This document shows positions 1 through 64,000 of a stretch of DNA of 64,000 bases, one piece after another. The DNA is from an uncultured Bacillota bacterium. Lineage in GTDB: Bacteria; Bacillota_I; Bacilli_A; RF39; UBA660. The stretch is from the NCBI GenBank assembly GCA_946407495.1, contig CAMJOB010000002.1, forward strand, positions 6,075 through 70,074. Direction: 5' to 3'. Below the pieces are notes generated by a model that was given only the letters and a program-made list of their open reading frames with translations, was not told the DNA's origin and ran no database searches. The position numbers were made by a program, and so were the translations under genes. How positions within the stretch are numbered: position 1 is the stretch's first letter; each line of letters starts with the position of its first letter.

Positions 1-1527
1 TAGATTTAATAAATCTTTCGTAGTATATGCAGTTTCTTTAAATTCAACTTTATCTCCTGCAACCATTTTATCAAATTGTTCTTGAAGTTCTTTTTGTGAT
101 AGAACTCCTAAACTATATAAAGTATAGTCTGGAATAGTATTATCTTTAGATACGATTATAACTAATTCATTATAATCTTTTGGCCATCTACCATCTACTA
201 ATTTATATTGTTGTTTATTTAATTCTTCATTATCAATCATTTCAGTAAATACATCATAGTTAGACATATATCCTGAATAGATACTAGATACTCCTGATGC
301 TCCCATACCTAAAGTATCAAATACAGTGGTTGGATTAACTTGTGTTACTTCATCATTGGAGTTCTTATAAATATTTAGTGTTACATTGTATCCATATTTA
401 ATATCTGATACATAGTTTTTTATTTCTTTGTGATTGTCTAAATACTTTTTAAATGATTTTAAATCATTCTTTTGTGCTGTTTGATTGATTGCTGTGAACA
501 TATCACCAATTACATTTACAGAATGAATTTTATCATCATCATAGTCTTTTTCTTTGTTTGCTCCTACTAATGTTTGAAGCATAGTAGACATATCAATTGA
601 TTCTTTTTCTACAACTAACGGATATGAACTAAGTGTTTCTTCTTCTGTTTTATCAATATAGCATTGAATACCATGAGATAATGACATGATTAATGCAATA
701 CCTATAATTCCTATAGATCCAGCAAAAGCTGTAAGCATAGTTCTACCTTTTTTAGTCATTAAGTTATTCATACTTAAACCAAAAGCTGTTTTAAATGACA
801 TTTTGCTTTTCTTAGTATTTACTTTTGTTTTTTCTTCTTTTTCTTCTCCATCAAATGGTTTAGAGTCAGAAGTTATTTCTCCATCTAATAGAGTAACAAT
901 TCTTGTTGAATATTTATTAGCAATATCAGGATTATGTGTAACCATAATTACTAATCTATCTTTAGCTATTTCTTTTAATAAATCCATTACTTGAAGACTT
1001 GTTTCAGAATCAAGTGCTCCGGTTGGTTCATCTGCAAGCAATATATCTGGATCATTTACTAAGGCTCTTGCGATAGCAACTCTTTGCATTTGACCACCAG
1101 ACATTTGATTAGGTCTTTTATTAATTTGGTCTTCTAATCCTACTTTTTTTAATACTTGAATTGCTTTCTTTCTTCTTTGTTGTTTATTAACTCCAGATAA
1201 TGTTAAAGCTAATTCTACATTTTGTAGAGCTGTTTGATGTGAAATAAGATTATAACTTTGGAATACGAATCCTACTCTATGGTTACGATATGTATCCCAA
1301 TCTCTATCATTATATTTCTTTGTAGAAATACCATTAATAATTAAATCTCCAGAATCATAGTTATCTAATCCACCTATGATATTTAACATAGTTGTTTTAC
1401 CAGAACCACTTTGTCCTAAGATTGATACAAATTCATTTTTTCTAAATTTAATATTAATCTTATTTAGAGCTTTTTGATTTTGATCAGCAACTTTATATAT
1501 CTTTGTGATATTTTTTAACTCTAACAT
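1..1527 (-). CDS. ABC transporter, fused ATP-binding plus FtsX/MacB-type permease protein (C-terminal part runs off the window start)
   Basis: Not in the ORF track. My translation of the minus strand from ATG at 1527 gives MLELKNITKIYK... It shows Walker A GQSGSGKTT, ABC signature MSGGQMQRVAIARAL and Walker B ILLADEPTGALD, then a TM segment MLTAFAGSIGIIGIALIM. The frame stays open to base 1. Confidence 0.85.
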   Translation of the reverse strand, partial: MLELKNITKIYKVADQNQKALNKINIKFRKNEFVSILGQSGSGKTTMLNIIGGLDNYDSGDLIINGISTKKYNDRDWDTYRNHRVGFVFQSYNLISHQTALQNVELALTLSGVNKQQRRKKAIQVLKKVGLEDQINKRPNQMSGGQMQRVAIARALVNDPDILLADEPTGALDSETSLQVMDLLKEIAKDRLVIMVTHNPDIANKYSTRIVTLLDGEITSDSKPFDGEEKEEKTKVNTKKSKMSFKTAFGLSMNNLMTKKGRTMLTAFAGSIGIIGIALIMSLSHGIQCYIDKTEEETLSSYPLVVEKESIDMSTMLQTLVGANKEKDYDDDKIHSVNVIGDMFTAINQTAQKNDLKSFKKYLDNHKEIKNYVSDIKYGYNVTLNIYKNSNDEVTQVNPTTVFDTLGMGASGVSSIYSGYMSNYDVFTEMIDNEELNKQQYKLVDGRWPKDYNELVIIVSKDNTIPDYTLYSLGVLSQKELQEQFDKMVAGDKVEFKETAYTTKDLLNL

Positions 1528-1528
1528 A

Positions 1529-2044
1529 TTAATCCTCTCTTTCTAGATAGTCAGCACCTTTATGAGGTTCCTCTCTTAAAAGATCATTGTAGTCTTGTTG
1601 TCTTAATACTTCGTAGATAGCAATAGCTACACTGTTTGATACATTTAAGGCTCTTACATTATCTGTCATTGGAATACGCATGCAATTATCTAAATCATCT
1701 TTTAATATTTCTTTAGGAATACCAGTAGATTCTTTTCCAAATATTAGATAAATATTATCATTATGCTCATGAGTAAAATCAAAACTTGTATGTGGTTTTC
1801 TACCATATCTAGTAAAGTAATAGTAGTTACCAGGATTCTTTTCTTTAAAGTCTTCCCAAGATTCGTATACTTCATAGTCTAATTTATCTATATAGTTTAC
1901 TCCACTTCTTTTTAAGTGAGCTTCATCTAATCTGAAACCTAATGGTTTTATTAAATGTAATTTGGTATTTGTTGCGACACAAGTACGCATAATGTTTCCT
2001 GTATTTTGAGGAATTTCTGGTTGATATAGTACGATGTTATTCAT
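1529..2044 (-). CDS. trmL: SpoU/TrmL-type tRNA 2'-O-methyltransferase
   Basis: 171 aa. SPOUT-type motifs NTGNIMRTC, LIFGKESTGIP and RIPM..VRALNVSNSVAI. GGAGG RBS upstream of the ATG. Confidence 0.75.
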   Translation of the reverse strand: MNNIVLYQPEIPQNTGNIMRTCVATNTKLHLIKPLGFRLDEAHLKRSGVNYIDKLDYEVYESWEDFKEKNPGNYYYFTRYGRKPHTSFDFTHEHNDNIYLIFGKESTGIPKEILKDDLDNCMRIPMTDNVRALNVSNSVAIAIYEVLRQQDYNDLLREEPHKGADYLERED

Positions 2045-2069
2045 ATTTACCTCCTAAAGAAAAAAGGGA

Positions 2070-2582
2070 TTACTCCCCTACTTTTTTTAATTCAAAGTAT
2101 TGTCTTGTTTTTGAGATTGTTAATTCTTCTTTTTCATTACCTTGAAGAATGTATCTAACTTTACCGTCTTCAAATGCAATAAATGCTGGGTAGTTAGATT
2201 TTAATGATACTTTAAATGGATATTTATTATTAAATGTTTCAGGGAATGATTCTGCTTCCTCTTCTTTAATATTTAAATAAATAATGTCATTTAATTCTTC
2301 ATTATTAATTATCTTTATAAATTTCTTTTCATAGTTACGACAAGTATCTGCACTTGAAGTACATAGATATAATGTCGTAGTTGGATTTTCTTGGATGAAG
2401 TTGTCTAACTCTTGTGTTGTAATTTCTGATAGATATCCACGAATGACTGGAGTTTGTTTTTGATATTCATGATATACGTTATAGCAATTACACATATAAA
2501 TAGTTATACCGGCAATTAGCACGCACATTCCAATTAAAATCATATAGTTTTTAAAATAATTTTTTCCTTCTGTTTTCTTCAT
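2070..2582 (-). CDS. N-terminally membrane-anchored protein, possibly thioredoxin-fold-like (no CXXC)
   Basis: 170 aa. Single TM ILIGMCVLIAGITIYM followed by an alpha/beta-looking domain. Good RBS. No catalytic motif recognised. Confidence 0.35.
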   Translation of the reverse strand: MKKTEGKNYFKNYMILIGMCVLIAGITIYMCNCYNVYHEYQKQTPVIRGYLSEITTQELDNFIQENPTTTLYLCTSSADTCRNYEKKFIKIINNEELNDIIYLNIKEEEAESFPETFNNKYPFKVSLKSNYPAFIAFEDGKVRYILQGNEKEELTISKTRQYFELKKVGE

Positions 2583-2627
2583 AAATATCTCTCCTCATTT
2601 TATATTTTAACATAAAAATATTTCTTT

Positions 2628-4823
2628 TTACACATTATTTAAAAACTCTGTCAATAGATTCTTGATTGTATCTTGGTCCTCATCAAAGAAATTTAATCTT
2701 ACGCTAGCATATTTACGGAATAATTCTACATCTTGTAGTAACTTGTTTTCACTGTTTAGTATGCAAGTGTTTATACCATCAAAATATACTGGGAATAAAT
2801 GATCTTTACTATCTCTTAATTTATATTCATATACTTTAGTAGATATGTTTAAAATATTTCCTTTAATAACCATATTCTCTACTTTACCATATCCTAATAC
2901 TTCAATGTTTGGATATGAGTTAAATGTTTTTACATAATTATTTATAAAATTAATCATTTCTTCTTCAGATAATTCTACTGATAATGTTACTGGTTGAAGA
3001 GTTAACTTATAAATATAATATGCTGTATAAACATTCATTACATTTAGGCCATAGTCTCCAACTAGGTTTTCTTTTTCAGCAAAGTTAAAGTATTCAGATA
3101 CTAAGGCTTTTTTACTATAACCTGCTGTTGGAGTTCTCGTGTTTCTTGGTGGTACATAGTACATTCTTTCATTATCACGATACTCTTTATATAATTCATA
3201 ATCTTGAACATAGATTCTTTTTAAACGGAAACGATTACACATTTCTAATTGGTCTCTAGTATATACACTAGCAGTTAGTGTTGGTTCTAATTTAGTTTTA
3301 GGAACTTCTATATTTACTGGAGATGATTTAAATACTACTATCTTGTTCATTCTAGTTTGAGTTAATTTATCGGTTAGTGCTCTTCTTAAATCATTTAATT
3401 CACTTATTGGAATAAATACTTCAGAGTCTGAATCTACAATTGTAGTTCTACTGACAAATGGTGTATCTCCAAGTTTTTCAACTTGTTCTCTTATACGTTG
3501 TTTACTCATAGGAGCATTTTGACTTGCTTCTACTGAGTGACCTTGTACAGTAAATGTATTAGTATCATCACTCATTGTAATAACTAATGGTTGTCCTATT
3601 TTAGCTTTTACTTGAATAGTAATTGGTATTCTTCTAGTAGGTAGTACTTTTAAACTATTCATTAATTTATAATCTAGAGTTTTACATACAATATCATTTT
3701 CTGTTAAACCAACTCTATTTTCTAAGTAACAAATACCACCTGCTGGAACTGAGTTTGTTAATTGTCCATTTTCAGCATATAGATAGTTACAAATAAATCC
3801 TTTTCCACTACGTAGGAATCTTACACCATCTTGTTGATTTAATTCTTCATTTAATTGAATCTTAATTTTCTTTTGATCCACTTCAAGTACTCTACCTATT
3901 TCTAATCCAATATGATTTGGTGTATCAGTATTCATTAAGTCTTGTGGATTAGTATCGAATAAGTATCCTTCAGTAAATCCTCTATTATAAATTGTCTTTA
4001 ATTGTTTATTTGTTTCTGGAATATTAACATTAGAGCAATAACTATCAATTAAGTTACGATAGAATCTAGTAACAAATCCTACATATTCTGGACTCTTCAT
4101 TCTACCTTCAACTTTAAAACTAGTGATATCACTATCTAGTAATTCTCTAAATCTTGTTGAAGTATTTAATTCTTTAGTACTTAATAAATATTTATCTTGA
4201 GCTAATATTCTGGTGCCTTTTTCTAGTGTATAAGGTAATCTACAGCAGCCTGCACATTCTCCTCTATTACCACTTCTGTCTCCAATCATGGCACTCATTA
4301 AACAGCAACCTGAATAACTTACACAAAGTGCACCATGAATAAATACTTCTTTTTCAATAGGAGTCTTAATGCTTTCAATTTCTTGTAGAGACATTTCTCT
4401 TGAGAATACTACTCTTTTTACTCCTAGTTTGTGATATAGTTCAGCAGTTGCTTCTGAAGAAGTATTTGCTTGAGTTGACGCATGTACTTCTAGTTCTGGA
4501 TATTTTTCACGTACTAAGCACATCATTCCGAAGTCTTGAATTAGTACAGCATCTACTCCTGATTTATATAAGAATTCTATTTGTCCTAGAAAAGCTGGAA
4601 CTTCATTATCTTTAATTAGAGTGTTCATTGTGATATAAATTTTTACACCATAAAGATGACATAACTTAGTAGCAGTTATAATCTCTTCGTTAGTGAAATT
4701 CTTTGCAAATTTACGCGCTCCAAAATTTTTACATCCTACATATACTGCGTCTGCTCCATTAGCAATGGCTTGGTTTAGACTTTCCATATCTCCGGCTGGA
4801 ACTAATAATTCATGTTTTACCAT
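2628..4823 (-). CDS. Peptidase U32 family protein, long form with C-terminal extension
   Basis: 731 aa. N-terminal ELLVPAGD and the U32 Cys signature region EVFIHGALCVSYSGCCLMS. Confidence 0.8.
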   Translation of the reverse strand: MVKHELLVPAGDMESLNQAIANGADAVYVGCKNFGARKFAKNFTNEEIITATKLCHLYGVKIYITMNTLIKDNEVPAFLGQIEFLYKSGVDAVLIQDFGMMCLVREKYPELEVHASTQANTSSEATAELYHKLGVKRVVFSREMSLQEIESIKTPIEKEVFIHGALCVSYSGCCLMSAMIGDRSGNRGECAGCCRLPYTLEKGTRILAQDKYLLSTKELNTSTRFRELLDSDITSFKVEGRMKSPEYVGFVTRFYRNLIDSYCSNVNIPETNKQLKTIYNRGFTEGYLFDTNPQDLMNTDTPNHIGLEIGRVLEVDQKKIKIQLNEELNQQDGVRFLRSGKGFICNYLYAENGQLTNSVPAGGICYLENRVGLTENDIVCKTLDYKLMNSLKVLPTRRIPITIQVKAKIGQPLVITMSDDTNTFTVQGHSVEASQNAPMSKQRIREQVEKLGDTPFVSRTTIVDSDSEVFIPISELNDLRRALTDKLTQTRMNKIVVFKSSPVNIEVPKTKLEPTLTASVYTRDQLEMCNRFRLKRIYVQDYELYKEYRDNERMYYVPPRNTRTPTAGYSKKALVSEYFNFAEKENLVGDYGLNVMNVYTAYYIYKLTLQPVTLSVELSEEEMINFINNYVKTFNSYPNIEVLGYGKVENMVIKGNILNISTKVYEYKLRDSKDHLFPVYFDGINTCILNSENKLLQDVELFRKYASVRLNFFDEDQDTIKNLLTEFLNNV

Positions 4824-4861
4824 TCTTGTTCACCCCAATTTTTCTACTATGATTATAGCAT

Positions 4862-4885
4862 AAAAAAAGAAAGTATAAAACTTTC
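4862..4885 (-). terminator. Rho-independent terminator downstream of rubrerythrin
   Basis: Minus strand reads GAAAGT-TTTAT-ACTTTC followed by a run of 7 T, 4 nt after the stop. Confidence 0.6.
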
Positions 4886-4888
4886 CTT

Positions 4889-5428
4889 TTAATAATTTTC
4901 TGCTTTTACTTCAAAGAAGCTTTGTGGATGTGCACATACTGGGCATACTCCTGGAGCTTTCTTTCCAATTACTACGTGTCCACAGTTGCGGCAAATCCAA
5001 ATTTTTTCATCGTCTTTAGAGAATACTACTTCATCTTCAATATTCTTTAATAGTTTACGATATCTTTCTTCATGATGTTTTTCAATTGCTCCTACCATTC
5101 TGAATTTAGCAGCTAATGCTTTAAATCCTTCTTCTTCAGCAGTCTTAGCAAATTCTTCATACATGTCAGTCCATTCATAGTTTTCACCATCAGCAGCTGC
5201 TTTTAAGTTTTCAACTGTAGAAGGAACTTCTCCACCGTTTAGTTCTTTGAACCACATTTTTGCATGTTCTTTTTCATTATTTGCTGTTTCTTCAAAGATA
5301 GCAGCAATTTGTTCATATCCATCTTTTTTAGCCTTACTTGCGAAGTAAGTATATTTATTTCTTGCTTGAGATTCTCCTGCGAACGCAGTTAATAAGTTTT
5401 GTTCTGTTTTAGATCCTTTTAATTCCAT
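4889..5428 (-). CDS. rbr: Rubrerythrin
   Basis: 179 aa. Di-iron ExxH motifs ([16 protein letters not shown]) plus a C-terminal rubredoxin-like CRNCGH...CPVCAHP. Confidence 0.9.
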
Positions 5429-5541
5429 GTTTATACCTCCTTTGGAATAATTTCAACAACTTTATTATACCAATAATGTACTCTTAAGTCCAACTTTTCA
5501 CAGATAAATTCATGATACATATAATACTTTAGGTGAAGTAT

Positions 5542-5754
5542 ATGAAAATGAAACATCCTTTCTTTTGTAAGTGTGCTTTTTGTAAACAAAAAAGAAGAAG
5601 TAGCATCTTCTATTTATCTAGTATTTTAGTAACTCTAATAATTGTTTTTTATCAACTACTATTACTCGTTTTTATTACAACACGATTAAACGCTATCATT
5701 CTTCTTTTCGAATTCTTGATTACTGGATTCCTCATCTTTTTTGTTCTCTTGTAG
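5542..5754 (+). CDS. Possible small two-TM membrane protein (doubtful)
   Basis: AGGTGA RBS 5 nt before ATG 5542. Cys-rich basic N-terminus then two hydrophobic segments. Its 3' end overlaps the convergent 5686-6555 gene by 69 nt, which weakens the call. Confidence 0.25.
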   Translation: MKMKHPFFCKCAFCKQKRRSSIFYLSSILVTLIIVFYQLLLLVFITTRLNAIILLFEFLITGFLIFFVLL

Positions 5755-6555
5755 AGTTAGTTCTATTGTTTTATCAATATAGTTAACAAGATGTCTAGTA
5801 TTAATCGTATTTACTAAATGATTATCACCATATTTTATTTTATCGGGTATATTTATTAGACTAAAAAATAAATATATTTCTTCCTTATTTAACGGATACT
5901 TAGAATTATATAAATTATATAGAGAACTAAATTCAACTCTTTCATAATCTTTTTTATAAAATTTAATTAAATCAATTACAGGAGTATCCATTCTAGAGTT
6001 ATTCCAACTGATTAGATACTTTTCATCAGATTCAATAATATGGTCTAGAGATAGATTACCATGAACTCTAGCAATACGTTCTTTATTCTTATTATCTATT
6101 TCTTTGTAATACTCTTCTATATAATATCTAGAACTATTAATCATATAGTATATTTTAGATATATTTTCTAGTAATAATAATTCTTCAGGATATAAAAGTT
6201 CATGCTCTTCTAATTCATCTTGAAGTTTGTAATAAAACTGATAAGTTTCATCTAAAATATTTATTGTAGTTTCATATCTTTCTTTTATTAAATCTATATT
6301 TTTATCTTTAAACTCAGTTGTTTTATTATGTAGTATAGCTACTCGATACATTAAGTCTTTTGCTCGTTCATTATTTGTTGTCTCATATTCATTTATATAT
6401 GGATATACTTCTTCATTATTATTTACCTCTATGGGTTTTATATAGTATTCGTAATTACGACTATCTAGAAATGAATAAACTTCTTCAATATTACGTTTCC
6501 TTTTTTTATAAAGTTTATCATCTATTATTTTTACATTTTGTTTATATTGAATCAT
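5686..6555 (-). CDS. CotS/aminoglycoside-phosphotransferase-like (spore-coat kinase-like) protein, degenerate catalytic motif
   Basis: 289 aa. HGNLSLDHII resembles the HGDxxxxN loop of the CotS/APH family. Sits next to a LysM coat-like gene. Confidence 0.4.
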   Translation of the reverse strand: MIQYKQNVKIIDDKLYKKRKRNIEEVYSFLDSRNYEYYIKPIEVNNNEEVYPYINEYETTNNERAKDLMYRVAILHNKTTEFKDKNIDLIKERYETTINILDETYQFYYKLQDELEEHELLYPEELLLLENISKIYYMINSSRYYIEEYYKEIDNKNKERIARVHGNLSLDHIIESDEKYLISWNNSRMDTPVIDLIKFYKKDYERVEFSSLYNLYNSKYPLNKEEIYLFFSLINIPDKIKYGDNHLVNTINTRHLVNYIDKTIELTLQENKKDEESSNQEFEKKNDSV

Positions 6556-7231
6556 TTTTTAATGGGATTATTACTTTTGAGCCTATTCCAATAGAACTTA
6601 AATCATTATAACTTTCTAATTCTTCTTTTGTAATAGAATATTTTTCTAGGATGGATTCAATAGATGTTTCTTCTCTAATAATATAGACACTATAGGTTGA
6701 GAAAGTTTCTTCACTATCTTTGAGCGAAGTAAATAAACTACCTACATTATTATCTTCTTCTACTTCTTCAATTTGTTCTTCAATAGGTTCTGGCATTTGT
6801 TCTTCCTCCATCTTTTCTTCTATTGGATCCCCATCACATTCTCTTAGTTCTTCTACTTCTTTTACTTCTTCTACTTGTGGAATATTTAATTCTTCTTCAT
6901 ACTCCACTACTTCTACTCCTTCTATAGATACATCGATATGACAGTTTAAAATATTATCTTCTTCTATTTCATAATAAAAATCTGCAATATCAATCTTAGA
7001 AGTATTAATATCTAGATTCTCTGTAAGAATTATTTCGGTAGGTAATTCATAATTAAAGTCTTCTTCTAATCTAGATGCTTCTGTAATTTTATAAGTTCCT
7101 TTTACTATTAGATTTCCTTTAATAGTAGAATTATCAATAAAAGCTAATTGTTCATCTAAAGAGATAGATGTTATTTCTCCTATCATTGATGGAAATTCTA
7201 CTTTTCGTTCAAATGAGATTATTTTTTTCAC
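6542..7231 (-). CDS. LysM-domain protein with SPOCS/DUF3794-like N-terminal region and acidic linker
   Basis: 229 aa with a GTG start 6 nt after GGAGGA. C-terminal LysM-like YSVYIIREETSIESILEKYSITKEELESYNDL..GSKVIIP. The middle is E-rich. Confidence 0.55.
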   Translation of the reverse strand: MKKIISFERKVEFPSMIGEITSISLDEQLAFIDNSTIKGNLIVKGTYKITEASRLEEDFNYELPTEIILTENLDINTSKIDIADFYYEIEEDNILNCHIDVSIEGVEVVEYEEELNIPQVEEVKEVEELRECDGDPIEEKMEEEQMPEPIEEQIEEVEEDNNVGSLFTSLKDSEETFSTYSVYIIREETSIESILEKYSITKEELESYNDLSSIGIGSKVIIPLKNDSI

Positions 7232-7272
7232 ATGTATTCCTCCTAGAGAAATGTATGAAAAAAGAAGAATAA

Positions 7273-9591
7273 TTATTCTTTATTCTTCTTTTTATTTTGG
7301 AATATTTCTTTATAAACATCATCATAGTTATTTACAAAGACAAATTTTAAATCTTTCTTTATTGCATCTGGAATATCTTCTAGATCTTTTTTGTTTTCTT
7401 TAGGAATAATAATCTTCTTTACTCCTGCACGATGAGCACCAATTACTTTTTCTTTTAATCCACCTATTGGTAGGATTCTTCCTCTTAAAGTAATCTCTCC
7501 TGTCATAGCAATCTTTTTATCTACCTTTTGATCTGTTAATAACGAGATAAGTGCAGTTGTGATTGTAATACCTGCGCTTGGTCCATCTTTTGGAACTGCT
7601 CCTTCAGGTACATGAATATGAATATTATTTTCTTCCATTAATTTACTATTTATACAGAAATTCTTTGTATTAGAACGAATATAGTCTAGTGCAATTCTAC
7701 ATGATTCTTTCATTACATCTCCAAGAGAACCAGTTAGAATTAATTCACCATTTCCTTTGTAGATGTTTGCTTCTATTTGTAGAATATCTCCACCAAATAC
7801 AGTATAGGCCATTCCATTTACTACACCTGATTCATTATAATCATTTTCAGTTTGTAGATACTTTGGTGAACCTAATAGTTCTTCTACTTTTTTCTTATCA
7901 ATTTGATAGAAACCAGAATCTTTATTTAGTAATATTTCTTTTACTATCTTTCTAAGTAAGCTTGCGATTACTCTTTCTAACTCACGTACTCCAGCTTCTT
8001 TAGTATAACCACGAATTATATGTAATAGACTTTCGTCATCTATTTGTACTTGTAGTGGTGTTAGACCATGAGCTTCTAATTCTTTAGGAACTAAATGTTG
8101 TTTTGCGATATCTAGTTTTTCATATTCTGTATAACTTGATATTTCAATAATCTCTAATCTATCTTTTAATTCATATGGAATTTGTTCAATGTAGTTAGCA
8201 GTTGCGATAAATAGAACTTTTGATAAATCAAATTCTTCTTCAATATAGTGATCTGAGAATTTGTTATTTTGTTCTGGATCTAATACCTCTAATAAACTAC
8301 TTGCAGGATCACCTTTAATATCTTTAGTCATCTTATCGATTTCATCAATAATAAATACTGGATTAGTTGTTCCTGCTTTACGAATACCTTGAATAATTCT
8401 ACCTGGATTAGCTCCAATATAAGTTCTTCTATGACCTACTATTTCAGCTTCATCATTTATTCCACCAACACTAATCTTAGCAGTCTTACGGTGTAAGCTC
8501 TTTGCAATACTTAAGGCAAGAGAAGTTTTACCAACTCCTGGAGGACCAACTAAACATATAATTGGACTTCTAGAGTTATTAGTATTTTGTTTTACTGCAA
8601 GATACTCTAAAATACGTTCTTTTACTTCTTCTAGTGCATAGTGAGATGAATCTAGTATTTGTTTTACTTCAGTTAATGATTCAGTATCCTTAGTATAATT
8701 ATTCCATGGTAGATTAATCATCCAGTCTAGATAATCTCTTATAATACCAATTTCAGGAGAATTACTATTTACTGTTTCATAACGAGCTAATTCTCTTTTA
8801 ATTTTATCTTTTACTGCTTCTGAACATTTAAGTTTAGATAGTTTTTTCTTTAACTTAACAATTTCTTCATCCTTAGAGTTTGCTTCTCCAAGTTCTTTTT
8901 GCATTAATTTAATTTTTTCACGTAAGAAATATTCTTTTTGAGTGTCGCTTAATTCTTTTTCTACTTCACTCTCTATTTTTTGTTCTAATTCAATAAGCTT
9001 TAAGTTTTCATTCATGTCGGCAATTAAACGTTTACTGCGTTCAATTGGATCAATCATTTGAATGTATTTTTTCTTCTTACTATAATCTAGATTTATATAG
9101 CAACTTACTAAATCACATAAATCAGTTAAGTTATCTACCTTGTTTAATTGAGTAAGAATTGCGTTACCCATATAAGGAACATTATTAATATATTTTTCTA
9201 GCGATTTTAATAAAATATTATAGTAATTTTCATCTTCATCAGATGAAGGAATGATTACTTCTTTATAGTTTGCACGGAATACTGTTTCTTCTTGAGTATA
9301 GTTAAATACTTCTACTCTTTCTAGACCTTCTATTACTAATCTTGTTTTTCCATTTGGAACCGTCATTTTTAATTTAAGACGACCTAGAACTCCATATTTA
9401 GGGAAAGAAGTTACATCTATATCATCATCATCCTCTAGGGGATTTACAATTAACATTAAGTTATCATCGATATTATCGACAATGTTTATCATTTGCTTAT
9501 CGAATACATTATCATATTCAATTCGAACCTCGTTATTTGGAAAGATGACCATGTCATTTATTATTAAAACTAATAGCTTTTTTAAATCCAC
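7273..9591 (-). CDS. lon: ATP-dependent Lon protease
   Basis: 772 aa. Walker A GPPGVGKTS, Walker B FIIDEIDK and the proteolytic PKDGPSAG serine motif. Confidence 0.95.
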   Translation of the reverse strand: MDLKKLLVLIINDMVIFPNNEVRIEYDNVFDKQMINIVDNIDDNLMLIVNPLEDDDDIDVTSFPKYGVLGRLKLKMTVPNGKTRLVIEGLERVEVFNYTQEETVFRANYKEVIIPSSDEDENYYNILLKSLEKYINNVPYMGNAILTQLNKVDNLTDLCDLVSCYINLDYSKKKKYIQMIDPIERSKRLIADMNENLKLIELEQKIESEVEKELSDTQKEYFLREKIKLMQKELGEANSKDEEIVKLKKKLSKLKCSEAVKDKIKRELARYETVNSNSPEIGIIRDYLDWMINLPWNNYTKDTESLTEVKQILDSSHYALEEVKERILEYLAVKQNTNNSRSPIICLVGPPGVGKTSLALSIAKSLHRKTAKISVGGINDEAEIVGHRRTYIGANPGRIIQGIRKAGTTNPVFIIDEIDKMTKDIKGDPASSLLEVLDPEQNNKFSDHYIEEEFDLSKVLFIATANYIEQIPYELKDRLEIIEISSYTEYEKLDIAKQHLVPKELEAHGLTPLQVQIDDESLLHIIRGYTKEAGVRELERVIASLLRKIVKEILLNKDSGFYQIDKKKVEELLGSPKYLQTENDYNESGVVNGMAYTVFGGDILQIEANIYKGNGELILTGSLGDVMKESCRIALDYIRSNTKNFCINSKLMEENNIHIHVPEGAVPKDGPSAGITITTALISLLTDQKVDKKIAMTGEITLRGRILPIGGLKEKVIGAHRAGVKKIIIPKENKKDLEDIPDAIKKDLKFVFVNNYDDVYKEIFQNKKKNKE

Positions 9592-9624
9592 GTTTTCACC
9601 TCCAAATTTTAGTTAACGTTTTTT

Positions 9625-9652
9625 ATTATAACGTATTTTTCTTTTTTTTCAA
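9625..9652 (-). promoter_or_regulatory. Candidate sigma-A promoter of lon
   Basis: Minus strand TTGAAA, 16 nt, TATAAT, about 30 nt upstream of the GGAGGTGA RBS. Confidence 0.4.
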
Positions 9653-9740
9653 GGAATTGCACCTATTTTTTAACCTTTTTTTAATAAGAGAAAAAAAGAA
9701 GACCAGAATTAAAGTTTCTCGCCTTCTTTTTACTATTAAA

Positions 9741-11051
9741 TTATTTGTTTAATTCTTTTAAACGGTCCATAGTTCTACGCATTTCTAAGTCGTATTTAAC
9801 CATGTCTTTTCCACCAAATTCTTTTAAGAATTCTTCTTCAGTCATCTTGTATTGTTCTGCAAGTGCTTTTGATTCTTTATCAACTTCTTCATCAGTTACA
9901 ACAATCTTTTCAAGTTGAGTGATTTCTTCAAGCATTAAACGGTATAGAACATTGTGGTATCCTTCTTTTTCCATTTTGCTATGTAAATCTTCTGGTGTAG
10001 ATTGAGTGAATTGATAATATAGATCTAATGAGATTCCTTGCATCTTCATTTGATCTTCGAAACGATGAATTAAACGATGAGTTTCTTCTTCTACCATTTC
10101 TTCTGGAATATCTACTTCAACACTCTTAGCAACTTCTTCTAAGATTTTATCGATGTATTTATTTTCTACATCCATTTCTTTTTGTGCTTTAATAGATGCT
10201 TTAATTTCTTCTCTTAATTTTTCTTCAGAATCGATTCCTTCCATTCCTAAATCTTCGAAGAATTCTTCATCTAATTCACGTGTAACTTTTTGTTTAATTT
10301 CGTTTACTTTAACTTTGAACACTACTGGCTTACCAGCTAAATCAGCAACACCATAGTCTTCTGGGAAAGATACGTTTAAGTCTTTTTCATCTCCAACGTT
10401 CATTCCAATTACTTGTTCTTCAAATCCTGGAATAAATGTATTTGATCCGATTTCTAGTGAATAGTTTTCACCTTTTCCACCATCAAATGCTTTTCCATCT
10501 TTGAATCCTTCAAAGTCGATTACAGCGATATCACCATTTTCAACAGCACCTTTTTCTTTAATAGTTAATTCAGTGTATCTTTCTAATAAGTGACTCATTT
10601 CATGATTAATTTCTTCATCTGTAACTTCAACTTTTTCTGGTTGAATATTTAAACCTTCATATTTTTTAACTTTTACTTCTGGTTTTGTAATAATCTTAAA
10701 AATAAATTCAACATGATTGTCATTTAAACTTTTAATATTAACTTCTGGTTGAGCAACTGGAACTAATTTTGAATCTTCCATTGCTTTATTATAAGCTTCT
10801 TCCATAACATTTTCTGTAGCATCCATATATAGAGATTCTTTTCCGTAATGCTTTTCATAAATGTCTCTAGGAACTTTTCCTGTACGGAATCCATCAACTT
10901 TTGCAGTCTTTTGTTTTTTAGCAAAAGCTTTATCCATAGCTTTCTTCCAAGATTCTCCTTCAATTTTTACTACAACTTCATGTCTATTATTTTTCTTTTC
11001 TTCTTTTACTTCTTCTTTAACGTTTTCTTCTTTTTCTACTTTTTTTGCCAT
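9741..11051 (-). CDS. tig: Trigger factor
   Basis: 436 aa. DGFRTGKVPR ribosome-binding motif, central FKBP-like domain, position next to lon. Confidence 0.9.
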   Translation of the reverse strand: MAKKVEKEENVKEEVKEEKKNNRHEVVVKIEGESWKKAMDKAFAKKQKTAKVDGFRTGKVPRDIYEKHYGKESLYMDATENVMEEAYNKAMEDSKLVPVAQPEVNIKSLNDNHVEFIFKIITKPEVKVKKYEGLNIQPEKVEVTDEEINHEMSHLLERYTELTIKEKGAVENGDIAVIDFEGFKDGKAFDGGKGENYSLEIGSNTFIPGFEEQVIGMNVGDEKDLNVSFPEDYGVADLAGKPVVFKVKVNEIKQKVTRELDEEFFEDLGMEGIDSEEKLREEIKASIKAQKEMDVENKYIDKILEEVAKSVEVDIPEEMVEEETHRLIHRFEDQMKMQGISLDLYYQFTQSTPEDLHSKMEKEGYHNVLYRLMLEEITQLEKIVVTDEEVDKESKALAEQYKMTEEEFLKEFGGKDMVKYDLEMRRTMDRLKELNK

Positions 11052-11103
11052 ATTAAAACCTCCAACGTCTAATATTATATCGTATTTTATAAGTCATTAC
11101 AAC

Positions 11104-11127
11104 AGAAAAAAAGACTTTTACGTCTTT
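11104..11127 (-). terminator. Rho-independent terminator after aspS
   Basis: Minus strand AAAGAC-GTAAAA-GTCTTT followed by a T run, starting directly after the stop. Confidence 0.55.
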
Positions 11128-12870
11128 TTATCTTATCTTAATATGTACTTCTCTTAATTGTTGTTCTGTTACTTCTCCAGGGCATCCCATCATAGCATCA
11201 GAACCACCGGCAGTTAATGGGAAAGCTATAGTTTCACGAATAGATTCTTCATCTAATAATAACATTAACATACGGTCAATTCCAGGAGCCATACCAGCGT
11301 GTGGTGGTGCTCCATAAGAGAATGCTTCATATAAAGCTTTAAATCTTGTTTCTAATTCATCTTCAGTATATCCTGCAATTTCAAATGCTTTTCTCATAAC
11401 ATCTAAGTCATGGTTACGAACAGCACCACTTGCCATTTCAATTCCGTTACATACGAAGTCAAATTGGTAAGCTAAGATATCTTCAGGTGCTTTAGTAGTT
11501 AAGGCATCCATACCACCTTGTGGCATTGAGAATGGGTTGTGTGTAAAGATAAATTTGTCTTCTTCTTCACTCCATTCATACATTGGAAAGTCTTTAACAA
11601 TACAGAACTTAAATTCATCTTTATCGATTAATTCAAGTTTTCTTCCTAATTCATCACGAATTTGTCCAGCTAATTTAGGAGCGTTACTACGATCTGCGAT
11701 AAAGAAGATTACACTATTTGGTTTTAATTTAGCTGTACTAATTAAATCTTCTCTTTCATCTTCTGTTAAGAACTTATCAATTGGTCCTACAAAAGACATA
11801 TCATCTAATACTTTAAAGTATCCAATACCAGCACTCATACCAATACTTTTAGCATAGTCACCTAATTCGTTAAACCATGAGTTTGATTTATCAGCGATAT
11901 CTTCTACTACGATTGCTTTAACTGTAACTCCTCTAAATGGACGGAATGTTGTACTTTCAAATACATCAGTAATATCAATAATCTCTAATGGGTTTCTTAG
12001 GTCTGGTTTATCAGTACCATATTTATCCATTGATTCTTTAAATGTTAATCTTGTGAATGGTTCTTTACTTAATTTCTTAGTTGGAGCAAATTCTTCAAAT
12101 GTTCTTCTAAATACATCTTCTCCAATTTCTAAAATATCTTCTTCTTCAGCAAAAGCCATTTCAAAGTCTAATTGGTAGAATTCTCCATATACTCTATCAC
12201 TTCTTGCATCTTCATCACGGAAGCATGGAGCTATTTGGAAATATTTATCAAAACCACCGCACATTAATAATTGTTTAAATTGTTGTGGTGCTTGTGGTAA
12301 AGCATAGAACTTACCATGAAATTTACGGGAAGGAACAATAAAGTCTCTTGCTCCTTCTGGAGATGATGCAGTAAGAATTGGTGTTTGAATTTCTAAGAAG
12401 TCTTTTTCAGTCATTACTTTTCTTAAGAAACTAATAACTTTAGTTCTAAATATAATATTTTCTTTTACTTTAGGGTTTCTTAAATCTAGATAACGATATT
12501 TAAGTCTTACATCTTCACTACTATCTTTTGAAGTCATTACTTCAAATGGTAATACGTTTCTTGATTTACCTAATACTTCTAAATCACTTACTAGTAATTC
12601 AATAGTACCTGTACTTATTCTATCGTTGTAGTCGTCTTCATCTCTTTTACGAATTTTACCAGAAATAGTAATACTTGATTCTCTTGTAATTCCATCAAAG
12701 ATTGAGTCATCGTTACTAACTACTTGGATAGTACCAGAGGAGTCTCTTACGTCTACGAAGATAACTCCACCATGGTCTCTAATATTTTCTACAAAACCTG
12801 CTACTCTTACGTCTTCACCGACAACAGATTCTGTTAAATCTTTACAATAATGGGTTCTATATTTTGTCAT
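11128..12870 (-). CDS. aspS: Aspartyl-tRNA synthetase (bacterial type; context suggests non-discriminating)
   Basis: 580 aa. Class II motifs FRDED and GMAPGIDRMLMLL. Its start overlaps the gatB stop. Confidence 0.9.
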   Translation of the reverse strand: MTKYRTHYCKDLTESVVGEDVRVAGFVENIRDHGGVIFVDVRDSSGTIQVVSNDDSIFDGITRESSITISGKIRKRDEDDYNDRISTGTIELLVSDLEVLGKSRNVLPFEVMTSKDSSEDVRLKYRYLDLRNPKVKENIIFRTKVISFLRKVMTEKDFLEIQTPILTASSPEGARDFIVPSRKFHGKFYALPQAPQQFKQLLMCGGFDKYFQIAPCFRDEDARSDRVYGEFYQLDFEMAFAEEEDILEIGEDVFRRTFEEFAPTKKLSKEPFTRLTFKESMDKYGTDKPDLRNPLEIIDITDVFESTTFRPFRGVTVKAIVVEDIADKSNSWFNELGDYAKSIGMSAGIGYFKVLDDMSFVGPIDKFLTEDEREDLISTAKLKPNSVIFFIADRSNAPKLAGQIRDELGRKLELIDKDEFKFCIVKDFPMYEWSEEEDKFIFTHNPFSMPQGGMDALTTKAPEDILAYQFDFVCNGIEMASGAVRNHDLDVMRKAFEIAGYTEDELETRFKALYEAFSYGAPPHAGMAPGIDRMLMLLLDEESIRETIAFPLTAGGSDAMMGCPGEVTEQQLREVHIKIR

Positions 12871-14300
12871 TATTTTTTTCTCCTCTCTAATTCTTTAATA
12901 ATAATATCTTTTGATTTATTTGGGTTAGCTTGTCTATTAGACTTCTTCATTGTTTGACCGATAAAGAAGTTGATTGCTCCCATGTTTCCATCTTCGACAT
13001 ATTGTCTTACGATTTCTTTGTTTTCTTCCATAATTCCAGTAATTAATTCTAATAATTCAGATTCATCATCTATTTGATGTAAGTTTTGTTTTTCAATTAA
13101 TTCTACTGGATCTTTCTTTTCTTCAATTGCTTGATATAAGATTTTTCTAGCATGGTCTAAACTTATCTTTCCTTCATGTACTAATTTAATTACTCCACTT
13201 AACATCTTAGGTGTAATTGGGAATTCTTCTAGAGTTATTTCTAATTTATTTAGAGTACCTAATACTGTTGATGTTACAAAGTTAACTGCTAGAGAAATAT
13301 CAGTATCATAACTTAGTACTTCTTCAAAGTAATCTGAAATACTTCTTTCTTTTGATAGAACACCTGCATCGTATTCACTCATTTTATATTCTTCAATATA
13401 TTTTAAATAACGATCTAATTTTAATTCAGGTAGTTCTTGTTTTAATTCATAAATGAAATCATCTGTAATTGGAGTTGATGGGATGTTTGGTTCTATGAAG
13501 TATTTATAATCTAGAGCATCTACTTTTTCTCTCATTGAGTAAGTTTTTCCATCTAATCCAATACGTCTTGTTTCTTGAATTACTTTTTCTCCTTTAGATA
13601 ATAATTCACTTTGTCTTTCTATTTCATATTCGATAGCGGCTCTGATACTTTGAGTAGCGTTGATGTTCTTCATCTCTACTTTAGTACCTAATTCTTTAGC
13701 TCCTTCTTCCATAAGTGAAATGTTTACGTCACATCTCATTTGTCCATAGTTTGACTTAGCTTCACTTACTCCTAAGAATAAGAATACATCTCTTAAATCT
13801 TCGAAGAATGTTACTGCTTCATCTGCACTTGATAAGCAAGGTTCTGTAACTATTTCAATTAATGGTACTCCACTACGGTTATAGTCGATTAATGAATATT
13901 TTGGAAAGTGTTCTAGAGAAGCTGTATCTTCTTCTAGATGTAGGTCATGGATATCTACTCTTTTTACATGACCATCTACCATAATATCTAAGTATCCATC
14001 AATACCCATTGGTTTAGTATTTTGAGTTATTTGATATCCTTTAGGTAAGTCTGCATAGAAGTAGTTTTTACGATCAAAGATTACTTCATCTGGAGTTTTA
14101 CAATGTAGAGCCATAGCAGTTAGTAATGCTTTTCTACAAGCTTCTTTGTTGGCTACTGGTAAGATTCCAGGTAATCCTAAATCTACAGTTGCAACGTGTT
14201 CGTTTGGATAATCGGAGAACTCGTTTGGTGCAGAAGAGAAGTTTTTAGTTTTAGTTGTTAATTCACAGTGAACTTCTAGTCCGATTACTACTTTATACAT
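12870..14300 (-). CDS. gatB: Asp/Glu-tRNA amidotransferase subunit B
   Basis: 476 aa. N-terminal YKVVIGLEVHCEL is typical of GatB. Overlaps the gatA stop. Confidence 0.9.
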   Translation of the reverse strand: MYKVVIGLEVHCELTTKTKNFSSAPNEFSDYPNEHVATVDLGLPGILPVANKEACRKALLTAMALHCKTPDEVIFDRKNYFYADLPKGYQITQNTKPMGIDGYLDIMVDGHVKRVDIHDLHLEEDTASLEHFPKYSLIDYNRSGVPLIEIVTEPCLSSADEAVTFFEDLRDVFLFLGVSEAKSNYGQMRCDVNISLMEEGAKELGTKVEMKNINATQSIRAAIEYEIERQSELLSKGEKVIQETRRIGLDGKTYSMREKVDALDYKYFIEPNIPSTPITDDFIYELKQELPELKLDRYLKYIEEYKMSEYDAGVLSKERSISDYFEEVLSYDTDISLAVNFVTSTVLGTLNKLEITLEEFPITPKMLSGVIKLVHEGKISLDHARKILYQAIEEKKDPVELIEKQNLHQIDDESELLELITGIMEENKEIVRQYVEDGNMGAINFFIGQTMKKSNRQANPNKSKDIIIKELERRKK

Positions 14301-15765
14301 CTATATCACCTACCTTACAATATTGGTCTTTAAGACCTGTTACACTTTCAATTTTATGTGCCATATTTAAGACTAAATCGTCTTCTTTAATTCTTCCTGT
14401 AATGTTTACTCCAATTGGCATATCTTTAACAAATCCATATGGAAGTGTTATTGATGGGAAACCACCAAAGTTTCCGATTGCTAAATGGTTTTCTAAGATT
14501 AAATATCTTGGAGATAATTTTTCTACTTTTTCACTTGTTGCAGTAAACTCAGGAGCAATACCTCCAGATGCTGGTAAAATCATTCCATCATATTCTTTAA
14601 AGAATTCAGTTATTTTATCAACTATCATTCTTCTTACTCTTCCAGCATTCTTAAACAGCTTCTCTTGGTTTTCTTTTTGTAATATATAACTTCCTAAAAT
14701 AAATCTTCTTTTTATTAATTCAGAGAATCCTTTAGTTCTAGCATCAAACATTATTTGTTCAATACTATCTCCTTCTCCTCTAGGTCCAAACTGAATACCA
14801 GTTAAATTTGCGTTGTTTGAAGTTGCTTCTGCACAACTTATACACATATATGTAGGATAAATTGCTTCTAGTAATTTTTGATCCATTGATACTTCTTCTA
14901 CAACAAATCCTAAATCTCTACATTTTTGTACTAGTTCTTGGAATTGATCTAATACACTTTCTAATTCTTCATCTAAGTAATCTTTATAGAATTCTTTACT
15001 ACAGATTTCTTTGATATAGAATAATTTTTTACCTTTAATATCTTCGTCTAATGTATCAGCATATTTTTTACCATCATCTTTTAAAGTAACCATATCCATT
15101 GGATCTTGTCCTTTAATAATATCTGTTACAATGGCTGCATCTTTAACGTTTCTTGTGAACAAAGCAACGTGATCTAAGCTAGATGCGAATGCGAATAATC
15201 CATAACGAGATATTCTTCCATATGTTGGTTTGAATCCAACTACTCCACCAAATGCGGCAGGTTTACGAACAGAGTCACCAGTGTCAGATCCGATAGAAAA
15301 AGGTACAATTCCTAGGGATACTGCTGCTGCTGAACCTGCTGATGAGCCACCGATCATTCTTGTTTTGTCCCATGGGTTCTTTACTACTCCAGTGTGACCT
15401 GTAGTACCAGTTCCTCCCATTGCTAATTCATCTAATACAGTTTTACCAACTAATACTGCTCCAGCATTTTTTAATTTCTTATATACTGTCGCATCATATA
15501 CTGGGATATAATCTTTTAATATATTTGAAGAACCTGTAGTTAAAATTCCACTTGTTGAGAAGTTATCTTTTAAAGCATATGGAATTCCACTTACTAAACT
15601 TTCTCTTTCCTTAAATTTTGGTTTATCGATGATAGTTACAAATGAATTGTAATCTTCTTGAAATGAGTGTGCTAATGTATTAGCGTGTGAGAATAATTCT
15701 TCTTTAGTTATACTACCTTTATCTAATTCTTCTCTTAATTCTGTAATTGATTTACCACGATACAT
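14293..15765 (-). CDS. gatA: Asp/Glu-tRNA amidotransferase subunit A
   Basis: Amidase signature GGSSAGSAAAVS. I prefer ATG 15765 (MYRGKSITELREEL, AGGTGA RBS 8 nt upstream) to the track's GTG at 15777. Confidence 0.9.
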   Translation of the reverse strand: MYRGKSITELREELDKGSITKEELFSHANTLAHSFQEDYNSFVTIIDKPKFKERESLVSGIPYALKDNFSTSGILTTGSSNILKDYIPVYDATVYKKLKNAGAVLVGKTVLDELAMGGTGTTGHTGVVKNPWDKTRMIGGSSAGSAAAVSLGIVPFSIGSDTGDSVRKPAAFGGVVGFKPTYGRISRYGLFAFASSLDHVALFTRNVKDAAIVTDIIKGQDPMDMVTLKDDGKKYADTLDEDIKGKKLFYIKEICSKEFYKDYLDEELESVLDQFQELVQKCRDLGFVVEEVSMDQKLLEAIYPTYMCISCAEATSNNANLTGIQFGPRGEGDSIEQIMFDARTKGFSELIKRRFILGSYILQKENQEKLFKNAGRVRRMIVDKITEFFKEYDGMILPASGGIAPEFTATSEKVEKLSPRYLILENHLAIGNFGGFPSITLPYGFVKDMPIGVNITGRIKEDDLVLNMAHKIESVTGLKDQYCKVGDIDV

Positions 15766-15766
15766 A

Positions 15767-16069
15767 TTATTCTTCACCTTCTTCTACTACTCTTGGTACT
15801 TTAACTTGATCAGATACTTGATGTTTTGCATTGGCAAGTACTTCTCCGACAGTTAAGTAATCTCCAACTTCATCTTCTCTTAAACTAACATCAGTATTTT
15901 TGAATGGGAAAGTCATTGGTTCAACTCCATCAATTCCATCGATTTGTCCAATTAAATCCATTTGTTTTAATAATGTATCAAACTCTTCTTGTAGAGTTGT
16001 ATATTCTTCCTCATCCATATCAAACATTAATAATCCAGCATATTTTTTAAGTTTTTCTTTTTCTATCAT
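15767..16069 (-). CDS. gatC: Asp/Glu-tRNA amidotransferase subunit C
   Basis: True start is ATG 16069 (MIEKEKLKKYAGLL, AGGAGGA RBS). The track's longer ORF to 16216 reads through the T-box leader. Confidence 0.8.
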   Translation of the reverse strand: MIEKEKLKKYAGLLMFDMDEEEYTTLQEEFDTLLKQMDLIGQIDGIDGVEPMTFPFKNTDVSLREDEVGDYLTVGEVLANAKHQVSDQVKVPRVVEEGEE

Positions 16070-16090
16070 AATGATCCTCCTTTTGTATAA

Positions 16091-16345
16091 ACAAAAAACA
16101 CTAGTATTCATCCACAAGGGACGAAAACTAGTGTTCCGCGGTACCACCCTAATTATTATAGATTTCTCTATAATCTCTTTGGTTCTAACAAACCTAGCAC
16201 TTTTAACGGTGTGCACCCGACTTATTCTACTTTATTCTTTAAGTACTCAGAAGTGTTATTCAAAATAAGGCTTTATCGAGGTCCCACCATATCCTCAACT
16301 CTCTTGAAACGTTGCTTATTTTTACTTGTCTTCCTCAGCGATTTC
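16091..16345 (-). promoter_or_regulatory. T-box riboswitch leader with probable Asn (AAC) specifier, controlling gatCAB-aspS
   Basis: Minus strand shows the stem I GA motif and AGTA (TGAGGAAGACAAGTA), the AGAGAG bulge and a GGTGGGA distal loop. The specifier loop reads GAAUAACA, closed by CUUC pairing with GAAG, with the AAC codon at 16257-16255. The T-box AATTAGGGTGGTACCGCG lies at 16154-16137. A terminator hairpin AACACTAGT...ACTAGTGTT plus T run lies at 16136-16091. Confidence 0.8.
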
Positions 16346-16351
16346 TATTTC

Positions 16352-16380
16352 ATTTTATAAAATATATGATTTCTTGTCAA
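16352..16380 (-). promoter_or_regulatory. Sigma-A promoter of the T-box/gatCAB-aspS operon
   Basis: Minus strand TTGACA (16380-16375), 17 nt, TAAAAT (16357-16352). Confidence 0.6.
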
Positions 16381-16469
16381 ATATTTTTACACTATTTTTT
16401 TAAGAATCTGTTTAATTAACACACTCTTTCCTCAATAGTTGTTGCTAATTATAGCATAAAATAACTTTT

Positions 16470-16500
16470 TTGTCAATTTTTGGGGTTATTGTGATAAAAT
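16470..16500 (+). promoter_or_regulatory. Candidate promoter of trpS
   Basis: TTGTCA at 16470-16475, 17-nt spacer, TG-extended GATAAA/TAAAAT at 16491-16500. No T-box elements seen upstream of trpS. Confidence 0.35.
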
Positions 16501-16519
16501 AGTTCCGTAAGGAGGAATT

Positions 16520-17527
16520 ATGAAAAAGACAATTTTAACCGGGCTTCGACCTACTGGAAATCTTCATTTAGGACATTATTTTGGAGCTGGCCAAAATTGG
16601 TTAAAGCTTCAAGATGACTTTGATTTTTATCTAGAAATAGCAGATGTACAAGCTTTAACAGATAATTTTAATAATCCTGAAAAAGTTAGATTAAATGTTT
16701 ATGAGGTAGCAAAAGATTTATTAGCTATGGGAATTAATCCAGAGAAAGTACATTTATTTGTACAATCTAAAATTCCTGAAATTGCTGAACTTACAGTATT
16801 CTATTCTAATTTAGTTACAATAGCTAGATTACATCGTAACCCTACTGTTAAAACAGAGATTTCTCAAAAGAAAGCATTATTTGGTAACGATGGTGAAAGT
16901 ATTACATACGGTTTCTTAGGATACCCTGTAAGTCAAGCTGCTGATATTACGGCATTCGATGGTGATTTAGTTCCTGTTGGTGATGATCAATTACCACTTC
17001 TAGAACAATGCCGTGAAATAGTTCGTAAGTTTAATTCAATTTATGGGGAAACATTAAAAGAGCCAGAACAATATCTTAGTAACACTTCTCGTGTTAAAGG
17101 ATTAGATGGTAATGATAAGATGGGTAAATCTTTAGGTAATGCAATTTACTTAGTTGATGATGAAGAAACTATTAGTAAAAAAGTTATGAGTGCAGTTACT
17201 GATACTAATAAGATTAAAAAAGATGATCCTGCTAATCCAGATGTATGTATGGTTTACTACTATCATAAACTAGTAAATAAAGATGAAGATCAATTAAATA
17301 ATATTTGTAGTGAATGTAAGAAGGGTGCAAGAGGATGTGTTCAATGTAAGAAAGAATTAATTCAAGCAATGAACAATTTCTTAAAACCTATTCAAGATAA
17401 ACGTAAATACTATGAAGAAAATCCAGAAGAAGTTCAAAAGATTTTAGACAAAGGTACAAAAGAAGCTAGAGAAAAAGCTATTGTACAAATGGATAAAGTT
17501 CGTAAAGCAATGAAAATAGACTACTAA
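16520..17527 (+). CDS. trpS: Tryptophanyl-tRNA synthetase
   Basis: 335 aa. HIGH-type TGNLHLGH and KMSKS-type KMGKS motifs. Confidence 0.95.
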   Translation: MKKTILTGLRPTGNLHLGHYFGAGQNWLKLQDDFDFYLEIADVQALTDNFNNPEKVRLNVYEVAKDLLAMGINPEKVHLFVQSKIPEIAELTVFYSNLVTIARLHRNPTVKTEISQKKALFGNDGESITYGFLGYPVSQAADITAFDGDLVPVGDDQLPLLEQCREIVRKFNSIYGETLKEPEQYLSNTSRVKGLDGNDKMGKSLGNAIYLVDDEETISKKVMSAVTDTNKIKKDDPANPDVCMVYYYHKLVNKDEDQLNNICSECKKGARGCVQCKKELIQAMNNFLKPIQDKRKYYEENPEEVQKILDKGTKEAREKAIVQMDKVRKAMKIDY

Positions 17528-17542
17528 TTAGTAGTCTATTTT
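17513..17542. terminator. Perfect 30-nt palindrome spanning both stop codons of convergent trpS and rmuC (candidate bidirectional terminator)
   Basis: AAAATAGACTACTAA|TTAGTAGTCTATTTT is an exact reverse complement centred at 17527/17528. A T run follows on the plus strand. Confidence 0.55.
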
Positions 17543-18604
17543 TTCTTCTTCTATTTGATTAATGTCTGCTTTATTAATTGATTCAAAGCGTTTAGATATC
17601 TTATCTGTTGTGATAGAAACATTTTCAACATCTTTATTAACTGCTTGAATAGATCTTGATAATTTATCCCAACGTTCTTTATATCTTGCAAATTCTAAAC
17701 CTAATTTATTTAATTCATCATGGATAATAGATGCATATTTATCTCTTTCCATATTTTTAATAATCATTTCAATTACTGTTAATGTAGAAATAAGAGTTGT
17801 TGGTGAAGTAATCCAAACTCTTTTTTTGTATGCATAATTAATAATATCTGGATGGTATGCATTTACTTCAGCAAATATTGCTTCTGCTGGTAAGAAGAGA
17901 ATTGCTTGATCAGTTGTTTCTCCTGGAATTATATATTTACTACTTATCGCATCAATATGTTTTTTCATATCGGCTTTAAATAGTTTTTCATAATTATCTC
18001 TTTCTCCTGGAGTTAGCTTTTTATCTACCATCATCTCATAGTGTTCTAATGGGAATTTGGAGTCAATAGCGATTGTTCCAAGAGGTTCTGGAGCAAATAC
18101 TACTGAGTCGGCAATAACACCTGTGGATAGCGTATATTGTAGTCTATAGATATCATCATTTTTTTCTCCAAAGACATTAGATAAGATATGAGCTAGATTT
18201 ACTTCTCCAAAGATTCCTCTAGTCTTCTTATCAGTTAAGATACTTTGTAGACCTACAATATCAGTAGATAGATTTTCAATTTTCTTTTGTGCCTCATCTA
18301 TCTTAGATAATCTTTCAATAACATTCATAAATGTTTTATTAGTCTTCTCAAAGTTTTGGTCTAGTCGTTCATTTACTTTTTCATTTATCGCAAGTAATCT
18401 TCTTTCTACTTGTTCATTTAAACCAATAAAATCTTTATTAAGTGATTCTTTTAAATCATTTCTGAAATCTCCCATTTCTTTCATCATAGATAATTCTAGT
18501 TTACCTAAACGTTCTGTAATATTACTTTCATTTACTTTTTGTGATAATAAGAACGCTAGTAATATAATTACAACAATTAATAATCCAATAATAATATATT
18601 CCAT
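17528..18604 (-). CDS. rmuC: DNA recombination protein RmuC
   Basis: 358 aa. N-terminal TM, long coiled coil and a C-terminal nuclease-like domain with the RmuC-typical layout. Confidence 0.8.
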   Translation of the reverse strand: MEYIIIGLLIVVIILLAFLLSQKVNESNITERLGKLELSMMKEMGDFRNDLKESLNKDFIGLNEQVERRLLAINEKVNERLDQNFEKTNKTFMNVIERLSKIDEAQKKIENLSTDIVGLQSILTDKKTRGIFGEVNLAHILSNVFGEKNDDIYRLQYTLSTGVIADSVVFAPEPLGTIAIDSKFPLEHYEMMVDKKLTPGERDNYEKLFKADMKKHIDAISSKYIIPGETTDQAILFLPAEAIFAEVNAYHPDIINYAYKKRVWITSPTTLISTLTVIEMIIKNMERDKYASIIHDELNKLGLEFARYKERWDKLSRSIQAVNKDVENVSITTDKISKRFESINKADINQIEEEKIDY

Positions 18605-18612
18605 AGTTCCTC

Positions 18613-19188
18613 CTATTCGATGTTCATTTTCTTACTTACTATTTTACTAATGATATAGGCAATTATAAGTGATATTGATAAGTATAAAATTGCCTTTGGA
18701 TCAGCAATACTTTCAATAAAACTTTTTCCTACATAACCCCAAAATGTAATTGTAAATATTTTTCCTATTAACAAACTAGCAATAAATTTCCTTCTAGATA
18801 TCTTAGTTAATCCAGCAAGGATATTTATTAAGAATGCTGGAGTAAAAGGTAGTGCAATTAATAATACTAAACCTGGAAAAGATATCATATGAAATGTTTT
18901 ACTAGCCTCTTCTATTTGTTTTTTCTTTTTACCTTTTAGTTTCTTTTCTATTTTTTCAGATAAATAATAGAATAATAAATATGATAGAATACATCCAACT
19001 ATAGTAGCAGTCCACGATAATATTATTCCATATATTAGTCCAAAAGCTTTACAATTTAGAGCTACATATAAACCTAGTGGTAATGGTGGAATAAATGATT
19101 CTAATACTATGATTAAAAATCCTAGTAATGGTCCACCAGTATTTAATAAATTAACAATTTTTTCTATAAATTCACTAATTTGTACCAC
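18613..19188 (-). CDS. DedA/TVP38-TMEM64 family membrane protein
   Basis: 191 aa, polytopic. Pro/Gly-containing re-entrant-like segments (ESFIPPLPLG, LPFTPAFLINILAG). Confidence 0.6.
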   Translation of the reverse strand: MVQISEFIEKIVNLLNTGGPLLGFLIIVLESFIPPLPLGLYVALNCKAFGLIYGIILSWTATIVGCILSYLLFYYLSEKIEKKLKGKKKKQIEEASKTFHMISFPGLVLLIALPFTPAFLINILAGLTKISRRKFIASLLIGKIFTITFWGYVGKSFIESIADPKAILYLSISLIIAYIISKIVSKKMNIE

Positions 19189-19218
19189 ATTATCATCCTC
19201 TACTACATTATAGCATAT

Positions 19219-19509
19219 TTATTTCCATTGGACGTAATTGTTGTAGCCTCCGATTACGTCAAAAGTATGATATCCCCTTTTATTTAGAATGTTTACTAAC
19301 TGTTTACTAGTTCTTCCAGTTTGACAGTAAATATAGTAAATTTCTTTTGGTTTTAGATATTTTTCTGGTGCCGACAATAGTGTTTTTGCAGGTATATTTA
19401 TTGCATTAACTATATGTCCTCTTTGGTATGATAAGTAGTCTCTTATATCAATAATATTTATTGTATGATATCTATTTTTTTCCATTAATTCTTTTATATT
19501 TATTTGCAT
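19219..19509 (-). CDS. Single-domain rhodanese sulfurtransferase
   Basis: 96 aa. Active-site loop YCQTGRTS (CxxGxR[ST]). Confidence 0.8.
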   Translation of the reverse strand: MQINIKELMEKNRYHTINIIDIRDYLSYQRGHIVNAINIPAKTLLSAPEKYLKPKEIYYIYCQTGRTSKQLVNILNKRGYHTFDVIGGYNNYVQWK

Positions 19510-19534
19510 ATATTCACCTCATGGTAATTTATGC

Positions 19535-19561
19535 AAAAAAAAGAATCTATCTTATGATAGA
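19535..19561 (-). terminator. Rho-independent terminator closing the 32-kb locus
   Basis: Minus strand TCTATC-ATAA-GATAGA followed by TTC and a run of 8 T, 4 nt after the stop of the 423-aa gene. Confidence 0.6.
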
Positions 19562-19564
19562 CTC

Positions 19565-20836
19565 CTATTTTAATACGTATGGATCTTTTTCAGTACCAGT
19601 ACCTTTAGAAATCATTGCATTAGAATTTAATGTGATTACTGGTCTTACTCTCATTAATTGGTAAGCAGCTCCAACTTTAACTACTCCTTTACTTACACCA
19701 TATACGTTATAAGTATTTCCTGCTTCAGCAGTTACTAGCCAGAATGAAGCATCTTCATCTACTAAGTAGTTATAGTTTTTACAAGATTCATTTAATGGTG
19801 AAGTACATCCACTATCAATACTTGCATTCATGTAATCACTTAAAGTAAGTAATCCAATTTTAGTTTCTAAAGATTGAATACATTCTTTAGAATTATTGTG
19901 AATAGTCTCTTTTTTATTTACTTTTCCATAGCATAAATCAAAGTTAACTAAACTACCTTTATCTTTATCACTTAACATATAATTTTGATCATCTTTATCA
20001 GTTAGGTTATAGATTTCTTCAAGAGCATCTTTCATTCTACTTGTAGTATAATTGTTGATTCCTGAATCATATCCTTTTTGTGAATTATAACGGTCATCCC
20101 ATTTTAGACCTACACCTTTTAATTCAGCTAATGTAAGTGTAATTGTTTTGTCTGCATTTACACGTACAATTCTCCACATTCTTTGGTCTAATTGTACATA
20201 GTTATTAACATTTTCTCCACGGAATACATAATCTTCTCCGATACTATATAATCCGTATCCACTATCTACTAAGTTATTATCATTTCCAACTTCTTCAGTT
20301 AAGAATTTAGTTGAATATTGATCTCCACAACTTAGGTATGGAACATAGTTATATGAATCTCCAGCTTTTGTTACTTGAACTCTTCCTGAACAACTATCTC
20401 CATCTTTTAAGTATTCACTTAATGGTTTCATTTTTTCAGCTGCTACTAAGTTTGCAACATCGATTTCAACAGTTAAATCTTCTTCTTGTGGTAAGTTTTG
20501 TGGATAATCTTTGAAGTAGCTTTCAGCAGCGTTCTTCATTACTTCCTCAACTTTTTCGTAAGAATAAGATCCTTTACCAACAAATGTTAATAGTAATAAT
20601 AAGAAGATAAAGATAAATACAATTGCAACAATTATAATCATAAATTTGACTAATCTTTTTTTGAAGTCATTTCTATCATCTTTCTTACTTGATGGAGTTT
20701 CTACTTTTTCTTCTTCTTTTTCTTCTTCATTAAAGTCTAGATCTTCTTCATCATAATCATCTAATCCGCCCATTTCTTCTTCTTCGTCACCGATATCAGA
20801 TTTAATAGCTTCTACTTTTTCTTTTTCAGTAAACAT
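19565..20836 (-). CDS. Membrane-anchored surface protein with acidic cytoplasmic N-terminus; paralog of the 644-aa protein at 47393-49327
   Basis: 423 aa. Acidic N-terminal stretch (GDEEEEMGGLDDYDEEDLDFNEEEKEEEK), TM FMIIIVAIVFIFIFLLLLLTFV, then an extracellular domain ending SFWLV...VRPVITL...GTGTEKDPYVLK. That WL../VRP pattern resembles the DUF6273 type. Confidence 0.5.
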   Translation of the reverse strand: MFTEKEKVEAIKSDIGDEEEEMGGLDDYDEEDLDFNEEEKEEEKVETPSSKKDDRNDFKKRLVKFMIIIVAIVFIFIFLLLLLTFVGKGSYSYEKVEEVMKNAAESYFKDYPQNLPQEEDLTVEIDVANLVAAEKMKPLSEYLKDGDSCSGRVQVTKAGDSYNYVPYLSCGDQYSTKFLTEEVGNDNNLVDSGYGLYSIGEDYVFRGENVNNYVQLDQRMWRIVRVNADKTITLTLAELKGVGLKWDDRYNSQKGYDSGINNYTTSRMKDALEEIYNLTDKDDQNYMLSDKDKGSLVNFDLCYGKVNKKETIHNNSKECIQSLETKIGLLTLSDYMNASIDSGCTSPLNESCKNYNYLVDEDASFWLVTAEAGNTYNVYGVSKGVVKVGAAYQLMRVRPVITLNSNAMISKGTGTEKDPYVLK

Positions 20837-20849
20837 AGGTTACTCCTTT

Positions 20850-23141
20850 CTAATTATCAAAGAAGTCATCGAAGAAATCATCGTCATCAATGTCTTCATT
20901 CAAATCTAAATTCTTCTTTGGTTCTGTTATTTCAGGAATTGGTTCTAATCTAGGAAGTTCAGGTTCAGGTTTCTTAGCAACTGCTTCAACCTTTTGTTCC
21001 TTCTTCTTTTCTTCTTCCTCTTTATTAGCTAGTTTTTCTTTTTCTAGTCTTTCTTCTTCTTCTAATTGAGCAATCTTTGCATCAATCTTCTTAACTAGCT
21101 CATCTACATCAAAACCTAAATCGTCATCATCATCGTCATCGTCGTCATCATCATCTGCAACCACAGGTTTTGGTGCACTAAATGGACGATTTGATTGAAC
21201 GTCTTCAACTTTTTCTTCTCTATCCATTGTCTTTGGAGTAAATACTTCTTCATCTTCGTCATGTGAACTTGAAGAAGTTCTTCCGTATCCTTTATGTGAT
21301 AAGAAATCTTGGAAATCTTTATCATCCACTTTTTCAAATGGTAGAATTTTTGGTCCTGGTAGTTCATCTAAGTTGCTGTCATCTTCTCTAGTGTCTTGTT
21401 CTTCTAGATCTGCCTCTCTCATCATATCTAAAAGTTTCTTTTTCTTTTGTGCTTTTACAAATTCTTTAATATCAAACGTATGAACCTCTCTCTTAGGTCT
21501 AGTTGGATATTTTGCTGGTGGATATTTCTTTCCCCAGTCTAATTTAAAGTATGGAGTAAATTTAGTTTTGAATGGTTGTTTTCTCATTCTCATAATAATT
21601 ACTTCAAATTGTTTCATTCTTTGTAAGTCTGAAACTGTAACTAATGGTGTTGATGCAGTCTTATCATCTTTCTTAGATTTAACTTCACCACACATCTTAG
21701 ATATTTCTTCTAGTGCTTTTAATTCTGTTGTGATTAAGTAAATAATGTTTCCACAGTTACCACGAATTGTTTCTGCATCTTCTTTACCATAAACAGAATC
21801 TAATTGTGCAAAGTTTTGAATGATCATTGTGAAACGTATCTTTCTAGAACGTGCTGCAGTGATCATTGTAGTTACATCTTTTAGTGGTGGCATATTAGCA
21901 AACTCATCTAGTAAGAAGTTTGTTCTAATTGGTAATTTTCCACCATGACGTTGTGCAGATGCAATTAAAGTTTCATAAACTTGTTTTAAGAAGATTGTTA
22001 CTAATGAATGGTAAGTCTTCTTTTCATCTTGAATTACGATGAATACTGCTGTTGGTCTTTCACCAATACTTTCTAGTTCAATATCACTATGTGATAACAT
22101 TTCACTTAAGTTATCACGTGATGCAAATAACTTAACTTTTTGTTTAAATACTGAAAGGATACTTCCTTTTGTTTCGCTTGGTGCCATGATAGTACTTGAT
22201 GCATTAATTGATGCTGCACTACCTGGATCTTTGGCTGCGAAGTATTCCTTAATATATGTTGATCCACCAAATTTATCTTCTCCAACAGTTGTTGCTAGAG
22301 AGATACTATTAATATTAATTTCATCTGGTTTAGCATCTTCAAATAATCCTAGAGCAACTCCAGAGAAATAATCTGCTGATGTTTTTTCCCAGAATGGATC
22401 TTGGTTCTTATTTGACTCATCATATAGGATATTTAATGCTAAGTCATCTAATAACTCGATTGCCTTATCTTGATTTCCTTTTTTATACATTTGATAAGGT
22501 AAATTCATTGGGTTCCATGCATTACCATTTTGTGGATCACGGAAATTTAATAATAAGATTTGATATCCTTTTGCACGAAGCATATTGGATGTCTTCTCGT
22601 AAATCTCACCTTTTGGGTCAGTTATAATCATTGACTCTCTTGCTTTTGCTAAAGAATGAACTTGTGGCAAAATAACAGTTTGAGTTTTACCTGAACCAGT
22701 AGCACCAATAACTAATGAATGGTAGTCACCATTGTCTACCCACATTTCTTTTTCTGTTAAAATTAATGGTACTCCTGCTGCTTTACTACTTGATTGTGTT
22801 ATTTCTACTTTTTCTAGTTCTTCTTTAATTTCTTTTTCTTTTGCCCATCTAGAGTATCCTTTATCTTTTTTCTCTGTAGTGAATCCAATTCCTTTTTCTC
22901 TATCAAAGAAATATGAACTTACACTAATGAATAATCCACCTAGACATAATACATATAATCCTAGTGTATCTAAGATATAGTCTGGTGAAAATGCTGGAAA
23001 TGGATTTAATCCAGCTAACTCTCCATTTTGTGAGAAACTTGATAAATTAGCTACTCCTATAGCTACAATGTAAAGTAGAAAGATAGCAAATAATATAAAA
23101 ATTAATAAATCATCTTTATCTGCGCGGAATTTAAATTTCAT
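20850..23141 (-). CDS. Type IV coupling protein (VirD4/TraG family) with long acidic C-terminal tail
   Basis: 763 aa. Two N-terminal TMs, Walker A GATGSGKTQ, Walker B-like FLLDEFANM. The tail has a run of about a dozen Asp codons and ends DDFFDDFFDN. Confidence 0.85.
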   Translation of the reverse strand: MKFKFRADKDDLLIFILFAIFLLYIVAIGVANLSSFSQNGELAGLNPFPAFSPDYILDTLGLYVLCLGGLFISVSSYFFDREKGIGFTTEKKDKGYSRWAKEKEIKEELEKVEITQSSSKAAGVPLILTEKEMWVDNGDYHSLVIGATGSGKTQTVILPQVHSLAKARESMIITDPKGEIYEKTSNMLRAKGYQILLLNFRDPQNGNAWNPMNLPYQMYKKGNQDKAIELLDDLALNILYDESNKNQDPFWEKTSADYFSGVALGLFEDAKPDEININSISLATTVGEDKFGGSTYIKEYFAAKDPGSAASINASSTIMAPSETKGSILSVFKQKVKLFASRDNLSEMLSHSDIELESIGERPTAVFIVIQDEKKTYHSLVTIFLKQVYETLIASAQRHGGKLPIRTNFLLDEFANMPPLKDVTTMITAARSRKIRFTMIIQNFAQLDSVYGKEDAETIRGNCGNIIYLITTELKALEEISKMCGEVKSKKDDKTASTPLVTVSDLQRMKQFEVIIMRMRKQPFKTKFTPYFKLDWGKKYPPAKYPTRPKREVHTFDIKEFVKAQKKKKLLDMMREADLEEQDTREDDSNLDELPGPKILPFEKVDDKDFQDFLSHKGYGRTSSSSHDEDEEVFTPKTMDREEKVEDVQSNRPFSAPKPVVADDDDDDDDDDDDLGFDVDELVKKIDAKIAQLEEEERLEKEKLANKEEEEKKKEQKVEAVAKKPEPELPRLEPIPEITEPKKNLDLNEDIDDDDFFDDFFDN

Positions 23142-23200
23142 TTTACTACTTCCTTTCTGTCAATATTATAACTTAAACTTGTAAAATAGTCATTATTTTC

Positions 23201-23965
23201 TTAATTTTCAATGATTTTTTGGAATGTATTATTCTTCCATTCATATAGAATATGACCTTGTCCTTGATTACTATATTCTGCTGTTGAAATTAGTATTTCA
23301 TAAATACCATCATTATTTGTATCAATAATTGCATTTATAAATGGTCTTACGGCTGTATACATATTATCTGATTCATTACTAAATACATCATAGATTTGAC
23401 CATCTTTTTCCATAAATACATATGAGAAACTAAAATCTGTATCAAAATCTATTGGGAATGTATTACTTATTACATATAGAGTTTCTTCTTTTCCATCATT
23501 GTCTATATCAACTTTTGTTTCATCATTAACTGTTAATTGTGAACCTGTAGATAATCCTTTGTTTTCTAATTCTTCTACAACATACTCATTATCTTCTATT
23601 TCACTCATTTCAAAACTAACAGCGTTTACATCAAAGTTTGATTCAATGGCTAAGAAGTTACCATTGATATCTACTGCTTCTTTATTATCGTCATATAGAT
23701 ACCATTGATCATCATGATAGATGTAATACTTACCACTATATTTTCCGTCTATGAAGACGTCCATTTTTTTCCAATTATAATCGTTAATATTTGTTTTCTT
23801 TTCCCAAGATGAACCATAACAATTCCATGTTACTTCATTCTCAGTTATCATAACTAATTGATAATTATTTCTTTCAACACGTTCTCTTCCAACAAGCCAA
23901 TAGAAAAGAAAGGCAAAGATTACTAAGAACGCAATTAATACAACGATTACTTTGTTACTTTTCAT
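23201..23965 (-). CDS. Membrane-anchored protein with FG-GAP/VCBS-like Asp-rich repeats
   Basis: Start re-called to ATG 23965 (MKSNKVIVVLIAFLVIF, AAGGAAGGGA RBS). Repeats DIDNDGKEETLYV and DTNNDGIYEILIS. Confidence 0.45.
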   Translation of the reverse strand: MKSNKVIVVLIAFLVIFAFLFYWLVGRERVERNNYQLVMITENEVTWNCYGSSWEKKTNINDYNWKKMDVFIDGKYSGKYYIYHDDQWYLYDDNKEAVDINGNFLAIESNFDVNAVSFEMSEIEDNEYVVEELENKGLSTGSQLTVNDETKVDIDNDGKEETLYVISNTFPIDFDTDFSFSYVFMEKDGQIYDVFSNESDNMYTAVRPFINAIIDTNNDGIYEILISTAEYSNQGQGHILYEWKNNTFQKIIEN

Positions 23966-23981
23966 ATTCTTCCCTTCCTTT

Positions 23982-26387
23982 TTATCCTGCTCTAAAGTAT
24001 GCATATGTACTTGTATTAGCCCAATTATATTGATGCCACATACTTGTACCTGCACTTCCTGGGTCGGCCATTGTTACTTCGCCACCTTCAGTAGCTAATA
24101 CTGCAACCCAGTGTTGTCCTGTGTTACCTTTAACTTCAGCAACTACATAATATCCTTGATTCAATAGTTCAGTAAGTACTTGGTACTTAGCTCCCCTTGA
24201 ATATCCAGATACATATTTCTTTCCTTGATATACAAATGTTGGCGCTGCTTTACTTACTCCAGCCCATAATAAGTTACCACCTGCGGCAAATCCACCATGA
24301 GTGTTTAAGTATTGGACAAATGTTCCTGGATTAAATTCTCCTTGAATATTTGTAGGTACTCCACTTCTTGCAATTTGAATAGAGATTGATGTACATAAGC
24401 ATCCAATTTGTTTAATAGTTTTTCCACTTGTACCCATTGGTACGCCTACCCAATCGCCTTGATATTGTTTCCATGCAATGAAGTCTCCTGTTACACCTTG
24501 TGAACAGTTAACACTTGAGTTTGAACAACCCATTTTTTGAACATCACTAGCACCATAGTTTCTAGAACCACTATTGTATACTTGTAATAATATTTGTTTA
24601 TAATTTAACCCTTGTTTAGCAAGTGCAGTAAATTGATTTTGTTCTGCTTGCATATATCCACTATAAACGATATATCCTTGAGAGTTTACTAATACTTCTC
24701 CGGCTACTTCGTTTGCTAGAGTACGCATTCTATCATTAGTTGGTAATGGGTTCTTTTTATATCCACCATTGTGCTCTAAACCACTGTGAACTTGTCCCCA
24801 TTGACCATTGTCTGATGAACATCCTCTATCTGGGTCACAATAAACTTGATCTTGTGTACTTGCGGCTACTTGGATTACCCACATACCATTTTCTTGTTGT
24901 AGAGTTCTCCAACCACCCATATCAGTTGATCTTGCTAATATGTAGCTTCTTGCAGCAACCATTTGAGCTTTAACGGCTTCATCTGGTGCTCCACTACCTA
25001 TTTCAGCATATGCAACACCTAAAATGTATTTTTCAAAATCTACTAATTCTTCACCTTCTAGAGGTTTACCAAATGTTCCTCCATAATTGTGTCCATTAGC
25101 AGTACCTGATTGCATTAATCTTACTTTTAAATTTGTAATATTAAGACTCTTGTTTATGTTACCTTTACCATAAATATAGAATCCTTTTATGTTGTAACTA
25201 CATGCGTTACTGGAGGTACATGAACCATATCTATCGTATCCAATTAATTGGTAATATTGTTCTATATATGTAAATACTTCTTCTGTATATTGTTTATATT
25301 TATCATCTGATTTAAACCAGAATTTATCAGGGAAGTATTTATGTTCCAAATTATATCTAAAGGTTTCTTCACTGTAATACTTTGTATCACTTTCTTTGTC
25401 ATAATATAACATTTGCTCTACGATTTTTCTTATTTCACCTTTATTCATAGAGTTATAATTTAGTGTTTTATTATGAGTATTTAATACGTGGTATACTGCA
25501 ACAATTTGTAGTGCGTCTACTGAAATACCTTTTTCAGAATATTCATCACGTACTTCTACTATTCTTTTATAGAAATCTTTTTGTTCTTGTGATGCTGCAG
25601 AATACTCTAAGTTACCAGTTGAAAATCCTGTTTCACTACTTATTCCTAATGCATCATCAAAGTTTGAAGATGCACCAGTGATTGCAGAAACGATTACAAT
25701 AATTAAGAATAGAATTATGATAAAAGGTGCTGCAGCAGCTAAACCAATTTTTACTATTGTCTTAAATGCTGCACTTCCAAATATTTGAGAAGAAGCATCA
25801 TCTCCACCTTTATCATCTTTATCTTTGTCTTTATCATTCTTCTTTTTTCCAAATGGATTGTTTTCTGCAAAACCACCCATAGAGTCGATACCTTTATCTC
25901 CTCCAGATAACGAAGAAGAGGAACCTCCTGGTGTTGAGCCTCCTCCCGCATTATTTAATCCTGCTTCGGCACCAGCGTTTGCTCCTGCGTTAGCTCCAGC
26001 AGTTGCACCGGCACCAGCACCGGCTCCTGCACCGGCTCCTGCTCCACCTGCTCCTCCAGCCATACTCATGGCTTTATCTGCTGCATCTAAAACACCTGCG
26101 TCGTCTAATTTTTTTGCGGCCTTACGAATAGCAGGGTTCTTTCCTAGGGCATCTGCTCCTTTATTAAGAATCTTATCTCCTGCTTTAGTTTTTGCTGCCA
26201 TATCAACAGCCGCACCACCTTCAGGTCCTGCGGCATAAATTGCAGCTCCTTTAGCAACATCTTTGGTTAGCTTTTTAGTAGAGTCTTTTTCTGCTTCTTT
26301 TTTATCCTTCATCATTGAAGTAGCTGATTGATTATAATCTTGTTCTGAATTATTACCATTGCTTCTTGTACTTTGATATGAACCCAT
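23982..26387 (-). CDS. T4SS-associated cell-wall hydrolase: Gly/Ala-rich N-terminal region, TM, SpoIID/LytB-like domain, C-terminal papain-like Cys peptidase domain
   Basis: SpoIID-like YILGVAYAEIGSGAPDEAVKAQMVAARSYILAR. C-terminal GCLCTSISIQIA...GQHWVAVLA forms a Cys/His pair of C39-like/CHAP-like type. TM IGLAAAAPFIIILFLIIVIVSAI. ATG 26387 is preferred to the track's GTG 26396, which lies inside AGGTGA. Confidence 0.7.
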   Translation of the reverse strand: MGSYQSTRSNGNNSEQDYNQSATSMMKDKKEAEKDSTKKLTKDVAKGAAIYAAGPEGGAAVDMAAKTKAGDKILNKGADALGKNPAIRKAAKKLDDAGVLDAADKAMSMAGGAGGAGAGAGAGAGAGATAGANAGANAGAEAGLNNAGGGSTPGGSSSSLSGGDKGIDSMGGFAENNPFGKKKNDKDKDKDDKGGDDASSQIFGSAAFKTIVKIGLAAAAPFIIILFLIIVIVSAITGASSNFDDALGISSETGFSTGNLEYSAASQEQKDFYKRIVEVRDEYSEKGISVDALQIVAVYHVLNTHNKTLNYNSMNKGEIRKIVEQMLYYDKESDTKYYSEETFRYNLEHKYFPDKFWFKSDDKYKQYTEEVFTYIEQYYQLIGYDRYGSCTSSNACSYNIKGFYIYGKGNINKSLNITNLKVRLMQSGTANGHNYGGTFGKPLEGEELVDFEKYILGVAYAEIGSGAPDEAVKAQMVAARSYILARSTDMGGWRTLQQENGMWVIQVAASTQDQVYCDPDRGCSSDNGQWGQVHSGLEHNGGYKKNPLPTNDRMRTLANEVAGEVLVNSQGYIVYSGYMQAEQNQFTALAKQGLNYKQILLQVYNSGSRNYGASDVQKMGCSNSSVNCSQGVTGDFIAWKQYQGDWVGVPMGTSGKTIKQIGCLCTSISIQIARSGVPTNIQGEFNPGTFVQYLNTHGGFAAGGNLLWAGVSKAAPTFVYQGKKYVSGYSRGAKYQVLTELLNQGYYVVAEVKGNTGQHWVAVLATEGGEVTMADPGSAGTSMWHQYNWANTSTYAYFRAG

Positions 26388-26412
26388 GTTATTCACCTAC
26401 TTCTTGTTTATT

Positions 26413-28203
26413 CTAGAATCCTCCACCTGCACCGAAGGAATCTAGTTCATCTTTAGTTACTGCTACATTGATACGCATACGTCTGTTTCCACATACGAAT
26501 AATGCTTCACCTTGTGAGTAACGTTTAATACTTTCTTTTTCACTTTCATTAAGGTCAATTAATAATGCTAAGTCTTCTGTTGCTTGTTTTCTTAATCCCA
26601 TTACTAAGTAGTATGAAGCATTATCGAATATTGCTTTTCCTTGAGTAATTACTTGTGGATTAGAGAAATCACTAGGTTGTTGTGTAATTATAATTGTACC
26701 TGTGTTATATTTACGAGCACGTCTTTGTACTTGAGCTAAGAAATCTGCTCCTTGTACGTTACTATCTCCTAGTAATACGTGTGCTTCATCAACCATTAAT
26801 ACAGTATCTACACCTGAGTCTAGACATAGTCCCCAAGCATATTTTAATACGTTAAAGAATAATGCATTACGTACTGTAGAATCACTATTCATTAACTCTT
26901 TGATATTAAATACCATAAAATCTGAATCTTTTCTTAATGTTGTATGACCATCAAAGTAGAATTTTAATTCTCTTGTAATTGGTCTTACTTTTAATTCAAG
27001 TCTTTCAAGTATATCTCTTTCTTGAGTTTGATCTGTAAGAGATGTTAATCTACCTCTAATTGTTGCATATACATCGCTGAATGTTGGATAATCAGCAGAT
27101 GTGAAATGAGTGAAATCAGAAGTATAATCAATACCAAATCTCTTATATGTATCTTGTACTATTTCACTGAACATATTTAATACATCTTCTTCAATTGTTG
27201 GATCATAGTATTTCATGAATCCTCTTAAGAATTGAAGTGTTCTAGTAATTACTGAATGTCCTAGTCCTTGAGCTATTTCTTCTTCATCAGCATCAATTAC
27301 AATTTCAAGTGGGTTGATAAGACCAAATTCTCCACCTTTACCAATGTCTACTGTGTCTCCACCAAATGTATTAGTGATTTCACGGAATTCATCTTCAGGG
27401 TCAATAATAACTATTTGACAACCATTACGAATATGAGTTCTTAACATTAATTTTGCGGCAGTTGATTTACCTGAACCAGATGTACCTAAAATAATCATGT
27501 TAGCATTATTACGGTTATTTTCTTTTCTTATCTTATATAAGAATTGGTTAAATAAGATAACACCACCAGAGAAGTCTACACCTAATAATGTAGATAATCC
27601 TGGATCTTTAATACTATCAAAGATAAATGGATACATTGCAGCGATTGTTACTGATGGAATTGGGGTTCCAATTCTTTGCTCTATATCTTGAGATGGGAAA
27701 ATTGGTACTATTGATTTTAATACTTTTTCTTGTTCAAAACGTAGAGACACTGCTCTTAATTCCATTGCATCTAAGTAGTTCTTAACATTAACTTTCTTTA
27801 ATTCTAATTCTTCTTTAGTGTCAGCAGTAATCATAATGTGCATTTGGAAATCGAAGATTCTTGCTTGCGATCCTGCTAACATAGAAGTAAAGTATTCCAA
27901 ACTTTCAGCATCTTGTCTGATTCTTTCACGTAACGTTTGGTCTCTTTCATTACGATATTTTTCTTTTAAATCAGCGATTTGCTTATTTAACATCTTTGAC
28001 ATTTCTTGGAATGGTACAGGGATGTGTTTTACAACAACTTTTATACCAGACATATTAGTTAAAGATGATAAATATCCTGGTGAAATATATTTAGGATAAG
28101 ATACAACTGTCATAATAGTTGCATATTTATCACTAATAAAGAAATCACTTGGAGAGAAATGTAATCCTTTTGGTGCCAATTGGCTTCTAATACCTATACT
28201 CAT
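26413..28203 (-). CDS. VirB4-family T4SS ATPase (central and C-terminal portion)
   Basis: 596 aa. Walker A GTSGSGKST, Walker B LMVDEAHVLL, IITQQPSD motif. Its ATG overlaps the TGA of the upstream ORF (ATGA). Confidence 0.85.
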   Translation of the reverse strand: MSIGIRSQLAPKGLHFSPSDFFISDKYATIMTVVSYPKYISPGYLSSLTNMSGIKVVVKHIPVPFQEMSKMLNKQIADLKEKYRNERDQTLRERIRQDAESLEYFTSMLAGSQARIFDFQMHIMITADTKEELELKKVNVKNYLDAMELRAVSLRFEQEKVLKSIVPIFPSQDIEQRIGTPIPSVTIAAMYPFIFDSIKDPGLSTLLGVDFSGGVILFNQFLYKIRKENNRNNANMIILGTSGSGKSTAAKLMLRTHIRNGCQIVIIDPEDEFREITNTFGGDTVDIGKGGEFGLINPLEIVIDADEEEIAQGLGHSVITRTLQFLRGFMKYYDPTIEEDVLNMFSEIVQDTYKRFGIDYTSDFTHFTSADYPTFSDVYATIRGRLTSLTDQTQERDILERLELKVRPITRELKFYFDGHTTLRKDSDFMVFNIKELMNSDSTVRNALFFNVLKYAWGLCLDSGVDTVLMVDEAHVLLGDSNVQGADFLAQVQRRARKYNTGTIIITQQPSDFSNPQVITQGKAIFDNASYYLVMGLRKQATEDLALLIDLNESEKESIKRYSQGEALFVCGNRRMRINVAVTKDELDSFGAGGGF

Positions 28204-28748
28204 TGTGGCATCACCGTCCCAAACTCTGTATTTTTTCCACCATTTAAGAAGTTTTCTAATACTACTCTTAAATCGTTATTTGAAACTTGTGCAGCATTTA
28301 ATCCACATTGAGCTAAACCATTAATCATAAGTCTTACTCTCTTTTGAAGTAAATCTACATCTTTTGATTTAAATAAGAAATAATACTCAGTATCAACAAT
28401 ATTATTATTGATGAAACTTTGTCCTTTATTTATATCTTGCATTATTAGTTTTCGAATTGCTGGTGTTGGACTTTCGTTAAATAGTAATTGTAATTGAGAC
28501 ATGTATACAGAAATATCTACAGGTCTATCTGCAACTACTAACCAGAACTCGAAATCTAGCATATTATAGAAGTTTTTTAAACTTATTAATATATTTTCTT
28601 GATAATTAGGATCCAAGATAAATATATTTCTTGGAGTAACTTTTACACCAGTAACTTTTTCATTACTTGTGGTAATAAGCATTCCATTTTGAATTCCTTT
28701 TAGTGGTAACCAATCTTCAGTATATCCACTACTTACCTTTTTTGCCAA
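28200..28748 (-). CDS. VirB4 N-terminal-domain-like protein (separate ORF, translationally coupled to the ATPase)
   Basis: 182 aa with a TTG start. YTEDWLPLKGIQNGMLITTSNEKVTGVKVTPRNIFIL..ENILISLKNFYNMLDFEF follows the N-terminal pattern I recall from single-chain Gram-positive VirB4 homologs. Confidence 0.5.
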   Translation of the reverse strand: MAKKVSSGYTEDWLPLKGIQNGMLITTSNEKVTGVKVTPRNIFILDPNYQENILISLKNFYNMLDFEFWLVVADRPVDISVYMSQLQLLFNESPTPAIRKLIMQDINKGQSFINNNIVDTEYYFLFKSKDVDLLQKRVRLMINGLAQCGLNAAQVSNNDLRVVLENFLNGGKNTEFGTVMPQ

Positions 28749-29043
28749 CTTTATAACACCATCCTCTCCAACGGTAGGTTTGCCTACTCGTTATGAAATC
28801 ATACAATTCCATGATTACAACTAACATATTATGATAGTATGGTATGGGCATTACTAAGAATGCACATACAATTCCTGGAGACAATACTAAGATTGTCTCT
28901 AGGGTTCCACTTACTGGCATAAATGCTAGAAGAGCGACTGTAACTAGAACACCACTTCCAAATAACGCTAGGTCAAATGGAGTAAATATTCCTAATATCA
29001 ATTTACCAGTTTTTGTATTTGCTGGTATTAAATAATTACGCAT
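28729..29043 (-). CDS. Small two-TM T4SS membrane protein (VirB3-like / PrgI-TcpE-like)
   Basis: 104 aa. Two TMs (FDLALFGSGVLVTVALLAF, ILVLSPGIVCAFLVMPI). Lies directly upstream of the VirB4 pair. Confidence 0.45.
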   Translation of the reverse strand: MRNYLIPANTKTGKLILGIFTPFDLALFGSGVLVTVALLAFMPVSGTLETILVLSPGIVCAFLVMPIPYYHNMLVVIMELYDFITSRQTYRWRGWCYKVGKKGK

Positions 29044-29072
29044 TTTGTATCACACACCCTTCATAATTATTA

Positions 29073-30989
29073 CTACTTACTATCAGTTCCAGAACCAGTT
29101 TTATATGATCCAGATCCAAAGCTGTCGTCCAATGTACCAGTGAAAGAACTAACATCTTTCTTATATGTGTAATCAATTTCTTTAACAGCTTTTCCATCAG
29201 CATCTTTAACAACATTTCCATCGTTGTCTTTTAATACTCTACCTGTAGCTTGAGCACTTTCAACTTTATATGGCGTTCTGTAAGTTTCTTCTCTTGTATC
29301 TATCATACGTGGAGCAACACCCAATTGAGCTCTTGCTTTATCCATTTTTTCGTATGTTTTGCTAGCTTTAGCAAATCTAGCTCCAACTCTTTCATTTCTG
29401 TCATAAGCTTCTTGATATTCTCGGTATGCAGCAGCTCTTTGTTCAGGAGTAGCATCTGCTCCAAGAGAACGAATTTTTTGTGCAGCATAGTCGAGAGCTT
29501 TCTTTGTCTTGAAACTTTCTTGTTCCCATTGATCTGCTTCATATTTTGCTTTTGCTACATCTTGAGCTCCTATACCATACTTAGCAGCTTGAGCTTCACG
29601 AGTTTGATAATTTAACTTGTCTAATTGGTGACCCATGATACCGCCTTTTGCATCTTTATCACCAGTTTTAATTTTCTCCATTAAATCTCTGTTTTGAGAC
29701 CATGTAGCTCCAAGAGGAACGGCTTTTCCTGATACTTGACCATCTATTTCAGAATTAGTTCCGTTCATAGCTCCATAGGCGAATCCTTTTAGTCCTCCAC
29801 CATTTAAAGCCATAGCTGAACCACCAAGAAGTGCTGATAGACCAATATTTGATAAGTGAGTTTTGATTCCTAAAGCATCAGTTATGAACTTAGGTGCCAT
29901 CTTAGCAAACATTAATAATCCAATACAGATTACGATAAATGCAACTACACCTGTAATTCCACCTACACCCATAGATCCATTCATAATTAATCCGTTACGG
30001 ATAATATCATCAATTAGGAATAATGCGAAATATACCATTGCTAAACGGATAAATAAATCTAAATATGTTGCAATTAATAGTTTTAACCAACTACCAAATG
30101 CACCATTTTTCTCTTGACCAGGTTCCATATAACTAATAATTGGAATTGGTGCAATTAAACGTAATACAGATAGTTTGATAGCACGAATTGCAATATCAAT
30201 TGAGAATACTGCAAATAAAATTGTAAAGATTATTGCTACTATACCACCAACGATTGGCACGTATGCTAAAGCATAATAGTTAGTACCAAATACTAGGAAT
30301 TTATTACCACATTCATCATTTAAGTGATCTAGGAATAAATCCGTTACCGTGGCATTATCATAATTATTATCTTTTACTATGTCTTCATCAGGACACATAT
30401 ATTCATCAGAGCCTTGCTCTTTATGATTTCGTTGTACAAATCCTTTTGCTATAGTTGAAATGAATTTATCTTTAATTCCAGGAAGTCCACTCGATATAAC
30501 ACTTCCATCTGATGCTCTTCTTGGTGCATCATTACCTAAAATTAATTGTCCTAAAACATCATTTTCTAGAATTCTTTTTTGTAATGAATATAATGTACCA
30601 AACATAATACCATTATTATTAACTTCTACTTGAAAACGATTTCTTGGATTTTGAATATTTAAAGGCATAACTAGTGATAACATAACCAAACTTGTTACAA
30701 TTCTTGTAATCAATTGACTACTTCCTGATTGTTTATCATTTAAATAGTCTGGGTTAACCATTGATTTTAAAATCATAATAGTTAGCTTAAACACCATGAA
30801 AATTCCTAGAATTAATTGAATTCTAGAAATTAAATTGAACACTGTCTCTCCGGTAAATAATTCTGCATTAGCTACAGCGTAGAAAACTTCATACACCCAG
30901 CCTAATATTTCAAAGAATACCCAATCGATCCATCCTAGAATGGTACGAACTAAATCTAGTCCCCACCAAGCACCCCAAGTTTGAGCCAT
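29073..30989 (-). CDS. VirB6/TrbL-like polytopic T4SS channel protein with charged C-terminal coiled region
   Basis: 638 aa. At least 6 predicted TMs across residues 1-400, then about 200 aa of a hydrophilic K/E/A-rich tail. Position between the VirB2-like and VirB3/VirB4-like genes. Confidence 0.55.
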   Translation of the reverse strand: MAQTWGAWWGLDLVRTILGWIDWVFFEILGWVYEVFYAVANAELFTGETVFNLISRIQLILGIFMVFKLTIMILKSMVNPDYLNDKQSGSSQLITRIVTSLVMLSLVMPLNIQNPRNRFQVEVNNNGIMFGTLYSLQKRILENDVLGQLILGNDAPRRASDGSVISSGLPGIKDKFISTIAKGFVQRNHKEQGSDEYMCPDEDIVKDNNYDNATVTDLFLDHLNDECGNKFLVFGTNYYALAYVPIVGGIVAIIFTILFAVFSIDIAIRAIKLSVLRLIAPIPIISYMEPGQEKNGAFGSWLKLLIATYLDLFIRLAMVYFALFLIDDIIRNGLIMNGSMGVGGITGVVAFIVICIGLLMFAKMAPKFITDALGIKTHLSNIGLSALLGGSAMALNGGGLKGFAYGAMNGTNSEIDGQVSGKAVPLGATWSQNRDLMEKIKTGDKDAKGGIMGHQLDKLNYQTREAQAAKYGIGAQDVAKAKYEADQWEQESFKTKKALDYAAQKIRSLGADATPEQRAAAYREYQEAYDRNERVGARFAKASKTYEKMDKARAQLGVAPRMIDTREETYRTPYKVESAQATGRVLKDNDGNVVKDADGKAVKEIDYTYKKDVSSFTGTLDDSFGSGSYKTGSGTDSK

Positions 30990-31018
30990 TCTTTCATCAC
31001 CTCGTTATTTCTTTTATT

Positions 31019-32044
31019 TTAATCTAATACGCACACTGGTCCACCAGTAATTCCAAATACATCAAGTAATACTTCTACTAACGTAGGTACTACAAATAAG
31101 GCTATAGCTAAGACTAATCTTGTGATTAATCTCTTATAACATTTTTGCATTGTTTCATCATCGCCAGCAATAATAGCTTTTGTAAAATCAATTGCGCTCA
31201 TTACTAGGATTATCATTGGTCCTAAAACCTTTAAATAATTAAAGATTTGTTTTACTAACCATGCTGTAGAATCTTCATCTGCAGGATCACCTAAAATTGT
31301 GTCAGTACATGATGCTCCTTGAGCTCCATCGTATGATAAAGATTTAGTTGCTTGTCCATCCTTTTCGCTTATATCATTTTTTGGACATGCATTTTTATTA
31401 CTTGTTAATTTATATTCGTATTTGCCGTCTTTTTTAACGACGCATCTATATATATTATTGTATTGTGCATCATTAGTAAAGATATCTTTTGCAATATTTT
31501 TATCAATTGTTATATTATTATCCTTATTATAAGAGATTGCTTTGCTAATATCTTTGTAGTTTGCTCCATCAATACTCCATTCAATTGTTCCATCATTTAA
31601 CATACGGAAGTATGGAACAAAGTAAGATGTTTTATTATATACTCCTACACTATTACCAATAATAGTTTTTGTAACTCCATTTGTTTCAGCATTGATTGTT
31701 TTACAAATTCCGTTACAATGATTTTGATCAATTGGATTTAACATAACCATATTATAATCATCATTTTCTTCTACAGTAATTGTTGGACATACTGTTCCAT
31801 TACTAGAATTTGATGCACGTAAAAATTCATCTGATAAGTTATTACTTTGATACCAGATTTTTCCGTTAATAATATCTCCGTCTTTCCAATTTGTTTCTAC
31901 TTTGTTACTATTTAATTTAAAAATTAGTTCTTGACTTTCTACCTTGTAAATACAAGTATTTTCTTCTTTTGCTTCTACTTTGAAAGGGCAAAATAAGCTT
32001 AGTGCTAATAATAAAGTAAATGTAAATATTTTGCTATTTTTCAT
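31019..32044 (-). CDS. Secreted Cys-containing domain fused to a C-terminal VirB2/TrbC-like two-TM hairpin
   Basis: Start re-called to ATG 32044 (MKNSKIFTFTLLLALSLFCPFKVEA signal peptide, GGAGTG RBS). The C-terminal WLVKQIFNYLKVLGPMIILVMSAIDFTKAIIAGDDETMQKCYKRLITRLVLAIALFVVPTLVEVLLDVFG aligns with the 111-aa protein. Confidence 0.5.
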   Translation of the reverse strand: MKNSKIFTFTLLLALSLFCPFKVEAKEENTCIYKVESQELIFKLNSNKVETNWKDGDIINGKIWYQSNNLSDEFLRASNSSNGTVCPTITVEENDDYNMVMLNPIDQNHCNGICKTINAETNGVTKTIIGNSVGVYNKTSYFVPYFRMLNDGTIEWSIDGANYKDISKAISYNKDNNITIDKNIAKDIFTNDAQYNNIYRCVVKKDGKYEYKLTSNKNACPKNDISEKDGQATKSLSYDGAQGASCTDTILGDPADEDSTAWLVKQIFNYLKVLGPMIILVMSAIDFTKAIIAGDDETMQKCYKRLITRLVLAIALFVVPTLVEVLLDVFGITGGPVCVLD

Positions 32045-32090
32045 AAGACCCACTCCAAATTACATTTTAACACATTAATTATAACATTAG

Positions 32091-32116
32091 AAAAAAAAAA
32101 TAGCAATTGTGCTATT
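32091..32116 (-). terminator. Rho-independent terminator after the VirB2-like gene
   Basis: Minus strand AATAGCA-CAAT-TGCTATT followed by 8 T, 26 nt after the stop. Confidence 0.65.
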
Positions 32117-32141
32117 CTTTTTTTTTCTTATTATTTTTTTA

Positions 32142-32477
32142 CTATTTAGCTGCGTTCCAGCAATTGCTCCAACTATTAGTATCACTATCAGATCCACCGT
32201 TTCCGATGATATCCATGATAACTGTTACTAATGTTACTACAAAGAAGATCAATGCAGCGTAGATACATCTCTTGATTAATCTGCTTTGTGCTGCTTTAAT
32301 TTCTTTTTCATCACTAGCAATAACAGCTTTTCCTAAATCAATAATTCCGTAAATAATTAATACGATTGGAATTAAAATTTGAACGATAGGATATATACCT
32401 CTTCTGATTACTCTAACTAGTGGTAGTAATCCACGGCAACCATCGTCAATTTCACCAATTTGAATTAGTTTATCCAT
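32142..32477 (-). CDS. VirB2/TrbC-like pilin-type two-TM hairpin protein
   Basis: 111 aa. TM1 IYPIVQILIPIVLIIYGIIDLG, basic loop SDEKEIKAAQSRLIKR, TM2 IYAALIFFVVTLVTVIMDIIG. Has its own promoter and terminator. Confidence 0.5.
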   Translation of the reverse strand: MDKLIQIGEIDDGCRGLLPLVRVIRRGIYPIVQILIPIVLIIYGIIDLGKAVIASDEKEIKAAQSRLIKRCIYAALIFFVVTLVTVIMDIIGNGGSDSDTNSWSNCWNAAK

Positions 32478-32503
32478 AATCTTATCTCTCCTTCGTTAAG
32501 AAT

Positions 32504-32532
32504 ATCATACCTTATATCAAAGTCTTTGTCAA
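32504..32532 (-). promoter_or_regulatory. Strong sigma-A promoter of the VirB2-like gene
   Basis: Minus strand TTGACA (32532-32527), 17 nt, TATGAT (32509-32504), followed by an AAGGAGAG RBS. Confidence 0.6.
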
Positions 32533-32537
32533 TTAAT

Positions 32538-33812
32538 TTACTTCCTAAACAAACCAAAAATTCCACTTTGAGAACTACCTGAATTTGTATTAGAAATAAT
32601 ATTACATCTTTGCATAAAGTCTATGATAATTTCATTTCTTTTTCGATCATTTAAAGGTGGCATATTATATTTAATTTGTAGTCCTGATTCATACTCAAAT
32701 TCTTGTACTTCTTTTTGAGTTAATAGACTCTTATTTAATACCACTTTTTTTCCTCTAAGCATAGCAATGATGGATTTATTTCTTTGCATTAAAGAATGTA
32801 ATTTTATAATGCTTGGTTCTATTAAGTAGATTATGTCGTGACATATTCCACCTAAATCATGACCATTTAAGTCTACGAATATAATCTTTGCGTCTGACAT
32901 TTTTCTAATAGTTTTAGCAAGATCATCTGCAGTTTCTGAAAACATTTGTTTATCATTGTATGCTAGAAAATCGCTTTTTTCTATTTCTATTGCGTAGACA
33001 CCTTGTCCATACATTGATGATAATTCTTTCTTCATCATGTATACCAAACTTGTTGCACCTGCATTATCTGTGACATTTTGAACACCAATTACTAATACAT
33101 TTCCAACATTTTGTTGTTGATTCATTTGTTGTTGAGGCGCTTGTTGTTGTACAGGTTGCGGCATTGGTTGTTGTACTGGCTGTTGTTGTGGTCTATCTAA
33201 ATGCATACTAACCTTTTGGTAGAACACACCTTGTTGCGGTGGTTGTGTTGGCTGTGGCATTGGTTGTGCAGGTTGTTGTTCAAACATAGGAGCTTGGGTT
33301 GGTTGTGGTTCTTCTTGTGCTAATCTTTGAACCTCTTGCTCTCTTGAAGGCTCTAATGGTGGTGGTGGAACTACTTGCTCCATTTGTGTTGGAGGTACTT
33401 CCTCATATTGGCCACTATCAGTTGTTCCTTCACCCATTTTTTGAATATGTTCAACATCTTTATATGTGTTGGAATTATTAATTAGATAAATAACTCCTTC
33501 AATATTTGTTGTAAAGTTATAAATACCATATGTTATTAGACGAGATAAAAATCCAGATGTGCACAAGTCACTACCTTCTGGAAGGTAAAATATGACTTTA
33601 TCTGGATTTAAGCCTTCTACTAGTTCTTTATATGTTTCAGGATTGTTATAATCCTTAAGAGCTGTTACATCTAATATCATCTTATTATAGAAAAAATCTT
33701 TAAATAATGCGATTAGTTCACTTGCTTGAAAGCTTCCAGTTATGCTTTTAATAATATCTACTTCGATATTTTGTAACTGATTTTGCTGTTCATTCAATAC
33801 AAGCACATTCAT
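32538..33812 (-). CDS. TadZ/CpaE-like protein: N-terminal receiver-like domain, Pro/Gln-rich linker, C-terminal ParA/MinD-like domain with degenerate P-loop
   Basis: 424 aa. C-terminal VLVIGVQNVTDNAGATSLVYMM sits in place of the GxxGxGK[ST] motif and is followed by a MinD-like layout. Lies within the tad gene set. Confidence 0.45.
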   Translation of the reverse strand: MNVLVLNEQQNQLQNIEVDIIKSITGSFQASELIALFKDFFYNKMILDVTALKDYNNPETYKELVEGLNPDKVIFYLPEGSDLCTSGFLSRLITYGIYNFTTNIEGVIYLINNSNTYKDVEHIQKMGEGTTDSGQYEEVPPTQMEQVVPPPPLEPSREQEVQRLAQEEPQPTQAPMFEQQPAQPMPQPTQPPQQGVFYQKVSMHLDRPQQQPVQQPMPQPVQQQAPQQQMNQQQNVGNVLVIGVQNVTDNAGATSLVYMMKKELSSMYGQGVYAIEIEKSDFLAYNDKQMFSETADDLAKTIRKMSDAKIIFVDLNGHDLGGICHDIIYLIEPSIIKLHSLMQRNKSIIAMLRGKKVVLNKSLLTQKEVQEFEYESGLQIKYNMPPLNDRKRNEIIIDFMQRCNIISNTNSGSSQSGIFGLFRK

Positions 33813-33835
33813 AGTATCAGCCCCTTATTCTTTTA

Positions 33836-34288
33836 CTATTTACTTTTAACACGAATAGCTTTTGTATCTCCTGTTATTTGGAATACATTTAAATTTGGTA
33901 ATACATTACGGATAATAGGCATATCAATTTGGATTTGAGTTAATACTTTGTAATAGACTCTTCTATTACCTTCATCTTCTCCACCATTATTGTTTGAATA
34001 CACTTGTTTATAGCACCATCCTCCTCCTGGTCCAGCAATCATTCCTTTTGCTTCACAGTTCATATCGAATGCTGTGCTATATCCTATATCAATCATGTAT
34101 TGTTTAATTTGTTCTTCTACAGCTCGGTTATCAATATTACCTTCATATTCTTCAATTGTAGAGATGATCTTGTTCTTTACACGGAATGCTTTAGTATAAT
34201 TCACGTTAAAAGCAAGATATCCAGATACGATTACTAAGAATACTACTATGATAACTAAGTTAACTACTCCACCTACTGCATCACGCAT
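33836..34288 (-). CDS. TadE/TadF-like minor pilin candidate
   Basis: 150 aa. MRDAVGG then the hydrophobic VVNLVIIVVFLVIVSGYLAF. Lies directly downstream of the small pilin candidate. Confidence 0.35.
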   Translation of the reverse strand: MRDAVGGVVNLVIIVVFLVIVSGYLAFNVNYTKAFRVKNKIISTIEEYEGNIDNRAVEEQIKQYMIDIGYSTAFDMNCEAKGMIAGPGGGWCYKQVYSNNNGGEDEGNRRVYYKVLTQIQIDMPIIRNVLPNLNVFQITGDTKAIRVKSK

Positions 34289-34312
34289 CTATATCACCAA
34301 CTTTTTATTATT

Positions 34313-34516
34313 CTAGTCATTGTCTTCATTAATTCTACTTGTATTTTGTTTAATACAGTTTCCATTTGCGTCTCTCTTTTCACATGAAATAGAGTCCCAT
34401 TGACTACCAATACTATTTTTGATACTTGGCCACATTAACCAGAAGAATCCGATTACTGCTGCGATGGCAATCATTGTAATAACTGTTAATTGTAATTCAC
34501 CAGTTGCTGCTTTCAT
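34313..34516 (-). CDS. Small Flp-size pilin candidate (non-canonical leader)
   Basis: 67 aa. MKAATG|ELQLTVITMIAIAAVIGFFWLMW, a short leader ending in Gly followed by a hydrophobic helix. Own promoter. Two Cys in the C-terminal part. Confidence 0.4.
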   Translation of the reverse strand: MKAATGELQLTVITMIAIAAVIGFFWLMWPSIKNSIGSQWDSISCEKRDANGNCIKQNTSRINEDND

Positions 34517-34547
34517 TGGCTTTCACATCCTTTCCTATCCTAAAAAC

Positions 34548-34576
34548 ATTATAACAAAATCATTTTTGTTTTACAA
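34548..34576 (-). promoter_or_regulatory. Sigma-A promoter (TG-extended -10) of the small pilin candidate
   Basis: Minus strand TTGTAA (34576-34571), 17 nt ending in TGT, TATAAT (34553-34548). Confidence 0.55.
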
Positions 34577-34583
34577 ATATATT

Positions 34584-35393
34584 TTATGTTTGGAAAATCA
34601 TTAACATTGAGATTAAGATAATCATCATAACTCCAATACCAGTAACTACCAACATAATCATGGTTTGTTGTTCCATATGATTTAATCTTTCTTTATATTT
34701 TGTTTCCCTTGCTTTATTTTGTAAAGTTGACACGGTTCTTGAAAACATCATTAATCGGTCTTGCTTCTTTTCTTGCGAACCAATTCCTAAACGATATAAC
34801 AAACGCATCATTCTCATTGAATCTCTAACTGGATAAGTATTTGCAAATTCCATATATGGATCAATACTTGAATCACCAGCATTGATTCTATCAATCATTC
34901 TACGAAGTCCAGGTCTAAATATTTCTGGTGCATCTTGAATAGATTTACCTATTGCTACTGGAACTGTGTAGTGTTGAATTAAAATCTCTAACGATTTTAA
35001 GTAATATGGAAGCATAATATCAATTTCATGTAAGTGTGCTTTATAATTGTTTTTTAATTGCATATAAGGAATTTTAAAACATAAATAAGCAATTGCTACT
35101 GATAATACTAAATTCAAGAAGAATTGAGTATTAATGAAATCTAGTGAGCTTCCTCCACTCATTGAGAATGCTAATACGATGAAAAACATTATTAAGGCAA
35201 ATGTAATTCTCTTAGAATATAATTGATCTGCATCTGCGTCTTCACCATATTTTGCATATACTAAGAATGTATAATCATCTTCTCTTATAATATCAAAGTA
35301 TTTTTCATTATCTGCAAAGAATTTATCTTTATCGATTGTATTATTGTAGATAAGAATATACATGATAATTGCACCTATTAATAATATCTCCAT
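34584..35393 (-). CDS. tadC: TadC-like (T2SS-F family) pilus platform membrane protein
   Basis: 269 aa. N-terminal TM, mid TMs, helical cytoplasmic domain and C-terminal TM. TAATG overlap with the upstream TadB-like gene. Canonical tadA-tadB-tadC order. Confidence 0.55.
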   Translation of the reverse strand: MEILLIGAIIMYILIYNNTIDKDKFFADNEKYFDIIREDDYTFLVYAKYGEDADADQLYSKRITFALIMFFIVLAFSMSGGSSLDFINTQFFLNLVLSVAIAYLCFKIPYMQLKNNYKAHLHEIDIMLPYYLKSLEILIQHYTVPVAIGKSIQDAPEIFRPGLRRMIDRINAGDSSIDPYMEFANTYPVRDSMRMMRLLYRLGIGSQEKKQDRLMMFSRTVSTLQNKARETKYKERLNHMEQQTMIMLVVTGIGVMMIILISMLMIFQT

Positions 35394-36295
35394 TACTCAG
35401 CACCTACATTCTCATTATAATATTTTTCTCCTTTTAAAAGGAAATATGTATTAACAATCAAAACTCCGTGTAAGAGTACTTGAATAAATAATTTATCTAA
35501 TAGAACAACATAAGTTTCTCTTCCTAACAAGTACTGTACTAACATAACCATCAGGTATAACATTATACCGAACTGTAAGAAGTTCTTGTGGAAGTTTTGT
35601 CTTTCAATACGGTCACGATATACACTTTCAATAAGCATATCGATATCTGTTTGCATGTTATCTAGAGAGTCTGCAGTATTTCTTGCACCTTCTTTAGTGA
35701 TTTGTAAGAATAATTGATGCATGTTTTTAACTATATAATATGGATAATGTTGTGACATATACTCTAATGATTCATCAATTGTACCATTTTTATATGCCAT
35801 ATCTATCATATGGTTAACATCACTTAATACTGGATCTTCTAGAACTCCAGATGATCTAACACCTTCTAGAGATTTAACAAATGATTGTGTAGTAGCAAAT
35901 TCCATAATAGTATTTGAAGTATATACTTGAATTTGCTCGAAGATAAATTCTGAATATACTTTATTACATCTTAGATATGCTAAGTATGGAACAAATGCTA
36001 CTGAAATTAGCATGTATATAATACTAATAATTAAACTATAAAAATATAGATAGGTTACTACTCCAGCAAATCCTGCAATTAGGACTACTTGAATTGTATA
36101 TTGTCTAACACTATATTCTTGTCCAAGTTCTTTTGTTTTTTCACGAACTACCTTGAAAGAATATGGAGCAAACTTATTGTACATTTCTTGTACTTGACCA
36201 GTAACATATTTTCCTACATTTTCACCTTTATAGTTACGATATAGATAAATACCGACAGCAAATACGATTATTATAAATAACTCTTCTATATACAT
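35393..36295 (-). CDS. tadB: TadB-like (T2SS-F family) pilus platform membrane protein
   Basis: 300 aa. Same TM/helical layout as TadC. Immediately downstream of the TadA ATPase gene. Confidence 0.55.
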   Translation of the reverse strand: MYIEELFIIIVFAVGIYLYRNYKGENVGKYVTGQVQEMYNKFAPYSFKVVREKTKELGQEYSVRQYTIQVVLIAGFAGVVTYLYFYSLIISIIYMLISVAFVPYLAYLRCNKVYSEFIFEQIQVYTSNTIMEFATTQSFVKSLEGVRSSGVLEDPVLSDVNHMIDMAYKNGTIDESLEYMSQHYPYYIVKNMHQLFLQITKEGARNTADSLDNMQTDIDMLIESVYRDRIERQNFHKNFLQFGIMLYLMVMLVQYLLGRETYVVLLDKLFIQVLLHGVLIVNTYFLLKGEKYYNENVGAE

Positions 36296-36311
36296 ATTAT
36301 TTTGCCCCTTT

Positions 36312-37667
36312 CTAACTTTGTGGTAATGGTTGTGCCGGTTGTTGAACTACTGGTTGTACTGGCGCCTGTACCTGAGGTTGAACTGCAGGTTGTGCAGGAG
36401 CTGCTGGTGCAACCGGTGGTTTTGCAACTTGTGGTTGAGCCACAGTTGGTTGAACCGGTGTTTGTGGATGTACCGCTTGTTGTGCTGGTTGTGCCGGTTG
36501 TTGAAGTGGTACTGGTTTTGGAGGATTAACTGCAGATGTTGGAGGGGCTGCTTTAGCAGGTGCACTCTCTTTTTCTGATTCAGGTACTCCAAATTCTGTT
36601 ACCGACATTTTTGTTGGTAAATTCTTTATAATATCTGATACATCGATATTTTGATTTTCGATATATTCAATTAAATGATCACTTGGTCGAATCATTTCTT
36701 CTTTACCCATTTGTTTACGGTAAATTGTATGTGCTACTGGTTCATTATTATCATCTACATAGAATTCAGTAACTTCATCAACTTCACGATGGAACTTACC
36801 ATATTCTTTACTGTAGAATGCCTTAATGTGTACACCGATTTGTACGTAACGATAAATTGTATTTAAGAATTGGTTAACATCCAAATCTGTTTCCATTAAG
36901 GAATATAGACGATATGGGATAGCTGATGCCTTATCTGCATGGATTGTAGATAAGATATTGTGACCTGATGAAATAGAGTTACGTACAGCAGAAACAGCTT
37001 CTGCAGAACGAACTTCGGAAAGTAGAATCCACTTTGGATTCTGACGCATACAGGTAACTAATACATCAGAATAACTAGCTACGTTATTAGTTTTCATAGA
37101 TACGATATCTCTTTGTGGGAAAATCTTATCTAAGTGCAACTCTAGAGTATCCTCTATCGTTATTATCTTTTCATTTACTCTTGTGTGAGAAGCTAAGTAT
37201 TTAACAAACTCTGTTTTACCTGAACCAGTTTCACCGGCTACCATGATATTACAGTGTCCTTCTACACATTTAATTAAGAAATCATGAATATTTTCTGTGA
37301 AGTAATCTTCACTAATTAATTTATCTTTTTCTAGACGAATTTTTGCAGGAGTTTTACGGATAACTAACGCAATACCATTTGTTGCAATGGATTGATGTAC
37401 GAAGTTCATACGTAACTCAGCACTTTCAGCATCTAGAAATGGTTTGGCATTGTTAAATGTTGTTCCCATAACGTTGGAACATTGGAATGCCAACTTTTCA
37501 ACAAACTCTGGTGTTGCCCCTTCTACCTCTACTCTCATTGATCCTTGAGTAAGAGAACGAATCCATATTTGTCCTCCATTATCATATGAGATATCGGTGA
37601 TATCATCATCCTCTAGTAATGGTTTAAAAGGTCCAAAGTCTAATTTATCAAATATACTACCATTCAC
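36312..37667 (-). CDS. tadA: TadA/CpaF-family (VirB11-superfamily) secretion ATPase with Pro/Gln/Ala/Val-rich C-terminal tail
   Basis: 451 aa with a GTG start. Walker A GETGSGKTE, Asp box IITIEDTLEL, Walker B WILLSEVR, His box GHNILSTIHA. The last ~110 aa are PAQ-rich low complexity. Confidence 0.9.
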   Translation of the reverse strand: MNGSIFDKLDFGPFKPLLEDDDITDISYDNGGQIWIRSLTQGSMRVEVEGATPEFVEKLAFQCSNVMGTTFNNAKPFLDAESAELRMNFVHQSIATNGIALVIRKTPAKIRLEKDKLISEDYFTENIHDFLIKCVEGHCNIMVAGETGSGKTEFVKYLASHTRVNEKIITIEDTLELHLDKIFPQRDIVSMKTNNVASYSDVLVTCMRQNPKWILLSEVRSAEAVSAVRNSISSGHNILSTIHADKASAIPYRLYSLMETDLDVNQFLNTIYRYVQIGVHIKAFYSKEYGKFHREVDEVTEFYVDDNNEPVAHTIYRKQMGKEEMIRPSDHLIEYIENQNIDVSDIIKNLPTKMSVTEFGVPESEKESAPAKAAPPTSAVNPPKPVPLQQPAQPAQQAVHPQTPVQPTVAQPQVAKPPVAPAAPAQPAVQPQVQAPVQPVVQQPAQPLPQS

Positions 37668-37682
37668 TAACCATCACCCCTT

Positions 37683-38492
37683 TTACTTTTCTGTCCATAC
37701 CGTTACATTATTAATCCATTCTTTCATAGTTTCACTAGATAAATCTATTTCTCCTGGATTATCTTTTAAACTTTCATTTGTTGGAACTGGAATTAATTTT
37801 GCACTATATGTTCTTAAGAATTCTGCTTTCTTTAGTAAGATGTAGTATTCTTCTGGTATAGCAAAGATAATCATTGCTGGTGTACCATTTTCTTTTCCAT
37901 TTTCGAATACTGCATTACCATCAGCATCTCTAACTGCGATTACTTTTACGTTAGATAAGAATTTACCTAACATTACCTTTTCATCTGCATTTTCATCATT
38001 AGTTTGACCACTTGCAGAAACAGTTTCTACTTTCATATAGATATCTATGTAGTTTCCAGGATAAATTGAGTTACCATAAGTTGTTTCAGTTGTAACTGAC
38101 ATATTATATAGAACATATCCTTTTGGATAATCTAAGATAATATTTGCTGGTAATTCTTCTTTTAGAACTACTGTTCTTTCATAGAATAAACTTCCTTTTG
38201 GAATAATTGTATCTGCATTAGCATAATGGTCTACTACTTCACTTAAAGTAGTTAGGACATCTCTATCAATCATAGAAGGAGGAACCTCTGTGGTTCCTAC
38301 CATTCTCTGAGTGATTTGCGTTCCTGCTAAAATGTTTTCTTTTGCATATGGTACTGTTATGGGGTTAATGGAATTCTTTAGTCGCATATTGTAACTAAAT
38401 ATAAGAATACCAATCGCTAATCCAAGACCCAAAATAGTAACGGATGTTTTATTAAATATAAATCGATTGAGTGATAAAATTAATTTCCCCAT
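37683..38492 (-). CDS. CpaB/RcpC-like SAF-domain pilus assembly protein, paralog 3
   Basis: 269 aa. N-terminal TM, SAF-like VPYAKENILAGTQITQRMVGTTEVPPSM. Shares YVLYNMSV.T..TYGNS.YPGNYIDIY.K and LIPVPTNESLK blocks with the paralogs at 42411 and 49472. Confidence 0.65.
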   Translation of the reverse strand: MGKLILSLNRFIFNKTSVTILGLGLAIGILIFSYNMRLKNSINPITVPYAKENILAGTQITQRMVGTTEVPPSMIDRDVLTTLSEVVDHYANADTIIPKGSLFYERTVVLKEELPANIILDYPKGYVLYNMSVTTETTYGNSIYPGNYIDIYMKVETVSASGQTNDENADEKVMLGKFLSNVKVIAVRDADGNAVFENGKENGTPAMIIFAIPEEYYILLKKAEFLRTYSAKLIPVPTNESLKDNPGEIDLSSETMKEWINNVTVWTEK

Positions 38493-38513
38493 TATTTATT
38501 CTTCCCTTCTGCT

Positions 38514-41500
38514 TTATTTTCCAAATCTATTTGCTTGGATAGATACACAAGCTCTTTCTGATTCATTATCATTGTTACATCCAGGTGCTCCAACTTTACG
38601 TACAGCATCTTTTTCATTTAACATTTCGATTAATCCACTGTAGTAAGCATTAACACCACTGATAATTTCATATCTACCTTCAAAATCTGTGTAATTTCCA
38701 CTATTTGATCTACCAGCCTTTTTACCATAATTTCTTATAGCTTTTAATGTATTTGGTGATAACTCAAATGAGTAATCTAGATATGGGTTATCATTTGGTT
38801 TAACATCGTCAGCTTTATCTTCTCCGTAAATACTTACACCTCTTGATTGGATATCTCCTAATACCTTAGTTGGATTATTTACGTAGTTTGTATTGATTGG
38901 AACGATTTGCCCCTTATCATTCTTATTAGTTTTAGCGATTACTTCTGCACCTTCAGACCAGTTGAATCCTGTAATTCTGCTTGGACTCTTAACGTCTGCA
39001 GATGATTCTTGTTCAGTAGTTGGGAATAAGTCATCCTTAGTTACTGTACGAATTACGTAATCATCATTCTTATTTGTTGGATAACAGTTAGAAACTGTTG
39101 AGTTATTTTCACCTTTAATCTTAGTTGTCTTGTATTCTGCAAGTGAGTAGAAACAACGTACATTGAAGTCCCATCCAAAATATCCAAAGTCTGTAATATC
39201 TGCTTTGATATTATATGTATCTGGAGCATTTTGAAGTGTTGTTGATTTACCTTCAATCATATCGTATGTAGTATAGTCTACACATAAGTTTCTTACAACT
39301 TCTTGTCTAGCAGACTTAGCAGATAAGCCACCAGATTGTTGTGAAATGTAATATCTCCAGTAATCTGTATTAACTGGTTTTGCATTTAATGGGATGAAGA
39401 ATTGATTATCAACATAATGCCATCCTTCTCCTGCATTCTTAGTAGTGAATGAAATTTCACCAGATTTATTATTTACCCAAGTACCTGGGAATGAGATTTC
39501 AGCTAAGTAGTTATTTCTCTTTGCTGTATCAGCATAACATCCATCGAAGCATGTTACTACTGAGTTAACACCATTTTCATTCTTCTTAGTATCTGCTGTT
39601 GATAAAGATCTTAAGCAAGATTTTTCATTAGAATTACTATTTCCACCTGGGAATTTTAATGTTCTTGGATTGTTTTCACCTTCTGCTGTATATTGAGCTT
39701 CCATACTATATGATGAAGTCTTTGTAGTACATACAGCTGCAGCTTGACAATCTTTAACTGCTGTATTGTATCTTTCTAGGTTAGCGATATAATCAGCTTC
39801 CATTTTCTTTTGATCTAGGTAAGTATCTGCTGGACAGTTGATGTGTGAACAATCAGAAGCACAATTATCTTCAAACTTAGATGTAGATAATTTCTTGAAT
39901 CCTTCACCGAAGAAGTAGAATCTACCACCATTACGTTTATCTTCCCATGCTTGAATTTCATTGTGATCACAATACCATCTAGCATAACCATATCCATTGT
40001 CTACCCAACGGATTCTTCCATCAGCATAACGGTCATAGTAACCAGCTGCTGAACATAATTGATCTTGAGATACTTTAACTTGTTTTACACTTCCTGTAGT
40101 AGTATTTGTAGTTTGTTTAGTTCCAGTTGTTCCATATACTTTGTTGTAGCAAGATTTACTACATTTTTGAGTATATTTTCCACCATCACATTCTTTAACA
40201 CAAGCATCATAATCATCATTTGGACCACCTTGAGTAAGTCTTACATTATTTCTGTGTACACATACTGGTTGTGGTTGACAGATACCTGGCATTTGTGGAG
40301 CATCTACTTGAACGTTTGCTTCACAACGAACTCTTGAAGTTAATTTAACTTGATATTGAATTGCGAATCCTGCAACAGCTGCTTCAGGAGCACCGTATTC
40401 TACATCAACTGCTTCATAACAAGTTCTTGTACATACTTTCTTAGCTACTGATTCACTTCTGTGGAATTCATCGTAGTTATAAACATATTTTACTGTTACG
40501 TCTTTTACTTCTTTACCGAAGTATGATTTAGTATTTGATTGATCATAAATATAATCTCCAGCTTCGTTCTTTTGACGAACTGAATCATATTTACAACTTA
40601 ATGTTGGTTTAGAGTTTGCTGCATTTGCTGTAGAATTTTCATCATAGTAATGACCTTGTGCTTTAGCTCTTGCAACACTCTTATTGTATCCATCTAGGAA
40701 AGCACTTGTTTCTAGTTTTCCAAGTTCATTTCTTTGAATCTTAGAAATGTTATATGCTTCCATTACATATTTGATAGCTTGTTCAACTTTTGAATCTTCA
40801 TAAACTACTAATGTTTTTTCTTCGAAACAGTATGAGAATAAATCTCTATAGTTTCCATTAGCACCTTCAGCATCCCAAATAGCTGCTAAGTTACCATATT
40901 TACCATTATAATTTTCACCATTACGCATTACTTTACAAATTGTATTGTATTGTGGGTTAGTCTTTTCTTTTGGTCTATTCTTAGAAATATCAATTATTTC
41001 TACATAGATATTATCTTCGAATGTAGCTTTATTTTTATTATTTGAAGCACCGAATGCTGTATAAGACATACACTTATCATCTGTTTCACCATTTGCAACT
41101 TTTAATTGAAGTATTTTTCCTTCGTGAGCTGCATCTGCATTAACACTGATATATGTACTATCTTTAGTAATCTTTCTTCCAATGATATTTTTATCTGCTA
41201 ATGATGAAGCATTTGCATCAGTAACAACAAAATGTCCATCATTCTCGTCAAAATATCCTTCTGAATAACCAGTAATTATTAATGTCTTTTTATTAGTTGT
41301 ATATAATTTTAAGTTACCTCTTGATTGATTTTTATTTAAGTCGTATTGAATATCTACGTTATATTCATTTCTTATAGCTTCATAATTACATGTTTTCTTG
41401 TAATTTTTTCCATCATCTGGAATAGCCATTCCATTCTTAATTGAATTTGTTGTATATACTTGGAATGTTCCACCTTTTTGGAATAATAAGTAAGGAGTAT

Positions 41501-42320
41501 CTCCAATAAAATCGATTCCTTCTAGTTCTTTCCAATCACCTAATGCTGCATTTGATCCAGCTTTGTTATAGAACATTTTACTCTTTTCACCAGTAACAAC
41601 ATTAAATGTGTAGATAATTGCATCGTTTGTAGCTGCACTATATCCATTTGCACTATAAACTGATTTCATCTTATCTTCACTAACATAGTTTGTTAAGTAA
41701 ATATAATTATTGTAATAACCTAAGTCTTGATTAATTCTATAAGCATTTCCATCAACGTTATATGATTCTACATTGATACTTGATTGCTTAACAAGATCTT
41801 TGCTATATCTAATGATATAATTACCTTTCTTTGGTGCTAAATAGTACATCTTATGGTCTTTATCATAAGTGATACTATTGTATTCATCATCACCAGTTCC
41901 AATCTCTTTTATCTTTTGAAAATTGTCTGCATTATAGACAACTAGTTTTTTGTGAGCTCCATCAGCTACTACTAAAACGTTATTGTCTTCGTTATAAGCA
42001 ATACCATTTCCGTGACCGCATGAGTCAACTGTATATTGTCCTACGAATGCATGTGTATTTTTGTCCATTACGTAGAAAATGTTTTTGGCATTTTCGTTGT
42101 TAGTATTTGTCATAACAAAAACGAAGTGATTTCTTGTAATTGCCATACTTTGTACGGAAGTAATTTCATTATTCACTTTAGTTCCTAATGTTAATCCATT
42201 TACTCTTTCTAACTGCATTTCTAAGTTAGCACTACTTGCTGCATTAACGTTTAATACTCCAAAAATACTAAAAAGTATTGTTATTAATGCCATTCCTAAA
42301 ATTTGTTTGTTTTTTCTCAT
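38514..42320 (-). CDS. Giant secreted cysteine-rich protein (1268 aa), paralog of 43736-46585, with an extra N-terminal repeat (propeller-like?) region
   Basis: Signal peptide MRKNKQILGMALITILFSIFGVLNVNA. Residues ~430-1268 align with the 949-aa protein, including VCTRTC..RC..IC..VC..AC..EC..KCSKSCYNKVYG. No sorting signal or C-terminal TM. Confidence 0.6.
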   Translation of the reverse strand: MRKNKQILGMALITILFSIFGVLNVNAASSANLEMQLERVNGLTLGTKVNNEITSVQSMAITRNHFVFVMTNTNNENAKNIFYVMDKNTHAFVGQYTVDSCGHGNGIAYNEDNNVLVVADGAHKKLVVYNADNFQKIKEIGTGDDEYNSITYDKDHKMYYLAPKKGNYIIRYSKDLVKQSSINVESYNVDGNAYRINQDLGYYNNYIYLTNYVSEDKMKSVYSANGYSAATNDAIIYTFNVVTGEKSKMFYNKAGSNAALGDWKELEGIDFIGDTPYLLFQKGGTFQVYTTNSIKNGMAIPDDGKNYKKTCNYEAIRNEYNVDIQYDLNKNQSRGNLKLYTTNKKTLIITGYSEGYFDENDGHFVVTDANASSLADKNIIGRKITKDSTYISVNADAAHEGKILQLKVANGETDDKCMSYTAFGASNNKNKATFEDNIYVEIIDISKNRPKEKTNPQYNTICKVMRNGENYNGKYGNLAAIWDAEGANGNYRDLFSYCFEEKTLVVYEDSKVEQAIKYVMEAYNISKIQRNELGKLETSAFLDGYNKSVARAKAQGHYYDENSTANAANSKPTLSCKYDSVRQKNEAGDYIYDQSNTKSYFGKEVKDVTVKYVYNYDEFHRSESVAKKVCTRTCYEAVDVEYGAPEAAVAGFAIQYQVKLTSRVRCEANVQVDAPQMPGICQPQPVCVHRNNVRLTQGGPNDDYDACVKECDGGKYTQKCSKSCYNKVYGTTGTKQTTNTTTGSVKQVKVSQDQLCSAAGYYDRYADGRIRWVDNGYGYARWYCDHNEIQAWEDKRNGGRFYFFGEGFKKLSTSKFEDNCASDCSHINCPADTYLDQKKMEADYIANLERYNTAVKDCQAAAVCTTKTSSYSMEAQYTAEGENNPRTLKFPGGNSNSNEKSCLRSLSTADTKKNENGVNSVVTCFDGCYADTAKRNNYLAEISFPGTWVNNKSGEISFTTKNAGEGWHYVDNQFFIPLNAKPVNTDYWRYYISQQSGGLSAKSARQEVVRNLCVDYTTYDMIEGKSTTLQNAPDTYNIKADITDFGYFGWDFNVRCFYSLAEYKTTKIKGENNSTVSNCYPTNKNDDYVIRTVTKDDLFPTTEQESSADVKSPSRITGFNWSEGAEVIAKTNKNDKGQIVPINTNYVNNPTKVLGDIQSRGVSIYGEDKADDVKPNDNPYLDYSFELSPNTLKAIRNYGKKAGRSNSGNYTDFEGRYEIISGVNAYYSGLIEMLNEKDAVRKVGAPGCNNDNESERACVSIQANRFGK

Positions 42321-42378
42321 AATAACTACTCCTTATTATATACAATTAGTATATCATTAATAGAAAGTAAATAAAAGT

Positions 42379-42406
42379 AAAAAAAAGAAACTTTTTTAAG
42401 TTTCTT
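42379..42406 (-). terminator. Rho-independent terminator after CpaB-like paralog 2
   Basis: Minus strand AAGAAACT-TAAAAA-AGTTTCTT followed by 6 T, 4 nt after the stop. Confidence 0.6.
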
Positions 42407-42410
42407 CTTT

Positions 42411-43223
42411 TTATGGTTCTTGCCAAATTGTAACTTTATTGATCCAAGTTTTTAAAGTCTCTCCAGATTTCTCATCTAATGCTAGTTTTCCAGGTTTATC
42501 CTTTAAACTTTCGTTAGTTGGAACTGGGATTAATGTTGAATCATAAGAACTTAAGTATTCTGCTTTCTTTAGTAAGATGTATTGTTCTTCTGGTATTGCA
42601 AATACGATCATAGATGGAATCTTACGATCATCTAGGTCGGCAAATACTGGTTGACCATCAGCATCTTTTACTGCAAGAATTTCTACATTTTTTAATAATC
42701 TACCAAGCATAACCTTATTAGCATCTTCTGTCATGAATTCAGATGATACACGGTTTACTGCTTTTAGATAGATGTCAATATAGTTTCCTGGATACATTGA
42801 ATTACCATATGTTGTTTGTGTATTTACAGACATGTTATAAAGTACATATCCAGATGGATATTGTAGAATTACATTGGTTGGAACTTGTTCTTTTTCTACT
42901 ACAACGGATTTGTAAAATAAACTTCCTGCAGGTATTACTGTATTAATACTTGAATACTTGTAAACAACCTCGTTTAAGTTTTTAATTACTTCTCCTTTTA
43001 ACATAGAAGGGGGAACATCTTTTAGACCTACCATTTCGTCTGTAATTTGAGTTCCAGGAGGAATTTGACTTCTAGCATAAGGAACAGAAACAGGTGAAAT
43101 TGCTTGGTGTACTCTGAATGTATATCCAAAGTACAATAGGAATATCATTAGTACAACACCAACTACTGTTACTGTATTCTTATTTGATGTAATTTTCTTT
43201 AATTGATTACTTAACTCTCCCAT
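42411..43223 (-). CDS. CpaB/RcpC-like SAF-domain pilus assembly protein, paralog 2
   Basis: 270 aa. TM plus VPYARSQIPPGTQITDEMVGLKDVPPSM. Same conserved blocks as paralogs 1 and 3. Confidence 0.65.
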   Translation of the reverse strand: MGELSNQLKKITSNKNTVTVVGVVLMIFLLYFGYTFRVHQAISPVSVPYARSQIPPGTQITDEMVGLKDVPPSMLKGEVIKNLNEVVYKYSSINTVIPAGSLFYKSVVVEKEQVPTNVILQYPSGYVLYNMSVNTQTTYGNSMYPGNYIDIYLKAVNRVSSEFMTEDANKVMLGRLLKNVEILAVKDADGQPVFADLDDRKIPSMIVFAIPEEQYILLKKAEYLSSYDSTLIPVPTNESLKDKPGKLALDEKSGETLKTWINKVTIWQEP

Positions 43224-43237
43224 TTTATTCTCCCCTT

Positions 43238-43720
43238 TTATTTGTTTATATCACTACTTTTAACAATTCCTTTTCCTACATCACTGTTTGGATCTTGTAA
43301 TTCAATTTCAGCTTGTGGATTACTGATGTAGTCTGTTTCAACGATAGCATCATAGCTAGTAGAAATGTTAGCTTGTTGATCATTGAAACTTAATACTGTG
43401 TATGAATCTACTTTTACACTTACTTTTGGTGGAACTTCATTGATATCGTAGAATTTAACACTATATGAACGAGTGTTATCTACACTATCAGCGAATCGAC
43501 GAAGGAAGCTCTCAACGAACTTCTCTTTGTCCATTCTAATTAATAAGTTTAATCTGTAATATTCTACATCGATAGCATCTTGCATAGCTGCTTCTGTAGT
43601 TTCTCTTACTAGATAATAATCTAGTTCTCCACCTGTTTCGTAGTTACTAATAACATTGATTAGTAATAATGACATTAATGCTAAAATAATGATTCCTACT
43701 GTTAACATCGCTTTGTTCAT
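43238..43720 (-). CDS. Small N-terminally anchored protein (minor pilin-like or accessory)
   Basis: 160 aa. MNKAMLTVGIIILALMSLLLINVI then a soluble domain. Good GAGGAGG RBS. Confidence 0.3.
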   Translation of the reverse strand: MNKAMLTVGIIILALMSLLLINVISNYETGGELDYYLVRETTEAAMQDAIDVEYYRLNLLIRMDKEKFVESFLRRFADSVDNTRSYSVKFYDINEVPPKVSVKVDSYTVLSFNDQQANISTSYDAIVETDYISNPQAEIELQDPNSDVGKGIVKSSDINK

Positions 43721-43735
43721 AAACTTTTACCTCCT

Positions 43736-46585
43736 CTAATTTTTCTTATTCTTACATGTCTCATAGTTGTTACATCCTAGAACGCCTAACTTCTTAGCAG
43801 AATCTGCAATTGAATTGCTTGAAGTTGTGTTTCCACGGAATAATGGACTCTTGTAGACATATACTTTAGATTCTTGATCATAATTATCTTTGGTTACTTT
43901 TCCTAACCAGTCAGTATAGTTACCTTTATTATTCTTTATCTTCTTCAAGTCACTTGGAGTTAAGTAGAATTCATAATCTAAGTGATCCTTACCATTATAA
44001 ATCTTATTTCCATTTGCTTGAATCTTACCAATAATTAATTCAGGGTTATTAGCATAGTATTCATTCTTGTCAGCAGTTATTTCTGCAGCTGCAGACCAGT
44101 TGAATCCTTGAACTCTTCCTGTTGCAGATTTATCAACATCTGTAACAGTTGAATCTCCATCCTTTTTATCGCTTGGGAATAAATCGTCATTAACTACTGT
44201 TCTAATTGTATATCCAGATGGTGGTGTTTCACACTTGTCTGGAGATGAAGTCTTTCTATCACTTCCATCACTTAATGCGTAGAAGCATTGGATATTGATT
44301 TTCCATCCGAAGTAACCAAATCCTGTTTCATCATCAAGTTTATCATAAGTTTGTGCTTTAATGTTATATACGTCTGGAGCAAATGAATCATCAAACTTAT
44401 CTAAGTTATTGTAGTTAGTACAGATTGATGAGTAGTCGTCTCCTTTGTAGGAACCAGACTTATCTTTTTGTTCTTGAGATAATGTTTTTTGTGCTATGTA
44501 CCAGTTGTACCAATTAACATTTACGTTCTTAGAATCTAATGGTAAACAGAATTTATTCTTAATGTTATGCCATCCTAGATCTGTAATTTCTTTGAATGAG
44601 ATTTCACCAGTCTTATTGTTAATCCAAATTCCTGGGAATGACCATTCTGTCATATACCAATTATTTTCATTAGTATCTTTATAACATCCATTGTAATCAA
44701 GGATTGTTGTATGTTGATTTAAACCATTTTGAACTTGACCTTCGCCAGTTAATGATTTTAATGCTTCTTTCTTAGTACTTAATGGGAATTCTAATACTTG
44801 TTTTCCTTTTCCATTTTCGTACTCTGCAGAAATCTTGAATACTCCTGTCTTAGAAGTACATGTAGCAGCTGCTTGGCATTGTTGAATTGCTGTATTGTAT
44901 CTTTGAATATTTTCAGCATAATCAGATGCAACTGTTTCCTCATTTAAGTAAGTATAATTGCTACATCCAATATGACTACAGATACCATTACATTCATTCT
45001 TAGTACCAGCATATTTTCTCTTAAATCCGTTAGAGTCGAATCCGAATGCTCCTCTATCATCTCTTAGAGTTCTTTCATATTCATGATCCCAATACCATTG
45101 TGCGTATCCGCCACCTTGCCATGAGATAACTCCTTCAGGACTTCTTGTATATCCTTTACCAGAAGTATTTGCTAATCTTCCGATAATTGCAGAAGCTGTA
45201 TTAGCTACGCCTTTCTTTCCAGTTTGTCCATATACTTTGTTGTAGCAAGATTTACTACATTTTTGTGTATATTTTCCACCATCACATGATTTAATACATG
45301 CATCATATTCATCATTAGGTCCACCTTGTGTATTCTCAAATCCATTTGAGTGGATACAATATGGAACTGGTTGACAAATTTCTTTAGGTGTTGGTGGTTG
45401 AACATTTACTTCACTCTTACATTTAACTCTTGAAGTAACTTTTACTTGATATTCAATACAGAAACCAGCGATTGTTGCTTGTGGTGGTCCGTATTCTACA
45501 TCAAGAGCTTCTTCACAAGTTCTTGTACAAACATTTTTAACTTCTTCTGTTTGTGTAAATCCACCTTCATAATTATACTTATAAGTTACTGAACTAGTTG
45601 TAACTTCTTTAGCATAGAATGAAGTTTTATTAACATATTGATATTCTGTTAATTCATCTTTGAATGATTTGATCTTTTTGTAATCACAACTTAGTGTTTC
45701 ATCAACACGAATTGTTTTGTTCCCTTTTACTTCGTATTGTTTTTTAGCATTTGCAACACTTGCATTAAATGCTTTTTCGAAGTCTTGTGAAACTGGTTGT
45801 TGGTATGAAGCTAAGTTTAAGATGTAATAACTATGTAATGCTGTATTTACCATAGACTTAACTTGTGAGTCTGTGTAGTTATATTGAACTGATGGTGAAT
45901 AACAATATCCAGCAACTTTCTTATAATATTCAGTTCCTTCAGCACGATACATTGCGAAGTATTCATCTGAAATTGATTTGCTTGAATTATCACCTGTTCT
46001 TAATACATAACATGGTCCTTTGTTGTAGTTTGTATTATCTACATTCTTAGGAGATGTTGCTGTATAGTTTAATAATTCTACATAAATATAACCAGTATAT
46101 GGTGTGCTATTCTCTTTTTGATTTGCAGGTAATTCTTCATAATCTTCTCTAGATAAGCACTTACCATCTTTTTTCTTTAATTCGATTGTTACACGAATTG
46201 TTCTTCCATCTTCTCCAGCATAATCATTAACATAGAATGATAATGGTTTCTTTGAAGTTAATTCTTTACCTTCAATTTCATTTAGTGGAGTTTTAACATT
46301 TAGAACTGATGGATAAGCTTGGAAGTTTGTTTTTACATCGTTTTCTTGATTGTAAATACCTTCTTCAACTTTTAGTACTCTAAATGTTCCATTTGCTACT
46401 GTTAAAGTAACTTTTCCTGATTTGTCATCACTATATCTATAAGCCATGACATAGTGTTTATTAATATCATTTGCACTACCATCGGTAATACAATCTTTAT
46501 ATTCTTTTGCTTTTGTTGCGTATGGACTAAGTAGAACTATTGCTAGAAGTAACGCAACAAATGAGAATTTCTTATTATGCTTCAT
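43736..46585 (-). CDS. Giant secreted cysteine-rich protein (949 aa), paralog of 38514-42320
   Basis: Signal peptide MKHNKKFSFVALLLAIVLLSPYATKA. Shares Cys-rich blocks with the 1268-aa protein. Its C-terminal LGVLGCNNYETC corresponds to VGAPGCNNDNESERAC in the paralog. Confidence 0.6.
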   Translation of the reverse strand: MKHNKKFSFVALLLAIVLLSPYATKAKEYKDCITDGSANDINKHYVMAYRYSDDKSGKVTLTVANGTFRVLKVEEGIYNQENDVKTNFQAYPSVLNVKTPLNEIEGKELTSKKPLSFYVNDYAGEDGRTIRVTIELKKKDGKCLSREDYEELPANQKENSTPYTGYIYVELLNYTATSPKNVDNTNYNKGPCYVLRTGDNSSKSISDEYFAMYRAEGTEYYKKVAGYCYSPSVQYNYTDSQVKSMVNTALHSYYILNLASYQQPVSQDFEKAFNASVANAKKQYEVKGNKTIRVDETLSCDYKKIKSFKDELTEYQYVNKTSFYAKEVTTSSVTYKYNYEGGFTQTEEVKNVCTRTCEEALDVEYGPPQATIAGFCIEYQVKVTSRVKCKSEVNVQPPTPKEICQPVPYCIHSNGFENTQGGPNDEYDACIKSCDGGKYTQKCSKSCYNKVYGQTGKKGVANTASAIIGRLANTSGKGYTRSPEGVISWQGGGYAQWYWDHEYERTLRDDRGAFGFDSNGFKRKYAGTKNECNGICSHIGCSNYTYLNEETVASDYAENIQRYNTAIQQCQAAATCTSKTGVFKISAEYENGKGKQVLEFPLSTKKEALKSLTGEGQVQNGLNQHTTILDYNGCYKDTNENNWYMTEWSFPGIWINNKTGEISFKEITDLGWHNIKNKFCLPLDSKNVNVNWYNWYIAQKTLSQEQKDKSGSYKGDDYSSICTNYNNLDKFDDSFAPDVYNIKAQTYDKLDDETGFGYFGWKINIQCFYALSDGSDRKTSSPDKCETPPSGYTIRTVVNDDLFPSDKKDGDSTVTDVDKSATGRVQGFNWSAAAEITADKNEYYANNPELIIGKIQANGNKIYNGKDHLDYEFYLTPSDLKKIKNNKGNYTDWLGKVTKDNYDQESKVYVYKSPLFRGNTTSSNSIADSAKKLGVLGCNNYETCKNKKN

Positions 46586-47384
46586 TTGTTACGTCAGCCT
46601 CCTTCATTTTTTCTTCTATCTCTTTGTATTTGTCGTTCTTAGTTACTTTGTAATTTATTGTACTTTCACCATCTCTTACTTGACGAGCGATTACTTGGAA
46701 GTTTCTTGCGTTATTTCCAAACATTCTTGTACATGTTGATAAAGTAATTAAGTTATCTTTTTCGTTTACATCTACATCGAAATCAAATACTGATTCTTTT
46801 AAAGATTTTTCAATTGTTTCTTTAACGTCCTCATCCTTATATAGATCTCCGTTTAATGATGATGCTTCAGATGCATCTGGGAATGTAACTGCAAAGATCT
46901 TAAATAGATAATCTTTGTCTCCTACTGTGAATTGAACATATTTGTTTTCTTTTACGAAATCATAATGTGCAAAACTTAGTAGTTGTTCGAAACGAACATG
47001 ACTTGGATCTGCAACTAATGGATTACTTGATAGGTTCATAATATTATGCCCCATTACATAATTCATTCTGTTTACTCGATCCATATTACCGTTTTCCCAT
47101 AAGTATTGGATATTTCCATCGTTATAACGAATTTCATCTCCATTCTTTAGGATTGGGTAATCAATGTTAGTACCTTCTACCATTAACCAACCTGACACGT
47201 CTAAGTCATCATGTTTTACTTGGTACTCCTTCATTCTTTCCACTCTTGAGTCAATCTTGTATCCACTATTCCAATTTAGAATTTTGATTACTCCTACGCA
47301 TACTAGTGCGCACATTAGGGATGCTACTAATATTACGACTGCTGTCTTATTTGGTAGTGTCTTTTCTTTTTCTTTCTTCTTCAT
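46575..47384 (-). CDS. Sortase (class B-like)
   Basis: 269 aa. N-terminal TM, NIDYPILK, His motif VMGHN, catalytic TLSTCTR, Arg in VIARQVR. Confidence 0.8.
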   Translation of the reverse strand: MKKKEKEKTLPNKTAVVILVASLMCALVCVGVIKILNWNSGYKIDSRVERMKEYQVKHDDLDVSGWLMVEGTNIDYPILKNGDEIRYNDGNIQYLWENGNMDRVNRMNYVMGHNIMNLSSNPLVADPSHVRFEQLLSFAHYDFVKENKYVQFTVGDKDYLFKIFAVTFPDASEASSLNGDLYKDEDVKETIEKSLKESVFDFDVDVNEKDNLITLSTCTRMFGNNARNFQVIARQVRDGESTINYKVTKNDKYKEIEEKMKEADVTNEA

Positions 47385-47392
47385 TTTCTCAC

Positions 47393-64000: not shown

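Follow-up and report, generated by a model that had tools for sequence, protein, structure and literature searches.

The window (the whole stretch of DNA analysed, 64,000 nucleotides) contains two neighbouring minus-strand genes whose products share a two-helix membrane hairpin; the features of the window that are given below with coordinates lie on this strand. Both open reading frames lie at the coordinates stated in an earlier note on this DNA. The upstream gene (32142–32477) encodes a leaderless protein of 111 aa and is preceded by the SD sequence GAAGGAGAG. The protein consists of an N-terminal tail containing Cys14, a first hydrophobic helix (TM1, residues 29–48), a loop of residues 49–70 (GKAVIASDEKEIKAAQSRLIKR), a second hydrophobic helix (TM2, residues 71–92) and a C-terminal tail containing Cys106. 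AlphaFold2 modelled two long helices, 18–54 and 57–94, with a pLDDT of 80–90 in the hairpin and a mean of 76.6 for the entire model. Four Arg residues are situated immediately N-terminal to TM1, which would make export of a leaderless N-terminal tail awkward. Homologues of this protein formed 891 clusters with identities of 65–100%, and mean identity within the orthologue family reached 91% in the loop. The bare hairpin, carrying no cargo, is thus the best-conserved member of its family.

A sigma-70-type promoter, TTGACA-17 nt-TATGAT, was identified upstream of the 111-aa gene at 32504–32532 (11 of 12 consensus positions). This site was the top promoter match on either strand of the surrounding 9.5 kb (28500–38000). 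As the number of promoter-like sites in this interval was the same as expected by chance (55 versus 55.0), it is conservation across related loci that places the promoter above chance. An equivalent matching 10–12 of the 12 positions was present in all 22 related loci checked, a set that leaves out L013–L016, and TTGACA was exact in 20 of them. The gene is followed by an intrinsic terminator (32091–32116) comprising the stem AATAGCA/TGCTATT (32116–32110 and 32105–32099), a CAAT loop and a run of ten T residues ending at 32091. An upstream A-tract could lengthen this stem, which contains just two G-C pairs and was missed for that reason in a consensus scan. With the A-tract included, the predicted folding energy was −15.3 kcal/mol (z = −4.14), and none of 200 shuffled sequences folded equally well. 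A hairpin with a different stem sequence followed by a T-run was found after the stop codon in 19 of the 21 relatives for which downstream sequence was available. The promoter and terminator proposed in the earlier note are therefore both upheld by conservation, and the 111-aa gene, judged by sequence, is a promoter-to-terminator unit of its own, as that note had suggested. A second promoter, TTGCTA-17 nt-TATAAT with a TG extension (32078–32106; 10 of 12 positions plus the TG), probably serves the next gene and the type IV secretion system (T4SS) genes downstream of it; in related loci, too, the terminator is followed by sites of this kind, TTG(T/A)TA...TGnTATAAT.

The next gene encodes a fusion protein and extends from its stop codon (31019–31021) to either an ATG at 32044 or a GTG at 32053, corresponding to products of 341 and 344 aa, respectively. 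The ATG is probably the authentic start, since all of the relatives begin with MK(N/K); it also has a GGAG SD sequence upstream. The gene product begins with a Sec-type signal peptide (MKNSKIFTFTLLLALSLFCPFKVEA, 31970–32044), for which cleavage was predicted by eye after VEA. The n-h-c layout and an A-x-A-type site (VEA, SYA, TMA or TSA) were conserved in our alignment of fusion proteins (A2), while the Cys residue within the signal peptide was not conserved and is not part of a lipobox. Cleavage was likewise judged by eye for the counterparts of 122–528 aa in relatives, which also carry a signal peptide, unlike the 111-aa protein. The signal peptide is followed by a β-rich ectodomain of about 219 aa (31313–31969) with Cys residues that were conserved in alignment A2. 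AlphaFold2 modelled this domain with a pLDDT of about 90, and a Foldseek search of the PDB with the 344-aa model returned no fold match for it (best E = 0.26). The remaining ∼97 residues (31022–31312) form the hairpin module, SC...TM1...GDDETMQKCYKRLITR...TM2...GGPVCVLD, which was recognized from the translation, BLASTP and Pfam family PF18895. Apart from the corrected start, this organization, i.e. a signal peptide, a Cys-containing domain and the same hairpin, is the one that had been described previously. The exported domain changes much faster than its own hairpin, with mean pairwise identities of 0.42 and 0.63, respectively, and in relatives it may be as short as a few residues or as long as about 430. 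Some relatives have, in the position of the second gene, one for a surface protein that is anchored by an N-terminal transmembrane helix and has no hairpin.

The 111-aa protein and the C-terminal module of the fusion protein are paralogous two-helix hairpins; BLASTP aligned them over 67 aa without gaps (34% identity, 64% positives, E = 2e-13). The loop carries a net charge of +2.6 and the flanks are negative (−0.5 to −1.1), so that the VirB2-like arrangement of TM1, basic loop and TM2 originally noticed in the 111-aa protein was borne out. This charge pattern is in keeping with an N-out/C-out orientation with the basic loop in the cytoplasm, an orientation that is fixed by the signal peptide of the fusion protein and also required by the C-terminal NlpC/P60 domain of a third paralogue (see below). 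One Cys residue before the first helix and one after the second (Cys14 and Cys106 in the 111-aa protein, Cys245 and Cys337 in the 341-aa form) are nearly invariant in the hairpin family alignment (A1). Both were present in 281 of 292 sequences and both were missing from 5; the 6 discordant sequences include fragments. This co-retention suggests that a disulfide links the outer ends of the hairpin. An AlphaFold2 model also contained β-bridges between the segment preceding TM1 and the C-terminal tail.

The earlier note had placed these proteins with the VirB2/TrbC family. At the family level the hairpins belong to Pfam PF18895 (T4SS_pilin) as judged by profile matching, an assignment that is borderline for the two sequences of the window taken alone. 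Thirty-six of 41 family members matched this model (E ≤ 0.1, best E = 1.3e-7), and no match at E ≤ 1 was obtained with five reversed-sequence controls. Isolated hairpin modules scored 24.5–35.5 bits against a gathering cut-off of 26.6, and the matches spanned the 71-position model from position 2–11 to position 70–71. The 111-aa protein scored 16 bits (E = 0.013), below the cut-off, and by itself gave chance-level matches to other transmembrane families with similar E-values. The 344-aa protein scored 23.5 bits as a whole, 26.4 as an isolated module and 26.7 in a six-frame search. Close relatives exceeded the cut-off (28–35.5 bits), and precomputed PF18895 matches exist for two relatives. The expected architecture was also observed, with two transmembrane helices, a short charged loop, near-full coverage of the model and a hairpin in the AlphaFold2 models. 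The ‘pilin’ label of PF18895 is itself a prediction and not an experimental result.

While the proposed relationship thus stood with respect to a T4SS pilin family, no significant similarity to VirB2/TrbC proper was seen. No member of alignment A1 matched PF04956 (TrbC/VirB2) at E ≤ 0.1, and among the isolated modules a single relative gave a match (14.4 bits, E = 0.045; cut-off 27.9). Comparison of 62 hairpins with 18 Agrobacterium-type VirB2 sequences using hhalign gave a score of 12.9 (P = 0.23), at the level of the reversed controls (P = 0.29–0.88). When PDB sequences were searched with the profile of the family, chance matches alone were obtained. Foldseek found no PDB match to the 111-aa model at E ≤ 0.001, a result that is uninformative because a two-helix hairpin contains little information. 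The comparison with NCBIfam pilin-like conjugal transfer models suggested in the earlier note was also negative, as the match of NF045849 (‘Mbov_0395 family pilin-like’) to the 344-aa protein (12.5 bits, E = 0.09) fell short of the curated cut-off of 40 bits. Weak matches to NF045848 (‘MMCAP2_0566 family’) and NF045849 were found in 9 and 4 of the 41 family members, with best E-values of 0.0025 and 0.021, respectively. ICEBs1 ConC was considered as a relative and rejected, because a review places it in the TcpE/VirB3 family (PMC12857230).

The genes downstream of the fusion gene encode a T4SS. Immediately adjacent is a gene for a 638-aa polytopic TrbL/VirB6-like protein (29073–30989; PF19597 TrbL_4, 34.4 bits), followed by a VirB3-like gene of 104 aa and VirB4, which is divided into open reading frames of 182 and 596 aa (26413–29043). 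NF045975 matched both VirB4 pieces and was the best NCBIfam match at 354 bits (curated cut-off 590). VirB4 is also split in related loci L001–L003, which together with other relatives share this gene order, and in 192 of 201 genomes the ATPase piece was uninterrupted over about 600 aa, with 69–89% identity. The hairpin genes therefore occupy the virB2 slot, directly upstream of the genes for TrbL/VirB6, VirB3 and VirB4. A Tad-like pilus locus lies directly upstream of the hairpin genes.

The association with VirB4 was conserved across about 100 genera. When the 150 best hairpin copies in the 201 genomes were examined, 85 were on the same contig as VirB4, and 83 of these were 2.9–8.6 kb from it (median 4.2 kb); in relatives, two or three paralogues are arrayed beside VirB4. 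Relaxase families PF03432 and PF02486 were found in 5 and 2 of 61 genomes, respectively. A tblastn search of 72,556 plasmids with the hairpin gave no match and hence no sign of a plasmid-borne relative. This T4SS is chromosomal, core and mostly without a relaxase in a widespread, uncultured lineage of genome-reduced gut Bacilli (0.6–1.6 Mb). A literature search found no relevant work on type IV secretion or on pili in RF39.

Of the 201 genomes of the order, 195 contained the hairpin module, as opposed to only 2 of 266 Bacilli sampled from outside it. Within Bacilli it tracks the lineage that carries the T4SS (35 of 35 genomes versus 2 of 266). Individual genomes contained 1–16 copies, which in relatives were dispersed over many contigs, and many of the encoded proteins were 300–555 aa long and encoded on contigs without VirB4. 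Altogether the family comprised 9881 representative clusters with highly diverse N-terminal domains. The window itself contains a third paralogue (57219–58064) that is located among housekeeping genes and combines a leaderless N-terminal hairpin with a C-terminal NlpC/P60 peptidoglycan hydrolase (PF00877 NLPC_P60, E = 9.6e-15). Its PF18895 scores were 25.1 bits in the six-frame search, 22 for the whole protein and 24.5 for the isolated module, and it retains the Cys pair (...AACW...). A hairpin gene of 129 aa on another contig adjoins a gene for an unrelated exported enzyme. In a spore-former relative the hairpin gene has a sigma factor gene on one side and rlmN on the other; sporulation genes are close by, and the 10 kb around it contain no T4SS gene. 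As the hairpin occurs away from T4SS genes, it may serve for docking or anchoring and not as a subunit of a filament, and the many distant copies per genome imply that docking to the T4SS is not its sole possible role.

We favour, with moderate confidence, the interpretation that both genes encode paralogous PF18895 hairpin membrane proteins that occupy the virB2 slot of a T4SS carried in the chromosome and inherited vertically. The 111-aa protein would be the abundant, invariant core subunit. It would insert into the membrane without a leader, with its near-invariant loop contacting the cytoplasmic face of the machine, i.e. the N-domain of VirB4, VirB3 or VirB6. The fusion protein would enter via Sec, join the same assembly through its own hairpin and expose a lineage-variable, disulfide-rich domain at the surface for target contact. 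The intergenic terminator would ensure that the core subunit is made at a high ratio to the other components of the machine. A disulfide between the outer Cys residues could tie the N- and C-side ends together, much as TrbC/VirB2 pilins are cyclised head to tail. The hairpins would either stay in the membrane, as a collar or a stalk, or form a polymeric tube that spans the wall.

In a true extracellular filament, VirB4 would pull the 111-aa protein out of the membrane, and the protein would polymerise on a platform formed by the VirB6-like protein to give a pilus-like tube across the wall; the ectodomain paralogue would be a minor or tip subunit. The VirB2-like topology and the virB2 slot beside VirB6, VirB3 and VirB4 are in keeping with such a filament, and the separate, apparently strong promoter and terminator would suit a bulk subunit. 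In known conjugative pilins, as in the F and T pilus structures, basic loops line the lumen, and the hairpin loop is also basic. In addition, the arrays of two or three paralogues beside VirB4 are reminiscent of Patescibacteria, whose VirB2-like arrays have been proposed to form a pilus (PMC12102498, PMC12857230). We nonetheless consider a filament unlikely. Neither the PDB profile search nor the hhalign comparison with VirB2 revealed likeness to a pilin whose filament structure has been solved, Foldseek added no structural support, and the adjacent Tad-like pilus could already serve as the filament. A hairpin that bears an ectodomain of 220–430 aa or a hydrolase would fit poorly into a tight pilus, except at its tip. 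Moreover, a 2025 review describes Gram-positive T4SSs as lacking VirB2-type subunits, those of Patescibacteria being the sole exception, and no pilus is reported for them (PMC12857230).

The hairpin could instead be a generic, lineage-specific membrane anchor for exported adhesins and hydrolases, in which case the copies at the T4SS locus would be neighbours and not parts of the machine. The multiple copies encoded apart from VirB4, with their very diverse N-terminal domains, are what such an anchor would produce, as are the NlpC/P60 fusion, the 129-aa copy next to the exported enzyme gene and the copy flanked by the sigma factor gene and rlmN. A mere anchor makes no sense of the finding that the cargo-free 111-aa hairpin is the most conserved form (891 clusters at ≥65% identity, loop at 91%). 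Nor does it explain why 83 of the 85 same-contig copies stay 3–9 kb from VirB4 in ∼100 genera, or why the module follows the T4SS-bearing lineage in Bacilli, and the T4SS family match withstood the reversed-sequence control. We therefore judge this explanation to be quite unlikely. That the 111-aa protein is an unrelated holin, bacteriocin-immunity protein or toxin-type peptide, resembling a pilin by transmembrane composition alone, is highly improbable. It is a small protein with two transmembrane helices and its weak matches to other transmembrane families would be expected from such a peptide, but the PF18895 match was lost on reversal and the gene belongs to the chromosomal core, keeping its synteny with the T4SS in 195 of 201 genomes. 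A holin or phage origin was rejected, since a PHROG search with the 111-aa and fusion proteins gave no match and no phage or toxin genes were found around the hairpin genes.

The interpretation that we favour, hairpin proteins in the virB2 position of a vertically inherited T4SS, has its closest counterpart in Patescibacteria. PF18895, the same HMM family, detects the VirB2-like arrays of Southlakia epibionticum ML1 and Nanosynbacter lyticus TM7x (PMC12102498, PMC12857230). Like the present host, these organisms are monoderm and have small genomes. Both also have a chromosomal Gram-positive-type T4SS containing VirB3, VirB4, VirB6 and VirD4, usually without a relaxase, at least two divergent tandem paralogues beside virB4, and a type IV-filament locus (Tad-like or T4P) alongside. 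The system described here differs in that the host belongs to the Bacillota (Bacilli), one of the paralogues lacks a leader and shows extreme conservation, the hairpin is flanked by a conserved pair of Cys residues, and it bears large ectodomains or an NlpC/P60 hydrolase. Until now, VirB2-like proteins of single-membrane T4SSs have been discussed for Patescibacteria only, and the origin of the Patescibacterial VirB2-like pilins was left open (PMC12102498). The presence of PF18895 in the virB2 slot of a core T4SS provides a second monoderm group in which a wall-spanning T4SS fibre can be sought, and raises the possibility that Firmicute-type systems and those of Patescibacteria are linked in evolution. 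A further-reaching proposal is that a Bacillota lineage possesses a T4SS-dependent, pilus-like conduit, made of a leaderless hairpin subunit, closed by a disulfide in place of a peptide bond, and interchangeable paralogues with variable ectodomains (adhesin, wall hydrolase), which together with the adjacent Tad-like pilus would mediate attachment to and exchange with other cells. This proposal is speculative and, in our estimation, distinctly unlikely. If true, it would represent the same solution as Patescibacterial epibiosis and would connect the Patescibacterial VirB2-like arrays to the Firmicute-type T4SS.

Classical VirB2/TrbC pilins (PF04956), such as Agrobacterium VirB2 and RP4 TrbC, likewise have two hydrophobic helices, a short basic loop and both ends outside, and their genes also precede virB3, virB4 and virB6. 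Their signal peptide has its equivalent on the second paralogue here, the 111-aa protein being leaderless. The termini of VirB2/TrbC pilins are joined by cyclisation; in the hairpin family they may be joined by a disulfide, and the conserved Cys pair offers a simple biochemical way into this possible counterpart of pilin cyclisation. The hairpins do not resemble that family significantly in sequence or profile and, in contrast to the classical pilins, have no outer membrane to cross; any pilus made of them is hypothetical.

Bartonella Trw resembles the present locus in that several sequence-variable pilus-type subunits are encoded with the T4SS, and its variable VirB2 and VirB5 copies are thought to diversify surface contact (PMC12857230). 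By analogy, diversification of surface contact might explain why the paralogues with ectodomains evolve fast. Trw differs in its diderm host, its classical VirB2 and VirB5 and its lack of ectodomain fusions. The combination of an invariant 111-aa protein with variable partners provides a molecular handle on the cell interactions of genome-reduced gut bacteria.

Finally, VirB4 of this locus is closest to NF045975, the VirB4 family of Mycoplasma integrative and conjugative elements (ICEs). The small ICE proteins of NF045848 and NF045849 matched here far below their cut-offs. Since the names of these two families contain neighbouring locus numbers, the ICEs would appear to encode two small membrane proteins near VirB4, which would constitute the same layout. 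Mycoplasma ICEs are mobile and conjugating, whereas the locus described here is fixed in the chromosome and mostly without a relaxase.

Every gene of the window (~30% GC), which belongs to contig 2 of a 1.14 Mb, 68% complete metagenome-assembled genome, lies on the minus strand. A single long Tad-like and T4SS gene cluster runs from 51.8 kb down to 19.6 kb (window 19565-51846), with housekeeping genes on both flanks. The Tad-like pilus set comes first and contains three CpaB/RcpC-like genes, a CpaF-type ATPase, two TadB/C-like genes, a 67-aa pilin candidate and a TadZ-like 424-aa gene. It is followed by the 111-aa hairpin gene (32142-32477, minus strand), the 344-aa hairpin fusion gene (31019-32053, minus strand), a TrbL/VirB6-like gene (PF19597), a VirB3-like 104-aa gene and VirB4, and the cluster ends with a SpoIID-domain protein, a 284-aa protein and the VirD4 coupling protein. 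The most likely start of the fusion gene is the ATG at 32044, as in all relatives, which would give a 341-aa protein. VirB4 (26413-28748) consists of a 182-aa ORF for the N-domain and a 596-aa ORF for the ATPase, joined by an ATGA overlap, and the split is kept in three related loci (L001-L003). As the ATPase piece is always a ~600-aa open frame in the 192 of 201 genomes of the order that carry it (69-89% identity), we consider the split characteristic of the lineage and not the product of a frameshift error.

In the 111-aa protein, two hydrophobic helices lie on either side of the loop GKAVIASDEKEIKAAQSRLIKR, and an AlphaFold2 model contained two long helices with a pLDDT of 80-90 across the hairpin, in agreement with the two-TM hairpin with a basic loop described in the earlier note. 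From N to C terminus, the fusion protein has a Sec-type leader, a Cys-containing ectodomain of ~220 aa and a hairpin of the same kind. The ectodomain (31313-31969) was modelled as beta-rich at a pLDDT of about 90 and its Cys residues are conserved; a PDB fold search with the fusion-protein model gave no match for it (best E=0.26). The two hairpins align without gaps over 67 residues at 34% identity (E=2e-13), bearing out the earlier proposal that the second gene joins a signal peptide and a Cys-containing domain to the same hairpin.

The hairpin loop has a net charge of +2.6 and its flanks are negative. The topology is predicted to be N-out/C-out, as demanded by the signal peptide of the second paralogue and also by the NlpC/P60 domain at the C terminus of a third. 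Within the 111-aa family, conservation is highest in the loop (91% mean identity), which points to a specific cytoplasmic partner. Of 292 sequences, 281 have both a Cys before helix 1 and a Cys after helix 2, and the 5 sequences missing both form one subgroup. The two Cys-bearing segments pair as beta-bridges in the AlphaFold2 fusion-protein model. The simplest reading is that a disulfide would tie the outer ends of the hairpin together. TrbC/VirB2 pilins undergo cyclisation, which this putative tie would parallel.

Against PF18895 (T4SS_pilin; cut-off 26.6 bits), the 111-aa protein alone scored 16 bits and the 344-aa protein 23.5 bits, and the 344-aa copy reached 26.7 bits in a six-frame genome search. 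In a mixed alignment 36 of 41 members matched the model (best E=1.3e-7), and hairpin modules cut out alone scored 24.5-35.5 bits over nearly its whole length; none of the reversed modules matched at E<=1. PF18895 is also precomputed for two relatives. Membership of PF18895 is thus solid at the level of the family, as judged by these profile comparisons, and borderline for the window's two proteins taken alone. The similarity to VirB2/TrbC (PF04956) that had been proposed was not recovered. VirB2 was taken from pTiC58, its relatives were gathered, and hhalign comparison with the hairpin family gave a score of 12.9 (P=0.23), the same as reversed controls. The sole trace of PF04956 was a 14.4-bit match of an isolated module from one relative, and the hairpin has no relation to the classical family detectable by sequence. 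Weak matches to NF045848 and NF045849, small conjugal-transfer families of Mycoplasma ICEs, fit the observation that the window's VirB4 best matches a Mycoplasma ICE VirB4 model. PDB sequence and fold searches were uninformative, and neither phage protein families nor a plasmid search yielded a match.

The promoter noted earlier upstream of the 111-aa gene (32532-32504) is the sole 11/12 match in 9.5 kb, where the total of promoter-like sites equals chance. Across 22 loci of related genomes, where protein identity falls as low as about 41%, a site at the same place scored 10-12/12, and TTGACA was exact in 20. The terminator (32091-32116) has a folding energy of -15.3 kcal/mol (z=-4.1); of the 21 loci having downstream sequence, 19 show a hairpin and T-run after the stop codon, with a stem sequence that varies between lineages. 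Both signals, as predicted from sequence, are real features and not AT-rich noise. As both are conserved, the 111-aa gene, which separates the Tad operon from the T4SS operon, is predicted to be a monocistronic unit. A second, TG-extended promoter directly follows its terminator.

The hairpin was found in 195 of 201 genomes of the order (0.6-1.6 Mb), with 1-16 copies each, and among listed copies sharing a contig with VirB4, 83 of 85 lay within 2.9-8.6 kb of it. In a sample of the class, the module was present in 35/35 genomes of the window's family compared with 2/266 other Bacilli. The two MOB relaxase families searched, PF03432 and PF02486, occurred in 5 and 2 of 61 genomes, respectively. 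By its genomic distribution, the Tad-like and T4SS cluster behaves as a core, vertically inherited locus of this 0.6-1.6 Mb lineage.

The 111-aa family forms 891 clusters at >=65% identity. When 1.84 billion representatives were searched with a profile, 9881 proteins of 114-566 aa were recovered (E<=0.001), most of them with a signal peptide, then a variable domain, and the hairpin at the C terminus. Identity of the second gene is 0.42 in the ectodomain versus 0.63 in the hairpin; its protein ranges from 122 to 528 aa among relatives, the shortest ectodomains being a few residues. In some lineages the second slot is taken by a surface protein with an N-terminal TM helix as its anchor, or TrbL follows directly. 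The slot after the 111-aa gene seems to be a position at which surface proteins are exchanged. Three related loci (L024:3399-4568, L025:3378-4574, L030:3356-4573) encode in this slot a protein of ~390-405 aa that begins with a TM helix, has a C-terminal ...GDG(S/T)..NPY motif and is not a hairpin fusion.

The best-supported reading is that the gene pair encodes the hairpin subunits at the VirB2 position of a core T4SS that does not look conjugative. Its abundant, invariant core subunit would be the 111-aa protein, and the 341-aa protein would be a paralogue exported by Sec that adds a variable surface domain to that assembly. Polymerisation of the hairpins into a fibre, as the earlier note envisaged, appears unlikely. 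In the chief alternative, the hairpin is no more than an anchor, specific to the lineage, for exported proteins; this explanation gains from the dispersed and fused copies but leaves unexplained why the most conserved form, the 111-aa protein, has no cargo and keeps a fixed place beside VirB4.

According to a 2025 T4SS review (PMC12857230), Gram-positive T4SSs lack VirB2 and VirB5; Patescibacteria are the exception, with an essential VirB2-like array of six genes. A Patescibacteria survey found VirB2-like genes with PF04956 and PF18895, in arrays of 2-11 copies and with the relaxase mostly missing, and left the origin of the pilin open (PMC12102498). We found no paper on RF39-like Bacilli describing this system. 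Set against this record, the present hairpin family adds a second monoderm group to a kind recognised only recently and is not a new kind.

The window's genome carries four hairpin copies. The third (57219-58064, minus strand) encodes a 281-aa protein with a leaderless N-terminal hairpin and a C-terminal NlpC/P60 peptidoglycan hydrolase; it retains the Cys pair (AACW after TM2) and lies among housekeeping genes, upstream of the Tad/T4SS cluster by ~5 kb. The protein may be a wall hydrolase that its hairpin directs to the machine. The fourth, a 129-aa leaderless hairpin (...AACWNYA...), is on contig 7 (38471-38860; L010:1444-1833) beside a 345-aa exported protein, with no T4SS genes in its neighbourhood. 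In relatives, tandem arrays next to VirB4 comprise 2-3 copies, and further copies of 300-555 aa are dispersed. Up to 16 copies occur in G017, G007, G029 and other relatives, most extras being 300-555 aa and on contigs without VirB4, and this expansion looks like a variable surface-protein repertoire. In a spore-former, P0139 (L004:10001-11044; 347 aa) combines a signal peptide, a Cys-rich domain and a hairpin (44% identical); its gene lies between a sigma-70-family gene with a SpoVA operon and rlmN, with no T4SS gene within 10 kb. Another related locus (L034:3363-5037) has three hairpin genes in tandem, each with a signal peptide and coding for 161, 265 and 132 aa; in place of the single Cys, their C-tails have CxxC-type motifs (ECTKCIL, CAKCVLNVDQC and ECFTCIWDVSKC).

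Follow-up and report, generated by a model that had tools for sequence, protein, structure and literature searches.

Giant cysteine-rich exported paralogues in a pilus- and T4SS-like gene cluster of RF39-type gut Bacilli

The gene cluster and its distribution

The window, that is the whole stretch of 64,000 nucleotides which was analysed, contains a gene cluster of about 32 kb bounded by greA and rmuC. The order of the genes is greA, followed by a 517-aa membrane protein, an Ig-like protein, a class-B sortase homologue, GIANT, a DUF5411 protein, a CpaB-like protein, a secretion ATPase, pilin-like genes, VirB6/VirB4/VirD4 and finally rmuC. GIANT is our own label for a protein family with two members in the window, GIANT A (38514-42320, minus strand; 1268 aa) and GIANT B (43736-46585, minus strand; 949 aa), the latter being the canonical member.

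The upstream conserved genes (47393-51846, minus strand), which are followed by greA (51935-52420), encode the 517-aa multi-TM protein, CpaB/RcpC-like paralogue 3 (49472-50251) and the Ig-like protein, which is membrane-anchored and comprises 644 aa. The sortase homologue (46575-47384, minus strand) comes next, and its 3' end overlaps the 5' end of GIANT B; an overlap of 11-38 nt between the two genes is found in nearly all loci. The protein matches PF04203 with 31.4 bits (cut-off 26.6, E 1.8e-7) and SrtB structures such as that of S. aureus SrtB with E 2e-12, while its match to TIGR03064 lies below the cut-off. His113 and Cys218, the Cys of the TLxTC motif, show a conservation of at least 95% across 86 sequences. 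Sortase substrates, recognised by a motif followed by a hydrophobic tail, were absent from the cluster when every ORF of the window was screened. The sequence LIPVPTNESLK, which is conserved in the CpaB paralogues, was considered as a sorting signal and rejected, as it does not fit xPxT[G/N] and lacks the tail.

The DUF5411 protein (43238-43720, minus strand; PF17424, E 4e-47) is always encoded directly after GIANT and carries a short pilin-like leader, MNKG/MLTVGII (slashes mark predicted cleavage sites here and below). In the window each GIANT gene has its own CpaB paralogue downstream, namely paralogue 2 (42411-43223, minus strand), whose RcpC and TIGR03177 matches are below the cut-offs, and paralogue 1 (37683-38492). 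The three CpaB-like DNA copies are 60-80% identical.

The pilus-motor half (33836-37667, minus strand) consists of the ATPase (36312-37667), two polytopic membrane proteins and two pilin-like genes of 67 aa (34313-34516) and 150 aa. The ATPase matches both VirB11 (1.9e-33) and the TadA family (2.9e-30) without reaching any curated cut-off, and PF00437 is present in its orthologues. Both pilin-like genes encode conserved short leaders which end in Gly (MKAATG/E... and MRDAFGG/...); no Pfam match was obtained for the pilin-like protein. The two membrane proteins in the TadB/TadC position gave no T2SSF match even at E 0.1, their likeness being one of position and topology only. No gene for a prepilin peptidase was seen in the cluster. 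The T4SS half (19565-33812, minus strand) encodes T4SS-pilin-like proteins, a VirB6/TrbL-like and a VirB4-like protein, a SpoIID-domain hydrolase, a VirD4 coupling protein and a 423-aa protein, as assigned by Pfam, and is followed by the housekeeping genes VTT and rmuC.

The gene order from greA to rmuC is nearly invariant in 77 species loci (about 75 species of uncultured small-genome gut Bacilli) and was found again in 28 metagenomic loci. The host names 'Tenericutes', 'Mycoplasma sp. CAG:877' and Ca. Faecimonas are read here as RF39-type. Six other loci have a duplication of GIANT and DUF5411, in which the sortase homologue and the Ig-like protein are usually included, and two loci (L010 and L013) contain three CpaB genes and one GIANT. 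The cluster is a vertically inherited chromosomal locus which joins a Tad/type-IV-pilus-like set to a Gram-positive-type T4SS. A mobile element of the ICE type was rejected on account of the housekeeping genes on both sides and the same position in many species; neither a relaxase nor an integrase was present among the screened ORFs, which cover most, not all, of the window. In the literature on RF39 with T4SS or pilus and on DUF5411 we found no description of this system. The chromosomal, non-mobile nature of the cluster and the translational coupling of a class-B sortase homologue to GIANT are observations that go beyond the first-pass annotation of this DNA.

Two paralogues of the GIANT family

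The first-pass annotation had described two giant cysteine-rich secreted paralogues of unrecognised family which lack an LPXTG-type signal and a C-terminal transmembrane segment, and all of this is borne out. BLASTP aligns residues 379-1250 of A with 104-940 of B at 38% identity over 909 columns (E 3e-167). At both N-termini a basic n-region is followed by a hydrophobic core and an AxA-like site, which together make up a Sec signal peptide with predicted cleavage at VNA/AS (A) and TKA/KE (B). Hydrophobic 19-residue windows are confined to the N-terminus: no Kyte-Doolittle window above 1.6 was found outside residues 5-30 in either protein, nor a C-terminal hydrophobic segment with charged tail, and a regex search for the sorting motif [LNSPI]PxT[GNASD] found none in A or B. 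Neither protein has a C-terminal anchor. A contains 30 Cys (2.4%) and B 27 (2.85%), in comparison to 0-1% in most cytoplasmic proteins of the window.

Neither single-sequence nor profile searches gave a Pfam, NCBIfam or PDB-sequence match for A or B, and a Pfam search of 46 members (A, B and 44 others) revealed no adhesin-type domain and no recognisable wall-binding domain; one family member has a weak EndoU-nuclease match (E 0.012). The AlphaFold (AF2) model of B is of fair quality (pLDDT 77.6). Foldseek with this model found no PDB match at E<=1e-3, and PDB and BFVD together returned only insignificant beta-sandwich and phage-protein matches. The family comprises 694 representatives (120 in a smaller homologue set) and consists of a conserved core of about 600 aa preceded by the N-terminal 350 aa, its most variable part. 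With a Kimura distance of 1.38, GIANT evolves fastest of all proteins in the cluster, 4-5 times faster than the motor proteins (0.24-0.33). It is the largest and fastest-evolving extracellular part of the cluster and is without known relatives.

A and B are old tandem paralogues of this uncharacterised Sec-exported family of about 900-1300 aa. The duplication is called old because in the tree the A clade is sister to the clade which holds B and the single-copy species. Both genes are under purifying selection, with dN/dS values of 0.13 (A versus its orthologue in locus L005) and 0.18 (B versus L006), and the analysis identified no positively selected region in either of them.

The cysteines are arranged in a conserved manner. 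As noted in the first-pass annotation, nine of them align between A and B in the block VCTRTC...KVYG; the tenth of B, C376, is replaced by Ala in A. The ending GxxGCNN...C, likewise reported before for both proteins, is also the family consensus, while the pair C938/C944 is missing in about a fifth of the members. Across the family cysteines are lost solely in pairs (C376-C680 in 6/6 cases, C404-C541 in 6/6, C353-C570 in 4/4); A itself lacks both C376 and C680. This paired loss points to disulfides, and the conserved core would accordingly be held together by long-range disulfide bonds.

This core contains a twin CX3C motif, C430-x3-C434...C443-x3-C447 in B (45245-45298, minus strand; 40149-40202 in A), whose four Cys are invariant in 227 sequences. 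The model of B places predicted helices at 425-435 and 441-452, so that the motif probably forms a helical hairpin stapled by disulfides, the pairing itself being our inference. The small Tim proteins likewise have two CX3C on consecutive helices with a likely stapling disulfide pair. The analogy is structural only: there is no homology, and the GIANT hairpin is one element inside an extracellular protein of 900 aa. Dense co-varying disulfide cysteines are unusual in exported Bacillota proteins and therefore bear on how strict anaerobes oxidise the proteins they export.

A differs from B by a lineage-specific domain at its N-terminus (aa about 28-310; 41391-42239, minus strand), which among the relatives compared occurs only in P0014/L005. 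The additional part was correctly recognised in the first-pass annotation, its length of about 430 residues was not: it is rather about 280-320, since residues 311-440 of A align with the variable N-terminal domain of B. The propeller-like look ascribed to it agrees with a weak SGL match (PF08450, 17.1 bits, E 0.004, below the gathering cut-off of 26.3) and with the repeated 4-strand meanders of an AF2 model, which is however poor (pLDDT 41.7) and based on a 2-sequence alignment. Each of the 108 Foldseek matches (E<=1e-3) obtained with this low-confidence model is a propeller, but among the 50 listed the TM-scores are only 0.2-0.3 and the rmsd is about 10 Å. The domain is thus probably a beta-propeller. 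Two homologue searches with it returned nothing, not even the 92% identical orthologue P0014, which phmmer did find; the homologue index search therefore appears to be blind to this segment, and relatives may exist.

The near-identical DNA patch

Two short stretches, 40131-40191 in A (encoding CDGGKYTQKCSKSCYNKVYG) and 45227-45287 in B (aa 434-453), are identical at 60/61 nt. The excess over the surrounding sequence, which had been pointed out before, is evident in the codon alignment: 20-codon windows peak at 0.95 in the patch and do not exceed 0.87 outside it, and the background nucleotide identity of the two genes is 54%. A repeat finder extends the similarity to 121 nt at 89% (40116-40236 / 45212-45332), and the 39-nt core of the patch occurs exactly twice in the window (0 expected). 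The patch encodes the second half of the twin-CX3C hairpin, and nowhere is the family more conserved than in this motif.

The first-pass annotation had left the choice between gene conversion and very strong constraint, and signs of both are found. A reading without recombination would refer to the most constrained peptide of the family, biased A+T-rich codons and some synonymous constraint such as the avoidance of TATAAT. The near invariance of the motif speaks for it, as does the background of 65% codon identity at identical residues of A and B, and TAC AAC for Tyr-Asn is also used by distant orthologues which are only about 33% identical. This partial sharing shows that some synonymous constraint exists. 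On the other hand, simulations which take residue-specific codon identity into account give the identical-codon runs at the patch a P of about 0.003. For 0, 1 and 2 mismatches the P values are 0.025, 0.0034 and 0.0024 under an empirical model and 0.005, 0.0006 and 0.0002 under a codon-usage model. Seven other paralogue pairs are only 40-51/57 nt identical at the same motif. A differs from B at 1/60 nt, B from its own orthologue in L006 at 5/60. The four-taxon test favours orthology over the whole gene (172:95:61 nt sites), whereas in the patch window it switches to 1:9:1, so that 9 of 11 informative nt sites group the paralogues within the genome. Paralogues of one genome also have derived patch residues in common, K/S in the lineage of the window and S/K in L007. 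We consider constraint without recombination unlikely.

The excess synonymous identity (P about 0.003), the 9:1 topology switch and the seven-pair comparison point to a short tract of gene conversion, superimposed on purifying selection which is nowhere stronger in the family. Such a patch is a minor and ordinary feature of tandem paralogues. Among close relatives no 5.1-kb deletion and no chimeric form between the patches was seen, and P0001 and P0002 resemble B from end to end. The loci L010 and L013 were considered as products of patch-to-patch recombination and rejected, given that A is absent there but DUF5411 and both CpaB genes are kept.

Possible roles of GIANT and comparison with known systems

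A pilus or T4SS surface role, which the first-pass annotation had suggested, fits the conserved gene neighbourhood, and we infer that the most likely role of GIANT is that of a surface subunit which binds a target, possibly as an adhesin. The signal peptide without anchor, the fastest evolution in the cluster and the most variable N-terminal 350 aa argue for this reading, and so do the co-duplication in the six other loci and the residual rate correlations of GIANT with DUF5411 (0.66, the highest) and the Ig-like protein (0.64), which as a mirror-tree result are weak evidence. GIANT would be exported by Sec and then dock onto the pilus/T4SS machine, where the pilin-like DUF5411 protein encoded alongside is a likely partner; the translationally coupled sortase homologue may process it. 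The link to the sortase is positional only, because GIANT has no sorting signal. At the surface the variable N-terminal third would set the specificity for the target, and gene duplication together with the propeller-like domain gained by A might provide each cell with two specificities. The explanation as a whole, a fast-evolving surface-exposed target-binding subunit of a pilus/T4SS machine with a patch due to gene conversion, is put forward tentatively, as plausible but somewhat short of probable.

The conserved, disulfide-rigidified core of about 600 aa would also suit a structural, non-adhesive part of the envelope, a wall-crossing scaffold or channel which replaces the secretin or outer complex absent in monoderms and has the CpaB-like protein as partner. 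CpaB/RcpC is the partner of the secretin in the Tad systems of diderms, and here a CpaB-like gene is always found two genes downstream of GIANT, with one paralogue for each GIANT in the window. An evolutionary rate 4-5 times that of the motor proteins is however unusual for a core scaffold. GIANT and DUF5411 are duplicated elsewhere without CpaB, L010 and L013 combine three CpaB with one GIANT, and GIANT has neither a membrane segment nor a recognisable wall-binding domain, so that a scaffold seems a rather doubtful assignment. Export without an anchor and fast evolution could likewise indicate a secreted effector, toxin or enzyme, delivered by the cluster or acting on target cells or host substrates, and the EndoU-like match in one member would agree with that. 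But the GIANT core matches no catalytic family by sequence or fold, in the loci compared no immunity-like gene is consistently adjacent to it, and T4SS substrates are normally cytoplasmic and without Sec signals; an effector is therefore very unlikely.

In the sortase homologue the catalytic His and Cys are preserved, and its gene is both translationally coupled to GIANT and duplicated along with it, which could mean that GIANT is anchored to the wall as a sortase substrate through a non-canonical signal such as the conserved C-terminal GxxGCNN...C. Given the lack of an xPxT[GN] motif, a C-terminal hydrophobic segment and a charged tail, and the absence of the C938/C944 pair in about a fifth of the family, we give little credence to this proposal. 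Improbable, too, is a far-reaching version of the surface-subunit reading. GIANT would then be the specificity-determining subunit, with a new fold, of an undescribed lineage-defining nanomachine made of a pilus-like filament and a domesticated core-genome T4SS, by which these small-genome, auxotrophic gut Bacilli attach to bacterial or host partner cells and trade DNA or proteins with them, with the sortase attaching or processing GIANT via a non-canonical signal.

RF39-type small-genome Bacilli are frequently found in the guts of humans and animals and presumably rely on other organisms. The cluster, about 32 kb long and kept by all of them at one chromosomal site, is a strong candidate for the means by which these Bacilli contact their partners.

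Among known systems the surface-subunit reading of GIANT can be compared with PilY1/PilC, the type-IV-pilus tip adhesins of Pseudomonas and Neisseria. These are also Sec-exported non-pilins of about 1000 aa which are encoded beside minor-pilin genes and consist of a variable N-terminal and a conserved C-terminal part. In contrast to them GIANT is cysteine-rich, its host is a monoderm, and any propeller-like domain it has lies at the N-terminus and is lineage-specific; no sequence match to them was found with Pfam for A, B and 44 others, and no fold match in the PDB for the model of B. TraN, a cysteine-rich diderm outer-membrane protein, is the mating-pair-stabilisation adhesin of F-like conjugative T4SS. 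With GIANT it shares a signal peptide, many conserved disulfide Cys, a location among T4SS genes and a variable region on a conserved scaffold, whereas GIANT does not match the Pfam model of TraN, is longer and belongs to the pilus-like half of its cluster. The LPXTG surface adhesins of Gram-positive T4SS, PrgB and PrgC of pCF10 and CnaC with SrtD on pCW3, are likewise exported surface factors encoded with a T4SS and with a sortase gene nearby; GIANT differs from them in being cysteine-rich, without sorting signal or anchor, and has no domains in common with them.

The cluster itself resembles Tad/Flp loci as well as the pilus-like operons with DUF5411 which have been predicted in gut Clostridia (PMC9523054), in that it encodes a putative CpaF-type ATPase, membrane proteins in the platform position, a DUF5411 protein and small pilin-like proteins. 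It differs from them in that its platform proteins have no T2SSF match, and in being fused to a full T4SS, fixed beside greA in the chromosome and equipped with the pair of GIANT and sortase homologue.

A conserved pilus-like and T4SS cluster

The genes for the 1268-aa protein A (38514-42320, minus strand) and its 949-aa paralogue B (43736-46585, minus strand), together forming the family here called GIANT, lie in a cluster of co-oriented genes; G+C is ~30% across the window, and its minus strand carries almost all genes. The cluster comprises greA (flank), a 517-aa multi-TM protein (p517), an extra CpaB-like protein, a 644-aa Ig-like protein, a class-B sortase homologue (Srt), GIANT B, DUF5411, a CpaB-like protein, GIANT A, a CpaB-like protein, the secretion ATPase, two polytopic membrane proteins, 67-aa and 150-aa pilin-like proteins, a 424-aa protein, two T4SS-pilin-like proteins, a VirB6/TrbL-like protein, small proteins, a VirB4-like protein, a SpoIID-domain hydrolase, VirD4, a 423-aa protein (p423), and VTT and rmuC (flank). 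Between greA and VTT/rmuC it spans ~32 kb (19565-51846), and the same order recurs in dozens of species (loci L001-L164).

Across 77 loci of GTDB species representatives the order GreA-p517-Ig-Srt-GIANT-DUF5411-CpaB-ATPase-...-VirB6 hardly varies, and in 28 long metagenomic loci retrieved with VirB4 the T4SS half runs on to p423-VTT-RmuC. GIANT is a fixed member of a pilus-like and T4SS cluster. Beyond the cluster ends only housekeeping genes occur, with GatCAB, AspRS, trigger factor, Lon and rubrerythrin on one side and HD, U32 peptidases, YceG and RuvX on the other. A mobile element or ICE was considered and rejected, since the near-invariant order and the housekeeping flanks indicate a vertically inherited chromosomal locus; neither a relaxase nor an integrase was found among the ORFs screened in the window. 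The cluster resembles a T4SS domesticated in the core genome more than it does an ICE.

The loci come from host records of uncultured gut 'Bacilli', 'Tenericutes', 'Mollicutes', 'Mycoplasma sp. CAG:877' and Ca. Faecimonas (Bacilli incertae sedis in the NCBI taxonomy), names which we take to represent the GTDB order RF39. A literature search retrieved no description of this cluster system. DUF5411 has been reported from operons of gut Clostridia that are predicted to be pilus-like (PMC9523054). We consider this conserved chromosomal cluster of gut Bacilli more interesting than the near-identical DNA patch shared by A and B.

Three pilin-like proteins have a very short basic leader ending in Gly, followed by a hydrophobic helix: the 67-aa protein (34313-34516, minus strand; MKAATG before ELNLTV...), the 150-aa protein (33836-34288, minus strand; MRDAFGG) and DUF5411 (43238-43720, minus strand; MNKG before MLTVGII...). 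The 67-aa sequence, MKAATG followed by ELNLTVITLIAIAAVIGFFW, is almost invariant between species. Matches of the ATPase and CpaB to curated models stayed below the cut-off, the two platform-position proteins gave no T2SSF match, and no prepilin peptidase gene was seen within the cluster; the sequences weakly suggest membership of the Tad family. The three CpaB/RcpC-like paralogues (37683-38492, 42411-43223 and 49472-50251, all minus strand) share 60-80% nucleotide identity, each with a conserved LIPVPTNESLK close to the C-terminus. The related species L010 and L013 contain three CpaB genes and one giant gene, which implies that paralogue A was lost there.

The sortase homologue (46575-47384, minus strand) is genuinely related to SrtB (S. 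aureus SrtB, E 2e-12), and its catalytic His113 and Cys218 (of TLSTC) are conserved in 86 sequences. Its 3' end and the start of GIANT overlap by 11-38 nt in almost every locus. No canonical sorting signal was found in GIANT or any cluster protein when the window ORFs were scanned.

Cytoplasmic machine parts carry long low-complexity tails or linkers: a ~90-aa tail of the ATPase rich in Pro, Gln, Ala and Val (36312-36600), a Pro/Gln-rich stretch of the 424-aa protein (32900-33400), and a 12-Asp run with an acidic C-terminus in VirD4 (20850-21300), all on the minus strand. In their longest form, the ORF of the 804-aa hydrolase and that of the 284-aa protein downstream of it share 74 nt (23982-24055, minus strand) and the latter starts with an unlikely GTG extension, so that the true starts are probably internal.

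Sequence and predicted fold of GIANT A and B

A and B align with 38% identity over 909 columns (BLASTP, E 3e-167). Both have a typical Sec-type N-terminus, no hydrophobic segment beyond it and no xPxT[G/N] motif; they carry export signals and no anchor. They contain 30 and 27 cysteines (~2.4-2.9%), against mostly 0-1% in the cytoplasmic proteins of the window. The first-pass annotation, which described a pair of giant Cys-rich secreted paralogues lacking an LPXTG-type signal and a C-terminal TM, proved correct here; after re-measurement of ORFs, alignment, Cys content and patch the observation as a whole is real. Both genes are under purifying selection, with dN/dS of 0.13 (A versus L005) and 0.18 (B versus L006) and no region above 0.23.

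The N-terminal extra part of A exists, but it measures ~300 residues and not the 430 first proposed; A 311-440 is the counterpart of the variable N-terminal domain of B. Residues 28-310 were found only in the window species and its close relative. Their propeller-like look finds partial support: Foldseek with the model, which is of low confidence and shows repeated four-strand meanders, returned beta-propellers only, bacterial surface proteins among them, and the SGL propeller match is sub-threshold. A word-indexed homologue search with this domain (41021-42320, minus strand) was blank, missing even P0014, an orthologue of 92% identity that phmmer recovered when run locally (E 2e-268); the blank is therefore unreliable.

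Neither single sequences nor a 66-member profile matched Pfam, NCBIfam or PDB sequences. The word-indexed search gave 120 clusters, all unnamed or 'hypothetical protein [Bacilli bacterium]', and an HMM search of 1.84 billion representatives gave 694 matches at E<=1e-3 and 515 at E<=1e-30, with a conserved core at about profile positions 250-948. The alignment-based AlphaFold2 model of B is usable (pLDDT 77.6; 690 of 949 residues at least 70). From the N-terminus on, it predicts a beta-sandwich, then a helical segment, a sheet built of very long strands (319-393) and a helix-loop-helix at 425-452, after which mixed alpha/beta domains follow. Foldseek against PDB and BFVD returned nothing at E<=1e-3. 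The family is unannotated and without a detectable structural relative in these two collections, as its description as unrecognised had it, and judged against them the modelled fold is provisionally new.

The near-identical patch

The segments 40131-40191 (A) and 45227-45287 (B) are identical at 60 of 61 nt within a 121-nt repeat at 89%, compared with 54% for the codon-aligned genes overall, so the patch is indeed more conserved than its surroundings. Its motif falls within the best-conserved 100 residues of the family, where column entropy is 1.4-1.5 bits (2.1-2.8 elsewhere), so identical amino acids are to be expected there.

The DNA identity exceeds what protein conservation predicts, as four results show. 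Codons are identical at 65% of the A/B-identical residues overall, and in the patch such residues form a run of 17 with no codon mismatch, of 26 with one and of 31 with two (P=0.025, 0.0034 and 0.0024 in simulations with residue-specific probabilities; P=0.005, 0.0006 and 0.0002 with codon-usage homozygosity). In a four-taxon test with L007, which has the two-paralogue layout of the window and a B orthologue 49% identical to B, informative nucleotide sites support orthology across the gene as a whole (172:95:61) and group paralogues by genome in the 30-codon patch window (1:9:1); both window paralogues read ...TQKCSKSC..., where the two L007 paralogues each carry S and K at two positions. Seven other within-genome pairs share just 40-51 of 57 nt at the motif, and their best 60-nt windows (46-57 of 60) lie mostly away from it. 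Finally, B and the single-copy species L009, L010 and L013 fall in a clade that is sister to the A sequences of the window, L005 and L007, and at such a duplication age synonymous sites should be saturated; at the patch a single nucleotide in 60 separates A from B, while 5 of 60 separate B from its own 80% orthologue.

Some synonymous constraint acts as well. The Tyr-Asn codons of the patch (40149-40160 and 45245-45256) are the rare TAC AAC, even in ~33% identical orthologues. Since TAT AAT would spell out a perfect -10 hexamer, we consider it possible that selection acts against an internal promoter. Gene conversion and strong constraint, offered initially as alternatives, are both backed by codon runs, site patterns and motif entropy. 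We read the patch as a short conversion tract of a few tens to ~120 nt on the most constrained motif of the family, an ordinary gene-conversion feature. The patch shows local concerted evolution. The direct repeat could in principle delete 5,096 bp in frame, close to the ~5.1 kb suggested before; the product would join the B N-terminus to the A C-terminus and remove DUF5411 and one CpaB, but no such form was found in homologue loci or close family members.

Cysteine pairs and the proposed role of GIANT

The alignment of 227 family members has 26 columns with Cys in half or more of the sequences, and C430, C434, C443 and C447 (B numbering) are invariant. C376 and C680 are replaced together in 6/6 cases, A of the window among them, C404 and C541 in 6/6 (six separate sequences with differing substitutes) and C353 and C570 in 4/4; C938 and C944 are mostly found together. 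Disulfide partners would be expected to behave in this way, and the predicted bonds would link the long-strand sheet to downstream domains. The patch peptide CDGGKYTQKCSKSCYNKVYG holds C434, C443 and C447, which with C430 form a twin CX3C across two predicted helices of the B model, probably a hairpin stapled by two disulfides. Cys-richness is general to the extracellular machine parts; the 344-aa protein (31019-32053, minus strand) combines a signal peptide with a C-terminal T4SS-pilin domain and contains 10 Cys (2.9%).

GIANT is the largest and most variable extracellular component of the cluster. It diverges fastest (mean Kimura distance 1.38, versus 1.08 for the sortase homologue, 0.48 for DUF5411 and 0.24-0.33 for the ATPase and platform proteins), and its N-terminus is variable. 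With shared phylogenetic signal removed, its distances track those of DUF5411 (correlation 0.66) and of the Ig-like protein (0.64) most closely. Six other loci carry a duplication of GIANT-DUF5411, which in most cases also takes in the Ig-like protein and the sortase homologue; the layout of the window, where GIANT A lies between two CpaB genes, recurs in L005 and L007. GIANT is coupled to the sortase homologue and DUF5411.

Possible rival roles are a wall-spanning scaffold partnering CpaB, a wall protein sorted in a non-canonical way, and a secreted effector or enzyme. We infer that GIANT is a surface-exposed, target-binding subunit presented by the machine, in which case A and B would provide two specificities. 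Of the pilus-tip adhesin or T4SS surface factor suggested at first pass, the fixed place in a pilus-like and T4SS cluster stands, while target binding is our interpretation. Such a role would resemble that of PilY1/PilC at pilus tips and of TraN and PrgB in conjugation.
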